Origin: Escherichia coli
GTDB taxonomy: Bacteria; Pseudomonadota; Gammaproteobacteria; Enterobacterales; Enterobacteriaceae
Direction: 5' to 3' (one strand)
DNA length: 64,000 nucleotides
Assembly (NCBI RefSeq): GCF_022846255.1
Contig: NZ_AP025682.1
The position numbers and the translations under genes are program-made. This document shows, in pieces, positions 1 to 64,000 of the stretch. Positions within the stretch are counted from its first letter, which is position 1, and every line of letters begins with the position of its first letter. The notes under the pieces were generated by a model. That model saw only the letters and a program-made list of their open reading frames with translations. It had not been told where the DNA came from and made no database searches.

Positions 1-1468
1 TAATGGGGATCACCCGGAACAGCCCATGTTTTTTCGAGCGTTCATACACAATGGTCGGGTCAATCCCGCCAATATCCCAGCAGATACGGGATACCGACAT
101 TTCTGCACCATTCCGGCGGGTATAGGTTTTATTGATGGCCTCATCCACACGCAGCAGCGTCTGTTCATCATCGTGGCGGCCCATAATAATCTGCCGGTCA
201 ATCAGCCAGCTTTCCTCACCCGGCCCCCATCCCCATACGCGCATTTCGTAGCGATCCAGCTGGGAGTCGATACCGGCAGTCAGGTAAGCCACACGGTCAG
301 GAACGGGCGCTGAATAATGCTCTTTCCGCTCTGCCATCACTTCAGCATCCGGACGTTCACCGATTTTCGCTTCCCATGTCTCACCGAGCGTGGTGTTCAC
401 GAAGGTTTTACGTTTTCCCGTATCCCCTTTCGTTTTCATCCAGTCTTTGACAATCTGCACCCAGGTGGTGAACGGGCTGTACGCCGTCCAGATGTGAAAG
501 GTCACGCTGTCCGGCGGCTCAATCTCTTCACCGGATGACGAAAACCAGAGAATGCCATCACGGGTCCAGATCCCGGTCTTTTCGCAGATATAACGGGCAT
601 CAGTGAAGTCCAGCTCCTGCTGGCGGATGACGCAGGCATTATGTTCGCAGAGATAAAACACGCTGGCGGGATCATCCGGCGTCCATTTGAGGCCAAACGG
701 CGTCTCTTTATCGCCAAATTTAAGGTACTGCTCCTCCCCGCAGTGCGGGCAGGCAACATGAAAACGCATAAAATGCGGGGATTCACTGGCTGCACGCTCA
801 ATCTGACAGGTGCCTCTCACTTTGGGCGTGGAGCCACGGATGGACTTTGGCCAGACCGAGCCTTCAATACGCTTGTCACCCAAGAACGTCGGAGAGCCTT
901 CCTGTTCAATATCATCATCAAAGGCAGCAAGTTCATCATAACCCGCCACATCCACCGACTTTTCACGGTAGTTTTTTGCCGCTTTACCGCCCAGGCACCA
1001 GAAACCACGCCCATTGGTGAAACGCTTCATGGTGAGCGTGTTATCCCGGTGCTTTTTGCCATACCACGGGGCCAGCGCCAGCAGCGACGGAATATCGCGG
1101 ATGGTCGGCTCAACGTGGGTTTTCATAAAGTTCTCGGCATCACCATCCGTCGGCAACCAGATAAGGGTGTTGCGCTGCTTATGCTCTATGAAGTAGGCAT
1201 AAACACCCAACAGCATTTTGGAATAACCGACACGGGCAGACTTCACCACATTCACCTCGCGGATGTAGTCGCTGCCCATCGCATTCATGATGGCCCGCTG
1301 AAAGGGCAGTGTTTCCCAGCGCCCTTCCTGGTATGCGGATTCTTTCGGGAGATAGTAATTGGCATCCGCCCATTCAACGGCGGTCTGTGGCTCCGGCCTG
1401 AACAGTGAGCGAAGCCCGGCGCGGACAAAATGCCGCAGCCTGTTAACCTGACTGTTCGATATATTCAC
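1..1468 (-). CDS. A: Terminase large subunit gpA, C-terminal part cut by window edge
   Basis: Minus-strand reading from GTG at 1468 gives MNISNSQVNRLRHF...; frame at window start reads ...TIVYERSKKHGLFRVIPI, matching lambda gpA as recalled; start overlaps Nu1 end. Not in ORF track because it has no stop inside the window. Confidence 0.85.
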   Translation of the reverse strand, partial: MNISNSQVNRLRHFVRAGLRSLFRPEPQTAVEWADANYYLPKESAYQEGRWETLPFQRAIMNAMGSDYIREVNVVKSARVGYSKMLLGVYAYFIEHKQRNTLIWLPTDGDAENFMKTHVEPTIRDIPSLLALAPWYGKKHRDNTLTMKRFTNGRGFWCLGGKAAKNYREKSVDVAGYDELAAFDDDIEQEGSPTFLGDKRIEGSVWPKSIRGSTPKVRGTCQIERAASESPHFMRFHVACPHCGEEQYLKFGDKETPFGLKWTPDDPASVFYLCEHNACVIRQQELDFTDARYICEKTGIWTRDGILWFSSSGEEIEPPDSVTFHIWTAYSPFTTWVQIVKDWMKTKGDTGKRKTFVNTTLGETWEAKIGERPDAEVMAERKEHYSAPVPDRVAYLTAGIDSQLDRYEMRVWGWGPGEESWLIDRQIIMGRHDDEQTLLRVDEAINKTYTRRNGAEMSVSRICWDIGGIDPTIVYERSKKHGLFRVIPI

Positions 1469-1988
1469 TCAGCAACCCCGGTATCAGTTCATCCAGCGCG
1501 GCTGCTTTGTTCATGGCTTTGATGATATCCCGTTTCAGGAAATCAACATGTCGGTTTTCCAGTTCCGGAAAACGCCGCTGCACCGACAGGGGGATCCCGT
1601 CGAGAATACTGGCAATTTCACCTGCGATCCGCGACAGCACGAAAGTACAGAATGCAGTTTCCACCACTTCAGCGGAGTCTCTGGCATTTTTCAGCTCCTG
1701 TGCGTCGGCCTGCGCACGCGTAAGTCGATGGCGTTCGTACTCAATAGTCCCTGGCTGGAGATCTGTCTCGCTGGCCTGCCGCAGTTCTTCAACTTCCCGG
1801 CGCAGCTTTTCGTTCTCAATTTCAGCATCCCTTTCGGCATACCATTTTATGACGGCGGCAGAGTCATAAAGCACCTCATTACCCTTCCCACCGCCTCGCA
1901 GAACGGGCATTCCCTGCTCCTGCCAGTTCTGAATGGTACGGATACTCGCACCGAAAATGTCAGCCAGCTGCTTTTTGTTGACTTCCAT
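1443..1988 (-). CDS. nu1: Terminase small subunit Nu1
   Basis: ORF track 181 aa, MEVNKKQLADIFGASIRTIQNWQEQGMPVLRGGG... essentially identical to lambda Nu1 as recalled. Confidence 0.95.
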   Translation of the reverse strand: MEVNKKQLADIFGASIRTIQNWQEQGMPVLRGGGKGNEVLYDSAAVIKWYAERDAEIENEKLRREVEELRQASETDLQPGTIEYERHRLTRAQADAQELKNARDSAEVVETAFCTFVLSRIAGEIASILDGIPLSVQRRFPELENRHVDFLKRDIIKAMNKAAALDELIPGLLSEYIEQSG

Positions 1989-2149
1989 TGTTCATTCCAC
2001 GGACAAAAACAGAGAAAGGAAACGACAGAGGCTAAAAAGCCCGTTTTCAGCACCTGTCGTTTCCTTTCTTTTCAGGGGGTGTTTTAAATAAAAACATTAG
2101 GTTACGGCGAAGAAGAACGGAAACGCCTTAAACCGGAAAATTTTCATAA

Positions 2150-2190
2150 ATAGCGAAAACCCGCGCGCCTTCCGCCCCGTAGTCTGCCGG
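2150..2190. other. cos region (cosN-like) upstream of Nu1
   Basis: Minus strand reads ACGGGGCGGAAGGCGCGCGGGTTTTCGCTATTTATGAAAATTTTCCGG, colinear with the lambda cos flank except a 6-nt block. Confidence 0.5.
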
Positions 2191-2331
2191 ATTGCCGGAA
2201 AGGACCCGCCAGCCATTCGGGTTTACTTCACAATGGGATTTAATATCTGAACGACCAAAGTTGTGCGACCACGGTCGCACAGACCTGAATACACGTCCTG
2301 TTTCTTCCACCCTCGCACAGGACTGACGAGC

Positions 2332-2514
2332 ATGAGGGACAAACCCGCGCACCATAAACGCGGTAAAAACCCGGTGTGCATCGTTTTTGATTATTCCCGC
2401 ACACTCACGCAGAAGGAATTCCCTGTCGGGCTACGGTCATGGTTAATGCGGGAATACAGCGACGATACAGCGCATGATGTGTCAGGCTTGAATACCCTTA
2501 TCGAATCCCGGTAA
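2332..2514 (+). CDS. Hypothetical small protein between cos and Rha gene
   Basis: In-frame ATG with AGGA upstream inside ORF 2263..2514; protein-like composition; overlaps an alternative minus-strand ORF 2128..2355. Confidence 0.25.
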   Translation: MRDKPAHHKRGKNPVCIVFDYSRTLTQKEFPVGLRSWLMREYSDDTAHDVSGLNTLIESR

Positions 2515-3030
2515 TAAAAACTGTCCCTGTCTCTCCAGGCGTTTCAGCTTTGCAAGCAATTGAGGTTTTTTCGTTCTCCCCCAGCGATTGAGCAGGCGGC
2601 CAGACATACTGGCGACATCCTTCTCTTTCATATACTCCAGCATTATGGCGTTGCGTTCTGCTTCATAACTTTCGCTGTACTTACGGAGTTCTGCTGACAT
2701 CCAGTTAAAGGCATTTATATAGGCCTCTTTAACGGCGTCGGCTTTTGCGCCATTAAATCCCATAACCAGCATAACGAAGCCGCTAAAGTCCATGCGGTAG
2801 TAAGTCTGCTTCTTGTCGAAAATCCCTAAGCCATTGATTTTTTCGGCAACGCAAAAATGCGCTCTCCGGAAATCTTCTGAGCAATGACAATTTTTCAGCG
2901 CCCTCAATACGTCCGCGTGACGCTTACCAAAAGCCTTTGCGATTTGGAAGGTGTCAGTTACCGGCTCACCCTCTGCTGCGGTAACTAACTGGCGAAAGTC
3001 AAAATCAGAAGTCTCAATTAATTCACTCAT
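2482..3030 (-). CDS. Rha-family phage regulatory protein (putative)
   Basis: 182 aa; N-terminal ...TDTFQIAKAFGKRHADVLRALKN... resembles Rha-family DNA-binding region. Confidence 0.55.
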   Translation of the reverse strand: MSELIETSDFDFRQLVTAAEGEPVTDTFQIAKAFGKRHADVLRALKNCHCSEDFRRAHFCVAEKINGLGIFDKKQTYYRMDFSGFVMLVMGFNGAKADAVKEAYINAFNWMSAELRKYSESYEAERNAIMLEYMKEKDVASMSGRLLNRWGRTKKPQLLAKLKRLERQGQFLLPGFDKGIQA

Positions 3031-3181
3031 GTCGTATGCCTACTCTTTGAAATGAACCTTTGCCGCACAGGAAACCAGCCCACCGAGGCTCGCCAGCACT
3101 AACTGGTATCCTCAAAGGCCCATTCCAAAGGGTCAGGTTCGGTGTTTATTGTGCGCTGCGGTGCGCGGTGAAATACCGGTA

Positions 3182-3212
3182 CAAAAATGCCCCGCATCTG
3201 CGAGGCATTTTC
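3182..3212 (-). terminator. Putative intrinsic terminator downstream of Rz
   Basis: Minus strand hairpin ATGCCTCGCA-GA-TGCGGGGCAT followed by TTTTTG. Confidence 0.4.
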
Positions 3213-3248
3213 CTGAAAGTCACTTGTTAAATTTCAGTGAAATTAAAA

Positions 3249-3698
3249 TTATTTTAAGCACTGCGTCCTGATGTACTCCTGCAGGTAGTTAACCTGCGCG
3301 GTTATCCTGTCGATTCCACTTCGGAGACGGTAATAATTGAGTTCAGCATCTGCTGTAAGTCCTGGGCTTTCTCCATCGCCCATGCCGCTGGCTCCGGTCG
3401 TTGACTTTGCACAGGTGGCGGCGACTTGCAGGCGCTTACGCCCAGCAGAAACATCAGCACGGAGACTTTCAATAGTCGCGTTAGCATCAGCAAGCTCCTT
3501 TGTATATCTGGCATCGAGTTCTGCTACGTCACGTTGACGCTTCTGCATGTCAGCGATGATGGATGTGGCTTTGTCGCGCTGTTCTTTGTAGGTCATGGCG
3601 TTATCACGGTAATGATTAACAGCCCATGACAGGCAGACGATGATGCAGATAACCAGAGCGGAGATAATCGCGGTTACTCTGCTCATTGTTGCCCCCAC
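3249..3698 (-). CDS. Rz: Rz i-spanin
   Basis: 149 aa, N-terminal membrane anchor plus coiled-coil-like sequence, overlaps endolysin stop. Confidence 0.8.
3302..3487 (-). CDS. Rz1: Rz1 o-spanin lipoprotein embedded in Rz in another frame
   Basis: Embedded [23 protein letters not shown]..., lipobox VSAC, Pro-rich. Confidence 0.5.
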
Positions 3699-4180
3699 AA
3701 ACAGACTTCACGCTCAATCTCACGGCGAGCCATCAGCCCTTTCCATTGATTACCGCCAGCGTATGTCCAACGCCGTAGCTGATCACATGCGCCTTTGATA
3801 TCGCCCTGGTTTATTTTGCGAAGAAGCGTCGATGTTCTGAAATTGCCAGCGCCCACGTTGTAAACGAATGAGTAAAGAGCGCCGCGCGTTGTTTCCGGTA
3901 TATCGACTTTGATGTACGGGTTAATTTGTCTGGCGACAGTGGCAAGGTCTTTATTCAAGAGTGCTTTGCATTCTGCTTTGGTATACGTTTTACCGAGCAT
4001 GATGTCTTTTCCTGTATGCCCGTGACATACAGTCCATACACCAACAATATCTTTGTATGGTATGTAGCTGACACCTTCCAGACCATCGTTACCACCTGGG
4101 CCAGTGATTAACACTGATGCTATAGCAATTGCTCCGCCACCAATAGCAGCAGCAACGGCTTTTCGTAATGATGGAGGCAT
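3683..4180 (-). CDS. R: SAR endolysin (phage 21 R-type lysozyme)
   Basis: 165 aa; N-terminal Gly/Ala-rich signal-anchor-release segment [23 protein letters not shown] then lysozyme-like domain. Confidence 0.9.
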
Positions 4181-4395
4181 TATTCACCTCTCGCAGCCTT
4201 TCTTCTGTCTTCTCTGATTTTGAAGTACAGATTTGTCAGATAGGTGAGAAAGCCCAACACAAGGCTTCCAAGTACCCCAATCGCAGCCCACTGTGATGGA
4301 CTAACCTGATCCAACCACTGCAAAAACCAGTATCCCGCACTACCAGCGGATGTTCCGTAGGCAATGCCAGTTGAGATTTTGTCCATTGATTTCAT
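4180..4395 (-). CDS. S: Pinholin (phage 21 S-type)
   Basis: 71 aa, [30 protein letters not shown]... with dual-start motif MKSM and two TMDs, matches S21 as recalled. Confidence 0.9.
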
Positions 4396-4513
4396 AGCAA
4401 CGCCTCCGCCAGTAACGGATTGCGTAGTTCTTATATTGGGAAGGGGAAAAAAGAAGGCCGCGGCATAACTATCACTGATGAGTTCAGGATAGCCAGTGGC
4501 TACGGCTCAGTTA

Positions 4514-4589
4514 TGGTGCTGGTTAACGGACTTGAACCGCTACCCATTCGCTTACAAGGCGACTGCTCTACCATTGGAGCTAAACCAGC
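4514..4589 (-). tRNA. tRNA-like gene, anticodon TGT (Thr) by manual folding
   Basis: Cloverleaf: acceptor GCTGGTT/AACCAGC, D-arm GCTC/GAGC, anticodon loop CTTGTAA, T-arm AGCGG-TTCAAGT-CCGTT, encoded CCA; one mismatch atop the anticodon stem. Confidence 0.55.
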
Positions 4590-4594
4590 ATATT

Positions 4595-4669
4595 TGGCGG
4601 GACAGCGTGGACTCGAACCACGATAAGAAGGTTAACAGCCTTCCGTAATGACCTTTATACGACTGACCC
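4595..4669 (-). tRNA. tRNA-like gene, anticodon GTT (Asn) by manual folding
   Basis: Anticodon stem GAAGG/CCTTC, loop CTGTTAA, T-arm CGTGG-TTCGAGT-CCACG, encoded CCA; acceptor and D stems each have one mismatch. Confidence 0.5.
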
Positions 4670-4760
4670 AAATAAAAAAAGCCACCGTTGCAACTTAAGA
4701 GTCACTAACGGCAGCTTATGCCAATAGTGTTGCTCATTTGCTCAATGATGTCAACACGTT

Positions 4761-5249
4761 CTATGCTACATGTTTAATTTTCTCTACACATTTCCGATTT
4801 TTAAACGCACTATCCAGAACCGGGTGAATCATAAACAACGAGGCATTAAGGATTTCGTCAACTTCCCGTCGACAGGTTGCGAGCGATGGTTTTTGAATGC
4901 GCCCGCCGCCACGGCATAACATCTTGCGAGGTCTTGCGACGCGATGATAGTAAGATGCAATGGCGTGCTTGGAAGAGCCATGAGCGTAGTAGCTGAGGAG
5001 GATTCCAAAGGCTTTCTTGTCAATGTACATGACGGAATCGACGACCTGAGAAATCAACATTCCATCATCATCATTACACATTGGCCTTGTCATAACTCTT
5101 CCCGGCTCTACGCTCTCCATGAACTTCGCTATTACGCTGCTCATGCGCTTTTCCAGACGACCTGAATAAACCCATGCGCCCCACAGTTCAAGCCAGCCAT
5201 TCAGCCACTCATGCTGTTCTTTGGTGAGGTTTAGTTCTCTTATGCCCAC
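4761..5249 (-). CDS. Q: Late-gene antiterminator Q (phage 82/21 type, not lambda type)
   Basis: 162 aa; LELWGAWV... and ...[12 protein letters not shown]... resemble QuuD-like Q proteins; sits between nin genes and lysis cassette. Confidence 0.7.
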
Positions 5250-5911
5250 GCGCCTTCTCCCTGTACCTGAATCAATGTGAGATTTCCGCAGAACACTGCC
5301 CCAGTATCGATATACATCTGGTTGGCAAATTTGAGTGGTTTCACTGCTGGCGTATGACCAAAGATAAACGTGTCCGCGCCTTTAATTTCTTTAACGATCC
5401 CGTCTTGTGAGTTGCTGATTCGTTCGCGGTTCCAGATTACCTGCTGATGATCAACTGGCTTTCCAAATTCGTATTCGTCACAAGGATAATCGGCGTGGCA
5501 GATGACATATTTTTTACCTTTGCTCACCAGTTCGATGATTAACGGAAGTTCTTCTGCTTTATGGGCAAGAGCTTTAGCCAGAATTTCTTTGTCGTAATCG
5601 AGATTAAAGAACCAGCCACCGCCATTAAGCAGCCAGTGATTAACGTTTCCACGCTCTGATAAGCCATCAATCATCATTTGCTCATGGTTTCCACGTACAG
5701 CTCTGAACCAGGGGAATGTGATTAATTCCAGGCATTCAACGTTCTCTGCGCCACGATCAACCAAATCGCCCACCGAGATAAGCAGGTCTTTTTTGTTATC
5801 GAATCCAATCGTATCCAGTTTGTTCATCAGGTTCGTGTAGCATCCGTGCAGATCGCCAACTACCCAAATATTTCGGTATTTGCTGCCATCAATTCTTTCG
5901 TAGATATTCAT
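5240..5911 (-). CDS. ninI: NinI Ser/Thr protein phosphatase
   Basis: 223 aa, GDLHG and GNHE metallophosphatase motifs, matches lambda NinI as recalled. Confidence 0.9.
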
Positions 5912-6519
5912 GCAGCCTCACTTCTGCTGTTTCGCAGTTTTTTAAGTTTCTGTTGATACTCCGCCTTGATGGTCCTGCACTCTTCGACAGTCCAGCGATG
6001 GCGGTTATGGTTTGATTCGATTTCGTCTACTGCTTCCTGCCCGATGCGGTTAATCAGTTCGACGCGATACGGAACGAGATTTCCGCTTTTGTGCTGGTTG
6101 CACACCACGCATTGCTTGTGAATATTACGTTCATCAAATCGGAGTTGAGGCGCCGCAGCAGTTGTCCGGTAATGCCCGGCATCCCACTGAGCAGACGTGA
6201 GCGTTCCGCACGAGATACATGGTAAGTCGCGGTCTCTTTCTCTGATGAAGGCGTTTACGGCTTGTTGGGCTTGTTTAATCCAGTAACTGCGGGGCTTTAA
6301 GGCGAGTTTTCGAATCTTAAGTTTATCTTTCTGTTTCTGCTCCTCTCGTCGTCGTTTCTTCTCTGCTGCCTTTTCCGCTTTTTCGCGTTCTTTGCTTCGT
6401 CGTTCGAGTGCTATCTTGGTTCCACACTCTGGAGAGCACCACCACTGATTGGCGAATGCAGGGTGAAACCATTCCCGACATTCATCGTTTTTACATCGTC
6501 TTCGCGCTGGTTTAGCCAT
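5908..6519 (-). CDS. ninG: NinG (Rap) recombination protein
   Basis: 203 aa, [22 protein letters not shown]..., matches lambda NinG as recalled. Confidence 0.9.
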
Positions 6520-6682
6520 CGTCTTCTTCCTCGTGCATCGAGCTATTCGGATCGCTCATCAGTTCTGCGCAGCAGTGCTCACACACGTGAACTTCCAGCA
6601 CATGCAGCTTCTGACCGCAGTTAGCGCACGTTAAAGCTCGCTCGACACTTCCTTGTTCGTAACTTCGATTTTGGTCAATCAC
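6512..6682 (-). CDS. ninF: NinF
   Basis: Manual minus-strand translation from GTG: [56 protein letters not shown]. Confidence 0.7.
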
Positions 6683-6861
6683 CTTGTTTTCCTCGCACGT
6701 TCTCTAAGCCACCGGATATCCCACAGATGAGCCGTGTAGTTGAAGGTTTTTACGTCAGATTCTTTTGGGATTGGCTTGCGTTTATTTCTGGAGCGCTTCG
6801 TTGGAAGGTATTTGCAGTTTTCGCAGATGATGTCGGTGATACTTCGTCGCTGTCGTCTCAT
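6679..6861 (-). CDS. ninE: NinE
   Basis: Internal Met of ORF 6679..6921: [51 protein letters not shown]... Confidence 0.7.
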
Positions 6862-7298
6862 GCCGCCCTGTCTCCCCATCGCGCTTTCCATTCGAGAGCC
6901 AGTCGCGCTTCGTCTGACCACTTAACGCCACGCTCTGTACCGAATGCCTGTATAAGCTCTAATAGCTCCGCAAATTCGCTTACACGCATCCTGCTGGTTG
7001 ACTGGCCTATTACCACAAAGCCATTCCCGGCAAGGTTAGGAACAACGTCCTGCTGCTTTAATGCTGCTGTAAAAACGCACTTCCAGCTTTCTGCATCCAG
7101 CCAGCGACCATGCCATTCAACCTGACGAGAGACGTCACCAAGGCAAGCCCAAAGCTTTCGATTCTGGTCTAAGCTGCGGTTGCGTTCCTGAATGGTTACT
7201 ACGATTGGTTTGGTTGGGTCTGGAAGGATTTGCTGGATAGCTTGAATGGCGTTCTGCTGATGTACTGGAGATCGAATTTCAAAGGTTAGTTTTTTCAT
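6858..7298 (-). CDS. ninB: NinB (Orf) recombination protein
   Basis: [31 protein letters not shown]... matches lambda NinB as recalled. Confidence 0.9.
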
Positions 7299-7371
7299 GA
7301 CTTCCCTCTCCCCCAAATAAAAAGGCCTGCGATTACCAGCAGGCCTGTTATTAGCTCAGTGATGTAGATGG

Positions 7372-7662
7372 TCATCTTTTAACTCCATATACCGCCAATA
7401 CCCGTTTCATCGCGGCACTCTGGCGACACTCCTTAAAAATTAGGTTCGTGCTCATCTTTCCTTCCCGTTCTTCCTTGGTAGCAAACCGGTAATACACCGT
7501 TCGCCAGACCTTACCTTCGATAACCAGAAGACCTGCCCGTGCCATTTTAGCCGCGGCCTGATTTATGCTGGTTACTGTTGCGCCTGTTAGCGCGGCAACG
7601 TCCGGCGCACAGAAGCTATTATGCGTCCCCAGGTAATGAATAATTGCCTCTTTGCCCGTCAT
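7372..7662 (-). CDS. ren: Ren
   Basis: 96 aa, MTGKEAIIHYLGTHNSFCAPDVAALTGATVTSINQAAAKMARAGLL... Confidence 0.85.
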   Translation of the reverse strand: MTGKEAIIHYLGTHNSFCAPDVAALTGATVTSINQAAAKMARAGLLVIEGKVWRTVYYRFATKEEREGKMSTNLIFKECRQSAAMKRVLAVYGVKR

Positions 7663-8360
7663 ACACTTGCTCCTTTCAGTCCGAACTTAGCTTTGAGTTC
7701 TGCGATCTTCGCCAGAGCCTGTGCACGATTTAGAGGTCTACCGCCCATGACAGGAAGTTGTTTTACTGGTTCAGGGATCGCCTCACCACGGTTAATTCTC
7801 GCAGTCATATGGACAAGCTCATCTGCGGCCTTACGGCGTAATTCCGCATCAGTAAGCGCATTGGCCCGCATGTTCTGATACAGGTTGGTAACCAGCCAGT
7901 AGTGCGCGTTTGATTTCCACGGATAAGACTCCGCATCCGGATACAGGCCTCGCTTCCGGCAATACTCGTAAACCATATCAACCAGCTCGCTGACGTTTGG
8001 CAGTCCGGCGATAACGGATGCTTCTTCCCGGCACCATGCAACAAACTGCCCGGGTGATGGCAGAAATGGTCGATTCTGCCGACGGGCTACGCGCATTCCT
8101 GCGTTAACCTGTTCCATTGTGGTGATCCCGTTTTCCCGGAAAGCCAGAACCCACTGGCGGCGGATTTCGTTCAGTTCGTTCTGGTCACGGTTAGCCAGGC
8201 TCGCCGGGAAAGTTGCCAGTAACTGGCTGAACACACCGTTGATGATCTGCGCTACCTGCTGTACCTGAGGCTTTTCGTCGTACTGTTCCGGCATGTTGTT
8301 GGCGATCCGACGCATCTGCTCACGGTCAAAGTTAACCATCTGTGCGGCGATGTTTTTCAT
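7659..8360 (-). CDS. P: Replication protein P (DnaB loader)
   Basis: 233 aa, matches lambda P as recalled. Confidence 0.95.
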   Translation of the reverse strand: MKNIAAQMVNFDREQMRRIANNMPEQYDEKPQVQQVAQIINGVFSQLLATFPASLANRDQNELNEIRRQWVLAFRENGITTMEQVNAGMRVARRQNRPFLPSPGQFVAWCREEASVIAGLPNVSELVDMVYEYCRKRGLYPDAESYPWKSNAHYWLVTNLYQNMRANALTDAELRRKAADELVHMTARINRGEAIPEPVKQLPVMGGRPLNRAQALAKIAELKAKFGLKGASV

Positions 8361-9256
8361 AGATCCACCCCGTAAATCCAGTCAGTGTTCGTCAGGTCGA
8401 GTTTTGGTTTGCCGGCTGTCACGCCAGCCTGTTGCTTGTTTCGGTTGATTTCGAGCTGGGTCCACTTGTCGCGGAGTTTGGCCGGACTCAGCACGTTACC
8501 GGACCAGAAGTTGTCCTGGCATGCCCAGCGGAACAGTACACACATGTCGCGATGGTTGCGTCCGTCACGTTCACGCATCAGGCGGATATCGTTAGCCCAC
8601 CCAGCAAAATTCGGTTTTCTGGCTGATGGTGCGATAGTCTTCACCATGTCAAACATCCACTCTGCGGCGGTCAGGTCTTCTGCTGTCCCCCACTTGCTGC
8701 CGCTCTGAATTGCAGCATCCGGTTTAACCACAGAAAGATCGTTTTCTGGCTGGTCAGAGGATTCGCCAGAATTCTCGGACGAATAATCTTTTCTTTTTTC
8801 TTTTGTAATAGTGTCTTTTGTGTCCCCCTGTTTTGAGGGATAGCAATCCCCCAATTTGAGGGATGTTTTATCCCTCGTTTTAGGGGATTTTCCCTCGTTT
8901 TGAGGGATACACCATTCTGAGATGTTTTTATTTGGTCCAAACATGCCGCCTTGCTGCTTGATAATATTCATTCTGACGAGTTCTAACTTGGCTTCATTGC
9001 ACCGTTTGACAGGTAACTTTGTAATCTCGCTAAGTTGAGAATCGGTGATTCTGTCCATTGGTTTATTCCACCCATAGGTTTTACGCAGAATGGCAAGCAG
9101 CACTTTAAACTGTCGCTTGGTCAGATCTGCGCCTGAATAAGCCTCAAGCAGCATATTTGATAGTCTGGCGTAACCATCATCGAGATCTGCCACATTACGC
9201 TCCTGTCCGGTAAAGTTACCTCTGCCGAAGTTGAGTATTTTTGCTGTATTTGTCAT
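8357..9256 (-). CDS. O: Replication initiator O
   Basis: MTNTAKILNFGRGNFTGQERNVADLDDGYARL... matches lambda O; contains ori iterons. Confidence 0.95.
   Translation of the reverse strand: MTNTAKILNFGRGNFTGQERNVADLDDGYARLSNMLLEAYSGADLTKRQFKVLLAILRKTYGWNKPMDRITDSQLSEITKLPVKRCNEAKLELVRMNIIKQQGGMFGPNKNISEWCIPQNEGKSPKTRDKTSLKLGDCYPSKQGDTKDTITKEKRKDYSSENSGESSDQPENDLSVVKPDAAIQSGSKWGTAEDLTAAEWMFDMVKTIAPSARKPNFAGWANDIRLMRERDGRNHRDMCVLFRWACQDNFWSGNVLSPAKLRDKWTQLEINRNKQQAGVTAGKPKLDLTNTDWIYGVDL
8822..8908. repeat. ori-lambda iterons inside O
   Basis: Four tandem ~18-bp repeats of the form TCCCTCNTTTTGAGGGA followed by AT-rich DNA. Confidence 0.8.
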
Positions 9257-9290
9257 AATGACTCCTGTGGATTGATCCAGTCTTTCTACA

Positions 9291-9569
9291 TCAGGCCTCA
9301 AAACTGTTGCAGCAGTCTTGAGGCTTTTCTTTTGTCAGCACCATGGCTACTTTCTTTGCTAGCTTTGCTAATTCCTCGTCTTCAACACCCCACTCCAGCA
9401 CAGCCAGAAGCATGGCCATCTTTGGGATAAAGCTGTCTTTCCATCGCGAAATTTGCGATTCATTAATCCCTAATGCATCAGCAACCTTTCGCTGACCACG
9501 TACAGCAATTCGATTCAGGATGTTGCTTGTGATTGCATTCGCTTTCTTGCGAGTACTTGTAAGTTGCAT
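9291..9569 (-). CDS. c1: P22 C1-like (cII analogue) transcriptional activator
   Basis: Internal Met of ORF 9291..9656: MQLTSTRKKANAITSNILNRIAVRGQRKVADALGINESQISRW..., HTH. Confidence 0.75.
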   Translation of the reverse strand: MQLTSTRKKANAITSNILNRIAVRGQRKVADALGINESQISRWKDSFIPKMAMLLAVLEWGVEDEELAKLAKKVAMVLTKEKPQDCCNSFEA

Positions 9570-9631
9570 ATGTAAGTATTTCCTTAACAAATAAGAAGTT
9601 ATACGCACCAACTGATGCGCGTTGTATTCCC

Positions 9632-9672
9632 GCATTTCGGCGGGAATAAGGACCATGACTGTTAAAGAGCAA
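9632..9672 (-). promoter_or_regulatory. nutR (boxA + boxB)
   Basis: Minus strand GCTCTTTAACA (boxA) then hairpin CCCGCCGAAATGCGGG (boxB), downstream of cro. Confidence 0.6.
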
Positions 9673-9677
9673 TTTGC

Positions 9678-9863
9678 TTATGCCGCTTTGCGATAAGCAC
9701 TTTCTTGATACTTCAGGGCGCCAGCTGTAACGACTTCCAGTCGATAGGCGTCTTTCTCTGGGATGACTTCCTTCCACTGAGAGACTGCTGCATCGCTAAT
9801 GCCTAACGCTTTAGCTACCGCACGCTGGGTTCCGAAGTGGTCGATAACATCTTTCTTGTACAT
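9678..9863 (-). CDS. cro: Cro (P22 type)
   Basis: 61 aa, MYKKDVIDHFGTQRAVAKALGISDAAVSQWKEVIPEKDAYRLE... Confidence 0.9.
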   Translation of the reverse strand: MYKKDVIDHFGTQRAVAKALGISDAAVSQWKEVIPEKDAYRLEVVTAGALKYQESAYRKAA

Positions 9864-9943
9864 AGACTCGCTCCGAAATTAAAGAATACTTAAATTATCT
9901 ATCAAAGGAATCTTAAGTCAAGTTTATTTAAGATGTCTTAACT
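9864..9943. promoter_or_regulatory. OR operator region with divergent promoters
   Basis: 18-bp sites fitting the P22-type pattern ANTNAAGNNNNCTTNANT at 9878-9895 and 9926-9943, half-fit at 9901-9918. Confidence 0.65.
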
Positions 9944-10594
9944 ATGAATACACAACTGATGGGTGAGCGTATTCGCGCTCGCAGAAAAGAACTTAAGATT
10001 AGGCAGGCTGCCCTTGGCAAGATGGTTGGCGTGTCTAATGTTGCTATTTCCCAATGGGAGCGTTCTGAAACTGAGCCCAATGGCGAAAACCTATTGGCTT
10101 TAGCCAAGGCTTTACAGTGCTCCCCTGATTACTTGTTGAAAGGAGAAGATAGTCTTTCAAACATTGCCTATCACAGCAGGCATGATCCAAGAGGTTCGTA
10201 TCCTCTAATTAGTTGGGTAAGCGCAGGATGTTGGATGGAAGCTGTAGAGCCATATCATAAGCGTGCAATAGATAACTGGTACGATACAACCGTAGATTGT
10301 TCAGAAGATTCGTTTTGGCTGGACGTAAAGGGTGATTCGATGACGGCTCCAGCCGGTCTTAGCATCCCGGAAGGGATGATAATACTAGTCGATCCTGAAG
10401 TAGAACCTCGTAATGGGAAGCTGGTAGTGGCAAAGCTCGAAGGAGAAAACGAGGCAACTTTCAAGAAGTTAGTTATTGATGCTGGCAGAAGGTTTCTAAA
10501 ACCACTTAACCCACAATATCCGATGATTGAGATCAACGGGAACTGCAAAATCATCGGTGTAGTTGTCGATGCAAAAATAGCAAACCTTCCATAA
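9944..10594 (+). CDS. c2: Prophage repressor, P22 C2 type
   Basis: 216 aa, MNTQLMGERIRARRKELKIRQAALGKMVGVSNVAISQWERSE...; N-terminal HTH and C-terminal LexA/S24-like domain. Confidence 0.95.
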   Translation: MNTQLMGERIRARRKELKIRQAALGKMVGVSNVAISQWERSETEPNGENLLALAKALQCSPDYLLKGEDSLSNIAYHSRHDPRGSYPLISWVSAGCWMEAVEPYHKRAIDNWYDTTVDCSEDSFWLDVKGDSMTAPAGLSIPEGMIILVDPEVEPRNGKLVVAKLEGENEATFKKLVIDAGRRFLKPLNPQYPMIEINGNCKIIGVVVDAKIANLP

Positions 10595-10649
10595 GGGGCA
10601 TTCGCCCCTTTTTTTCTTTCCTTTAAAAATCAAAGCAAAACTTAAACTT

Positions 10650-10715
10650 CGCAATAAAATTTAAGTTTTCTTCAAAAACGCCCTTGACCAACAATTAAAG
10701 AAATCTTAAATTTAA
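10650..10715 (+). promoter_or_regulatory. pL promoter with OL operators
   Basis: TTGACC (10684-10689), 17-bp spacer, TAAATT; operator ATTAAAGAAATCTTAAAT (10694-10711) overlaps it. Confidence 0.6.
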
Positions 10716-10756
10716 GTCATCAGCAGGACGCTGGTAGCCAAACGGAACAGATTGGC

Positions 10757-10797
10757 AGGCTCTTTAACATTGATGGGATTGTCCCGCCGAAATGCGG
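10757..10797 (+). promoter_or_regulatory. nutL (boxA + boxB)
   Basis: GCTCTTTAACA then hairpin CCCGCCGAAATGCGGG, identical to the nutR elements. Confidence 0.6.
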
Positions 10798-10906
10798 GAA
10801 CCAAAGAGTAGTTGGCTTTGGGGTGACGTGAAGTGCAGCTGCACGACGGCAACCGGAAGATAAGCACCCGGCGCGTCACCGCCAAAGTCAATCATCGGAG
10901 GTCAAC

Positions 10907-11179
10907 ATGGCAGTAGTCATTACATATCTGGCTGACGATAACGCCAGAAATCGCCGCAGAGCACGCAGACAGGCTCAACGTGAGCAGGCAATGCAAGAAC
11001 AGCGACTGGCGCGAAAAATTGCGCTAAAGCTCTCTGGTTGCGTCAGAGCAGACAAAGCAGCATCACTCGGAAGCCTTCGCTGCAAGAAGGCAGATGAATG
11101 CAGTGGAAGTATTTGCCTGCCAAACGTAGCCATTTACGCGGCAGGCTACCGGAAATCAAAACAACTGACGGCGAGATGA
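10907..11179 (+). CDS. N: N-family antiterminator with arginine-rich motif
   Basis: 90 aa, ...DDNARNRRRARRQAQREQ... just downstream of nutL; segments resemble phage 21 N and P22 gp24 as recalled. Confidence 0.65.
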   Translation: MAVVITYLADDNARNRRRARRQAQREQAMQEQRLARKIALKLSGCVRADKAASLGSLRCKKADECSGSICLPNVAIYAAGYRKSKQLTAR

Positions 11180-11195
11180 TAAATTCATTTGCTAA

Positions 11196-11777
11196 TTACT
11201 TGTTTTTGCCATGCTTATCCTGAGCGATAAGTTCATCCATAAGGCTGTCTGCCTTCCCGGCAAACCTAATGTAGCACTCATGCCTATAGCTTTCAGGGAT
11301 AACGAAACGGTCGGTATCAGGATATCCAACAGCAGGAGGCCTTCGAACGAGGAGTCCTTTTTTGAGCAATGAAATTGATTCATGAGCTCCCTTTTCCGTT
11401 TGTAGCTGGTTATTAGCGGCTACAGCGAATGCCAAATACGCTCTTTCTCCAAGAGTTAATGAATCAAACAAATCTTGCACATATTTTTCTTCTTTAGATT
11501 TGCGCTTCTGAGCAGCGGATACCTCAATTCTTTCAGTCACAGCGTGATAAGCGGAATTAACAACGCCGTTAAGCACATAGCTAACGCAAAACAACAGGAT
11601 GTAATACATCCAGTAATGAGGAAGGATTTCTGGATTATGCAGGTTTATCCATTCTTTTACGCTTACCGGCATAACAATAATCAATATGATCAGGATGATT
11701 AGCATATGAATCAACTGTTTAAGTGTCATTCCTTGCAGGAAAAAATGCATTAGTTCCTGCCACCATGAGTTGTTCAT
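11196..11777 (-). CDS. sieB: Superinfection exclusion protein SieB
   Basis: 193 aa, hydrophobic N-terminal half, matches lambda SieB as recalled. Confidence 0.9.
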   Translation of the reverse strand: MNNSWWQELMHFFLQGMTLKQLIHMLIILIILIIVMPVSVKEWINLHNPEILPHYWMYYILLFCVSYVLNGVVNSAYHAVTERIEVSAAQKRKSKEEKYVQDLFDSLTLGERAYLAFAVAANNQLQTEKGAHESISLLKKGLLVRRPPAVGYPDTDRFVIPESYRHECYIRFAGKADSLMDELIAQDKHGKNK

Positions 11778-11990
11778 CGGCGTTTCTCTTTTGCTCTCTG
11801 TAGGGGTGAATAGAGTTTATCCGATTTCTCGCTGTAGGGGTACATGAGAACCACCGAGCCTGATGTGGTTAAAAGACAGGCACAATCTTTACTACCGCAA
11901 TCCACTATTTAAGGTGATATATGGAAGAAGAATTTGAAGAGTTCGAAGAGCATCCTCAGGATGTGATGGAACAATACCAGGACTATCCGT

Positions 11991-12170
11991 ATGACTACGA
12001 CTATTGATACAAATCAATGGTGTGGACAATTCAAACGATGCAATGGATGCAAGCTGCAATCGGAATGCATGGTTAAGCCTGAAGAAATGTTTCCTGTAAT
12101 GGAAGATGGGAAATATGTCGATAAATGGGCAATACGAACGACGGCAATGATTGCCAGAGAACTTGGTTAA
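11991..12170 (+). CDS. ral: Ral (restriction alleviation)
   Basis: Manual translation MTTTIDTNQWCGQFKRCNGCKLQSECMVKPEEMFPVMEDGKYVDKWAIRTTAMIARELG. Confidence 0.7.
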   Translation: MTTTIDTNQWCGQFKRCNGCKLQSECMVKPEEMFPVMEDGKYVDKWAIRTTAMIARELG

Positions 12171-12373
12171 CAGAACAACAAAGCTGCCTGATAGTGGCCT
12201 TTATTTTTGGCATAAATAACAGAATAAACACTGCACCGTGTATTCATTCCAACGAGTGAATACACGGAGCAATGTCGCTCGTAACTAAACAGGAGCCGAT
12301 TTGTTCTGATTATTGGAAATCTTCTTTGCCCTCCAGTGTGAGGGCGATTTTTTATCTATGAGGATATGAATAG

Positions 12374-12742
12374 GTGTCAAACATCAAAAAATACATCATT
12401 GATTACGACTGGAAAGCATCAATTGAAATTGAAATCGACCATGACGTAATGACAGAGGAAAAACTTCACCAGATTAATAATTTCTGGTCAGACTCTGAAT
12501 ACCGACTCAATAAACACGGCTCTGTATTAAATGCTGTATTAATCATGCTGGCGCAACATGCTCTGCTTATAGCAATTTCAAGCGACTTAAATGCATATGG
12601 TGTTGTGTGTGAGTTCGACTGGAATGATGGAAATGGTCAGGAAGGATGGCCTCCAATGGATGGTAGCGAAGGAATAAGAATTACCGATATCGATACATCA
12701 GGAATATTTGATTCAGATGATATGACTATCAAGGCCGCCTGA
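12374..12742 (+). CDS. ea10: Ea10 (ssDNA-binding protein)
   Basis: 122 aa, MSNIKKYIIDYDWKASIEIEIDHDVMTEEKLHQ... Confidence 0.85.
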   Translation: MSNIKKYIIDYDWKASIEIEIDHDVMTEEKLHQINNFWSDSEYRLNKHGSVLNAVLIMLAQHALLIAISSDLNAYGVVCEFDWNDGNGQEGWPPMDGSEGIRITDIDTSGIFDSDDMTIKAA

Positions 12743-12814
12743 GTGCGGCTTTACCGCATACCAATAACGCTTCACTCGAGGCGTTTTTCGTTATGTATAA
12801 ATAAGGAGCACACC

Positions 12815-12979
12815 ATGCAATATGCCATTGCAGGGTGGCCTGTTGCTGGCTGCCCTTCCGAATCTTTACTTGAACGAATCACCCGTAAATTACGTGACGG
12901 ATGGAAACGCCTTATCGACATACTTAATCAGCCAGGAGTCCCCAAAAATGGATCAAACACTTATGGCTATCCAGACTAA
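12815..12979 (+). CDS. cIII: CIII (FtsH inhibitor)
   Basis: Internal Met of ORF 12743..12979: MQYAIAGWPVAGCPSESLLERITRKLRDGWKRLIDILNQPGVP... Confidence 0.85.
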   Translation: MQYAIAGWPVAGCPSESLLERITRKLRDGWKRLIDILNQPGVPKNGSNTYGYPD

Positions 12980-13091
12980 ATTCACTATCGCCACTTTTAT
13001 TGGCGATGAAAAGATGTTTCGTGAGGCCGTCGACGCTTATAAAAAATGGATATTAATACTGAAACTGAGATCAAGCAAAAGCATTCACTAA
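12948..13091 (+). CDS. kil: Kil
   Basis: [47 protein letters not shown] at the end of ORF 12822..13091. Confidence 0.8.
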
Positions 13092-13462
13092 CCCCCTTTC
13101 CTGTTTTCCTAATCAGCCCGGCATTTCGCGGGCGATATTTTCACAGCTATTTCAGGAGTTCAGCCATGAACGCTTATTACATTCAGGATCGTCTTGAGGC
13201 TCAGAGCTGGACGCGTCACTACCAGCAGATCGCCCGTGAAGAGAAAGAGGCAGAACTGGCAGACGACATGGAAAAAGGCCTGCCCCAGCACCTGTTTGAA
13301 TCGCTATGCATCGATCATTTGCAACGCCACGGGGCCAGCAAAAAAGCCATTACCCGTGCGTTCGATGACGATGTTGAGTTTCAGGAGCGCATGGCAGAAC
13401 ACATCCGGTACATGGTTGAAACTATTGCCCGCCACCAGGTTGATATTGATTCAGAGGTATAA
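13046..13462 (+). CDS. gam: Gam (RecBCD inhibitor)
   Basis: 138 aa, [35 protein letters not shown]... Confidence 0.95.
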
Positions 13463-13467
13463 AACGG

Positions 13468-14253
13468 ATGAGTACAGCACTCGCAACGCTGGCAGGGAAG
13501 CTGGCTGAACGTGTCGGCATGGATTCTGTCGACCCACAGGAACTGATCACCACTCTTCGCCAGACAGCATTTAAAGGCGATGCCAGCGATGCGCAGTTCA
13601 TCGCATTGCTGATCGTCGCCAACCAGTACGGCCTTAATCCGTGGACGAAAGAAATTTACGCCTTCCCTGATAAGCAGAACGGCATCGTTCCGGTGGTGGG
13701 CGTTGATGGCTGGTCCCGTATCATCAATGAAAACCAGCAGTTTGATGGCATGGACTTTGAGCAGGACAATGAATCCTGCACATGCCGGATTTACCGCAAG
13801 GACCGTAATCATCCGATCTGCGTTACCGAGTGGATGGATGAATGCCGCCGCGAACCATTCAAAACCCGCGAAGGCAGAGAAATCACGGGGCCGTGGCAGT
13901 CGCATCCCAAACGGATGTTACGTCATAAAGCCATGATTCAGTGTGCCCGTCTGGCCTTCGGATTTGCTGGTATCTATGACAAGGATGAAGCCGAGCGCAT
14001 TGTCGAAAATACCGCATACACTGTAGAACGTCAGCCGGAACGCGACATCACTCCGGTTAACGATGAAACCATGCAGGAGATTAACACTCTGCTGATCGCC
14101 CTGGATAAAACATGGGATGACGACTTATTGCCGCTCTGTTCCCAGATATTTCGCCGCGACATTCGCGCATCGTCAGAACTGACACAGGCCGAAGCAGTGA
14201 AAGCTCTTGGATTCCTGAAACAGAAAGCCACTGAGCAGAAGGTGGCAGCATGA
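13468..14253 (+). CDS. bet: Bet (Red-beta recombinase)
   Basis: 261 aa, [32 protein letters not shown]... Confidence 0.95.
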
Positions 14254-14930
14254 CACCGGACATTATCCTGCAGCGTACCGGGATCGACGTGAGAGCTGTC
14301 GAACAGGGGGATGATGCGTGGCACAAATTACGGCTCGGCGTCATCACCGCTTCAGAAGTTCACAATGTGATAGCAAAACCCCGCACCGGAAAAAAGTGGC
14401 CTGACATGAAAATGTCCTACTTTCACACCCTGCTGGCTGAGATTTGCACCGGTGTGGCTCCGGAAGTTAACGCTAAGGCGCTGGCCTGGGGAAAACAGTA
14501 CGAGAACGACGCCAGAGCCCTGTTTGAGTTTACTTCCGGCGTGAATGTTACTGAATCCCCGATCATCTATCGCGACGAAAGTATGCGCACCGCCTGCTCT
14601 CCCGATGGTTTATGCAGTGACGGCAATGGCCTTGAGCTGAAATGCCCGTTTACCTCCCGGGATTTCATGAAGTTCCGGCTCGGTGGTTTCGAGGCCATAA
14701 AATCGGCTTACATGGCCCAGGTGCAGTACAGCATGTGGGTGACGCGAAAAGATGCCTGGTACTTTGCCAACTATGACCCGCGTATGAAGCGTGAAGGCCT
14801 GCATTATGTCGTGATTGAGCAGAATGAAAAGTACATGGCGAATTTTGACGAGATGGTGCCGGAGTTCATCGAAAAAATGGACGTGGCACTGGCTGAAATT
14901 GGTTTTGTATTTGGGGAGCAATGGCGATGA
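14250..14930 (+). CDS. exo: Exo (Red-alpha exonuclease)
   Basis: 226 aa, [43 protein letters not shown]... Confidence 0.95.
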
Positions 14931-15109
14931 AGCATCCTCACGATAATATCCGGGTAGGCGCGATCACTTTCGTCTACTCCGTTACAAAGCGAGGCTGGGT
15001 ATTTCCCGGCCTTTCTGTTATCCGAAATCCCCTGAAAGCACAGCGGCTGGCTGAGGAGATAAATAATAAACGGGGAGCTGTATGCACAAAGCATCTCCCG
15101 TTGAGTTAA
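14921..15109 (+). CDS. Lambda orf60a-like small protein
   Basis: [37 protein letters not shown]... Confidence 0.6.
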
Positions 15110-15273
15110 GAACGAGTATCGAGATGGCACATAGCCTCGCTCAAATTGGAGTCAGGTTTGTGCCAATACCAGTAGAAACAGACGAAGAATTTCATACGTT
15201 AGCCGCATCCCTTTCACAAAAGCTGGAAATGATGGTGGCGAAAGCAGAAGCAGATGAGAGAGACCAGGTATGA
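15082..15273 (+). CDS. Lambda orf63-like small protein
   Basis: [38 protein letters not shown]... Confidence 0.6.
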   Translation: MHKASPVELRTSIEMAHSLAQIGVRFVPIPVETDEEFHTLAASLSQKLEMMVAKAEADERDQV

Positions 15274-15349
15274 CAACCACTGAATGCATTTTTCTGGCAG
15301 CGGGCTTCATATTCTGTGTGCTTATGCTTGCCGACATGGGGCTTGTTCA

Positions 15350-15565
15350 GTGACACCTCAGCAAGAAAACGCCCTTCGCAGCATTGCCCGTCAGGCTAAT
15401 TCTGAAATCAAAAAAGCCAGACAGCAGTTTCCGGATAAAAACGTCGATGACATTTGCCGTAGCGTACTGAAGAAGCACCGCGAAACGGTAACGCTGATGG
15501 GATTCACACCGACTCATTTAAGCCTTGCGATCGGCATGTTGAACGGCGTCTTTAAGGAACGGTGA
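15350..15565 (+). CDS. Lambda orf61-like small protein
   Basis: GTG start inside ORF 15284..15565: VTPQQENALRSIARQANSEIKKARQQFPDKNVDDICRSVLKKH... Confidence 0.5.
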   Translation: MTPQQENALRSIARQANSEIKKARQQFPDKNVDDICRSVLKKHRETVTLMGFTPTHLSLAIGMLNGVFKER

Positions 15566-15663
15566 ACATGAAAAGCAAAATCATCAGGGAGCTACAGGCT
15601 CCTTTTTTATTATTCGCATTTACCCTCAAGCGTATTAACCAACAATTCAGGGATTAATGAAAG

Positions 15664-15885
15664 ATGGCGGACATCATTGATTCAGTATCAGAAATTGAAG
15701 AATTACAGCGCAATACAGCAATAAAAATGCGTCGTCTGAACCACCAGACTATATCTGCCACTCATTGTTGTGAGTGTGGCGATCCGATAGATGAACTAAG
15801 ACGTCTGGCCGTTCAGGGTTGTCGGACTTGTGCAAGTTGCCAGGAAGATCTGGAGCTTATCAGTAAACAGAGAGGTTCGAAGTGA
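15664..15885 (+). CDS. TraR/DksA-family C4 zinc-finger protein
   Basis: 73 aa with CCECGDPIDELRR...CRTCASC four-Cys motif. Confidence 0.6.
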   Translation: MADIIDSVSEIEELQRNTAIKMRRLNHQTISATHCCECGDPIDELRRLAVQGCRTCASCQEDLELISKQRGSK

Positions 15886-16091
15886 GCGAAATTAACTCTC
15901 AGGCACTGCGTGAAGCGGCGGAACGTGCAATTCCAGCAATGGAACGCCTGTTAATGTTGCCAGCTGATGATGATTTGTTAAGTGAACAGGAACTTAAAGA
16001 TTACGGTGTGGATATTGATGCGCTCAACGCCTTCAAATTTCTGGCCGGACCAGAAACCGTGCTGGCACTGCGCCGTCAGGAAGTTTTTTAG
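15882..16091 (+). CDS. Hypothetical acidic protein, last gene of the pL operon
   Basis: 69 aa, GTG start overlapping the TraR-like stop, so likely translationally coupled. Confidence 0.5.
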   Translation: MSEINSQALREAAERAIPAMERLLMLPADDDLLSEQELKDYGVDIDALNAFKFLAGPETVLALRRQEVF

Positions 16092-16120
16092 TACGATCAA
16101 TGGTTAACTCAACTCTCATG
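16034..16120 (-). CDS. Candidate 28-aa ORF downstream of the LexA-box promoter
   Basis: Strong SD GAGGAGGG 5 nt before ATG; MRVELTIDRTKKLPDGAVPARFLVRPEI; antisense to the 3' end of gene 15882..16091. Confidence 0.25.
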
Positions 16121-16138
16121 ATTCCCTCCTCATTGATT

Positions 16139-16189
16139 TACTGTGTGAATATACAGTTACTTTATAAACCTCTCATTTGGATTTTGCAA
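16139..16189 (-). promoter_or_regulatory. Putative LexA-repressed promoter
   Basis: Minus strand TTGCAA, 17-bp spacer, TATAAA, then TACTGTGTGAATATACAGTT on + (CTGT-N8-ACAG) covering the predicted start site. Confidence 0.5.
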
Positions 16190-16223
16190 TGTTTTAAGGG
16201 CACGAATTGCGAATAACCCTATA

Positions 16224-16256
16224 CAAAAAAACCCGCCGAAGCGGGTCTTATCTTTC
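16224..16256. terminator. Bidirectional intrinsic terminator
   Basis: AAAAAAA-CCCGC-CGAA-GCGGG-TCTTATCTTTC; strong U-tract for minus-strand transcripts, weaker for the plus-strand pL operon. Confidence 0.6.
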
Positions 16257-16257
16257 A

Positions 16258-16431
16258 TTAATGCTTAGTCCTTACAGGAAAAGACCAGCATTTATATCCG
16301 TATGCGTGTGCATCCAAAACTCGGCGCTCTGAGTCAGGCGTCCCAGCTTTAGCTCGCGCCCTGCGATAACGACATTTTACCCAGCGGAAACCATCCGGAA
16401 GTTTTTTGGTAGGAATTTCTTTCAAAGCCAT
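16258..16431 (-). CDS. Candidate 58-aa basic ORF
   Basis: ATG with GAGG 7 nt upstream; MALKEIPTKKLPDGFRWVKCRYRRARAKAG...; below the ORF-track size cutoff. Confidence 0.2.
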   Translation of the reverse strand: MALKEIPTKKLPDGFRWVKCRYRRARAKAGTPDSERRVLDAHAYGYKCWSFPVRTKH

Positions 16432-16580
16432 AAATAAACCTCGTTCCAGGCGAGCACTTCCCTGAAACTTGATAAAAATATGGGGATCCGCTAATGTACT
16501 GTTGTTGACGCAGTACTGATTGCGGGTGCTCTAACATCCCCAATCCGAGCCCTTCCCCGGCAAAGGAAGGGCTCAAATTC

Positions 16581-17111
16581 TTATGAAGGCTTCACATACG
16601 CCTTCAAAATCGACATAATACGCTCAGCTTCTTCCATCGTGATGTTGGTAGGCAACCCCTGAACTGTAATCATTGCCCCTGTTTCAGGTCGAACAACGAT
16701 CGGTAAATTGAAAGTCTGCACTTTCTCATGTCTTGCAGCTTTAGCTTTCTCCATCTTCTGCTCCACCGCATCAAACCCATCTAAATTTCCTTCGGTGTCT
16801 GCCAAGTTGACTAAAGTCCCCACTCGCGTGTACTCCTCAAACTTATTGACAGCACTTTTAAACCGGCTTCGATAATTATGAATGGTGGATTCACTGGGCT
16901 TGTTTGCCTGAGTTTCAGCATAACGAGTAATGAGGTCTTCAACGTTCAGGTCGCGCACATCATCGTTGTCACTCGTGTCGACCACAGATAACAGCAGCAA
17001 CGCAGAATTTTTTAAGTTGCGAGCTGTTGCTTCGTTGATCAGCCCCAAGTTAGGCAACTTCATAAGAAAATCGAAGAATGCTTGCGTTGAGTAATTATCG
17101 TTCATAAGCAT
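16581..17111 (-). CDS. Hypothetical protein, 176 aa, no recognisable family
   Basis: ORF track; ATG start; hairpin GAGCCCTTCC...GGAAGGGCTC just after the stop. Confidence 0.6.
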   Translation of the reverse strand: MLMNDNYSTQAFFDFLMKLPNLGLINEATARNLKNSALLLLSVVDTSDNDDVRDLNVEDLITRYAETQANKPSESTIHNYRSRFKSAVNKFEEYTRVGTLVNLADTEGNLDGFDAVEQKMEKAKAARHEKVQTFNLPIVVRPETGAMITVQGLPTNITMEEAERIMSILKAYVKPS

Positions 17112-17156
17112 CTCTCATTGTTATCCATAGGTGTAGTGTAGATTCAGAGGTTTTAC

Positions 17157-17196
17157 CGATCAATGTTTTTTTTATCGATCGATCAATCTTTTTTTA
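17157..17196 (-). promoter_or_regulatory. GATC-clustered direct repeats in the leader of the 176-aa gene
   Basis: Three GATC within 27 bp; two copies of CGATCAAT each followed by a T-run, 45-85 bp upstream of the start codon. Confidence 0.35.
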
Positions 17197-17337
17197 AATC
17201 TAACCAATCCCACCCACTTAAAAACACTCAACAACATTTCACCCCCTCAGAAACAAAATAAAATAAACTATATAAAACAACAAAATACACAGATCTATAA
17301 AACAGACAACCGCCCCCGCCTCCCCCACCCCATACTG
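17186..17337 (-). repeat. Strand-asymmetric tract: G-depleted on +, G-rich on -
   Basis: About 6 G in ~150 nt on +; minus strand has GGGGTGGGGGAGGCGGGGGCGG (17310-17331) and further G-runs. Confidence 0.45.
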
Positions 17338-17407
17338 AATTTAGATACAGCCTTAGTTAATCAACCTTCGTTCACCAGAGCAGCACATATGCCTTCGGAC
17401 TTTTTAG

Positions 17408-17995
17408 TTAAGCCACAAATGGCAGTTTGCACAGTTCTGGTAGATTTGCCCTTACCAGAGCCTCCGCGAATTGTGGAGGTACGGCATTTCCGCATCTGGC
17501 GACCTGTTTATCCTTCGCATACTTCACGCCACGATAATCTTGGTCGATGATGTACCAGTCCGGGAAGCCCTGCGCCCGGTACAGTTCACGCGGCTGTAAC
17601 ATGCGCATACCAATATCAACAATGCGATACGTCACGCCATCGATCACCACCAGCCCGGTACAATCCTCGCCACAGTATTTACGCAGGAACGACAGCGTTT
17701 GTTGCGCGCGTTCTTCGTCGTACTCATCTACGGCAAGATGGGTTTCAACGTTCCCTACATGCAGGCCACCAGCCGTGACAGTCGGCATTGGCGCGTCGGT
17801 GCGTTGTCCATCCCGGCAGGTTCCGCGCAATTTAACCAGGTGAGAAGCAACCACAGCATGGTGATCGACGGTGGTCACAGAATGCATCGGCTCATCCATC
17901 CCCACTTCGGCAATAAACCGGTAAAGGTGTTCGCGATAAAGGTGAATATCAATGACTAAATCAGCAGCAGAAAGCAAAAGAATTTTTAGGTACAA
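17408..17995 (-). pseudogene. Remnant of a DNA cytosine-C5 methyltransferase (C-terminal part only)
   Basis: Motif IX-like RMLQPRELYRAQGFPDWY and motif X-like ARCGNAVPP present; no FxGxGG or PCQ motifs; ORF opens only with TTG. Confidence 0.6.
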
Positions 17996-18065
17996 TCAAA
18001 ATCACTTTTTGTTGTTAACTATTTGATGAACTACAAGGATAAGATCATGTATCAGCAAATCATTT

Positions 18066-18356
18066 TTGAAGAAGGAAAAGAACCAAGAGTGCACACAAGC
18101 CACCAAGACATCAAGACATCAAGACATCAAGACATCAAGACATCAAGACATCAAGTCTATCGAAATAAGTGATAACAGTGGAAAAGTTCAAGAGATTTCG
18201 GTTATGGAGTTCAAGGATACCAGAGGAGATGTTTTTTATGCTTACAACTATGCTTATTCTGGTAAAAAACCATCAAATGACGAAATCTATAAGGCTATTG
18301 ATGAGCTAAAGCCAATCGGTGAAAAATTCGAAATGTCTAAGACTATAAGCGATTAG
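18066..18356 (+). CDS. Hypothetical small protein containing an octanucleotide tandem repeat
   Basis: ORF track (TTG start, no SD); upstream ATG at 18047 with AAGGA SD is out of frame by one repeat unit. Confidence 0.4.
   Translation: MKKEKNQECTQATKTSRHQDIKTSRHQDIKSIEISDNSGKVQEISVMEFKDTRGDVFYAYNYAYSGKKPSNDEIYKAIDELKPIGEKFEMSKTISD
18102..18157 (+). repeat. Octanucleotide tandem repeat ATCAAGAC
   Basis: Five perfect units at 18110-18149 flanked by ACCAAGAC and ATCAAGTC; unit length is not a multiple of 3. Confidence 0.9.
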
Positions 18357-18518
18357 ATAAATCTGTTTTCAACATTGCAGCAAAATCATAGGAAGAACGC
18401 GACAAAGTTAACATGCTATCGCGAACAGTCGTTAACATCACCTAAAGTCAGCGAATCGCGATACATGGAAATGTCTGGGAAGAACGCCAAGAAGTAAGCG
18501 CAATTTGAACAAATGCGA

Positions 18519-18545
18519 ACCCGCCGAGTGCGGGTTTTCTTTTAT
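18519..18545 (+). terminator. Intrinsic terminator
   Basis: ACCCGC-CGAGT-GCGGGT followed by TTTCTTTTAT. Confidence 0.6.
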
Positions 18546-18586
18546 CTGAACTCGCTACGGCGGGTTTTGTTTTATGGAGACAAGAA

Positions 18587-18931
18587 ATGTCAGATTTGGC
18601 TATGAAGGTTTTGAAATGGCAATCGACTGGCGATGTTGGCATCAGTAGCGCAACTCTTGCCTCAATCGCATGTGGACTGAAAAAGAATATCTATGGTCAT
18701 AGCTTCGGTGCTCCACATGACGCAGCCGATTTCCGACGATGCGTTGCGCTTGTCGAGCAGATTCCAGAAATCAGGGATTCATTCGACAAGGTTGCAAAGC
18801 GCGTTCCGGCATTCAAAGGCATCCTCAACGAATGGGATTCTCTCGTTGCTCTGTTGAAGTCTGAAATGAAGATACACGGAAACAAAGCACCAGAGACTTA
18901 CAGAAGAATTAGCGAGTTACGCAAGGACTAA
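18587..18931 (+). CDS. Hypothetical protein, 114 aa, no recognisable family
   Basis: ORF track; ATG with GGAGA SD; MSDLAMKVLKWQSTGDVGISSATLASIACGLKK... Confidence 0.55.
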   Translation: MSDLAMKVLKWQSTGDVGISSATLASIACGLKKNIYGHSFGAPHDAADFRRCVALVEQIPEIRDSFDKVAKRVPAFKGILNEWDSLVALLKSEMKIHGNKAPETYRRISELRKD

Positions 18932-18989
18932 CCACAGCCTCACACTCGATGAGGCCCGTTCATTTCTCAAGATATCCAGACCTACCATT

Positions 18990-19012
18990 GCCGCATCAAT
19001 GCGGCTTTTCTT
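18990..19012 (+). terminator. Putative terminator before xis
   Basis: GCCGCA-TCAA-TGCGGC followed by TTTTCTT. Confidence 0.45.
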
Positions 19013-19036
19013 GCGTGTAATTGCGGAGACTTTGCG

Positions 19037-19255
19037 ATGTACTTGACACTTCAGGAGTGGAACGCACGCCAGCGACGCCCAAGAAGCCTTGAAACAGTTC
19101 GTCGATGGGTGCGCGAATGCAGGATATTCCCTCCTCCGGTTAAGGATGGAAGAGAGTATCTGTTCCACGAATCAGCGGTAAAGGTTGACTTAAATCGACC
19201 AGTAACAGGTAGCCTTTTGAAGAGGATCAGAAATGGGAAGAAGGCGAAGTCATGA
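19037..19255 (+). CDS. xis: Excisionase Xis
   Basis: 72 aa, MYLTLQEWNARQRRPRSLETVRRWVRECRIFPPPVKDGREYLFHESAVKVDL... near-identical to lambda Xis as recalled. Confidence 0.9.
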   Translation: MYLTLQEWNARQRRPRSLETVRRWVRECRIFPPPVKDGREYLFHESAVKVDLNRPVTGSLLKRIRNGKKAKS

Positions 19256-20306
19256 GCGCCGGGATTTACCCCCTAACCTTTATATAAGAAACAATGGATA
19301 TTACTGCTACAGGGACCCAAGGACGGGTAAAGAGTTCGGATTAGGCAGAGACAGGAGGATAGCAATTACTGAAGCAATACAGGCCAATATTGAGTTACTC
19401 TCAGACAGCGGACGCAAATCACTAATAGACAGAATTAAAGGCGGTGACGCAATCACTCTTCATGTGTGGCTTGACCGATATGAAACAATCCTCACCGAAA
19501 GGGGGATCAGGCCGAAAACTCTACTCGACTACGCCAGCAAAATCAGGGCAATCCGAAGAAAATTGCCGGACAAACCGCTCACTGACATATCAACGAAAGA
19601 AGTGGCAGCAATGCTAAACACCTACGTAGCAGAAGGTAAAGCAGCTTCCGCAAAATTAATCAGGTCAACCCTTGTTGACGTTTTTCGTGAAGCAATAGCC
19701 GAGGGGCATGTGGCAACGAATCCGGTAACAGCAACCCGTACAGCAAAGTCAGAAGTAAGGCGCTCAAGGCTGACAGCTAATGAGTATGTCGAGATTTACC
19801 ATGCAGCCGAACCTCTCCCTATCTGGCTAAGGCTGGCGATGGATTTGGCCGTCGTTACAGGGCAGAGAGTCGGCGATTTGTGCAGAATGAAATGGTCAGA
19901 CATAAACGACAACCATCTTCACATTGAACAGAGTAAAACAGGGGCTAAACTCGCCATTCCGCTAACGCTAACGATTGACGCGCTCAATATCTCATTGGCT
20001 GATACACTACAGAAATGCAGGGAGGCCAGCAGCAGTGAAACTATAATCGCATCAAAGCATCACGATCCGCTTTCCCCGAAAACAGTATCAAAGTATTTTA
20101 CAAAGGCGAGAAATGCATCTGGACTCTCATTTGATGGAAACCCGCCAACATTCCATGAACTGCGTAGCCTGTCAGCGAGGCTATACCGGAACCAGATTGG
20201 CGATAAGTTTGCTCAACGTCTTCTCGGGCATAAATCAGACTCAATGGCGGCGCGGTATAGGGACAGCCGTGGACGGGAATGGGACAAAATTGAAATCGAC
20301 AAATGA
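19233..20306 (+). CDS. int: Tyrosine integrase, lambda family, HK022-like
   Basis: 357 aa; N-terminal arm-binding domain identical to lambda Int, central and catalytic domains diverged; RSLSARLY and HKSD motifs. Confidence 0.95.
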   Translation: MGRRRSHERRDLPPNLYIRNNGYYCYRDPRTGKEFGLGRDRRIAITEAIQANIELLSDSGRKSLIDRIKGGDAITLHVWLDRYETILTERGIRPKTLLDYASKIRAIRRKLPDKPLTDISTKEVAAMLNTYVAEGKAASAKLIRSTLVDVFREAIAEGHVATNPVTATRTAKSEVRRSRLTANEYVEIYHAAEPLPIWLRLAMDLAVVTGQRVGDLCRMKWSDINDNHLHIEQSKTGAKLAIPLTLTIDALNISLADTLQKCREASSSETIIASKHHDPLSPKTVSKYFTKARNASGLSFDGNPPTFHELRSLSARLYRNQIGDKFAQRLLGHKSDSMAARYRDSRGREWDKIEIDK

Positions 20307-20400
20307 TTTTATTTTGACTAATAATGACCTGCCTACATTAATTCATTGATAATAAAAGAGATTTTAAATATACAACTTATTCACCTAAAGTGCACCGACC
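20307..20400. other. Approximate prophage-chromosome junction (attL)
   Basis: AT-rich 94 bp between int stop and torS start; core not located at nucleotide resolution. Confidence 0.35.
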
Positions 20401-23133
20401 GTGAATTTAACCCTGACCCGAAGACTCTGGATGGGCTTTGCCCTGATGGCGCTGTTAACCCTGACCAGTACCCTGGTGGGATGGTACAACCTGCGCTTTA
20501 TCAGCCTGGTGGAAAAAGACAACACTCAGGCATTGATTCCTACCATGAATATGGCGCGCCAGTTGAGCGAAGCCAGCGCCTGGGAACTTTTCGCCGCGCA
20601 GAACCTGACCAGTGCCGATAACGAAAAGATGTGGCAGGCGCAGGGGCGAATGCTCACCGCACAAAGCCTGAAGATTAATGCGTTGCTGCAAGCGTTACGG
20701 GAACAAGGTTTTGACACCACCGCTATTGAACAACAGGAGCAGGAGATCTCCCGTTCGTTACGTCAGCAAGGGGAACTGGTGGGACAGCGTTTGCAACTGC
20801 GCCAGCAACAACAGCAACTCAGTCAGCAGATAGTCGCCGCCGCCGATGAGATCGCACGCCTGGCGCAAGGTCAGGCGAATAATGCGGCAACCTCCGCCGG
20901 AGCGACCCAGGCCGGGATTTACGATTTGATCGAACAACATCAGCGTCAGGCCGCAGAAAGTGCACTCGATCGGCTGATTGATATCGATCTTGAGTATGTT
21001 AACCAGATGAATGAACTGCGCCTTAGCGCCCTACGGGTGCAGCAAATGGTGATGAATCTGGGGCTGGAACAGATCCAGAAAAATGCGCCAACGCTGGAAA
21101 AGCAGCTCAATAATGCGGTGAAAATTCTGCAACGTCGGCAAATACGCATTGAAGATCCGGGTGTTCGTACTCAGGTAGCAACAACGTTAACTACCGTTAG
21201 CCAATATAGCGATTTGCTGGCGCTGTATCAGCAGGACAGTGAAATCAGCAATCACCTGCAAACTCTCGCCCAAAATAACATCGCCCAATTCGCGCAGTTT
21301 AGTAGCGAAGTCAGTCAGCTGGTCGACACCATTGAGCTGCGTAATCAGCACGGACTGGCGCATCTGGAAAAAGCCAGTGCACGCGGGCAATACAGCCTGT
21401 TATTGCTGGGGATGGTTTCACTTTGCGCACTGATACTGATCCTCTGGCGCGTGGTTTATCGCTCAGTCACGCGTCCACTTGCCGAACAAACGCAGGCACT
21501 GCAACGACTGCTGGACGGTGATATTGACTCCCCTTTCCCGGAAACCGCTGGCGTACGGGAACTGGACACCATCGGGCGGCTGATGGATGCGTTTCGCAGC
21601 AGTGTTCATGCACTGAATCGCCACCGTGAACAGTTGGCGGCGCAGGTCAAAGCGCGTACAGCTGAATTGCAGGAACTGGTGATAGAACACCGACAGGCAC
21701 GGGCGGAAGCAGAAAAAGCCAACCAGGCAAAATCAGCGTTTCTGGCGGCGATGAGCCATGAGATCCGCACACCGCTGTACGGTATTCTCGGTACCGCACA
21801 GCTACTGGCAGATAACCCCGCACTTAACGCTCAGCGTGATGATTTGCGGGCAATTACCGACTCTGGCGAATCGTTGCTGACCATCCTCAACGATATTCTC
21901 GATTATTCGGCTATCGAAGCAGGCGGCAAGAATGTTTCGGTCAGCGATGAACCCTTTGAACCGCGCCCGTTGCTGGAAAGTACCCTGCAATTAATGAGCG
22001 GACGGGTGAAAGGTCGCCCGATTCGCCTGGCAACGGCAATTGCCGACGATGTACCGACTGCGTTAATGGGCGATCCGCGGCGTATTCGTCAGGTCATTAC
22101 CAACCTGTTGAGCAACGCCCTGCGTTTCACCGACGAAGGGCACATTATCCTGCGTAGTCGCACTGATGGCGAACAATGGCTGGTCGAAGTGGAAGACAGC
22201 GGTTGCGGTATTGATCCCGCGAAACTGGCAGAAATCTTCCAGCCATTTGTTCAGGTAAGCAGCAAACGCGGCGGAACCGGGCTGGGGCTGACTATCAGTA
22301 GCCGTCTGGCCCAGGCGATGGGCGGCGAACTGAGCGCCACCAGCACGCCGGAGGTTGGAAGCTGTTTTTGTTTACGCTTGCCGTTACGTATTGCCACTGC
22401 ACCCGTGCCAAAAACAGTCAATCAGGCGGTACGTCTGGACGATTTGCGTTTGCTGTTAATTGAAGATAACCCGCTCACCCAGCGAATTACTGTCGAAATG
22501 CTGAACACCAGTGGTGCGCAGGTCGTTGCAGTAGGAAATGCCGCGCAGGCTTTAGAGACACTGCAAAATAGTGAACCATTTGCTGTCGCACTGGTGGATT
22601 TTGATCTGCCGGATATCGACGGCATTACGCTTGCCCGGCAACTGGCACAGCAATATCCGTCGCTGGTTTTGATTGGCTTTAGCGCTCATGTCATCGACGA
22701 AACACTGCGCCAGCGTACCAGTTCGCTATTTCGCGGGATTATCCCTAAACCGGTGCCGCGTGAAGTGCTCGCTCAATTACTGGCGCACTATCTCCAACTG
22801 CAAGTCAAAAATGATCAACCGCTGGATGTATCGCAACTCAATGAAGATGCTCATTTAATGGGGGCGGAGAAGATCCACGAATGGCTGATATTATTTAAAC
22901 AACATGCCCTGCCGCTTCTCGATGAAATCGACATTGCCCGCGCCAGTCAGGATAACGAGAAAATAAAGCGTGCCGCACATCAGCTAAAAAGCAGTTGCTC
23001 GAGTCTGGGAATGCGTAGCGCCAGCCAGCAATGCGCACAACTGGAGCAGCAGCCATTATCTGCCCCCCTTCCACACGAAGAAATTACACGCAGTGTTGCC
23101 GCTCTGGAAGCATGGTTAATAAGAAAGACCTGA
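20401..23133 (+). CDS. torS: TorS hybrid sensor kinase
   Basis: 910 aa, [33 protein letters not shown]..., HisKA/HATPase/receiver/HPt; GTG start. Confidence 0.95.
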
Positions 23134-23215
23134 ACGCGATTTGAATCAATATCAGCCAGTTAAGAACAACTAGAATAGTGGCATTTGGTATGCAACTTAA
23201 CGGACTGGCAAAATC

Positions 23216-24289
23216 ATGGCAGAGAAAAAAAGAACCCGCTGGCAGCGGCGGCCAGGCACGACGGGCGGCAAATTACCGTGGAATGACTGGCGCAATGCCA
23301 CGACCTGGCGTAAAGCGACGCAATTATTACTGTTGGCAATTAATATTTATATTGCCATCACGTTCTGGTATTGGGTGCGCTATTACGAAACGGCAGGTAG
23401 TACGACATTTGTCGCCAGACCGGGAGGTATCGAAGGCTGGCTACCGATTGCCGGTCTGATGAATCTGAAATATAGCCTTGCAACAGGTCAGTTACCGTCC
23501 GTCCACGCCGCCGCGATGCTGTTATTGGTCGCTTTTATCGTCATCAGTCTATTACTCAAAAAGGCCTTTTGTTCATGGTTATGCCCGGTTGGTACGCTTT
23601 CGGAATTAATCGGCGATCTCGGTAACAAACTGTTTGGTCGGCAATTTGTCCTTCCCCGCTGGCTGGATATTCCTCTGCGCGGCGTGAAGTATTTGCTGTT
23701 GAGTTTTTTTCTCTATATCGCGTTATTGATGCCCGCTCAGGCGATTCACTATTTTATGTTGTCGCCCTACAGCGTGGTGATGGACGTTAAAATGCTCGAT
23801 TTCTTTCGTCATATGGGGACCGCGACATTAATCAGCATGATCGTTTTGCTGATTGCCAGCCTGATTATTCGCCATGCCTGGTGTCGTTATCTTTGCCCAT
23901 ATGGCGCGCTGATGAGCGTGGTTTCGCTATTATCGCCGTTTAAGATTCGTCGCAATGCCGAAAGTTGTATCGATTGTGGCAAATGCGCAAAAAGTTGCCC
24001 ATCACGGATCCCGGTCGATAAATTAATTCAGGTACGAACAGTGGAATGTACCGGCTGTATGACTTGCGTAGAGTCATGTCCGGTAGCCTCAACATTGACC
24101 TTTTCACTGCAAAAACCTGCGGCAAATAAAAAAGCCTTTGCGTTGTCTGGCTGGTTAATGACGCTACTGGTTATGGGGATTATGTTTGCGGCGATTGGTT
24201 ACGCAATGTATGCGGGAGTATGGCAAAGCCCGGTGCCGGAGGAATTGTACCAACGCTTAATTCCGCAATCGCCAATGATTGGTCACTAA
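23216..24289 (+). CDS. yccM: YccM, 4Fe-4S membrane protein
   Basis: 357 aa, polytopic, CxxCxxCxxxCP ferredoxin motifs. Confidence 0.9.
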   Translation: MAEKKRTRWQRRPGTTGGKLPWNDWRNATTWRKATQLLLLAINIYIAITFWYWVRYYETAGSTTFVARPGGIEGWLPIAGLMNLKYSLATGQLPSVHAAAMLLLVAFIVISLLLKKAFCSWLCPVGTLSELIGDLGNKLFGRQFVLPRWLDIPLRGVKYLLLSFFLYIALLMPAQAIHYFMLSPYSVVMDVKMLDFFRHMGTATLISMIVLLIASLIIRHAWCRYLCPYGALMSVVSLLSPFKIRRNAESCIDCGKCAKSCPSRIPVDKLIQVRTVECTGCMTCVESCPVASTLTFSLQKPAANKKAFALSGWLMTLLVMGIMFAAIGYAMYAGVWQSPVPEELYQRLIPQSPMIGH

Positions 24290-24337
24290 ATTAGCAACAA
24301 GCGGAACATCACCTCGCACGGGGTGATGTTCACAAAA

Positions 24338-24511
24338 TCACATTATTTTGATTTTGACATCATAACTTTCAAGCCCGGTCATTTTTTCTCGTGCGGTGAA
24401 GCGAATTTCAGAGACTTCTTTCCCTGTATTCTTGTTCAGCTCGGCGATTTTTTGCGCGATAAAGTCGGCGATTTCCGTTTCGGCTTGTTTTTTTAACTCT
24501 TCAATATTCAC
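24338..24511 (-). CDS. gnsA: GnsA
   Basis: Manual translation from GTG: MNIEELKKQAETEIADFIAQKIAELNKNTGKEVSEIRFTAREKMTGLESYDVKIKIM. Confidence 0.75.
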   Translation of the reverse strand: MNIEELKKQAETEIADFIAQKIAELNKNTGKEVSEIRFTAREKMTGLESYDVKIKIM

Positions 24512-24731
24512 TGTTAACCTCTTCTGGTCTTAAAAGACAGCAACACGCCAGTAAGGTGTTGGTTCCCGGTACCCTGGTCAGGTAAGAAATGTTATAAGCC
24601 ATCTCCCCGAAAGATTCAATAATCAACAGGTTATCGCTTACTATACATACAGCGTTGAAGAAAAATAAGGCAGATATAAAAAAGGCTCCACGAGGGAGCC
24701 TGATATTATTTTGTGAAATCCAGCGGCGCAT
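24501..24731 (-). CDS. ymcE: YmcE
   Basis: Internal Met of ORF 24501..24764: MRRWISQNNIRLPRGAFFISALFFFNAVCIV... Confidence 0.65.
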   Translation of the reverse strand: MRRWISQNNIRLPRGAFFISALFFFNAVCIVSDNLLIIESFGEMAYNISYLTRVPGTNTLLACCCLLRPEEVNSEY

Positions 24732-24904
24732 GGTCAGTGCGTATTTGCAGCGCAACGTTATCAAAGGTGATCATCGTCGATTTACAAAAAATGCACTTTG
24801 CACCCAAAGGATTTCGCTCCGTCACATCGAATGCCGATGTGCGGTACTGTGAACCATGGCAACATGGACAGCGGAAATGGAGATGTTGAGTAATAACGGC
24901 AACC

Positions 24905-25117
24905 TTAGAGTGTAACAACGTTCGCTGCCGCGGGACCACGTTGCCCCTGCTCAATAGAAAATTCAACTTTCTGATTTTCGTTCAGCGTGCGGAATTCATT
25001 GCTCTGGATGGCAGTGAAATGGACGAAAACGTCTTTGCTGCCATCATCAGGAGTGATAAAGCCAAAACCTTTATCTGCGTTAAACCATTTTACTAAACCA
25101 GTCATTTTATTAGACAT
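24905..25117 (-). CDS. cspG: Cold-shock protein CspG
   Basis: 70 aa, [34 protein letters not shown]... Confidence 0.9.
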
Positions 25118-25402
25118 ATTTTACTTCCTTCATTTTGGGCCTTTCGGCAAACAGGGCTTTAATACAGAAACTACTTAGTGTTCAGGAGAGAGACTCAAAA
25201 GAAGGGGATAATGCCTGATAATGAGAACTGCTTTAGTAAACTACTTTGTATGCTGTCTGTCTTTCAAACCGACGCAGCTATTAACGCATGATAATTGAGA
25301 TTAAGCAAATTTTATTTTAGCCGTCCGGCGGTCTTAAATATCGCTGGCTTTATTTTATTAACCCCGTATAGTGCAGCGCAGTATTTTCAGTAAGGAATTT
25401 GT

Positions 25403-25615
25403 TTGTCCCGTAAAATGACAGGAATTGTCAAAACCTTTGATCGCAAAAGCGGCAAAGGATTCATTATCCCCTCCGACGGTCGTAAAGAAGTCCAGGTCCA
25501 TATTTCCGCATTCACTCCCCGCGACGCAGAAGTGCTTATACCAGGATTACGCGTGGAATTTTGCCGCGTAAATGGCCTGCGTGGACCAACAGCGGCAAAT
25601 GTTTATTTGTCTTGA
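25403..25615 (+). CDS. cspH: CspH-like cold-shock-domain protein
   Basis: 70 aa, [33 protein letters not shown]... Confidence 0.8.
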
Positions 25616-26913
25616 TGGAGAGCGCACGCTGGTATGCGTGCTTCATTCACGATTTGCGTAAAACCGGCCAACGAACACATGCCCTGCGCATTTCGCTCTT
25701 CACATCCTGCCAGGGTCAGTTTCACCTCTCCGGGCGGCGTATTTAATGATAGCGGCGTTTTATCACGCATCTGCTGTAAAGTCTGGAAGACCAGCGAAAC
25801 CTGAATCCACTGGCTGTTATCGCTGAGCCGACGCCAGCGTTCAAACACCAGTTCACCACCTGGCGGCGTGTTATCCGGCTGACCTGGAAGTGTCCAGTTG
25901 AGCTCCAGTGCGCCGCCGAGATTTGCCAGATTAGTATCGTGTCCGGCAATAAACAGCACTGAAGTGGGTAATGTCACACCATACGCCTGTTTTTGCGATG
26001 GATGGGGCGTCAACGCTGCCATGATCAAATCCAATAACGGGGTGGCGCGACTGCGGGCAACCTCTGGCGTGCGTTGTAGTAAATAAAATTGCGCGTTATG
26101 TAGACTTAGCAAGGTGTTCCACTGGTGTGAATCGGTGATCCTTCCCCACCCCGGCTCCGGCATTCCCTGTGCTTGTTGCAGGAGAAATATCTCCGTCAGC
26201 ATTGATGCGAGGCTTACCGCACCGGTTAATGAGACATTGTCGGCGCTCACCTTGAGTTCCGATGGTAATGCCTGCGTTAATGAACAGCTTTCGTCCTGTT
26301 TCTTACGGTTAAGGCACAAGTTTGATTGCGGGAAATTAAGCACCCGTTCCAGTTCGCGAAACGCCGTTTGCCGATGCCCGGCAAAGTCAGCAATTGCCCC
26401 TCCTGCCCTACTGAGGATCGCGTCAGTCACGTTCGCGTTATCCAGTTGGCAAACGCCAGTTTTTAGAGGATTAAATAACGGATCGGGACTGGACGTATCT
26501 GCCTGGGTATGTACGGTTATTGCACAGTCAGGTTCCAGCCCGGCGGCGAAGGCTTCGCCTGTTTTACGGGTACGTTCGTCGACATCAGCAATAACCGCGA
26601 CCTGACCTGGCTGCGGGCAGCCCTTTTTTGCCAGCAATCCGTCGGCCACCAGACGCTGGCGTTGGTAATGTCCGAGATAAGCGATTAACTCACCACCGCG
26701 CGGTGTCAGCCAACCCAGTTTTACCGGCCAGGTTGGCCATGCGTCAGGGGTGACATCCTGCATCAGTTGCGTGGCCTTGGTTGGTGCACGCACACCGTGA
26801 CGACTGACAATCACCACACTTTCCAGCTTCAGCTCCGGCTCACTCTGAGCGAATGCAGATTTCGGTGTTAACGGAATCAGAAGAGATAAGAATGGGATCA
26901 AGATCGCTTTCAT
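25603..26913 (-). CDS. appA: AppA periplasmic acid phosphatase/phytase
   Basis: [46 protein letters not shown]..., RHGxRxP motif. Confidence 0.95.
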
Positions 26914-26992
26914 CGATATGTTTCCGCTTTTCATATCCGACATTATTGATTGCCTGATGCGACGCTAATGCGCCTCATCAGGCTTACCTTCG

Positions 26993-27085
26993 TTAACTTT
27001 TCAATCGCGGGTCCAGCCATACCAACACAAGGGTGGAGAGCGAACACATCAACAAAATGCCGACGAACCAAAGTAAATACCACAT
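26993..27085 (-). CDS. appX: AppX (cytochrome bd-II small subunit)
   Basis: Manual translation MWYLLWFVGILLMCSLSTLVLVWLDPRLKS, 30 aa, between appB and appA. Confidence 0.7.
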   Translation of the reverse strand: MWYLLWFVGILLMCSLSTLVLVWLDPRLKS

Positions 27086-27097
27086 TGTTCCTGCTCC

Positions 27098-28234
27098 TTA
27101 GTACAGCTCGTTTTCGTTACGGCGGAGAGTTTCTGTCGTCATGCGCCCCCACATTTTGTAGTAGCTCCAGAGAGTGTAGAGCAACACAATGGGCAAAAAT
27201 ATCAGCACGATTACCAACATAATGCTCAGCGTCAGCTGACTGGAAGTGCTGTCCCACAACGTCAGGCTGGAGATCGGACTCACGCTTGACGGCATGACAA
27301 AGGGGAACAGCGTGATGCCTGCCGTGAAAATCACGCCAAATTGCATCAATGACGCCATCAAAAATCCCCAACCCGGGCGACCACGATAAATCGCCATCAC
27401 CGTCAGCAATGGGCAGAAGAACCCCAGCAGCGGGAAGATCCACAAAACGGGCGATTCGACGAAATTATTCATCCAGACACCAGGTAGCACTGCCACCAGT
27501 TTCATTAACGGATTGGAAGGACCGTTAGCATCCTGGGCGAGCAGTACAAAGCCATCAATACCAACCCACAGCCAGTAACCCGCCAGCAAAAAGCACAGCA
27601 TCACCAGTAGTGCGGCGCGTTTGGTCGCCAGCTGTGAACGCAGATGAATCACACCAACAGTTTTCAGTTGTAACCAGACGCCACCTTGCAAAATCACCAT
27701 CCCAAGACTGAGCAATCCACACAATAAAGGGAATGGCGTCAGCAGTTGCCAGAAGCTGCCGAGATATTCCACGCGTAATTGCGGTGTGAAAGCAAACGGC
27801 ACGCCGAGCAGCAAGTTGCCGAATGCAATACCGAAGACTACCGGCGGCACCAGACTGCCGATGACCAGTCCGGCATCCCACATTTTACGCCAGCGTGCAT
27901 CGGCGATTTTTCCGCGATAATCAAAGGCCAGCGGGCGGAAGAACAGCGAGCACAGCACCAGAATCATCGCCACATAAAAGCCGGAAAACGCCGCTGCATA
28001 CACTCTGGGCCAGGCGGCAAATAATGCCCCACCTGCGAGGATCAACCAGACCTGATTACCTTCCCAGTGCGCGCCAACGCTGTTTATCACTATCCGACGT
28101 TCATCATCATTACGCGCCACCAGCGGCAGCAGACAGCCGATCCCCATGTCAAATCCGTCGGAGATCATAAAGACCACCAGGATCACGCCAATAAGCAGCC
28201 ACCAGATGAAGCGCAATGTTTCATAATCAAACAT
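27098..28234 (-). CDS. appB: Cytochrome bd-II oxidase subunit II
   Basis: 378 aa polytopic membrane protein. Confidence 0.95.
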
Positions 28235-28245
28235 GATTTTCTCCT

Positions 28246-29790
28246 TTACCCCTGTTGCTGCGTCGGTTGTTCACTCTGCATCGCGCTCGGACCCAGACGG
28301 GCATATTTCTGCATCAGGTAGACTTCGGCGATTAAGAACAGGGTGTAAAGCCCTACGATCATGATCAGTGAGAAAGCCAGTTGTCCTGTGGTTAAGGCGG
28401 AGTGCGCGGAGTATGTCGGTAAGATGTCTTGTATCGCCCACGGCTGACGACCAAACTCGGTCATAAACCATCCGGCTTCAATCGCAATCCACGGCAGCGG
28501 CAAACTCCAGAGCGCCATTTTCAGCACCCAGCGATGCTGGTCGATTTTGCCACGCAGCGTCTGGACAAGCGCAATCAGCATCACCAGTAGCAGCAGGGAA
28601 CCACAGCCCACCATGATGCGGAAACTCCAGAATACCGGCGCAACCTGAGGTATCGCGCCACGCATCGCCGCCTGGTACTGTGCGGCTGTGACATGATTCA
28701 TATCCGGCGCATAGCGGGAGAGCAACATGCCGTAACCCAGGTCACCTTCCAGCTCCCGGAATGCCTGCAACACATGCGGCTCACGATTGCCTTGCGATAT
28801 TTCCTGCATTAACAGCCACGCCATACGTCCGCGTTGCAAGCGTGGGTAGGTTTCAGCCATCAAATTCTTCAGACCCGGCACGGGTTTATCTAATGAATGA
28901 GTGGCGAGGATCCCTAGCAGCGCGGGAATTTTGATGGCAAAGGCGTTACGCTCTTGATCCTGTTCCGGCCAGGCAACCACATGGAACGGTGCAGGTGCAG
29001 GTTCCGTTTGCCACTCCCCTTCCATCGCCGCCAGTTTTACCGGTTGTACTTGCGCGACTTCATACGCAGAACTGTCTCCGAGTTGCAGCGTACCGATAAT
29101 CGCCAGAGTACCGAAGACGGAACCGATGGCAAACGAGCGTAATGCGACATCGCGCTCCCGTCCGCGCAGTAAATACCAGGCGCTGATCGCCATAATAAAC
29201 ATAGCCCCGGTCACGTATCCCGCCATTACGGTGTGCACAAATTTCACCTGGCTGACCGGGTTAAAGACCAACTCGCTGAAACTGGTCATCTCCATACGCA
29301 GGGTGTCGATATCAAAATGCGCACCGGTCGGGTATTGCATCCAACCGTTGGCATTCAATATCCACAACGCAGAGAGATTTGAACCGAACGCCACCAGCCA
29401 CGTCACCAGCAGGTGCTGGTATTTATTCAGCCGCTGCCAGCCGAAGAAGAACAGCCCGACAAAGGTGGATTCGAGGAAGAAGGCCATTAATGCTTCCATC
29501 GCCAGCGGTGCGCCAAAAATATCGCCCACATAGTTGGAATAGAATGACCAGTTAGTACCAAACTGAAACTCCATGGTCAGGCCGGTAGCCACGCCAAGAG
29601 CAAAGTTGATACCGAAGAGCTTACCCCAGAAGCGCGTCATATCGCGGTAGATTGTTTTGCCGGTGACCACGTAAATGGTTTCCATGATAGCCAGCAAAAA
29701 AATCAGCCCCAGGGTAAGGGGTACAAATAAAAAGTGATACAGCGCGGTCAGAGCAAACTGCCAGCGCGATAAATCAATGACATCCCACAT
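28246..29790 (-). CDS. appC: Cytochrome bd-II oxidase subunit I
   Basis: [29 protein letters not shown]... Confidence 0.95.
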
Positions 29791-29923
29791 GCGCACTCCT
29801 GTAGGCGAAGAGAGAAAAATAACCCGTTAATGGTAGATCTCCCTCTTTATCCTGAAACTCTACGACCAGAGGTATTCGCCGATTGCGATATTCATAAGCC
29901 TGAAAGCGATACTTACCGTCTTT

Positions 29924-30781
29924 TTACGTCGGTGCACCTTCCGCCAGCCACTGGCATACCTCGCTAAGCCGCTGCGCAGAGTCGACCAAATCTTCTGGCG
30001 CTGCCAGCACCACTTCCGGTATTGGGCAGATTTCATAACTTTCCAGTAACGGGCCTTTTAAGGTGTCCGTACAGCGTAAATGCCAGACATGGCGTAACCC
30101 CGTGGCGTTGATATAGCTCTCGCCATAGCCAATGGTACGAATCTGAATATTTCCCGGCCCACAGAGACGTGAGAGAAAAAGCCGGTCAGCTTCGCTGATG
30201 GGTAATTGCGTCAGATTAATGCTGTGCGGCTGCGCGTCGGGGTTACGTACATGTGCCAGTAATTCATGGGCCAACGGTAGGCCATTCATCAGGCCATCAA
30301 TGGGCGGCGGTAGCAACGAGTCTGTTGGCAAGACGTTTTGCGTTGCCGCCTGCCACAACGCCAGCGGTGCGCAGCCAGCCTCCAGTTTGTCTTCCAGCAA
30401 CTGTTCGCCGTGACGTCTGCGCACCCGCCATAATCCGCAGAAGATCGCCTCCTGAATTTCACTTTCACTGTCGTCAGCCTGCTGAATGCGCACTGACACT
30501 TCCCCTTCCCCGAGAAGCGTATTGATAAAGTGACGATCGTCGGCGTTGAGATTTAACAGATCGACTGCCAGCACCTCGCCCAACGGCGGTTGGCGTTCGC
30601 TTAGTTGATGTTGTAACTCGTTTAACAGCGCAATCACCTGCGGGCTGTGAGCACATTGCTCCAGGGCCGCCATACTCGGTTCACCATTCACCCGACAGGT
30701 GATCGGCAGTGGATTCATGCTGAAACTGTCATCGTTCGGTTGCGTTCCTGGCCCCAGCAGATGGAAAAAAGTTTCGCTCAT
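29924..30781 (-). CDS. hyaF: Hydrogenase-1 operon protein HyaF
   Basis: Internal Met [20 protein letters not shown]... Confidence 0.9.
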
Positions 30782-31176
30782 GAAGCACGCTCCTGTTGCG
30801 GTTCGACAAGCCCGCGCATCAGGTTTATCAGTTCCGCCCACGGGTGAATACCATTCAGCACGCCGCGATAGTTTCCGCCGGTAAACACTAATGTGGCGGG
30901 AAAGCGAAAGACGCCAAAGCGATCGCCGATGGCTTCGCTCTGCTCAAGATCAGCAATCGCTACCTGCCATGTATAGTCGGGAAATTCGCGCAGTAATTCG
31001 CCAATCATTACCGGGTTATCGCTGACTTCTGGCGTGCGTTTCGGGTCACTGCTTAATAACACCACGCCGTCTGGCGCTTGCGTAAGCCAGTCGTCAAGAC
31101 GGCATTCACTGACCGGCGTCCAGCCACGTGCCAGCATTCGTTGCCACAACGCATTAAATGGTGTGCCGTTGCTCAT
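30778..31176 (-). CDS. hyaE: Hydrogenase-1 chaperone HyaE
   Basis: 132 aa, hya operon position. Confidence 0.9.
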
Positions 31177-31760
31177 CCCTGTTCCTCCAGCCTCATCCTG
31201 TACTGACGCAAGCGAACGCCTTCGTAATTTTCCATCGACAGACAGTCATAATTGAGACAGCGCGATTCATTAGCCGGTTGCGGCACAATTCCCCACGCAG
31301 CCAGCTGCGCCAGCGCCGCCTGTTCCGCAGCGGGCAGTTGCTCCCGCGCCAGTTCGCTCAGGCTGCCGCCGTAGTCGTCGAGCATCGCGGGTTGCAGACC
31401 GACGAGGGCAATATGTGCTGGCAGATGTCCGCGGATATCTGCCAGCGCCAGCACTTCGGAGAAACTGTTCTGGTGCAGGCTCATTTTCTTCGCGCTGAGA
31501 TAAGCCGGAATGCGTTCTCCGGCATACGTTCGTAGCGTTCCGGGTTCCAGCCCGTAATCAATGGCATCGAGAATCAACAGATGACCGGCGCTTTCGACAT
31601 ACCCCAGCAAGTTCAGTCCTTGGGTGCCGCCATCGACAATCTCCACATCCTCGGGCCAGTGGTAATGGGCATACAGCCGTTCCGCCACCCGCACGCCGAA
31701 GCCTTCATCGGCCCACAGCAGGTTGCCCAGCCCCATTACCACCACGCGTTGCTCGCTCAT
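31173..31760 (-). CDS. hyaD: Hydrogenase-1 maturation protease HyaD
   Basis: 195 aa, [22 protein letters not shown]... Confidence 0.9.
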
Positions 31761-32464
31761 GAACGCTCCTTGTTACTTATTTTGCCAAATTTGTGGCTAC
31801 GGTAGCCGTTGACCATAGTGGAGATCACCGTGTCGTCGGACATGATGTCTTCACGCAGCGCCATGTAGACATGACCGATCACAAACGCGCCAATCAGCCA
31901 CATCCCCAGCCGATGCCAGCTGTGAATGTCCATTGAGTTGCCGCCCGTCCAGTAGAAAAATTCCACCACATAACGGAACGGCGCAAAAATAGCGTACTGG
32001 CTGTGTTCGCTGTACAGCGCAAAGCCGGTGATGATCATAAAAACTGACATCAGGAAATAGCCGAACATCGCCGCCTGGGCGATGGGGTTATGGCCTATAT
32101 CGGCACTCGGACGTTTTGCCAGAAACAGATACCAGCGGATTTCATACCACACGCCCTGCCACCAGCTTTTACGCCATACCGGCACGATAAACAGCTCGCG
32201 GGAGTAATGATTGCCAACAAAAGCCCAGTAGATCCGCATCAGCAAGACCACGGTAAAAATCATCCCGGCGCTGAAGTGAATTAACCTGATGTAGCCCATA
32301 TAGAACAGATACGTCGCCTCGCCGCTGACGGAAGGTAGCGGCTTGCCGATAAAGTAACCGGTGACCATCAACACCGCCATGCATAACACTGTCAGCCAGT
32401 GCCATATCCGCACGGGTGCTTCAAAGACATAGTGACTGACAACGTTGTCGCTTTTCTGTTGCAT
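31757..32464 (-). CDS. hyaC: Hydrogenase-1 cytochrome b subunit HyaC
   Basis: 235 aa polytopic. Confidence 0.95.
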
Positions 32465-32482
32465 GATGATTCTCCTTCGCTG

Positions 32483-34276
32483 TTAACGCACCTGCACGGA
32501 GATAAGCTCGCTACCGTCATCGCCCAGCACGTGTGTTGAACAGGCGAGGCACGGATCAAAGCTGTGCAGAGTACGCAGGATCTCCAGCGGTTGCTCGGGG
32601 ATCGCCATTTTGGTGTTCATCAGCGCCGCTTCATAAGCGCCAATCTGCCCTTTGGGATCGCGCGGGCTGGCGTTCCAGGTGGTCGGCACCACGCACTGGT
32701 AGAGATCAATCTTGCCATCGCGAATGGCAGCCCAGTGGCCTAACGCCCCGCGCGGCGCTTCGGTAAAACCGACACCACGGCACTCTGTCGGCCAGGTTGC
32801 TGGTTCCCATTTTTCCGTGGAAGCGGTGGCAAGATTGCCGTTTTTCAGGTTGGTCATCAGTTTATCGAAGAAATACTGCAACTTACCTGCGGCCCACTGC
32901 GCTTCGTGCGCGCGACACAAAATGCGGCCCAACGTTGACTGGATGCCGGAAAGCGGCAGTTTCAACGCCGACATCATGCGATCGACCGACTCAACGGTCG
33001 CAGCATCGCCTTTGTGATAAGCGATTAACGTGCGTGCCAGCGGCCCCACTTCCATCGCATTACCGCGCCAACGTGGCGCTTTGATCCACGAGTAGCGTTC
33101 CTGTTCATTCAGCTGCTGAATGTTGGTATCGCTGCCTTTGACATCGCCGGGGTTGTACCACGGGTCGGTAATGCCATCGAACGGATGACGCCCAACCTGA
33201 TCGTTGGGATAACGATACCAGGCATGGTCAACAAACTCCTGCACCTGCTGCGGATCAACTAAATCCACTGGCAGCACATTTTTGAAGTCGCCGTTAATCA
33301 CCGCGCCGCCAGGCATCAGCAGACTTTTCTCGCCAAAGTCGTTGGCAATATCCGGGAATGCGCCGTAGCTGAGAACGCATTTATCCGAAAGGCCAGTGCC
33401 GATTTCGCTCCACGGCTTGTTGAACTGACCGATGGCTAAGGCGTCGGGGATCATCACGTTGTTAATGAAATCCGCCGTACGGGTAATGATTGACTGCACC
33501 AGGTTCAGGCGTTCCATATTGACCGCCCCGACCGCGCCGCTTTCGTCAATGTTAATGGCACAAGGCATCCCGCCGACAATCCAGTTTGGATGCGGGTTTT
33601 TACCGCCAAAGACCGCGTGGATTTTGACAATTTCACGTTGGAAATCGAGAGCTTCAAGATAGTGGGCAAAGCCCATCAGGTTGGCTTCTGGCGGCAGTTT
33701 GTACTGCGGGTGCCCCCAGTAGCCATTGCGGAAGATCCCCAACTGCCCACCTTCAACGAATTTCTTCAGGCGGTTTTGTACGTCGAAGAAATAGCCAGGG
33801 GATGATTTCGGCCAAGAGGAGAGACTTTGCGCCAGTTCGGAGGTTTTCCGCGGATCGGCTTTCAGCGCATCTAACACATCGATCCAGTCCATCCCGGCAA
33901 GCTGATAGAAGTGCACCAGATGATCGTGGCACCAGAGCGTTGCCAGCATAATGTTGCGGATGATATTAGCGTTGTCCGGCACTTTAATACCGATGGCATC
34001 TTCGATGGCGTAAACCGAAGCCAGAGCGTGTACGCCAGTACAGACGCCGCAGATACGTTCAACGAACGCCCACGCATCGCGCGGGTCGCGCCCTTGCAGG
34101 ATGATCTCCAGCCCGCGAAACATGGTGCCGCAGGAGACGGCATTGGTGATCACATTCTGATCGTTAATATTCACTTCGCAGCGCATGTGGCCTTCAATGC
34201 GCGTAATCGGGTCGACCACCAGGCGGCGTCCGGCATTATTGATGGTGTATCCCTGAGTTTCGTACTGAGTGCTCAT
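32483..34276 (-). CDS. hyaB: Hydrogenase-1 large subunit HyaB
   Basis: 597 aa, RIEGH and C-terminal DPCxxC NiFe motifs. Confidence 0.95.
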
Positions 34277-35391
34277 GCCTGTTTATCCTCATTGCCTGGC
34301 TGATGTTCGGTTTCTGTAGGTTGCTGGTTATGGCGTCTGCGCTGGTCAACGGCGCTGGCGACTGCGTGCACACCAACAGCCGCTGCCACCACGCCAAGTG
34401 CGGTTAAACCGACGGTATCGGCGGTGGAATGGGTACCCATTTGCGGAATATCGACCACGCGGCTGTAGAACGAACCGCGATCCCAGAAACCATTTTCCGC
34501 ACAACCCAGGCAGCCGTGACCTGACTGGATCGGGAAGGAAACGCCATCGTTCCAGCGTGTGGAGGAACAGGCGTTATAGGTGGTAGGCCCTTTGCAGCCC
34601 ATTTTGTACAGGCAGTAACCTTTGCGAGCAGCGTCATCATCCCAACTCTGGACGAACTCTCCGGCGTCGAAGTGAGCGCGGCGATAGCATTTATCGTGGA
34701 TACGCTGACCATAGAACATCAACGGACGGCCCATTCTGTCGACATCTGGCAAGCGATCAAAGGTCACCATGTAAGTAATGATGGCGCTCATCACATCCGG
34801 GATCGGCGGGCAGCCAGGTACTTTGATAATAGGTTTGTCGGTGATGACTTTGTCGATAGGCGTTGCCTGCGTCGGATTGGGTCGCGCGGCCTGCACGCAG
34901 CCCCAGGACGCGCAGGTTCCCCAGGCGATAATCGCACTGGCTCCGGCAGCGGCACGTTTGAGTTTCTCAATAAACGGTCGTCCGCTGCTGATACAGAACA
35001 TCCCCTGCTCGCCCAGCGGCGGATTACCTTCTACTGCGAGGATATATTTGCCATTGTATTGCGTGATGATGTCTTCAAAGACTTCTTCCGCCTGGGTTCC
35101 GGCGGCAGCCATCAAAGTATCGTCATAATCGAGGGAAATCAGGGAAAGGATGACGTCCTTCGCCAGTGGGTGAGCGGAGCGGATAAAAGATTCGGTACAG
35201 CAGGTGCATTCCAGACCGTGGATCCATACCACCGGAATGCGCGGTTTGTTCTCCAGCGCCCAGGCAATCTTTGGTGCCATTCCCGCGCCTAATCCCAGCG
35301 ACGTGGCAGCCAGACTACAATATTTGAGAAAGCTGCGCCGGGTAACGCCCTGACGCCGCATGGCCTGGTAAAATGTTTCCTCGTTATTCAT
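34273..35391 (-). CDS. hyaA: Hydrogenase-1 small subunit HyaA
   Basis: Tat signal RRSFLK; internal Met [24 protein letters not shown]... Confidence 0.95.
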
Positions 35392-35807
35392 ATCGCACGT
35401 CTCTTCTCCTTGCGACACCGGCAGGACACCGGGCGCTTATGGTCGGCAAGCGACGTCCCTGTAGCAAGGCAAACCATCGCTTCACGTGAGATGCTGAAAA
35501 CGAAAGCTCATCCTTCTGCACTGGCGCACGTCGCCAGAAAGTAATGTTAATAAAGCGTAGTGAAACTTTTGCACAAAACAATACAAACTGTGTGGATTTA
35601 TCTTTTAGCGATAAAAATGGACCTATTTTTCTTTTTGCCGGGCAGTGGGGATGTTTAGCCGGTTGCTAAACGAGTAAAAGAGAAGGAATTCATGGTGATG
35701 AAATGATCAATCTGCTGTTATTTCACGCTATCAATGCACTTTTGACTGTTTTTCAGGCAAACAAACAAATTAGGGGTTTACACGCCGCATCGGGATGTTT
35801 ATAGTGC

Positions 35808-35895
35808 GCGTCATTCCGGAAGTGTGGCCGAGCGGTTGAAGGCACCGGTCTTGAAAACCGGCGACCCGAAAGGGTTCCAGAGTTCGAATCTCTGC
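35808..35895 (+). tRNA. serT: tRNA-Ser (anticodon TGA)
   Basis: GGAAGTGTGGCCGAGCGGTTGAAGGCACCGGTCTTGAAAACCGGCGACCCGAAAGGGTTCCAGAGTTCGAATCTCTGCGCTTCCGCCA, long variable arm. Confidence 0.95.
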
Positions 35896-36113
35896 GCTTC
35901 CGCCAAATAAGATAAGGGGTTAGCTAAATGCTAACCCCTTTTTCTTTTGCCTGTCGAAATTCTCAGGGCGTTATATCACTGCCTAATGACCTGAGACTCC
36001 GCTGTGAAACTTGTTTCAGATCAAATGCGTAAAGATGGGTAAAACTTCTGTGTACCTTCCCACATTATCATTATGCTGCTTCATTAATAACATCTGTCAT
36101 AGAGAGTGACTCA

Positions 36114-36773
36114 ATGGATCGTATAGTTAGTTCTTCACATGACCGTACATCGTTGCTTAGCACCCATAAGGTGCTGCGTAATACCTATTTTCTGCTGAGC
36201 CTGACGCTGGCCTTTTCGGCGATTACCGCAACTGCCAGTACGGTGCTGATGCTGCCATCTCCGGGTCTGATTCTGACGCTGGTGGGTATGTATGGTTTGA
36301 TGTTCCTGACCTATAAAACGGCGAATAAGCCGACCGGGATTATCTCCGCATTCGCCTTTACCGGTTTTCTGGGTTATATCCTCGGACCAATTCTGAATAC
36401 CTATCTGTCTGCCGGAATGGGTGACGTAATCGCTATGGCACTGGGCGGAACGGCGTTAGTGTTCTTCTGCTGCTCCGCATATGTGCTGACCACCCGCAAA
36501 GATATGTCGTTCCTCGGCGGTATGCTGATGGCGGGTATTGTGGTGGTGCTGATTGGTATGGTTGCTAATATCTTCCTGCAACTGCCTGCTCTGCATCTGG
36601 CGATCAGCGCGGTCTTCATTCTGATCTCCTCTGGCGCTATTTTGTTTGAAACCAGCAACATCATTCATGGCGGTGAAACGAACTATATTCGTGCCACGGT
36701 TAGCCTGTATGTTTCGCTGTACAACATCTTCGTCAGCCTGCTGAGCATTCTGGGCTTCGCCAGCCGCGATTAA
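36114..36773 (+). CDS. yccA: YccA (Bax-inhibitor family, FtsH modulator)
   Basis: 219 aa polytopic. Confidence 0.95.
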
Positions 36774-36864
36774 TCTCGCCCAGGGTTACTTACCGAGCCT
36801 CGCTTTATGCGGGGCTTTGTTTTTTGTTACACTGCCGCCAGTCTGATTAAGGTAGTAAAGAATT

Positions 36865-37194
36865 ATGCTGATCTTCGAAGGTAAAGAGATAGAAACGGAT
36901 ACCGAAGGCTATCTCAAAGAAAGCAGCCAGTGGAGTGAACCACTGGCGGTGGTGATTGCAGAGAACGAAGGGATTGCGCTGTCGCCAGAACACTGGGAAG
37001 TGGTGCGTTTTGTGCGTGATTTCTATCTGGAATTCAATACTTCTCCGGCGATTCGTATGCTGGTAAAAGCGATGGCGAATAAATTTGGCGAAGAAAAAGG
37101 TAACAGCCGCTATCTGTACCGACTGTTCCCGAAAGGTCCGGCAAAGCAAGCCACCAAAATTGCTGGCCTGCCTAAACCGGTAAAATGCATTTAA
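36865..37194 (+). CDS. tusE: Sulfurtransferase TusE
   Basis: 109 aa, [23 protein letters not shown]... Confidence 0.9.
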
Positions 37195-37469
37195 CGGATA
37201 CGAAAATCCGTTAACTCCCCGGAGGGATGATGCGGCTCGCTAAGCACCCGTTCCACACGCGCTGAACGCGGGCCGCCACTTTTTAACCACTGTATTAATT
37301 TTTCCACCTGCCCTTCGTCACCGCAGGCAACCACTTCCACGCTGCCATCGTCAAGATTTTTGGCGTACCCGGTTAGTCCCAGTTTTTTCGCTTCGTACTG
37401 CGTGGTGTAGCGGAATCCTACGCCCTGAACTCGCCCGTAAACCCAGGCAATTATGCAGACTTTCGACAT
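37191..37469 (-). CDS. yccX: Acylphosphatase
   Basis: Internal Met [38 protein letters not shown]... Confidence 0.85.
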
Positions 37470-37563
37470 TGCTGCTCTCCTTATCCTTAATGGACGCGTT
37501 GCAAATCCATGGAAAACTCCGGACAATGACGCCCATTTCTTTGCATCGACAGAAAAGTAAATT

Positions 37564-38754
37564 ATGAGTGTACGTTTAGTGTTAGCCAAAGGGCGCGAAA
37601 AATCATTACTTCGTCGCCATCCGTGGGTCTTTTCCGGGGCCGTTGCCCGCATGGAAGGTAAAGCCAGCCTCGGTGAAACCATCGATATTGTTGATCATCA
37701 GGGAAAATGGTTAGCACGCGGCGCTTATTCGCCAGCTTCGCAAATCCGGGCGCGAGTCTGGACGTTTGACCCGTCTGAGTCTATCGACATTGCTTTTTTT
37801 ACCCGCCGTTTGCAGCAAGCACAAAAATGGCGTGACTGGCTGGCGCAAAAAGATGGCCTCGACAGCTATCGTTTAATCGCCGGAGAATCTGATGGCCTGC
37901 CGGGTATTACTATCGATCGTTTCGGTAATTTTCTGGTGCTGCAACTGCTGAGTGCTGGCGCAGAGTATCAGCGCGCGGCATTAATTAGCGCCCTGCAAAC
38001 GCTGTACCCGGAATGTGCCATTTACGATCGCAGCGACGTCGCGGTACGTAAAAAAGAAGGGATGGAGCTGACTCAGGGCCCCATCACCGGCGAGTTGCCG
38101 CCTGCCCTGCTGCCGATTGAAGAACACGGCATGAAACTGCTGGTGGATATTCAGCACGGACACAAAACGGGCTACTACCTGGACCAGCGTGACAGCCGCC
38201 TGGCTACCCGCCGCTACGTCGAAAATAAACGCGTACTTAACTGTTTCTCCTATACCGGTGGTTTCGCCGTATCGGCATTGATGGGCGGTTGCAGCCAGGT
38301 TGTCAGCGTTGATACCTCCCACGAAGCGCTGGATATTGCACGGCAGAACGTTGAGCTGAACAAACTGGATCTGAGCAAGGCAGAGTTTGTCCGTGATGAT
38401 GTCTTTAAATTGCTGCGTACTTATCGCGATCGCGGTGAAAAATTTGATGTTATCGTGATGGACCCGCCGAAGTTTGTTGAGAATAAAAGCCAGTTGATGG
38501 GCGCGTGTCGTGGTTATAAAGACATCAACATGCTGGCGATTCAGTTGCTGAATGAAGGCGGTATTCTCCTGACTTTCTCCTGTTCCGGTCTGATGACCAG
38601 CGATTTATTTCAGAAAATCATCGCGGATGCCGCAATTGATGCCGGTCGTGATGTACAATTTATAGAGCAGTTCCGTCAGGCAGCCGATCATCCGGTGATC
38701 GCTACCTACCCGGAAGGGCTATATCTGAAAGGGTTTGCCTGTCGCGTCATGTAA
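37564..38754 (+). CDS. rlmI: 23S rRNA m5C1962 methyltransferase RlmI
   Basis: 396 aa. Confidence 0.9.
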
Positions 38755-39129
<375 letters not shown>

Positions 39130-39173
39130 TCCCTGAACAAATCCCCGGAAGGTTTTTGCCTTCCGGGGATTTT

Positions 39174-39587
39174 TTATTTGGCCAGGCCCAGGCGAGGGAT
39201 CTCAATAGCCGGGCAGCGATCCATCACTACATTTAATCCGGCATCCCGAGCCAGTACTGCCGCTTGCTCATTAATCACCCCCAGTTGCATCCAGAGGGTT
39301 TTCGCGCCGATGGCGATCGCTTCCTGCGCTACGCCCCACGCCGCTTCTGAATTCCGGAAAACATCGACCATATCGACTTTTTCAGGAACTTCTGCCAGCG
39401 TGCCATACCCCTGCTGGCCCAGCAGTGTTTTGCCAGCAACTTTTGGCGAAACCGGAATGACGTGATACCCCTGGTCGAGTAGATATTTCATCACGCGATA
39501 GCTGGGACGATCGGGTTTGTCGCTTGCCCCCACCAGCGCAATGGTGTGAGTGGACGTTAAAATGCCTGCAATATCGGTTTCTTTCAT
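39174..39587 (-). CDS. yccU: CoA-binding protein YccU
   Basis: Internal Met [30 protein letters not shown]... Confidence 0.85.
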
Positions 39588-39759
39588 TATTTCCTCCAGA
39601 CTGTTTAACAAAGTGTACGACAAAGCCGACATGCCAACCATGCAGCTAATACGAATGAATGAGAGCAAAAGCGGGAAATATGTCTATATGTTAGTAAGTA
39701 TGATTAAAGAAAAATTTTGACACATTATTATTCGGGCGGTCTTTTGACAGGAGCTACCT

Positions 39760-40422
39760 ATGAAAACCGGCATCGTGACCACCTTGATTGCATTATGTTT
39801 GCCGGTATCCGTTTTTGCCACCACGCTGCGGCTTTCAACCGATGTCGATCTTCTGGTACTCGACGGCAAGAAGGTTTCCAGCTCTCTGCTGCGCGGTGCG
39901 GACAGCATTGAACTGGATAACGGACCGCATCAGTTAGTGTTTCGCGTTGAGAAGACGATTCATCTTTCCAATAGTGAAGAACGGCTGTATATCTCCCCAC
40001 CGCTGGTGGTCAGTTTTAATACCCAGCTCATCAACCAGGTCAATTTTCGCCTGCCTCGTCTGGAGAATGAGCGGGAAGCTAACCATTTTGATGCCGCGCC
40101 GCGCCTTGAATTGTTGGATGGCGATGCGACGCCGATTCCGGTAAAGCTGGATATTCTCTCCATTACCTCAACGGCAAAAACGATTGATTATGAGGTCGAG
40201 GTTGAACGCTATAACAAATCCGCGAAACGCGCTTCACTACCGCAATTTGCCACGATGATGGCAGATGACAGTACGCTGCTTTCGGGTGTTTCCGAGCTGG
40301 ATGCTATTCCACCGCAGTCTCAGGTGCTCACAGAACAACGGCTGAAGTATTGGTTTAAACTGGCTGACCCACAAACGCGAAATACTTTTCTGCAATGGGC
40401 GGAAAAACAACCATCTTCCTGA
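39760..40422 (+). CDS. yccT: YccT (DUF2057, secreted)
   Basis: 220 aa with signal peptide. Confidence 0.85.
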
Positions 40423-40517
40423 GATTTTTGTGCCTGTGCGCAGGCTTTTTCGGTCTTTCTCTTGCAGCGATAAGTGCTTACAGTAATCTGTAGGAAAGTT
40501 AACTACGGATGTACATT

Positions 40518-40976
40518 ATGGAACTGACGACACGCACTTTACCTGCGCGGAAACATATTGCGCTGGTGGCACACGATCACTGCAAACAAATGCTGATGAG
40601 CTGGGTGGAACGACATCAACCGTTACTGGAACAACACGTACTGTATGCAACAGGCACTACCGGTAACTTGATTTCTCGTGCAACCGGCATGAACGTCAAC
40701 GCGATGTTGAGTGGCCCAATGGGGGGTGACCAGCAGGTTGGCGCATTGATCTCAGAAGGGAAAATTGATGTATTGATTTTCTTCTGGGACCCACTAAACG
40801 CCGTGCCGCACGACCCTGACGTGAAAGCCTTGCTGCGTCTGGCGACGGTATGGAACATTCCGGTTGCCACCAACGTGGCAACGGCAGACTTCATTATCCA
40901 GTCGCCGCATTTCAACGACGCGGTCGATATTCTGATCCCCGATTATCAGCGTTATCTCGCGGACCGTCTGAAGTAA
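40518..40976 (+). CDS. mgsA: Methylglyoxal synthase
   Basis: [34 protein letters not shown]... Confidence 0.95.
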
Positions 40977-41007
40977 TATTGCACAGGTGGCAAACGCCAC
41001 CTGTTTC

Positions 41008-43062
41008 TTACGGTTTTCTCGCCACCGGCACATCCAGATTTTTCAGTATTTCGACAAATGGAGAGGGATTCTCTTTGTTAAACAGTGCCCATACCCGATG
41101 GCGTGCCCGGGTCAGCGCCACGTACATTAACCGCCGTTCTTCAGCGTCCGGGAAATCCTCAACCGGTGGCAGTAGCGCCTCTTCCATAATCGACTCCCGC
41201 GCCGCAGCCGGAAAACCATCACTCCCCTCCTGCAAGCCAACGATGATGACGTAATCCGCCTGTTGCCCTTTGCTGGCATGAATGGTCATAAAGTCGATTT
41301 GCAACTTCGGCCAGCGTGTTGCCGCTTTTTCCAGGCTGGCAGGCCTCATGTGATGGTAACGCGCCAGGATCAGAATGCGCTCTTCCGGTTTGGCATAACC
41401 AGAGAGCTTATCCAGCAAAGCGTCAAGATGGCTCTCATCCAATAACGTGACGGCTTTTTTGTCTCCATTGGTTAAGCTGTTTAGCGGCTTTTTCAGCTGG
41501 CCTGGGTTCTGCTGAATAAACCGGTTTGCCACCTCACCGATACGACTGTTAAAACGGTAAGTCGTGTCTAAATCGCAGCGATCACCTTCACCAAAGTTTT
41601 CATGGAAAGCGGTGGTGAGCGACATTTGCGCACCGCTGAAGCGATAAATCGCCTGCCAGTCATCACCAACGGCGAACAACGTCGTCTGACTGTTTTGCTT
41701 GCGTAATGCCACTAACAACGCTGCGCGCTGCGGCGAGATATCCTGAAATTCATCAACCAGAATATGCTTCCACGGGCTGATAAAGCGACCTTTCTCTAGA
41801 ATCACAATCGCCTGGTGAATAAGGCCCGAAAAATCGACAGCGTTTTCTGCCTTCAGCGCACCTTTCCAGGCTTTTAATAACGGGGCCATCAACTTGATAC
41901 GTTTACTGAACAGATCGCGAATCACTTCGGGTGCACTGGCAATCATTTCTGCCTGTGCACCACCGTGCATCCGCATCAGACTTACCCAGCGATCGAGGCG
42001 AGAGGCAAGACGACGCTGTAATTTTTCATCATCCCAGAAATTACCTTCTGGCACTGACCACTGCATTTCTTCCGTCAGCCATTGCCGCCAGCCCTTCGCC
42101 TGCGCTTTCTTTTCGCTGCATTGCTTGCACCACTCAGCAATAAAAAGTTCATGACGGGCAGCGGTATCATTTTCCAGTTTGCTGACTATCGGAACTTTTT
42201 TGCTACCCTGCTGAATAATATGCAGCGCCAGCGCATGAAATGTGCGTGCGGTAATGTCTTCGGTATGTAGTCGTTCTCGAATACGCTCGTCCATCTCTTC
42301 AGCGGCTTTGCGACCAAACGCCAGCAATAAAATTTGCTCAGGGGACGCTTCACCACGCGCCAGCAACCAGCCTGCACGGGCCACCAGCACCGACGTTTTT
42401 CCGCTTCCTGCACCAGCCAGCACTAACAAAGAATGCTCGCCATTAACGACTGCCCGGGCCTGCGCCGGATTCAGCGGTGAAGACTCGACCTGGCGGAAAA
42501 AATCCGCATACTCGGTAAGCATGGCTTCGGTATACGCCTGATTATGCTGCAACCGAGCGCCTTCAATGTCTTTCAACCAGGCCTGACATTTACGCCACGC
42601 CTCACGGCAGTTATCGAATTCTTCCAGTCGGTTAACCGGCAATGGTAACGCCGACAAAGCCTGGCGGATTTGTTGCTGCATACCAGAGGTTTGCTCACGC
42701 GTCAGCCATTTATTTTCTCCGGTGCGCGTGGCAATCAAATCCAGTTGCTGACGTAAAACGCCAGACGCAATTTCGCTCATCTCGCCACTCCACCGCCGCC
42801 AGTGAGCATCAAGATGATGGTAAAAACGCTGCGTCTCGCCCCATTCGGTACCGTGCAGACGCACCACTTTTTCGTCCGGCAGTACAAACTCCAGTTCGCC
42901 CCATACCAGACCGCGCTTACAGTGAATCGCCAGTAATTGATTGAAAGGAATAAGGTATTCGTGGCGATCGCCGGAGACTTTAATCCCGGCATTGAGGATC
43001 ACCGCCCGATCGTAAGGGTGCTGTGCCAGACGTTTTCCAAGCGTTGTCGCTTTCAGTTCCAT
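41008..43062 (-). CDS. helD: DNA helicase IV
   Basis: Internal Met MELKATTLGKRLAQHPYDRAVILNAG...; UvrD-like helicase motifs. Confidence 0.95.
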   Translation of the reverse strand: MELKATTLGKRLAQHPYDRAVILNAGIKVSGDRHEYLIPFNQLLAIHCKRGLVWGELEFVLPDEKVVRLHGTEWGETQRFYHHLDAHWRRWSGEMSEIASGVLRQQLDLIATRTGENKWLTREQTSGMQQQIRQALSALPLPVNRLEEFDNCREAWRKCQAWLKDIEGARLQHNQAYTEAMLTEYADFFRQVESSPLNPAQARAVVNGEHSLLVLAGAGSGKTSVLVARAGWLLARGEASPEQILLLAFGRKAAEEMDERIRERLHTEDITARTFHALALHIIQQGSKKVPIVSKLENDTAARHELFIAEWCKQCSEKKAQAKGWRQWLTEEMQWSVPEGNFWDDEKLQRRLASRLDRWVSLMRMHGGAQAEMIASAPEVIRDLFSKRIKLMAPLLKAWKGALKAENAVDFSGLIHQAIVILEKGRFISPWKHILVDEFQDISPQRAALLVALRKQNSQTTLFAVGDDWQAIYRFSGAQMSLTTAFHENFGEGDRCDLDTTYRFNSRIGEVANRFIQQNPGQLKKPLNSLTNGDKKAVTLLDESHLDALLDKLSGYAKPEERILILARYHHMRPASLEKAATRWPKLQIDFMTIHASKGQQADYVIIVGLQEGSDGFPAAARESIMEEALLPPVEDFPDAEERRLMYVALTRARHRVWALFNKENPSPFVEILKNLDVPVARKP

Positions 43063-43184
43063 GACTCTGTAGATCCACACGAAATTATTTCTTATCAGTG
43101 TAACCGTCAGAGAAAACGTGCTCCAGCCCAAAAAAACGTTACAATTGCCGCCCATTACTGAAAACCACAGTAAAGCGAGGTTTT

Positions 43185-43631
43185 ATGCGTACCGTTTTGA
43201 ACATTCTGAACTTTGTGCTTGGCGGATTTGCCACCACTCTGGGCTGGCTGTTGGCGACTCTGGTCAGTATTGTGCTGATTTTTACCTTACCGCTGACACG
43301 ATCCTGCTGGGAGATCACTAAACTGTCTCTGGTGCCTTATGGCAATGAAGCTATTCATGTCGATGAACTGAACCCGGCTGGCAAAAATGTGCTGCTGAAT
43401 ACTGGCGGTACGGTATTGAATATTTTCTGGCTGATTTTCTTTGGCTGGTGGTTATGCCTGATGCACATTGCAACGGGCATCGCACAATGTATTTCCATCA
43501 TTGGCATTCCTGTCGGTATTGCGAACTTTAAAATTGCCGCTATTGCACTATGGCCGGTCGGTCGTCGCGTGGTATCGGTAGAAACAGCGCAAGCTGCGCG
43601 CGAAGCCAATGCACGTCGTCGTTTTGAATAA
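43185..43631 (+). CDS. yccF: Inner membrane protein YccF
   Basis: 148 aa. Confidence 0.9.
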   Translation: MRTVLNILNFVLGGFATTLGWLLATLVSIVLIFTLPLTRSCWEITKLSLVPYGNEAIHVDELNPAGKNVLLNTGGTVLNIFWLIFFGWWLCLMHIATGIAQCISIIGIPVGIANFKIAAIALWPVGRRVVSVETAQAAREANARRRFE

Positions 43632-43640
43632 TCCACTAAT

Positions 43641-45803
43641 ATGGCCTTTATGCTAAATCCTTTGCTCAAACGCTATACCTGGAACAGCGCCTGGCTGTAT
43701 TACGCGCGTATTTTTATTGCGCTTTGTGGAACCACAGCGTTTCCGTGGTGGCTGGGTGATGTAAAACTGACGATTCCGCTGACGCTTGGGATGGTGGCAG
43801 CGGCGCTGACCGATCTCGATGACCGACTGGCGGGACGTTTGCGTAACCTCATCATTACGCTGTTCTGCTTTTTTATCGCCTCAGCCTCAGTAGAATTGCT
43901 GTTTCCCTGGCCCTGGCTATTTGCGATTGGCTTAACGCTCTCTACCAGCGGCTTCATTTTGCTCGGTGGTCTGGGTCAACGCTATGCAACAATTGCCTTC
44001 GGTGCATTGCTGATCGCCATTTACACTATGTTGGGAACATCACTGTATGAGCACTGGTATCAGCAGCCGATGTATCTTCTGGCCGGTGCCGTCTGGTACA
44101 ACGTCCTGACACTTATTGGTCATCTGCTGTTCCCGGTCCGCCCGCTGCAGGACAACCTGGCGCGTTGCTATGAACAACTGGCGCGTTATCTTGAGCTCAA
44201 GTCGCGCATGTTTGATCCTGATATTGAAGATGAAAGCCAGGCACCGCTGTACGATTTGGCTCTCGCCAACGGTCAGCTGATGGCGACATTGAATCAGACG
44301 AAACTCTCGCTGCTAACCCGCTTACGTGGCGATCGTGGTCAACGGGGAACGCGTCGCACACTGCATTATTACTTTGTCGCGCAGGATATTCACGAGCGTG
44401 CCAGCTCTTCTCATATTCAATATCAAACATTGCGTGAACATTTTCGCCACAGCGACGTGCTGTTCCGTTTTCAGCGGCTGATGTCGATGCAGGGCCAGGC
44501 GTGCCAGCAACTGTCACGCTGTATTTTGCTGCGTCAGCCTTATCAACATGATCCGCATTTTGAGCGCGCTTTTACGCATATTGATGCTGCGCTGGAGCGG
44601 ATGCGCGATAACGGCGCTCCTGCTGATTTACTCAAAACACTGGGATTTTTACTGAACAATTTACGTGCCATTGATGCCCAACTGGCAACAATTGAATCAG
44701 AACAGGCCCAGGCACTGCCCCATAATAATGACGAAAATGAGCTCGCTGATGACAGCCCGCACGGATTGAGTGATATCTGGCTGCGTCTTAGCCGTCACTT
44801 CACGCCGGAATCCGCCCTCTTCCGTCATGCGGTAAGAATGTCGCTGGTGTTGTGCTTCGGCTACGCCATCATTCAGATAACCGGAATGCATCACGGGTAT
44901 TGGATCTTGCTGACAAGTTTGTTTGTCTGCCAGCCAAACTATAACGCCACGCGCCACCGGCTGAAGTTAAGGATTATTGGTACGCTGGTAGGTATCGCAA
45001 TTGGTATTCCTGTGCTGTGGTTTGTGCCATCACTGGAAGGGCAGCTGGTGCTGCTGGTTATTACCGGCGTGCTCTTTTTTGCCTTCCGTAACGTGCAATA
45101 CGCCCATGCAACGATGTTCATCACACTTTTGGTGCTACTGTGTTTCAACTTGCTGGGTGAAGGTTTTGAAGTGGCGTTACCTCGCGTAATCGATACGCTG
45201 ATTGGTTGTGCCATTGCGTGGGCGGCAGTGAGCTATATCTGGCCTGACTGGAAGTTTCGCAATCTGCCGCGAATGCTCGAACGCGCCACAGAGGCCAACT
45301 GCCGGTATCTCGATGCCATACTGGAACAATACCATCAGGGGCGTGATAACCGTCTGGCGTATCGTATTGCCCGCCGCGATGCACACAACCGTGATGCTGA
45401 ACTGGCGTCGGTGGTATCAAATATGTCCAGCGAACCGAACGTTACCCCGCAAATTCGCGAAGCCGCGTTTCGGTTGCTGTGCCTTAACCATACGTTTACC
45501 AGCTATATCTCAGCCCTCGGTGCTCACCGGGAGCAGTTAACTAATCCTGAAATTCTGGCGTTTCTTGATGACGCCGTTTGCTATGTTGATGACGCGCTAC
45601 ATCATCAACCTGCTGATGAAGAACGCGTCAATCAGGCATTAGCTGGCCTGAAACAGCGGATGCAGCAACTTGAACCACGGGCAGACAGCAAAGAACCTCT
45701 GGTCGTACAACAAGTTGGGTTATTGATTGCATTACTGCCAGAGATTGGTCGTCTGCAACGCCAGATTACTCAAGTTCCGCAGGAAACTCCTGTTTCGGCG
45801 TAA
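43641..45803 (+). CDS. yccS: Inner membrane protein YccS (start codon uncertain)
   Basis: 720-aa ORF. Confidence 0.9.
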   Translation: MAFMLNPLLKRYTWNSAWLYYARIFIALCGTTAFPWWLGDVKLTIPLTLGMVAAALTDLDDRLAGRLRNLIITLFCFFIASASVELLFPWPWLFAIGLTLSTSGFILLGGLGQRYATIAFGALLIAIYTMLGTSLYEHWYQQPMYLLAGAVWYNVLTLIGHLLFPVRPLQDNLARCYEQLARYLELKSRMFDPDIEDESQAPLYDLALANGQLMATLNQTKLSLLTRLRGDRGQRGTRRTLHYYFVAQDIHERASSSHIQYQTLREHFRHSDVLFRFQRLMSMQGQACQQLSRCILLRQPYQHDPHFERAFTHIDAALERMRDNGAPADLLKTLGFLLNNLRAIDAQLATIESEQAQALPHNNDENELADDSPHGLSDIWLRLSRHFTPESALFRHAVRMSLVLCFGYAIIQITGMHHGYWILLTSLFVCQPNYNATRHRLKLRIIGTLVGIAIGIPVLWFVPSLEGQLVLLVITGVLFFAFRNVQYAHATMFITLLVLLCFNLLGEGFEVALPRVIDTLIGCAIAWAAVSYIWPDWKFRNLPRMLERATEANCRYLDAILEQYHQGRDNRLAYRIARRDAHNRDAELASVVSNMSSEPNVTPQIREAAFRLLCLNHTFTSYISALGAHREQLTNPEILAFLDDAVCYVDDALHHQPADEERVNQALAGLKQRMQQLEPRADSKEPLVVQQVGLLIALLPEIGRLQRQITQVPQETPVSA

Positions 45804-46395
45804 GAGAGTCAGCCCATTCTGCAAGCTCCTGGCGGCGTGCCACCGGGAGCGCAGCTTCATGAATGCCGATAATGGCCCCTTCAAGCATAAACAGAATCTT
45901 TTCTGTCACCAGACTGTTTTGCTGCCGCAGTCGCAACCAACACATTTTTGCCCCAAGTATACGTAACGCCCGTACATCCTTAATCCCCACCTCCCCGAGA
46001 ATCGCTTCCAGATGAAAAGACATATTGGGCAAATCTTTCAGTCTTTCCCGAATATTGCGCGTGCTTTTCTCTTTCAGCGCTGCATCGAGAGAATATTTCG
46101 ACAGACGCACCAGCTTCAGTTGATTTCGCCATAGACTTTCATCAACCCGATAGTAATTGAGGGTAACGGATCGGCCACACTTTTTATATGTCAGCCAGAC
46201 AGGCGGATGTTTTACACAGTACGGTGCACTTTGCTCACAAGCCCGAAGATACAACTCACCATCAGAAACCATCGCAAACACCGTGTCGTCAACGGTTAGG
46301 CTGTAACTACCAAACAATGATCGGTATTCAATTGTGCCCAACGTTGCCAGGTATTCTTGTGATTTATAGATCCGCTTATAGGAGAGGCTTTTCAT
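45766..46395 (-). CDS. sxy: Competence regulator Sxy/TfoX
   Basis: 209 aa, MKSLSYKRIYKSQEYLATLGTIEYRSLFGSY... Confidence 0.9.
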   Translation of the reverse strand: MKSLSYKRIYKSQEYLATLGTIEYRSLFGSYSLTVDDTVFAMVSDGELYLRACEQSAPYCVKHPPVWLTYKKCGRSVTLNYYRVDESLWRNQLKLVRLSKYSLDAALKEKSTRNIRERLKDLPNMSFHLEAILGEVGIKDVRALRILGAKMCWLRLRQQNSLVTEKILFMLEGAIIGIHEAALPVARRQELAEWADSLTPKQEFPAELE

Positions 46396-46571
46396 AAAAT
46401 TCCTTTTAAAATCATAACATAAAAGAATGATTCACATTAACGGATCCGTTAACTACGAAAATAGGCAACTTATTCTTAAGGGGCAAGATTAATTTATGTT
46501 TTCCCGTCACCAACGACAAAATTTGCGAGGCTCTTTCCGAAAATAGAGTTGATCTTTGTCGTCACTGGATG

Positions 46572-46591
46572 TACTGTACATCCATACAGTA
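46572..46591 (+). promoter_or_regulatory. LexA box of sulA
   Basis: TACTGTACATCCATACAGTA just upstream of sulA. Confidence 0.85.
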
Positions 46592-46613
46592 ACTCACAGG
46601 GGCTGGATTGATT

Positions 46614-47123
46614 ATGTACACTTCAGGCTATGCACATCGTTCTTCGTCGTTCTCATCCACAGCAAGTAAAATTGCGCGTGTCTCTACGGAAAACACTACA
46701 GCCGGGCTTATCAGTGAAGTTGTCTATCGCGAAGATCAGCCCATGATGACGCAACTTCTACTGTTGCCATTGTTACAGCAACTCGGTCAGCAATCGCGCT
46801 GGCAACTCTGGTTAACACCGCAACAAAAACTGAGTCGCGAATGGGTTCAGGCATCTGGGCTACCCTTAACGAAAGTAATGCAGATTAGCCAGCTCTCCCC
46901 TTGCCACACCGTGGAGTCAATGGTTCGCGCTTTACGCACGGGCAATTACAGTGTGGTGATCGGTTGGTTGGCAGATGATTTGACTGAAGAAGAGCATGCT
47001 GAACTTGTTGATGCGGCAAATGAAGGTAACGCTATGGGGTTTATTATGCGTCCGGTAAGCGCTTCCTCTCACGCAACGAGACAACTTTCCGGGCTAAAAA
47101 TTCACTCTAATTTGTATCATTAA
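46614..47123 (+). CDS. sulA: SOS cell-division inhibitor SulA
   Basis: Internal Met [31 protein letters not shown]... Confidence 0.95.
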
Positions 47124-47479
47124 GTAAATTTAGGATTAATCCTGGAACTTTTTTTGTCGCCCAGCCAATGCTTTCAGTCGTGACTAATTTTCCTTGCGGA
47201 GGCTTGTCTGAAGCGGTTTCCGCGATTTTTTTCTGTAAATTGTCGCTGACAAAAAAGATTAAACGTACCTTATACAAGACTTTTTTTTCATATGCCTGAC
47301 GGAGTTCACACTTGTAAGTTTTCAACTACGTTGTAGACTTTACATCGCCAGGGGTGCTCGGCATAAGCCGAAGATATCGGTAGAGTTAATATTGAGCAGA
47401 TCCCCCGGTGAAGGATTTAACCGTGTTATCTCGTTGGAGATATTCATGGCGTATTTTGGATGATAACGAGGCGCAAAAA

Positions 47480-48532
47480 ATGAAAAAGACAGCTATCGCG
47501 ATTGCAGTGGCACTGGCTGGTTTCGCTACCGTAGCGCAGGCCGCTCCGAAAGATAACACCTGGTACACTGGTGCTAAACTGGGCTGGTCCCAGTACCATG
47601 ACACTGGTTTTATTCCTAACAATGGTCCGACCCACGAAAACCAACTGGGTGCAGGTGCTTTTGGTGGTTACCAGGTTAACCCGTATGTTGGCTTTGAAAT
47701 GGGTTACGACTGGTTAGGTCGTATGCCGTACAAAGGCGACAACATCAACGGCGCATACAAAGCTCAGGGCGTTCAGCTGACCGCTAAACTGGGTTACCCA
47801 ATCACTGACGATCTGGACGTTTACACTCGTCTGGGTGGTATGGTATGGCGTGCAGACACCAAGTCTAACGTACCTGGTGGCGCATCCACTAAAGACCACG
47901 ACACCGGCGTTTCTCCGGTCTTCGCTGGCGGTGTTGAGTACGCGATCACTCCTGAAATCGCTACCCGTCTGGAATACCAGTGGACCAACAACATCGGTGA
48001 CGCACACACCATCGGTACTCGTCCGGACAACGGCATGCTGAGCCTGGGTGTTTCCTACCGTTTCGGTCAGGGCGAAGCAGCTCCAGTAGTTGCTCCGGCT
48101 CCAGCTCCGGCACCGGAAGTACAGACCAAGCACTTCACTCTGAAGTCTGACGTTCTGTTCAACTTCAACAAAGCAACCCTGAAACCGGAAGGTCAGGCTG
48201 CTCTGGATCAGCTGTACAGCCAGCTGAGCAACCTGGATCCGAAAGACGGTTCCGTAGTTGTTCTGGGTTACACCGACCGCATCGGTTCTGACGCTTACAA
48301 CCAGGCTCTGTCCGAGCGTCGTGCTCAGTCCGTTGTTGATTACCTGATCTCTAAAGGTATCCCGGCAGACAAAATCTCCGCACGTGGTATGGGCGAATCC
48401 AACCCGGTTACTGGCAACACCTGTGACAACGTGAAACAGCGTGCTGCACTGATCGACTGCCTGGCTCCGGATCGTCGCGTAGAGATCGAAGTTAAAGGTA
48501 TCAAAGACGTTGTAACTCAGCCGCAGGCTTAA
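47480..48532 (+). CDS. ompA: Outer membrane protein A
   Basis: [36 protein letters not shown]...; APAPAPAP hinge; OmpA-C domain. Confidence 0.95.
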
Positions 48533-48545
48533 GTTCTCGTCTGGT

Positions 48546-48576
48546 AAAAAACCCCGCAGCTGCGGGGTTTTTTTTC
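48546..48576 (+). terminator. ompA intrinsic terminator
   Basis: CCCCGCAGCTGCGGGG followed by TTTTTTTTT. Confidence 0.8.
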
Positions 48577-48607
48577 GCCTTTAGTAAATTGAAGTGACTT
48601 TTGACAG

Positions 48608-49060
48608 TTATTCCTTACCCAGCAATGCCTGCAGATCCTGCTTCAGAGAAGACATTTTATTCGCGTATTTCTCTTTGTTTTCCGCATCTTCAATCAGCTG
48701 AACAATCGTTTCAGAAAGCGTTTTACCGCGACGCTGCGCAAGACCAGCCAGACGTTGCCAGACAATAAATTCCAGATCGATCGATTTTTTGCGCGTATGC
48801 TGGTGTTCCGCATTAAAATGGCGCTTCCGTCTGGCCCGAATGGTCTGCTTCATGCGATTGACCAGTTCCGGATTCATATGCTTATCAATCCAGTTATTTA
48901 CCAGCACGGGTTCATTTTCCAGCGAGAGCAACACATCGACGGCTTCCTGGGCGGCACTGGCTTCTATGTAACGGGTGATTAACTCCCCTTCGCGATGCTT
49001 CTTCACCAGATACTTCCATTTCCAACCGCTTTCAAGATTTTCAAGTTGTTGATATTTCAT
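48608..49060 (-). CDS. matP: Ter macrodomain organiser MatP
   Basis: 150 aa, [31 protein letters not shown]... Confidence 0.9.
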
Positions 49061-49245
49061 AGCGATCTCAATGTTACCGTGTAACTCTTTACAGAATATC
49101 AGCTTTTTGGGCCAGTGAAGAAAAGAATCTCCATCCTGTGAGCTTTAACGCCCATGCCAGGAGTATTGTCGGTGCTTTCTACGTGTGCTGTAGTGCCGGT
49201 TACGGTATAATCGCGGCTTTGACAACAGACTAAAAAACATCAACT

Positions 49246-51006
49246 TTGACCATTACGAAACTTGCATGGCGTGACCTGGTTCCTGATACCGATAGCTATC
49301 AGGAAATATTTGCTCAGCCACATTTAATTGACGAAAACGATCCTTTATTCAGTGATACTCAACCGCGACTGCAATTTGCGCTGGAGCAGTTGCTGCATAC
49401 GCGAGCATCCTCCTCTTTTATGCTGGCGAAGGCCCCGGAAGAGTCTGAGTATCTGAATCTTATTGCCGATGCCGCGCGTGCGCTACAAAGCGATGCAGGC
49501 CAACTGGTGGGCGGTCACTATGAGGTTTCCGGGCACACCATCCGTTTACGTAACGCAGTGAGTGCAGATGATAATTTTGCGACTTTAACGCAAGTTGTCG
49601 CTGCCGACTGGGTAGAAGCGGAACAACTCTTTGGCTGCCTGCGCCAGTTTAATGGCGACATTACCCTGCAGCCAGGTCTGGTGCATCAGGCAAATGGCGG
49701 TATTCTCATCATCTCTTTGCGTACACTGCTGGCGCAACCTCTGCTGTGGATGCGGCTGAAAAATATCGTTAACCGCGAGCGTTTTGACTGGGTTGCGTTT
49801 GATGAGTCGCGCCCTCTCCCCGTCTCTGTGCCTTCGATGCCATTGAAGCTGAAAGTCATTCTGGTAGGCGAACGTGAATCATTGGCTGATTTCCAGGAGA
49901 TGGAACCAGAGCTTTCAGAGCAGGCTATTTATAGCGAATTTGAAGATACTCTGCAGATTGTCGATGCGGAGTCAGTAAGCCAGTGGTGTCGCTGGGTAAC
50001 ATTGACCGCAAGACATAATCACTTACCTGCACCGGGAGCGGATGCCTGGCCGGTACTTATCCGCGAAGCAGCCCGCTACACCGGTGAACAAGAAACACTT
50101 CCGCTTAGCCCGCAGTGGATCCTCCGCCAGTGTAAAGAGGTCGCCTCCCTGTGCGATGGCGACACCTTCTCCGACGAGCAGCTAAACTTAATGCTGCAGC
50201 AGCGTGAATGGCGTGAAGGTTTCCTCGCTGAACGCATGCAGGATGAGATCCTTCAGGAGCAAATCCTGATTGAAACCGAAGGCGAACGCATCGGGCAAAT
50301 TAACGCCCTTTCGGTCATTGAATTTCCGGGTCATCCACGCGCTTTTGGCGAACCTTCTCGCATTAGCTGCGTTGTGCATATTGGCGATGGTGAATTCACC
50401 GACATCGAACGCAAAGCGGAGCTTGGCGGCAATATCCATGCGAAAGGGATGATGATCATGCAAGCGTTCCTGATGTCGGAACTACAGCTTGAGCAACAGA
50501 TCCCCTTCTCAGCATCGCTGACATTTGAGCAGTCATACAGTGAAGTGGATGGCGATAGTGCCTCGATGGCTGAACTCTGCGCCCTGATCAGCGCCCTCGC
50601 CGATGTGCCGGTGAATCAGAGTATCGCTATCACAGGTTCAGTCGATCAGTTCGGTCGCGCCCAGCCAGTCGGTGGTTTAAATGAGAAAATCGAAGGCTTC
50701 TTTGCTATTTGCCAGCAACGTGAGTTAACGGGGAAACAAGGTGTCATTATCCCCACTGCTAACGTTCGCCATTTAAGTCTTCACAGTGAACTGGTGAAAG
50801 CGGTAGAAGAAGGCAAATTCACCATCTGGGCAGTAGACGATGTGACTGACGCACTGCCGTTATTATTAAATCTGGTGTGGGATGGCGAAGGCCAAACGAC
50901 GCTGATGCAAACCATCCAGGAACGTATCGCACAAGCATCGCAACAGGAAGGACGTCACCGTTTTCCATGGCCATTACGTTGGCTGAACTGGTTTATTCCG
51001 AACTGA
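49246..51006 (+). CDS. ycbZ: Lon-like protease homologue YcbZ
   Basis: 586 aa, Lon protease S16 C-terminal domain. Confidence 0.9.
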
Positions 51007-51074
51007 TCGGACTTGTTCAGCGTACACGTGTTAGCTATCCTGCGTGCTTCAATAAAATAAGGCTTACAGAGAAC

Positions 51075-51593
51075 ATGGTAGATAAACGCGAATCCTATAC
51101 AAAAGAAGACCTTCTTGCCTCTGGTCGCGGTGAACTGTTTGGCGCTAAAGGCCCGCAATTGCCAGCACCGAACATGCTGATGATGGACCGTGTGGTCAAA
51201 ATGACCGAAACGGGTGGTAACTTCGACAAAGGGTATGTTGAAGCAGAGCTGGATATCAATCCGGATCTGTGGTTCTTCGGATGCCACTTTATCGGCGATC
51301 CGGTTATGCCGGGATGCCTGGGCCTGGACGCAATGTGGCAGCTGGTAGGGTTCTACCTCGGCTGGCTGGGCGGCGAAGGTAAAGGCCGCGCGCTGGGCGT
51401 TGGCGAAGTGAAATTCACTGGTCAGGTACTGCCGACAGCGAAAAAAGTGACCTACCGTATTCACTTTAAACGCATTGTTAATCGTCGTCTGATTATGGGT
51501 CTGGCAGATGGCGAAGTGCTGGTTGATGGTCGTCTGATCTATACCGCCAGCGACCTGAAAGTCGGTCTGTTCCAGGATACGTCTGCCTTCTGA
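51075..51593 (+). CDS. fabA: 3-hydroxydecanoyl-ACP dehydratase/isomerase FabA
   Basis: Internal Met [40 protein letters not shown]... Confidence 0.95.
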
Positions 51594-51619
51594 TAATAAT
51601 CAGACAGAGTATAAAAAGG

Positions 51620-51650
51620 CGAAACCTCCGCAATGCGGAGGTTTCTTTTT
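51620..51650. terminator. Bidirectional terminator between fabA and rmf
   Basis: CCTCCGCAATGCGGAGG flanked by A-run and T-run. Confidence 0.6.
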
Positions 51651-51662
51651 AAAGAGACAGAA

Positions 51663-51830
51663 TCAGGCCATTACTACCCTGTCCGCCATGGCTTCTCGCC
51701 AGCCTCCCAGCCATTGTGACCTTTGATTCAGCGTCTGATAGGGACACATTTCTTTTGAGCGTCCGGCGATGCCGGCCTGATAACCACGTTGATGTGCCCG
51801 TTCCAGGCGATCTCGTTTTTGTCTCTTCAT
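51663..51830 (-). CDS. rmf: Ribosome modulation factor
   Basis: Manual translation MKRQKRDRLERAHQRGYQAG..., 55 aa; below ORF-track size cutoff. Confidence 0.9.
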   Translation of the reverse strand: MKRQKRDRLERAHQRGYQAGIAGRSKEMCPYQTLNQRSQWLGGWREAMADRVVMA

Positions 51831-52085
51831 GCCTCGTTTCCCTCATACTGGTTTCTGGTGGAAAAGAAAACAGTGATTACTAAATGTGCAATCACAGTTA
51901 AGCAATACCGCGAATCATAACTGCCGTCAATGCGCAAAATTCACGCCACTGTCATATTTGTGAGCTACACGGGCATGTCAGTTGTACAAAAAATGTGAAG
52001 AGGAACAACTTTTTCCGCACGTTAGAGACAAAAAAACCGCCTCAGGCAACATACCGGAGGCGGTTATATTTACAAATCTTTATAA

Positions 52086-52649
52086 TTAAGGTAGACGCTT
52101 TATCTCTTGCGCAATAGAAGCGGCTTCCTGACTCCAGACACTGGCCAGTACTTTAACCATCTCATCGTAACCATCCTGAGTTTGCACCCCTTCCAGACGG
52201 AACGGACGTTTGATCAGTTGTCCCTGGTGGTTCAACAGCCATTCACCACTGACAATGACCTTGCCATCATAGCGGCCGTTAAACTCCGTTACGGTAACAT
52301 TGAGCGTGTCCTGGGCGCTTCCCAGAGGCTGGGAGGCAACCACCCAGCCGGGCAGTTGCGTGCTCAGGTTGGCAACCAGGGTGTTGCGTAACTGTTGATC
52401 CAATGGGCTGGCCCACAAGTTGTTGTTGGCAATCACATACTTCACATCACTGGTTTGATAAACCACACCATTTCCCGCCAGATAGTCAGGAACAGTGACC
52501 TGCTCTACCCATAACAGGCGATTACCCTGGCTGGCGGTACTTTGTGTACCGCTCTGCACCACAGGTAACTGGTAATAGTTTTTATTAATTTCGCCGGAGC
52601 TGCATCCGGCCAGCCACAGTGCTGCAATCGTCACTAGCCACTTTTTCAT
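52086..52649 (-). CDS. pqiC: Lipoprotein PqiC
   Basis: 187 aa, lipobox LAGC. Confidence 0.85.
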   Translation of the reverse strand: MKKWLVTIAALWLAGCSSGEINKNYYQLPVVQSGTQSTASQGNRLLWVEQVTVPDYLAGNGVVYQTSDVKYVIANNNLWASPLDQQLRNTLVANLSTQLPGWVVASQPLGSAQDTLNVTVTEFNGRYDGKVIVSGEWLLNHQGQLIKRPFRLEGVQTQDGYDEMVKVLASVWSQEAASIAQEIKRLP

Positions 52650-54286
52650 TGTTTCGCCCTCTTCGGCTCTGGATCTTTTTTGTCCTTCGCTTCAAATACC
52701 AGCGCGTTACTCTTCTCGTTGAGCGTTTTCAGCACCGGTTGCAGTTCTCGCAACACCTGATCAAGTCGCTGCATATCCGCCACCATCTTGTTGTAGGCTG
52801 CGGAGCCAGGCTGGAAGCCCTGCATACTGCGATTCAATTCACGCAACGTTGACTGCATATCCGTCGGTAACTGCTGCATCGACTGGCTGGCAAGGATCTT
52901 GTTCATGCTATCCAGCGTCGTTTGCAGGTTTTTCATTGTGCGCTGACTTTCAGAAAGCGTACTGGTTGCCAGTTCAATCATCGGATTCAGTGGCAGTTTG
53001 TTGATCTTATCCAACGCTTCCATCAGTCGTTGCTGGATTTGCGCCAGGCCGCCGCTGACGGTCGGGATAATCTGATAACCATTAAATTCACGAATACCGG
53101 TTATTGCAGGCGTATTTGGATAGAAATCGAGATCAACATACAGTGCGCCAGTGACCAGGTTTCCGGTTTTCAGCGATCCGCGTAAACCACGTTTCAACAA
53201 TTCGCCAAGGTGCTCAACAACATCCGCATTTTCGCCAAGCTGCATTTTCAGCCGCTCTGGCTCGATACGAATCAGTACCGGAATACGGTAATCATCGTTA
53301 AATGTCTGACGCATATTCGGCGCAAAGAATGGCACTTTGCTTACGGTACCCAGGCGAATACCCCGGAATTCTACCGGAGCTCCCGGTTGCAGACCGCGTA
53401 CCGAATCTTTAAAGAACATCAGATAATCAATGTGATCGGTGTACAACGAATCCTGAATGCTCTTCTGATCATCATACAAAACGAAAGCTGTTTTCGGTGC
53501 CACTGGCTGCCCTAAATCCAGACCTTCCGGCACATCAAAGCTGACACCGCCACTAAGCAGCGTTGTCAATGAGCCCATCTCCACACGCATTCCCGCTGAC
53601 GTCAGATCAACCGCAATGCCACTATCTTTCCAGAAACGAACATTGCTGGTCACCAGTCGGTCATAAGGTGCATTGATGAACAGTTGATAGCTGATATTGC
53701 GTTTTTGCGTATCGAAAGTGCTGGTTTCAACCGAACCTACCCGATAGCCACGGAACAGCACCGGATCTCCTGGCGAGAGCTGCCCGGCTTTTTTGCTATC
53801 GAGAAGCACACGGATACCTTTCGCATCAGGCGGGGCCAACGGTGGCGAGTCCAGCAAATCGTATTTATCCATTTTGCTGCCTTTCGCGCCTGGCTGCAGT
53901 TCGATATAAACCCCAGACAGCAGCGTTCCCAGGCCGCTAATCCCTTCTCGACCAATCTGCGGTTTCACCACCCAAAAGACGGTATCTTTATGCAGCAATT
54001 TTTCCATACCGGAATTCAGCCGCGCTTTGATTTCAACGTGTGTCAAATCATCAGCCAGTGTGGCGCTTTCAACCACGCCGACGTCAACGCTACGGCTTTT
54101 AATGGTGGTTTTGCCACCTTCAATTCCTTCCGCATTCGCGGTGATCAGGGTCACTTCCGGTCCCTGATGGCTGTAATGATAAAAAAGAACCCAGGCCCCA
54201 ATGAGCGCCGTGACGATAGGAAATATCCACACGGGAGACCAGTTCTTCACTTTCTGGATTTTGGCTTCCCCATTATTAGATTCCAT
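52646..54286 (-). CDS. pqiB: Paraquat-inducible protein B (MCE domains)
   Basis: Internal Met MESNNGEAKIQKVKNWSPVWIFPIV... Confidence 0.9.
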   Translation of the reverse strand: MESNNGEAKIQKVKNWSPVWIFPIVTALIGAWVLFYHYSHQGPEVTLITANAEGIEGGKTTIKSRSVDVGVVESATLADDLTHVEIKARLNSGMEKLLHKDTVFWVVKPQIGREGISGLGTLLSGVYIELQPGAKGSKMDKYDLLDSPPLAPPDAKGIRVLLDSKKAGQLSPGDPVLFRGYRVGSVETSTFDTQKRNISYQLFINAPYDRLVTSNVRFWKDSGIAVDLTSAGMRVEMGSLTTLLSGGVSFDVPEGLDLGQPVAPKTAFVLYDDQKSIQDSLYTDHIDYLMFFKDSVRGLQPGAPVEFRGIRLGTVSKVPFFAPNMRQTFNDDYRIPVLIRIEPERLKMQLGENADVVEHLGELLKRGLRGSLKTGNLVTGALYVDLDFYPNTPAITGIREFNGYQIIPTVSGGLAQIQQRLMEALDKINKLPLNPMIELATSTLSESQRTMKNLQTTLDSMNKILASQSMQQLPTDMQSTLRELNRSMQGFQPGSAAYNKMVADMQRLDQVLRELQPVLKTLNEKSNALVFEAKDKKDPEPKRAKQ

Positions 54287-54290
54287 ACTG

Positions 54291-55544
54291 TCAGGACTCC
54301 TCATGCTCTGATTCAGGTTGACGATCCCACGACAAACGCGGGTCAAACGTCATAGCAGAAAACATTGTCATTATGACGACTAAAGCAAACATTAATGCAC
54401 CCATTGCCGGATAAATACTCATTAAACCTCCCATACGCACCAGCGCCGAGAGCACCGCGATAACGAAAACGTCAATCATCGACCAGCGGCCTACAAACTC
54501 AACAACTTCATAAATCAAATGCATTCTTTCACTGTCGCGCTTGCCGTGTCCTTTGGCATCCCAACACAGCCACGCAATGGCGATCATCTTTAACGTTGGC
54601 ACCATAATACTGGCCAGAAAAATCACCGCAGCGACGGGATAAGAGCCTTCGCTCCATAACAGAATGACCCCAGCGAGAATCGTCGACGGCATCTTCGAGC
54701 CTAATAAATCCGTCACCATGATGGGCAAAATATTAGCCGGAAGATACAGCATGATGGACGTTACAAGCAGCGCGAGTGTCCACTGCAGGCTGTTTCTACG
54801 CCGAACGTACCCTTTGGTACTACAACGCGGGCACACGGGTTCATCAGCAGGAAGGATTGCCGTACAACAGGAGCACGAACGCAGCCCCTGACGTATCCCC
54901 GTGACACCTGGTTTTAGCGGCTGGCGCAGTTCTGGCATCGGGGCGATGTCGTCCCATAACCAGCGACGATCAACGCACTGAAAAGCGCGCAGTTGCAGGA
55001 CACAAAATAAACACCAGGGGAGAAAGCTGCTGCCTACCCCAATGCTGCCGTAAGCCATCAGTTTAACGAAACTGACCAGCACACCCGCGAGGAAAATCTC
55101 CGCCATTCCCCAGGTTTTGAGTTGAAAAAGCACCCGTGCCAGTTGCTCTTTTAAACGGACCGGTAATTCCGCGCGATTCACCAGTAACAGAATGGTTATC
55201 AGACAAAACGCGGGAACCAGTTGCACAAACAACAGGAAAAAGGTGCCGAGGCTGGCGTAGTCCTCAGAAAAAAGCACGCCGGGAATTTCCAGTAATGTAA
55301 TTTCACTGGTAACTCCTGCAACGTTCATATTCACAAAAGGAAACAAGTTGGACAGCAACAGCATGAACAGTGCAGCCAACGCATAGGCGGTGGGACGCTG
55401 CCGAGGGGCATCCCACGCCACGGTTAACGTTGTGCCACACCGGGGACATGCCGCTTTCTGACCATGCTCAAGGCGCGGTAACGCCACCAGCATGTCACAC
55501 TGCGAGCACAGGATGTGCTTCGCGGCATGATGATGTTCGCACAT
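54291..55544 (-). CDS. pqiA: Paraquat-inducible protein A
   Basis: 417 aa polytopic with Cys clusters. Confidence 0.9.
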   Translation of the reverse strand: MCEHHHAAKHILCSQCDMLVALPRLEHGQKAACPRCGTTLTVAWDAPRQRPTAYALAALFMLLLSNLFPFVNMNVAGVTSEITLLEIPGVLFSEDYASLGTFFLLFVQLVPAFCLITILLLVNRAELPVRLKEQLARVLFQLKTWGMAEIFLAGVLVSFVKLMAYGSIGVGSSFLPWCLFCVLQLRAFQCVDRRWLWDDIAPMPELRQPLKPGVTGIRQGLRSCSCCTAILPADEPVCPRCSTKGYVRRRNSLQWTLALLVTSIMLYLPANILPIMVTDLLGSKMPSTILAGVILLWSEGSYPVAAVIFLASIMVPTLKMIAIAWLCWDAKGHGKRDSERMHLIYEVVEFVGRWSMIDVFVIAVLSALVRMGGLMSIYPAMGALMFALVVIMTMFSAMTFDPRLSWDRQPESEHEES

Positions 55545-55673
55545 TGGTACTCCTTAATGATGCGCTATTTTGCAGATGACTAACAAAGTGTTGGTTTTCA
55601 TGCCTGATAAACCCAGTACATCAGGCACTTTTACCGTTGTCAGCAGTCTCTGTTTAAATCGACTATTTTGCGA

Positions 55674-57581
55674 TCAGCCACCATTTTTTAACGCTTCAAG
55701 ATACTCCCAGCGTTCAAAGGCTTGCTCCAGCTCCTGCTCTGCAGCAGCCATATCAGCGAGCACTTTTTGCGTCTGCTCATGCGGCTGACTGAAGAAGGAA
55801 GCATCCGCCACTTGCGTCTGTAAAGCTTCCAGCTTCGCCTCCAGATCTTCAAGCAATTGCGGTAGCTGCTCCAGTTCGCGCTGCAATTTATAGCTTAGTT
55901 TGCTACTGCTGCGTTTTACAGTTTCTGCTTTTGGCGCAGCGGCTTCTTCGATTTTTTTCACCGCAGGCTGTTTGAGCGCCACATACTGTTCTTGCTGACC
56001 ACGGGCATCATGATAACCGCCGACATAACGACCAATTTTACCGCCGCCTTCGAAGATCCAGCATTCTGTAACGGTGTTATCGACAAACTGACGATCGTGG
56101 CTAACCAGCAATACCGTGCCCTGATAGCTGTCGATCAGTTCTTCCAGCAGTTCCAGCGTTTCGACATCAAGATCGTTGGTCGGTTCGTCAAGAATCAATA
56201 AGTTGCTTGGTTTGAGGAACAAACGCGCCAACAACAAGCGGTTACGCTCACCGCCAGAAAGCGCACGTACCGGCGTCATCGCCCGTTTTGGATGGAACAG
56301 GAAGTCCTGCAAATAGCCCAATACGTGGCGTGGCTTGCCGTTAACCATCACCTCTTGCTTACCTTCGGCAAGGTTATCCATCACCGTTTTATCGGGATCC
56401 AGTTCCGCGCGGTGCTGATCGAAATAAGCCACTTCCAGTTTGGTGCCAACATGAATACGCCCGCTGTCTGCTTGAAGCTGACCGAGCATTAGTTTCAGCA
56501 GCGTGGTTTTGCCGCACCCATTCGGACCAATCAGGGCAATTTTGTCGCCGCGTAGAACCTGGGCAGAAAAATCTTTCACCAGTTGCTTACCGTCAACCTG
56601 GTAGCAAACGTCCTCCATTTCGAAAACGATCTTACCGGAGCGGCTGGCTTCTTCCACCTGCATCTTTGCGGTACCCATCACTTCGCGACGTTCACCACGC
56701 TCGCGACGCATTGCTTTCAGGGCGCGTACGCGGCCTTCATTACGGGTACGACGTGCTTTGATCCCCTGGCGGATCCACACCTCTTCCTGCGCCAGTTTGC
56801 GATCGAACTCGGCATTTTGTAATTCTTCCACGCGCAGGGCTTCTTCTTTTTCCAGCAGGTACTGGTCGTAATTCCCTGGATAGGTCACCAGCTTGCCGCG
56901 ATCGAGATCAACAATGCGCGTCGCCATATTGCGGATAAACGAACGGTCGTGGGAAATGAAAATAATTGTCCCATTGAAGGTTTTGAGGAACCCTTCCAGC
57001 CAGTCGATGGTTTCAATATCCAGGTGGTTAGTCGGTTCGTCGAGCAGCAATACGCGCGGATTGCTCACCAGCGCGCGTCCTAATGCCGCTTTACGCAACC
57101 AGCCGCCGGAAAGCGACGACAGCGCAACATTAGGATCTAATCCCAGTTGCGCCAGCACTTCGTTGATGCGGTTTTCCAGCTGCCACAGGTTGTGGTGATC
57201 CAGCTGTTCCTGAACCTTCGCCAGTTCGTTGAGATTTTTCTCGCTCGGGTCGTTCATCACCAGGCGCGAAATATCGTGATAGCGTTTCAGGTATTCCGCT
57301 TGTTCTTCAATGCCTTCGGCAACGAAATCATAAACGCTACCCTCAACGTTACGCGGCGGATCCTGTTGCAGACGAGCTACAATCAAATCTTGCTCGTAAA
57401 TAATGCGACCGTCATCCAGCCCCTGTTCACGGTTGAGGATCTTCATTAACGTCGATTTGCCTGCGCCGTTACGACCTACCAGACAAACACGTTCGTTATC
57501 TTCGATATGCAGTTCTGCGTTATCGAGAAGCGGCGCGTCGCTGAACGACAGCCATGCGCCATGCATACTGATTAATGACAT
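55674..57581 (-). CDS. uup: ABC-F ATPase Uup
   Basis: 635 aa, two ABC cassettes. Confidence 0.95.
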   Translation of the reverse strand: MSLISMHGAWLSFSDAPLLDNAELHIEDNERVCLVGRNGAGKSTLMKILNREQGLDDGRIIYEQDLIVARLQQDPPRNVEGSVYDFVAEGIEEQAEYLKRYHDISRLVMNDPSEKNLNELAKVQEQLDHHNLWQLENRINEVLAQLGLDPNVALSSLSGGWLRKAALGRALVSNPRVLLLDEPTNHLDIETIDWLEGFLKTFNGTIIFISHDRSFIRNMATRIVDLDRGKLVTYPGNYDQYLLEKEEALRVEELQNAEFDRKLAQEEVWIRQGIKARRTRNEGRVRALKAMRRERGERREVMGTAKMQVEEASRSGKIVFEMEDVCYQVDGKQLVKDFSAQVLRGDKIALIGPNGCGKTTLLKLMLGQLQADSGRIHVGTKLEVAYFDQHRAELDPDKTVMDNLAEGKQEVMVNGKPRHVLGYLQDFLFHPKRAMTPVRALSGGERNRLLLARLFLKPSNLLILDEPTNDLDVETLELLEELIDSYQGTVLLVSHDRQFVDNTVTECWIFEGGGKIGRYVGGYHDARGQQEQYVALKQPAVKKIEEAAAPKAETVKRSSSKLSYKLQRELEQLPQLLEDLEAKLEALQTQVADASFFSQPHEQTQKVLADMAAAEQELEQAFERWEYLEALKNGG

Positions 57582-57592
57582 TACTATTCCTT

Positions 57593-59701
57593 TCAGGCTG
57601 CGGTAATCAGCCAGCAGTTGTGGATCTGGCGGTTACGGGCGAAATCCTGGGAGAGCGTTTTTTGCGTAATTTCTTGTGCTTTCAGTCCCAGTTTCGCCAG
57701 GCCGTCGAGATCCATACGGAAGCCGCGTTTGTTGTTCGAGAACATGATCGTCCCACCTGCACGCAGCAGACGTTTCAAATCTTTCATCAGCGCCAGATGA
57801 TCGCGCTGAACATCAAACGCATCTTCCATTCGTTTTGAGTTAGAAAAGGTTGGCGGATCGATAAAGATCAGATCGAACTGTTCATTTGCCTCACGCAGCC
57901 ACGCCAGGCAATCGGCCTGAATCAGGCGATGCGCACGCCCGGTTAAGCCATTCAGACGCAGGTTGCGTTCTGCCCACTCCAGATAAGTACGCGACATATC
58001 CACGGTGGTGGTGCTGCGCGCGCCGCCTAATCCCGCATGCACGGTGGCGCTACCGGTATAGGAGAACAGGTTGAGGAAATCTTTGCCTTTGCTCATCTGA
58101 CCGAGCATACGACGGGCGATACGGTGATCGAGGAACAGACCGGTATCGAGGTAATCCGTCAGGTTCACCCACAAGTGAGCGTTATATTCGGTGACTTCGA
58201 GAAACTCGCCCTTCTCGCCCAGTTTCTGGTACTGATTTTTGCCCTTCTGGCGTTCACGGGTTTTCAGCACCAGTTTGTTTGGCGCAATCCCCAGTACCGA
58301 AATGGTTGCAGCGATAATATCGACCAGACGCTGACGCGCTTTGTGCGCATCAATAGTTTTTGGCGGCGCATACTCCTGCACCACCACCCAGTCGGCATAA
58401 CGATCAACGGCAACGTTATATTCCGGCAGATCGGCGTCATACAGGCGGTAACATTCAATTCCTTCCTGGCGAGCCCACTTCTCGAATTTTTTGAGATTCT
58501 TACGCAGACGGTTGGCGTAGTCTTCCGCTGCCATTACCGGTTTGCTGTCTGGTGTGCTTTCGGCAACATGGTAGTTTTTCTGTACGCAGTCCAGCGGGCC
58601 GTTTTTCGCCTTGTACTGTTTGTCTGCACGCAGCTGCAGGCAGCTTAGCAGATCCGGCGAGGCACTAAACAAAGAGAGATTCCAGCCACCGAACTGGTTT
58701 TTCATGATTCGGCCCAGCAGACTATGCAGCGCAATCAGCGCCGGTTCGCTGTCCAGACGTTCACCGTATGGCGGGTTGCTCAACACTGTACCGTACGGCC
58801 CTTTCGGCAGCGGATTGGCCAGTTGCGCGACATCGTTCACCTCAAAGGTGATCAGTTCACCAATCCCCGCAAGACGGGCGTTAGTGCGCGCACGTTGAAT
58901 CACCCGTGCGTCACTGTCCGAACCGTAGAAATGGGAGCTATACTCCGCTAGGCCTTTACGGGCACGAGTTTGCGCTTCCGCTTTCACTTCCTGCCAGATA
59001 GCTTCATCATGCTGCGTCCAGCCGCTAAAGCCCCAACGCCCACGGTGCAAGCCCGGTGCGCGGTCGGTCGCCAGCATCGCTGCTTCAATCAGCAACGTAC
59101 CGGAACCACACATTGGATCGAGCAGTGGTGTTCCTGGCTGCCAGCCGGATCGCATCACAATAGCGGCTGCCAGGGTTTCTTTGATCGGCGCAATGCCAGC
59201 ACGATCGCGATAGCCACGCAGATGTAAACCATCACCACTGAGATCAAGGGCGATACTGGCGGTTTCTTTATGCAGCCAGACGTTAACGCGGATATCCGGC
59301 GCATCGCGATCAACATTTGGACGCGGCAGATTTTTCCGCGTGAAAGCATCGACGATCGCGTCTTTCACTTTCATCGCACCGTACTGACTGTTGCGTATGG
59401 TGTCATTCAAACCACTGAAGTGGACAGCGAAGGTCGCGCCAGGATTAAACATCTCTGTCCAGTTGATCGCCTGAACACCGAGATAGAGGTCTAAATCGCT
59501 GTAAACCTTACACTCGCCCAGCGGCAACATAATACGCGAGGCCAGGCGGCTCCACATCAGGCTCTGGTAAACAAGCCGTGTGTCGCCCTTGAAATGGACC
59601 CCACCCTGAACCACCTGGCATTCAACGGCCCCCAGGTTTTCCAGTTCAGTTTTTAACAGCTCTTCCAGCCCACGGGCCGTACTGGCAAACAGAGAATTCA
59701 T
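57593..59701 (-). CDS. rlmL: Bifunctional 23S rRNA methyltransferase RlmKL
   Basis: 702 aa. Confidence 0.95.
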
Positions 59702-59798
59702 ATTGTCACTTTTACTCTAAGAAAATTGTTGCGCATTATAGCTAATAAGCGCGTCATGTCATAAAGTTGAGGGCTTATTTTCATTTGAGGACCGCACC

Positions 59799-60908
59799 GT
59801 GGCGACATTAACCCGGCTTTTTATTCATCCTGTTAAATCGATGCGCGGCATTGGTCTTACACATACCCTGGCAGATGTCAGTGGTCTGGCCTTCGATCGC
59901 ATCTTTATGATCACGGAACCTGACGGTACGTTTATTACCGCTCGCCAGTTTCCGCTAATGGTACGGTTTACTCCTTCACCCGTGCATGATGGCTTGCATC
60001 TCACCGCACCAGATGGCAGTAGTGCATATGTTCGTTTTGCTGATTTCGCCACACAAGACGCACCAACCGAAGTTTGGGGCACACATTTTACCGCGCGAAT
60101 TGCGCCAGACGCGATCAACAAATGGCTAAGTGGATTTTTCTCCCGCGAAGTGCAATTACGCTGGGTGGGGCCACAAATGACCCGGCGCGTGAAACGCCAC
60201 AACACTGTACCCCTGTCATTTGCTGATGGCTATCCTTACCTTCTTGCTAACGAGGCCTCGTTACGTGATCTCCAACAACGTTGTCCGGCCAGTGTAAAAA
60301 TGGAGCAATTCCGCCCCAATCTGGTGGTTTCCGGTGCTTCGGCCTGGGAAGAAGATAGCTGGAAAGTGATTCGCATTGGTGATGTCGTGTTTGATGTGGT
60401 TAAGCCTTGTAGCCGCTGTATTTTCACCACCGTCAGCCCAGAAAAAGGGCAAAAACATCCGGCAGGCGAACCATTAAAAACACTGCAATCTTTCCGTACT
60501 GCCCAGGATAACGGCGATGTCGATTTTGGTCAGAATTTAATTGCCCGTAATAGCGGCGTGATTCGCGTTGGCGATGAGGTGGAAATTCTGGCAACGGCTC
60601 CAGCTAAAATTTACGGCGCAGGTGCCGCTGATGATACTGCCAACATCACGCAACAACCGGACGCAAACGTAGATATTGACTGGCAGGGACAGGCATTTCG
60701 TGGAAATAACCAACAGGTGCTGCTGGAGCAATTAGAAAATCAGGGAATTCGTATCCCTTATTCTTGCCGCGCAGGCATTTGTGGAAGTTGCCGTGTTCAG
60801 CTTTTAGAAGGCGAAGTCACGCCGCTAAAAAAATCAGCAATAGGCGATGATGGCACTATTCTTTGCTGTAGTTGTGTACCGAAGACTGCGCTTAAGCTGG
60901 CGCGTTAG
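59799..60908 (+). CDS. ycbX: MOSC-domain 2Fe-2S protein YcbX
   Basis: 369 aa, C-terminal ferredoxin-like Cys motif. Confidence 0.9.
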
Positions 60909-61447
60909 ACTGCCTGTTCGAGGCTGAAGCTGTCAACATTAACCTGCGGTTTCAGCCTGTCGTTCATGATTTTAATGGCGTCGCCCAACTGCATCGCGCG
61001 ACCCGCAATAACAACGCAGGGTTGTGCCAGTAGACATAGCGCGGCATTCTCGCCAGATTCAACGACCAGTAAATTCACTTGCTCATGAGTGTCGCTCAAC
61101 CAAACGTAGGCCGCATCGCCCGGCATGGGCATCCACATTTCACCATGAGATACAAAATGCCAGCTTTTCGGCATTTGCGGTTTGAGATAACGAATTGCTA
61201 CCAGTGCATTCAGCACCAGTTCGGCTTTTTGTTCTTTAGATAAATTAAAATCGCGGCACTTTTCTTCAAAAGAGAAATAGAGCGCGGCGTCATCAACGCA
61301 AAAACCTGCGGGAGAAAAGGCATCTGGAGTCAACATTTTGCGCGCAAAACGTGAGCGAAATAGCATACCATTGGCTAAATCGAGCATCATTCGATCGTGC
61401 TCTTCATCGTAATACCAACGCCAGTTATCGTCTGGTTTAATTCGCAT
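60905..61447 (-). CDS. zapC: Cell division protein ZapC
   Basis: Internal Met [24 protein letters not shown]... Confidence 0.85.
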
Positions 61448-61620
61448 CTGCCACTCCCCAACCTTATAAAACCGCAGCGACACAATCCATTGTCGCTTCG
61501 CTTAATAACCTCAACAATAAAAGTACAAAATGTCTAAATAAGCAACAGCGATGAATATAAAACAACCAGGGCTGAAAATAAAGCCCTGATTATCTTATAA
61601 AGAGGAATTTGAAGAAATAA

Positions 61621-62631
61621 TTAGATATGGGTAACGATTTCTTTAATCAGCGGCGGACCTTTAAAAATAAAACCAGAATAAATTTGCACCAGTGAGGCAC
61701 CCGCAGCAATCTTTTCACGCGCAGCGATAACCGAGTCAATGCCGCCAACACCAATAATCGGCAAGCGTCCGTTTAATTCCTGTGACAAGCGGCGAATAAT
61801 TTCGGTGCTTTTTAACTGAAGCGGACGACCACTTAAGCCACCGGTTTGATCGCAATTTTTCATTCCCTGAACCAGAGAACGATCGAGTGTGGTATTGGTT
61901 GCAATAACGCCATCAATATTATGGCGAACTAAACTATCGGCAACCTGGATCAATTCTTCTTCAGAAAGATCCGGCGCGATCTTCACTGCGATCGGCACAT
62001 ATTTATGGTGCATCACTTGCAAATCATTTTGTTTATTTTTAATCGCAGTTAAGAGATCATCCAGCGCTTCACCATATTGCAGTGTGCGTAATCCTGGGGT
62101 ATTTGGCGATGAAATATTGATGGCGATATATCCCGCATAGGCATAGATTTTTTCCATACAAATCAGATAGTCATCTTTACCCTGCTCCACCGGCGTATCT
62201 TTATTTTTGCCGATGTTAATACCCAGAACGCCGTCATAATGGGCTTTTTTTACGTTCTCTACGAGGTTATCAACGCCAAGATTATTAAAGCCCATACGGT
62301 TGATCAAACCTTCGGCATCTACCAAACGAAAGAGACGCGGCTTGTCATTACCTGGCTGGGGACGTGGCGTGACGGTACCGATCTCGATCGATCCAAATCC
62401 CATCGCGCCTAACGCGTCAATGCACTCCCCGTCTTTATCAAGACCGGCTGCCAGACCAAGCGGATTTTTAAACGTCAGGCCCATGCAGTTAACAGGTTTC
62501 GCAGGCACTTTCTGCCGCACCAGTGCTTCAAACGGCGTTCCTGTAATACGGCGTAATTGCTGAAAAGTAAACTCATGAGCGCGCTCTGGATCGAGCTGGA
62601 AAAGGGCTTTACGAACGAAGGGGTAGTACAT
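61621..62631 (-). CDS. pyrD: Dihydroorotate dehydrogenase (quinone)
   Basis: Internal Met [26 protein letters not shown]... Confidence 0.95.
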
Positions 62632-62867
62632 GAACTCTCCTGGATTCCCGGTGTGCAAACCGGGGGCGTATTATGTGCGAGTTCGGACCAAAAGGGAATT
62701 GACCTGCGGCAATAAATAGCAAACGTTTTCTTATTGCGCTTTTTTTATGCTTTTTTTGGCTTTTCTTCCTCAGATAAATCATTTCGACTCGCGGACGCCC
62801 TCTGTCAGACTGACCGAATTGTTATCAATGTTAACAAAACAAGAACAATTGGTTATAAGGAGAGAGT

Positions 62868-63443
62868 ATGCGTGTCATCACCCTGGCGGGTAGTCCTCGC
62901 TTTCCTTCTCGCTCCAGCTCCTTGCTGGAATATGCGCGGGAAAAACTAAATGGCCTGGATGTAGAGGTTTATCACTGGAATTTGCAAAACTTCGTCCCGG
63001 AAGATCTGCTTTATGCTCGTTTCGATAGTCCGGCACTCAAGACCTTCACCGAACAACTGCAACAGGCCGATGGGCTGATTGTCGCCACGCCTGTGTATAA
63101 AGCCGCCTATTCCGGTGCACTGAAAACCCTGCTCGACCTGCTGCCAGAACGTGCGTTGCAAGGCAAAGTGGTGCTGCCGCTGGCGACAGGCGGCACCGTG
63201 GCCCATCTGCTGGCGGTCGATTATGCCCTTAAGCCAGTTTTAAGTACGCTGAAAGCCCAGGAGATCCTGCACGGCGTGTTTGCCGATGACTCGCAAGTAA
63301 TTGATTACCAACACAAACCCCAGTTTACGCCAAATCTGCAAACTCGTCTTGATACCGCGCTAGAAACTTTCTGGCAGGCGTTGCACCGCCGCGATGTTCA
63401 GGTTCCTGACCTTCTGTCTCTGCGAGGTAATGCCCATGCGTAA
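62868..63443 (+). CDS. ssuE: NADPH-dependent FMN reductase SsuE
   Basis: 191 aa. Confidence 0.9.
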   Translation: MRVITLAGSPRFPSRSSSLLEYAREKLNGLDVEVYHWNLQNFVPEDLLYARFDSPALKTFTEQLQQADGLIVATPVYKAAYSGALKTLLDLLPERALQGKVVLPLATGGTVAHLLAVDYALKPVLSTLKAQEILHGVFADDSQVIDYQHKPQFTPNLQTRLDTALETFWQALHRRDVQVPDLLSLRGNAHA

Positions 63444-64000
63444 GATCATTAAACTGGCGCTGGCGGGTTTACTTAGCGTCTCTACACTTGCTGTTGCCGC
63501 GGAGTCTTCGCCAGAGGCGTTACGTATAGGCTATCAAAAAGGCAGTATTGGTATGGTGCTGGCAAAAAGCCACCAGTTACTGGAAAAACGCTATCCGCAA
63601 ACAAAAATCTCCTGGGTGGAGTTCCCCGCTGGCCCACAGATGCTGGAGGCGTTAAACGTTGGCAGTATCGATCTCGGCAGTACCGGGGATATTCCGCCAA
63701 TCTTTGCCCAGGCTGCCGGGGCTGATTTGGTATACGTGGGCGTCGAGCCACCGAAGCCCAAAGCCGAAGTGATTCTGGTGGCAGAAAACAGCCCGATCAA
63801 AACCGTAGCCGATCTTAAAGGTCACAAAGTTGCCTTTCAGAAAGGTTCCAGTTCGCACAATCTTTTACTGCGAGCCCTTCGCCAGGCCGGGCTTAAATTC
63901 ACGGATATTCAGCCCACTTACCTGACGCCTGCCGATGCCCGCGCCGCGTTCCAGCAAGGTAACGTTGACGCCTGGGCTATCTGGGATCCCTACTACTCCG
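63436..64000 (+). CDS. ssuA: Sulfonate-binding protein SsuA, N-terminal part (runs off window end)
   Basis: MRKIIKLALAGLLSVSTLAVAAESSPEALRIGYQKGS..., signal peptide. Confidence 0.9.
   Translation, partial: MRKIIKLALAGLLSVSTLAVAAESSPEALRIGYQKGSIGMVLAKSHQLLEKRYPQTKISWVEFPAGPQMLEALNVGSIDLGSTGDIPPIFAQAAGADLVYVGVEPPKPKAEVILVAENSPIKTVADLKGHKVAFQKGSSSHNLLLRALRQAGLKFTDIQPTYLTPADARAAFQQGNVDAWAIWDPYYS

Follow-up and report, generated by a model that had tools for sequence, protein, structure and literature searches.

The region described here lies beside torS in a window of 64,000 nucleotides, by which we mean the whole stretch of Escherichia coli DNA that was analysed (from contig NZ_AP025682.1). Very probably, a lambdoid prophage ends here in attL, having entered by Int-mediated, site-specific integration at the HK022 attB site in the spacer between the divergent genes torS and torT. 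The right-hand boundary of the prophage is 20379/20380. [quoted passage not shown] A preliminary description of this DNA had placed the prophage at the torS-torT site, and the junction, which is a B-O-P' arrangement at the HK022 core next to torS, agrees with that placement. The description had also named the spacer as the HK022 attB. This matches the published account of the site and its prevalence (Carey et al. 2019, eLife 8:e49081, PMC6814406), and the K-12 torT-torS spacer includes AACCTTTTTCACCTAAAGTGC.

The Attachment-Site Junction

Blastn similarity to HK022 ran up to 20390, and similarity to K-12 ran from 20376 onward. Their only overlap was the core that phage and host have in common (minus strand CTTTAGGTGAA), and this core was present in one copy in the 64 kb window. 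Alignment with HK022 attP and E. coli attB located the core at 20373–20393, and alignment with the lambda core (CAGCTTT-TTTATAC-TAAGTTG) gave the B half-site, the 7-bp overlap, and the C'/P' site:

20373–20393, minus strand: attL core, 21-bp composite B-O-P' (GCACTTT-AGGTGAA-TAAGTTG), from the alignments and the 21-mer count
20393–20387, minus strand: attL B half-site GCACTTT, from the alignment
20386–20380, minus strand: attL 7-bp overlap AGGTGAA, from the lambda-core alignment and the HK022 literature
20379–20373, minus strand: attL C'/P' site TAAGTTG, from the alignment

The exact limits of the overlap, which we take to be those of AGGTGAA, come from the lambda-core alignment together with the HK022 literature. 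In a three-way alignment, the window was identical to HK022 attP as far as TTCACCTAAAG and identical to K-12 from TTCACCTAAAG on. This block, common to phage and host, occupies 20380–20390. In window orientation, and with the junction marked by a slash, the three sequences read:

HK022 attP: ...ATATACAACTTATTCACCTAAAG/GATGACAAAATAAC...
K-12 torT-torS spacer: ...GCGACTCAACCTTTTTCACCTAAAG/TGCACCGACCGTG(torS)
Window junction: ...ATATACAACTTATTCACCTAAAG/TGCACCGACCGTG, with phage on the left and host on the right

By these alignments, the window junction is an exact HK022 B-O-P' recombinant, or attL in lambda nomenclature as used by Carey et al. The attL 21-mer occurred once in the 64 kb window, where the attB, attP, and attR 21-mers had zero occurrences and the P arm had no match. 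The unoccupied attB, GCACTTTAGGTGAAAAAGGTT, was found in K-12 within the 82-bp torT-torS spacer, and HK022 attB has been described as having a 21-bp B-O-B' organisation (PMC7736782).

One base of the site varied among lysogens. At 20387, the last base of the B half-site beside the overlap, the window and HK022 carry CTTTAGGTGAA; many B1/STEC strains have the variant CTTAAGGTGAA instead, as does Stx1a_11KH263. The Stx1a_11KH263 record annotates a 15-bp duplication, CTTAAGGTGAATAAG (2871–2885 of the locus).

The Host Flank and Related Genomes

The host sequence to the right of the junction begins with the sensor kinase gene:

20401–23133, plus strand: torS, TMAO sensor kinase, 910 aa, with an annotated GTG start at 20401 and a confirmed ATG at 20431

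The true start of torS is the in-frame ATG 30 nt downstream of the GTG, which was established experimentally (Carey et al. 2019, PMC6814406). Between the end of the int stop codon (20306) and the annotated torS start there are exactly 94 bp, as the preliminary description had it; the distance to the confirmed ATG is 124 bp. The attL core itself lies 7 bp ahead of the annotated GTG and 37 bp ahead of the confirmed ATG. TorS was intact and 97% identical to K-12 TorS. It has 910 aa versus 914 in K-12, aligning without gaps to residue 909, after which the extreme C-terminus differs (window 23119–23133). Nucleotide alignment with K-12 showed a single 1-bp indel in the torS-yccM-cspH block.

Using K-12 torS-torT-torR and its flanks as the blastn query over the whole window, we obtained matches to torS, yccM, cspG, cspH, and appA. 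No match to torT was found in the 64 kb window, in keeping with the earlier remark that torT is missing on the torS side. The host flanking genes were 99.0% identical to those of B2-type strains. The flank also differed from K-12 in that appA directly adjoins cspH (window 25616–25624), a segment of ~9 kb in K-12 being gone that holds etk, etp, gfcEDCBA (the group 4 capsule operon), and IS1. The best-matching genomes for this flank (99.0%, including O16:H6 and AR_0017) aligned in one piece and thus have the same cspH-appA arrangement. AR_0017 is given as B2 in the strain list of Carey et al. 2019 (PMC6814406).

To find relatives, a 24-kb part of the window was compared with 5,426 complete E. 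coli genomes. The exact mosaic of the window was absent from the complete RefSeq E. coli genomes, and the closest relative, VCSW7, matched with 85% coverage and 97.5% identity. In VCSW7, a related prophage spans torS to torT, and torT lies at the other prophage end. The torT-side junction of VCSW7, ...GCGACTCAACCTTTTTCACCTAAAG/GATGACAAAATCAC..., is the reciprocal B'-O-P, in which AACCTTTTTCACCTAAAG is followed by the HK022 P arm and then by a sib/tI-like terminator hairpin. The torS-side junction was present in 194 of the 5,426 genomes (about 3.6–4%) and the torT-side junction in 197. Occupancy of the site in E. coli was reported in 2019 as "roughly 5%" (Carey et al., PMC6814406).

The VCSW7 prophage has a further feature of its own. 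An insert of 11 kb (NZ_CP082357.1, about 2847223–2858436; locus 19224–30437) interrupts its lambda-type major capsid gene and has its own genes for an integrase, a primase, SSB, an Icd-like protein, a major capsid protein, a head-decoration protein, and Abi. From this gene content, the insert looks like a capsid-encoding phage satellite within the prophage capsid gene.

Judging from these relatives, the reciprocal P-O-B' junction of the window genome would stand beside torT, at a distance of some tens of kilobases from the left window edge. The position of torT is read across from the relatives and need not be one prophage length away, because the torT-torS distance was 95 kb to 2.2 Mb in 13 of 45 published strains as a result of later rearrangements (PMC6814406). 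Those 13 strains, and the fact that the window ends within the prophage with the left end outside, leave some room for a history in which integration at attB was followed by a chromosomal rearrangement, for example an inversion between prophages, that put torT elsewhere and made precise excision impossible. We consider this unlikely for the window genome, as VCSW7 and most of the published strains have the simple torT-prophage-torS order and the counts of the two junctions are almost equal (194 versus 197 genomes).

Mosaic Composition of the Prophage

The prophage part of the window was mapped by blastn of window 1–20400 against HK022, lambda, and phage 21. Two features frame the description:

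1–20379, unstranded: int-proximal part of a lambdoid mosaic prophage, extending past the left window edge (from blastn, Pfam, tRNAs, and the VCSW7 PGAP annotation)
18570–20390, plus strand: HK022-homologous integration module (114-aa ORF, xis, int, P' arm, and core), 95.5% identical to HK022 22460–20640

The window starts inside terminase gene A, and the terminase end is the one piece of the head module in the window. The order of the prophage begins with partial terminase A, Nu1, cos, phage-21-type lysis genes, two tRNAs, and Q. It continues with the nin region, P, O, an imm21-related immunity region, lambda-type exo/bet/gam, an accessory region, xis, int, and the P' arm. To the left of the integration module, the map reads as follows:

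1–2165: lambda A, Nu1, and cos, 97.7%
3438–5262: phage 21 Q, tRNA-Thr, tRNA-Asn, pinholin, SAR endolysin, and spanin, 94%
5247–9281: lambda/21 nin, ren, P, and O, 97–98%
9648–11098: phage 21 cro, cI, and N, 86%
11798–15931: lambda sieB through exo and orf61, 97.5%
15931–18570: accessory region, unlike lambda and HK022

Similarity to HK022 covered 3,219 of 20,400 bp, made up of 18570–20390 and three short patches, and similarity to lambda covered 12,009 bp of window 1–20400 at about 97%. The preliminary description had called the head and immunity modules unlike those of HK022 and the phage a mosaic with HK022-type site specificity, and each part of that statement was upheld. Nu1 and A are 97.7% lambda (the terminase end alone being in the window), the immunity region is, by its sequence, a diverged imm21 relative at 86%, and similarity to HK022 accounts for 3.2 kb out of a prophage part of 20.4 kb. 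The cI protein of the window has HTH and S24 peptidase domains (Pfam). The tRNA-Thr(TGT) and tRNA-Asn(GTT) genes are at window 4514–4669 on the minus strand, with Q on one side and the holin gene on the other, an arrangement shared with phage 21.

Two other identities for the element were tried and rejected. The prophage is not phage HK022 (Shamshuipovirus HK022), given the 3,219 of 20,400 bp of similarity and its lambda-type terminase, replication, and recombination genes. Nor is it an Stx phage, since the interval from Q (4761–5249) to the endolysin gene (3683–4180) holds the holin gene and two tRNAs. No stx genes were found between Q and the lysis genes, the Q-to-holin interval (4180–4761) being too short for them.

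A rival reading takes the element as a defective remnant, with only the int end kept beside torS. Such remnants are known at this site. MMC-J-0105, the sole 100% junction match, has an IS3-family element where int should be (18663–20105 of the locus), and what else is left is short and P22-like (tailspike, antirepressor, Arc). This remnant keeps the identical P' arm-torS junction, so the phage arm nearest torS can outlast the decay of the prophage. Within the window, an ORF at 17408–17995 on the minus strand matched the C-5 cytosine DNA methylase family over positions 239–320 of 324 (PF00145, E = 1.5e-7) and looks like a 5'-truncated methylase remnant inside the 15931–18570 accessory region. 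The methylase fragment is a point in favour of decay. The visible 20 kb, however, consist of full-length lambdoid genes in the canonical order (Nu1, lysis, Q, nin, P, O, cI, N, gam, bet, exo, xis, int) and have 0 IS elements, and we regard it as improbable that the window element is such a remnant.

The Integrase and Excisionase

The two recombination genes overlap and point toward torS:

19037–19255, plus strand: xis, 72-aa excisionase (Pfam PF07825, E = 3.9e-41)
19233–20306, plus strand: int, 357-aa HK022-type heterobivalent tyrosine integrase, full-length, overlapping xis and directed outward toward torS

Xis was 100% identical to HK022 Xis and one residue different from lambda Xis. Int was 97% identical to HK022 Int, 99% to that of Stx1 phage H19J, and 75% to lambda Int. 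These values are from tblastn against 50,697 phage records, in which the matches grouped as follows:

Three Stx1a-phage records (H19J, Stx1a_EH2115, and Stx1a_11KH263): 99.2–99.7%
Four other LC7441xx Stx1a phages: 96.1%
HK022 and mEp235: 96.9%
Lambda, 434, HK97, and relatives: about 75%

Pfam recognised the arm-binding domain (PF09003, E = 1.2e-28) and the catalytic domain (PF00589, E = 1.5e-41) in Int. In a four-way alignment, residues 1–55, which belong to the arm-binding domain, were the same in all four proteins, lambda included. The differences from lambda Int were spread over the core-binding and catalytic domains, and the catalytic residues R212, K235, H308, R311, H333, and Y342 were invariant. 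This is what the preliminary description had expected of an HK022-type enzyme, namely a lambda-identical N-terminus and a diverged core, and HK022 Int was much the closer of the two in alignment (97% versus 75%). As far as can be read from their sequences, Int and Xis are intact and HK022-type, and Int is a lambda-family heterobivalent tyrosine integrase.

Int has D99, P282, K283, K287, and R319, as does HK022 Int, and lambda Int has N, S, G, R, and E at these places. We take positions 99, 282, 283, 287, and 319 to be the five lambda/HK022 specificity determinants. Dorgai, Yagil, and Weisberg are said to have established in 1995 which five Int positions matter. On this alignment, Int is closer to HK022 Int than to lambda Int, and the presumed specificity positions are in the HK022 state. 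A review states that the specificity difference between lambda and HK022 Int is set by five residues (PMC6007267). A search by name for N99D, S282P, G283K, R287K, and E319R in the literature at hand found none of them.

We give practically no credence to an Int that is functionally of lambda-type or other specificity, with the position at torS a secondary-site or illegitimate insertion: its 55 N-terminal residues and the C' site TAAGTTG are the same as in lambda, but Int as a whole is 97% HK022 versus 75% lambda, the five positions that we take to set specificity all have the HK022 residue, phage and host sequence meet precisely within the HK022 overlap next to an HK022-type B site (GCACTTT), and the same junction recurs in 194 genomes. 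A lambda-specificity Int, like a chance juxtaposition, is effectively refuted by the Int alignment, the junction alignment, and the 21-mer counts.

The P' Arm

The interval between int and the core carries the arm of the phage attachment site:

20307–20379, plus strand: P' arm, 73 bp, with 68 of 73 positions matching HK022
20301–20330, minus strand: predicted arm-type Int sites P'1–P'3 in tandem, from alignment with the lambda P' arm
20330–20321, minus strand: P'1, AGGTCATTAT, predicted by alignment
20320–20311, minus strand: P'2, TAGTCAAAAT, predicted by alignment
20310–20301, minus strand: P'3, AAAATCATTT, predicted by alignment and overlapping the int stop codon
20339–20351, minus strand: putative IHF H'-like site, TATCAATGAATTA, read from the sequence and aligned to lambda H'

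The arm is complete, has five mismatches to HK022, and is the same as the arm of strain 266917_2 in the alignment of Carey et al. (PMC6814406). Its length of 73 bp is exactly the distance from the int stop codon to the junction published for HK022 lysogens (Carey et al. 2019, PMC6814406). The predicted P'1–P'3 sites are identical to those in HK022 attP and align to the stretch annotated as Int-binding site 4 in the lambda record. The IHF consensus is WATCAANNNNTTR, and the putative H' site fits it.

No terminator-like site was found between int and torS (20306–20401). A consensus promoter scan of the P' arm gave weak matches only, with 9–10 of 12 positions. A weak promoter consensus in the HK022 arm was likewise remarked on by Carey et al. 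2019 (PMC6814406).

Proposed Integration Mechanism and Effect on torS

Site-specific integration at the HK022 attB would account for the junction as follows. The prophage carries an HK022-type integration module consisting of xis, int, and attP. The lambda-identical N-terminal domain of Int would bind the arm-type sites, and its core-binding and catalytic domains, which have diverged, would bind the core sites of HK022 type. Integration at attB would be carried out by Int with IHF, and strand exchange in the 7-bp overlap AGGTGAA would yield B-O-P' beside torS. Excision would need Int, Xis, and IHF, given an intact junction at the other end. The rest of the phage is a lambda/phage-21-type mosaic and non-HK022, and site specificity therefore travels as an exchangeable module of ~1.8 kb.

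The consequences of such an insertion for torS have been worked out by Carey et al., who demonstrated the regulatory effect both with HK022 in K-12 and in NRG 857C, a natural lysogen (PMC6814406). HK022 integration cuts torS off from the IscR site and from its two native start sites, and in HK022 lysogens torS transcription starts inside the prophage, from a promoter within about 200 bp of torS, in the P' arm (PMC6814406). This phage promoter gives higher, oxygen-independent torS transcription. The surplus of TorS relative to TorT dephosphorylates TorR; as a result, torCAD is not expressed under aerobic conditions and bet-hedging disappears (PMC6814406).

The layout for prophage-driven torS expression is present in the window, with the prophage directly upstream, int directed outward, a P' arm of 73 bp, and a terminator-free path to torS. 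[quoted passage not shown] The same effect on torS and torCAD is likely in the window strain because the window shares the geometry, keeps 68 of 73 positions in the arm, and has a terminator-free int-torS gap.

The five substitutions in the P' arm, two of which restore a lambda-like ATCAA in H', could conceivably alter how strong the phage-borne torS promoter is or how it is regulated, although we hold this to be a long shot. If true, the torCAD oxygen response of this B2-lineage lysogen would be unlike that of both an HK022 lysogen and a non-lysogen.

The site, the integrase type, the mosaic prophages found at the site, and the effect on torS have all been published, and the window is one more instance of what is already known. 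Its value is a correct annotation of the prophage end and the attachment site, with the right-hand prophage boundary fixed. An HK022-type integration module inside a lambda/21-like phage illustrates, in textbook fashion, how site specificity is exchanged as a module. For the host, the native promoter region under IscR control is lost to torS in the window strain. From the published work on the HK022 lysogen and NRG 857C, TMAO respiration would then probably be expressed only anaerobically.

Comparison with Known Systems

The closest described system is the int-xis-attP segment of HK022 (X51962; NC_002166 20640–22460), which has the same Xis, core, and overlap, an Int 97% identical, and a P' arm matching at 68 of 73 positions. 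HK022 also uses the same chromosomal target, the torS-torT spacer, with the same orientation of int toward torS. The two phages differ elsewhere. HK022 has HK97-type terminase and head genes, P22-like replication genes (gp18/gp12), and Erf/Abc2 recombination genes, whereas the window has lambda Nu1/A, lambda O/P, and lambda exo/bet/gam, respectively. The immunity and Q-lysis regions of the window are related to phage 21, unlike those of HK022 (Nun/HK022 immunity).

[quoted passage not shown] The P' arm of 266917_2 is identical to that of the window, and beyond the arm one base differs, the last of B beside the overlap. HK022-type integrases have been reported at this site in diverse lambdoid prophages, some of them scored as lambda-like (PMC6814406).

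Stx1 phages also use the torS-torT site (PMC10042803). Those compared here (H19J, from O26:H- strain H19, and the O26:H11 Stx1a phages LC744179-84) have the same junction, and their records annotate a duplicated core. Their Int proteins are 99.2–99.7% identical to the window Int in three cases and 96.1% identical in the other four. In contrast to these phages, the window is without stx genes, and its early and late regions are lambda/21-like.

Lambda, which integrates between gal and bio, has the same heterobivalent mechanism, the same P'1–P'3 and H' layout, and the same C' site (TAAGTTG), and its Int is identical over residues 1–55 and its Xis nearly so. The lambda overlap, however, is TTTATAC versus AGGTGAA in the window, and the lambda B/C core site is CAGCTTT versus GCACTTT. 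The core-binding and catalytic domains of the two integrases have diverged (75% identity overall), and the two prophages occupy different chromosomal sites.

Follow-up and report, generated by a model that had tools for sequence, protein, structure and literature searches.

The group 4 capsule (G4C) operon, gfcABCDE-etp-etk, occupies the same chromosomal site in Escherichia coli K-12, EPEC, EHEC and Shigella sonnei, where it has the same flanks, cspH and appA. In S. sonnei, the S2 Fig legend of one study places the cluster between these two genes (PMC4368438). As far as the available text of two genomic surveys goes, G4C genes were present in 15 of 195 B2 genomes (~8%), 13 of them LEE-positive and mostly EPEC, and G4C in intestinal pathotypes was contrasted with group 2 capsules in phylogroups B2, D and F (PMC8281228); in the second survey etk, etp and gfcBCDE were found within B2 in STc28 only (PMC8715443). 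The same portions of both surveys deal with gene presence and absence, and do not describe the junction at the empty site, the tail of AppA, or Escherichia species other than E. coli.

Here we describe this site in a 64-kb stretch of E. coli DNA (hereafter the window, meaning the whole of the stretch that was analysed), in which cspH and appA run into each other. The features at the junction are as follows:

24905..25117, minus strand: cspG, the divergent neighbour of cspH as in K-12 (ORF list; K-12 and ST80 annotation)
25403..25615, plus strand: cspH, encoding the cold-shock-like protein CspH, 70 amino acids, TTG start, TGA stop (ORF list)
25603..26913, minus strand: appA, encoding periplasmic acid phosphatase/phytase, the 436-amino-acid allele ending ...PACALHQDK (ORF list)
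25603..25615, both strands: tail-to-tail coding overlap of cspH and appA, 13 bp from stop to stop (ORF coordinates)
25603..25617, minus strand: the four extra AppA codons (His-Gln-Asp-Lys) and the TAA stop, antisense to the last cspH codons
25607..25615, plus strand: allele-specific 9-nt haplotype at the end of cspH, TTG TCT TGA (Leu-Ser-stop)
25616..25623, both strands: junction bases TGGAGAGC, which match neither flank of K-12 and, read on the minus strand, encode Leu-Ala of AppA
26993..29790, minus strand: cbdX-appB-appC, the genes of cytochrome bd-II, which lie upstream of appA, point the same way and are in synteny with K-12 (coordinates transferred from the collinear ST80 annotation)

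The ORF listing bears out the original prediction, made from the letters of the window, that cspH and appA lie tail to tail with a 13-bp overlap. The TAA stop of appA reads from 25605 to 25603 on the minus strand, and the ATG start at 26913 is equivalent to the start used by RefSeq. (Note that an in-frame ATG upstream, at 26943, merely extends the mechanical ORF; RefSeq uses a 1,311-nt CDS in the genome of an ST80 strain.) That ST80 genome is the closest complete genome to the window, with which it is 99.7% identical, and RefSeq annotates in it the identical cspH/appA overlap and a 436-amino-acid appA product; the 13-bp overlap is likewise annotated in the EC31 genome. CspH is a 70-amino-acid CSD protein, identical to that of K-12 and encoded divergently beside cspG. 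Its translation is identical to that of the ST80 locus (L002), whose CspH accession, WP_000087763.1, is also K-12's.

The original prediction had been based on a K-12 map in which the capsule cluster separates the two genes, and had allowed that the map might be wrong and that appA and cspH might be adjacent in K-12 too. The map is right: RefSeq gives the K-12 order as cspG, cspH, IS1, gfcA, gfcB, gfcC, gfcD, gfcE, etp, etk, appA, cbdX, appB, appC, so that K-12 does hold the cluster between both genes. The distance from the cspH stop to the appA stop is 9,047 bp in K-12 (including IS1), 8,275 bp in O157:H7 (without IS1), 8,303 bp in E. albertii and 8,199 bp at a locus from a cryptic Escherichia lineage (L015). 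As had been predicted, gfc-etp-etk is absent from between cspH and appA in the window; indeed, neither the K-12 block nor its seven proteins found a match anywhere in the 64 kb (blastn, tblastn). None of gfcA-D, the OPX gene gfcE, the phosphatase gene etp or the BY-kinase gene etk is thus found between the two genes, and the one site at which the Etk kinase, the Etp phosphatase, the GfcE export channel and GfcABCD are usually encoded lacks all of their genes. Given that there is no export machinery at the cspH/appA locus, we would not expect the strain to assemble a group 4 (O-antigen) capsule, and its capsule is probably of group 2, as in most B2-type strains.

Apart from the gfc block, the window and K-12 are collinear from torS to pyrD at approximately 97-98% identity. 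Several further features of the 64 kb were observed on the way. Positions 1-20372 are occupied by a lambdoid prophage (terminase, Bet, replication proteins) that ends with a 357-amino-acid lambda/HK022-type tyrosine integrase at 19233-20306, directly upstream of torS (20401-23133); the torS-torT intergenic region is presumably the HK022 attachment site. Homology both to K-12 and to the ST80 genome, which lacks this prophage, begins abruptly at 20373, and the prophage stretch is covered to at least 80% in one complete genome only. At the 3' end of torS (~23118), a 1-nt deletion relative to K-12 gives a protein of 910 amino acids ending ...EAWLIRKT-stop, as against 914 amino acids ending ...EAWLHKKDLNAI-stop in K-12; RefSeq flags torS as frameshifted in the ST80 genome. 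In the ycbX/rlmKL intergenic area (~59717-59722) K-12 is longer by about 140 bp, probably on account of a small repeat element. Beyond pyrD, the window continues with ssuE and ssuA (62731-64000), as does the ST80 genome, where K-12 has the elf/ycb fimbrial operon instead (elfC, elfG, ycbU, ycbV and ycbF in the stretch fetched). The pyrD flank is thus a second presence/absence difference between K-12 and the window within the same 64 kb.

The gfc-less junction is common in E. coli. A 2.3-kb query spanning the junction was contiguous in 1,678 of 5,426 complete genomes, and in the remaining genomes broke at the position equivalent to window 25624. DNA of the K-12 gfcA-etk block was present in 3,742 of the 5,426 genomes, with a median of one copy and with 3,785 of 3,790 places chromosomal. 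The two counts together amount to 5,420 of 5,426, which makes the two states practically complementary. With a 121-nt query centred on the overlap, full-length matches were obtained in 1,674 genomes, including 100% identical ones in the type strain (ATCC 11775 = DSM 30083) and in an APEC O2:K1:H4 strain. The best matches of the 2.3-kb query were the ST80 strain (99.7%) and JJ1886 (99.0%), the latter of which we take to be an ST131 strain of phylogroup B2. The G4C-less cspH-appA region is an ordinary, widespread and already documented allele, carried by about a third of E. coli genomes.

The overlap extends beyond E. coli. When the AppA of the window was used as query, with one genome per species, full-length AppA loci outside typical E. 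coli were found in E. whittamii, in Escherichia sp. E1V33 and in two GTDB species representatives labelled E. coli. All four loci have the same 13-bp overlap, with cspH adjoining appA and no gfc, and their AppA proteins are 88-92% identical to that of the window and end SLHQDK or TLYQDK; a 436-amino-acid AppA is also found in many 'Escherichia sp.' isolates. The presence of the overlap in four Escherichia lineages beyond typical E. coli argues that the junction predates E. coli and makes a strain-specific event impossible. What the original prediction missed, then, is that this is the standard B2-type allele, that of the type strain included, that it is common to cryptic Escherichia, and that no simple or recent deletion of a K-12-like arrangement is involved.

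The gfc-carrying state is likewise found outside E. coli. E. albertii has appA (432 amino acids, ending ...PACSL), etk, etp, gfcE-A and cspH in K-12 order, and L015 has gfc between cspH and appA, again in K-12 order. In E. albertii and L015 the gfc genes share 81-94% identity with those of K-12, which is also the range of the flanking app/hya genes. This divergence in step with the flanks suggests that the operon has been at the site for about as long as the lineages have been separate. (Note that E. fergusonii was recovered by none of the searches and lies outside the lineages compared.)

Both alleles occur within E. coli and within one cryptic lineage, while E. albertii carries gfc and E. 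whittamii the overlap; the structural polymorphism is therefore trans-lineage, each allele being present in more than one species-level lineage with flanks that match its own lineage. In the cryptic lineage the two states can be compared side by side in L015 (gfc+) and L021 (overlap). On the appA side these loci show 28 differences in 11,296 nt (99.75% identity) and none at all in the last 265 nt, and on the cspH side 0 of approximately 520 nt differ except for four changes within nine junction nucleotides. Judging from these alignments, flanks are homogenised within lineages right up to the heterology. (The two loci, from read-archive assemblies SRR31021684 for L015 and SRR31284072 for L021, are a natural pair for a study of allele exchange.) The nine bases themselves are specific to the allele: alleles that carry gfc have CT(C/T) TCT TAA at the end of cspH, as against TTG TCT TGA in the window. 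Because these allele-specific nine bases recur in every lineage examined, each allele is likely to have a single old origin.

Two further loci, L018 from read-archive sample SRR26188688 and L022 from SRR33454298, have neither the operon nor the overlap. In L018 the sequence from the cspH stop to the appA stop reads TGA-ATGAAGAGAGCG-TTA, a 12-nt spacer without gfc, and AppA ends ...GL-stop; in L022 it reads TAA-AGAGTGCA-TTA, an 8-nt spacer without gfc, and AppA ends ...SL-stop. L018 retains the appCB-cbdX-appA synteny, and on the short L022 contig cbdX lies directly upstream of appA. The AppA proteins of these loci are 76-79% identical to that of the window, and in a rooted appA tree both fall outside the group that E. 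coli forms with E. albertii and the cryptic lineages, an outgroup position that rests on a single-gene neighbour-joining tree (rooted on L020, the AppA of which NCBI names as Citrobacter braakii, with L016 the next most distant). The AppA proteins of K-12, O157, E. albertii and more distant orthologues all end ...PAC(S/G/A)L-stop, without HQDK. This ending of the distant orthologues, together with the outside position of L018 and L022, suggests that the likely root state was gfc-less, with a short spacer and a short AppA. Moreover, the last five spacer bases of L022 and the appA stop, GTGCA-TTA, also form the right border of the E. albertii gfc block, and the right border in K-12, ATGCA-TTA, is nearly the same; on sequence grounds this match fits an old insertion of the operon into the cspH/appA spacer. 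(The neighbourhoods of L016 and L020, from distant genera, were also considered for polarity; there appA adjoins neither cspH nor etk, so these loci carry no information on the point.)

The gfc block displays none of the signs of an island that were looked for, namely deviant G+C, an integrase, a tRNA and flanking direct repeats. Its G+C content of 50-51% is like that of the flanks, no integrase or tRNA is annotated, repeats at its borders are at most 6 nt long and differ between lineages, and its sole mobile element is the IS1 that is specific to K-12. In all three gfc+ lineages (K-12, E. albertii and L015) a terminator hairpin of etk lies 5-6 nt from the appA stop. A search through relatives of Etk found no donor of the block with cspH/appA flanks. 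The matches at 82-87% (P0005, P0007) proved to be wza/wzc-type genes on mobile islands, without gfcABCD, and Pseudescherichia vulneris, which has the full seven-gene module, was rejected as donor since the module lies there in an unrelated context and at approximately 73% identity.

At the junction itself, homology to K-12 ends at approximately 25613-25616 of the window and restarts at 25624. Three of the last nine nucleotides of cspH differ (TTG TCT TGA versus CTC TCT TAA), all synonymously, and the eight nucleotides that follow (TGGAGAGC) match neither K-12 flank. When the flanks were aligned to the window, the junction was thus not the left flank joined to the right flank without novel bases, and a simple deletion from a K-12-like arrangement was rejected. 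Of note, the 7-mer GAGAGCG at 25618-25624 is identical to part of the 12-nt spacer of the outgroup-like L018, a match that could be due to chance. A purely ancestral absence of the cluster, entertained after the overlap had been found at the four cryptic loci, was revised given that E. albertii and L015 carry gfc at the site and that distant AppA proteins end ...L-stop.

The altered C-terminus of AppA was also anticipated by the original prediction, which gave ...IPACSL for K-12: the window has ...PACALHQDK, and K-12, O157 and the gfc-carrying GPEC1185 all have ...RIPACSL-stop. The protein otherwise has the motifs of a histidine acid phosphatase/phytase, RHGVRAP (RHGxRxP) and GHDTN (the HD motif), and matches the solved AppA structures in the PDB with E = 5e-274 over residues 23-432 (phmmer). 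The four residues after Leu432 have no counterpart in any solved structure; the HQDK tail is hydrophilic and starts two residues past the last cysteine. In view of the frequency of the allele, the effect of the tail on AppA is probably negligible. (A fragment 100% identical to K-12 AppA also came up in L007, a contig of 317 bp, NZ_VUJW01000157.1, from an assembly that bears the name Nocardioides antri and is almost certainly contaminated here with E. coli DNA.) As regards transcript ends, a pattern scan found no intrinsic terminator between or across the ends of cspH and appA in the window, and RNA folds of the two 3' regions there were no better than those of shuffled sequences (z = -0.7 and -1.5), as compared with z = -3.3 for the etk/appA hairpin of K-12. 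The convergent cspH and appA transcripts probably run into each other's coding regions, as judged from these scans, and an antisense effect between them is speculation.

We consider it very likely that the junction is one of two old structural alleles that occur across E. coli and sister Escherichia, the one without the 8.2-kb gfcABCDE-etp-etk operon, and that it was inherited rather than created in this strain. A recent deletion of the capsule cluster from a K-12-like arrangement, specific to the strain or clone, is suggested by the bare comparison with K-12 and by nothing more, and we give it practically no chance, as 1,674-1,678 complete genomes, among them that of the type strain, share the identical junction, as four other Escherichia lineages, with AppA proteins at 88-92% identity to that of the window, have the overlap as well, and as the two K-12 flanks do not add up to the junction. 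A recent or simple deletion is excluded as the origin of the overlap allele. Very improbable, too, is that gfc-etp-etk is present elsewhere in this genome, having moved. There is no match in the 64-kb window, and since the 3,742 gfc carriers and 1,678 junction carriers account for 5,420 of 5,426 genomes (median one copy; 3,785 of 3,790 places chromosomal), the cluster is essentially never relocated when it is absent from the cspH/appA site. Of the two origins that the original prediction had offered, a deletion with its junction in the 3' ends of both genes and an ancestral state lacking the cluster, the truth would lie within the pair in an ancient sense, and the simple or recent deletion of a K-12-type cluster is the part that the junction bases exclude.

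In the series of events that we propose, the root state would have been a gfc-less, tail-to-tail cspH/appA pair with a spacer of 8-12 nt, and the gfc operon would be an old insertion into that spacer. The overlap allele would have arisen once, either by a microdeletion of approximately 13 nt in which the spacer was lost with a single base of the appA stop, a route that the junction sequence may slightly favour, or by an ancient loss of the whole operon. In the window appA has lost its usual stop after ...SL, and its frame runs on for four codons (HQDK), antisense to the last codons of cspH. That the overlap allele never had gfc, and descends by a net 13-nt microdeletion from the gfc-less short-spacer state, gfc having been inserted on a different allele, has in our judgement a nearly even chance of being right. 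In its favour, the likely root state lacks gfc and has a spacer; TC(C/T) TGA is common to the overlap alleles and L018, and TCT TAA to the gfc+ alleles and L022; a 13-nt deletion in L018 would give TGA TA CAA..., in agreement with L021 and L003, which have the TGA TA + Leu pattern, and with the frame L-Y-Q-(D/E)-(K/R)-stop; and the GAGAGCG 7-mer is common to the window and the L018 spacer. This history, however, requires that gfc-less and gfc+ alleles already existed side by side before E. albertii split off, and have done so since, or that one of the alleles was transferred laterally early on; more than one small deletion would be needed to get from L018 to a junction of the window type; and just one or two substitutions separate this history from the model of a large deletion. 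That large deletion, which is a serious possibility, if one we put somewhat below even, would start from an ancestor with gfc, common to E. coli, E. albertii and the cryptic clades, in which a single old deletion of 8.2 kb, with short ATA/TA microhomologies as its possible end points, took away the operon together with the stop codon of appA; the allele would then have spread or persisted with a few substitutions in the overlap, one of which turned the cspH stop TAA into TGA. E. albertii carries gfc and is the earliest ingroup branch in the appA tree, which favours loss over never having had gfc; the gfc genes diverge in step with their flanks, so that the gfc+ state is at least as old as the E. 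albertii split; ATA is found at both borders of the block in L015, where the deletion product has the exact length and register of the L021 overlap allele; and the ...SL-stop ending of AppA is ancestral, the HQDK tail derived. The predicted product, ...TCT TAA TA TAA ACT..., would nevertheless end AppA in ...SLY-stop, the observed overlap alleles differ from it at three or four of the last nine cspH nucleotides although flanks are otherwise identical within a lineage, GAGAGC of the window has no source in either gfc+ flank, and the two gfc-less short-spacer relatives indicate that a cluster-less tail-to-tail pair existed independently. Ancient loss and microdeletion fit the evidence about equally well.

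A wider reading would be that both alleles, each recognisable by a 9-nt haplotype of its own in the final bases of cspH, have been kept or repeatedly exchanged across Escherichia since approximately the E. albertii split, perhaps under niche-dependent selection between lifestyles with an O-antigen capsule and with a group 2 capsule, with the overlap allele derived from the older gfc-less short-spacer state and the K-12 arrangement the derived one. We put this reading forward tentatively and regard it as possible, if rather doubtful. Should descent from the gfc-less short-spacer state be true, the overlap allele would not be a degraded K-12 arrangement; the K-12 reference would be the derived one.

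The absence of G4C from most B2-type E. coli is already published, and the overlapping annotation is present in more than 1,600 RefSeq genomes. For annotation, the locus is a caution that K-12 is not the default state at cspH/appA, and that the 436-amino-acid AppA with its HQDK tail is a normal, widespread allele, neither a truncation nor a sequencing artefact; phytase engineering is based on the 432-amino-acid K-12 form. The presence/absence polymorphism of the capsule locus is older than the species, and it constitutes no new system. The series of short spacer, gfc insertion and 13-bp overlap, a small example of convergent gene-end remodelling, is not described in those parts of the published G4C work that were available to us.

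Compared with the G4C-carrying locus, the window is without the entire operon, its cspH ends TTG TCT TGA rather than CTC TCT TAA, and its appA has neither the stop after ...SL nor the adjacent etk terminator hairpin. The short-spacer arrangement of L018 and L022 is likewise a tail-to-tail cspH/appA pair without the capsule operon, but there the genes are 12 or 8 nt apart and AppA has no HQDK tail, whereas in the window the genes overlap and AppA has the tail. The gfc-less B2-type E. coli (ATCC 11775, JJ1886 and the ST80 strain Es_ST80_L1_NDM_10_2017) have the same gene order, the same 13-bp overlap and the same 436-amino-acid AppA, with no difference of substance at the locus. Set against the distribution of G4C in the available portions of the published surveys, the closest relatives of the window are B2-type strains, and the absence seen here is the documented norm.
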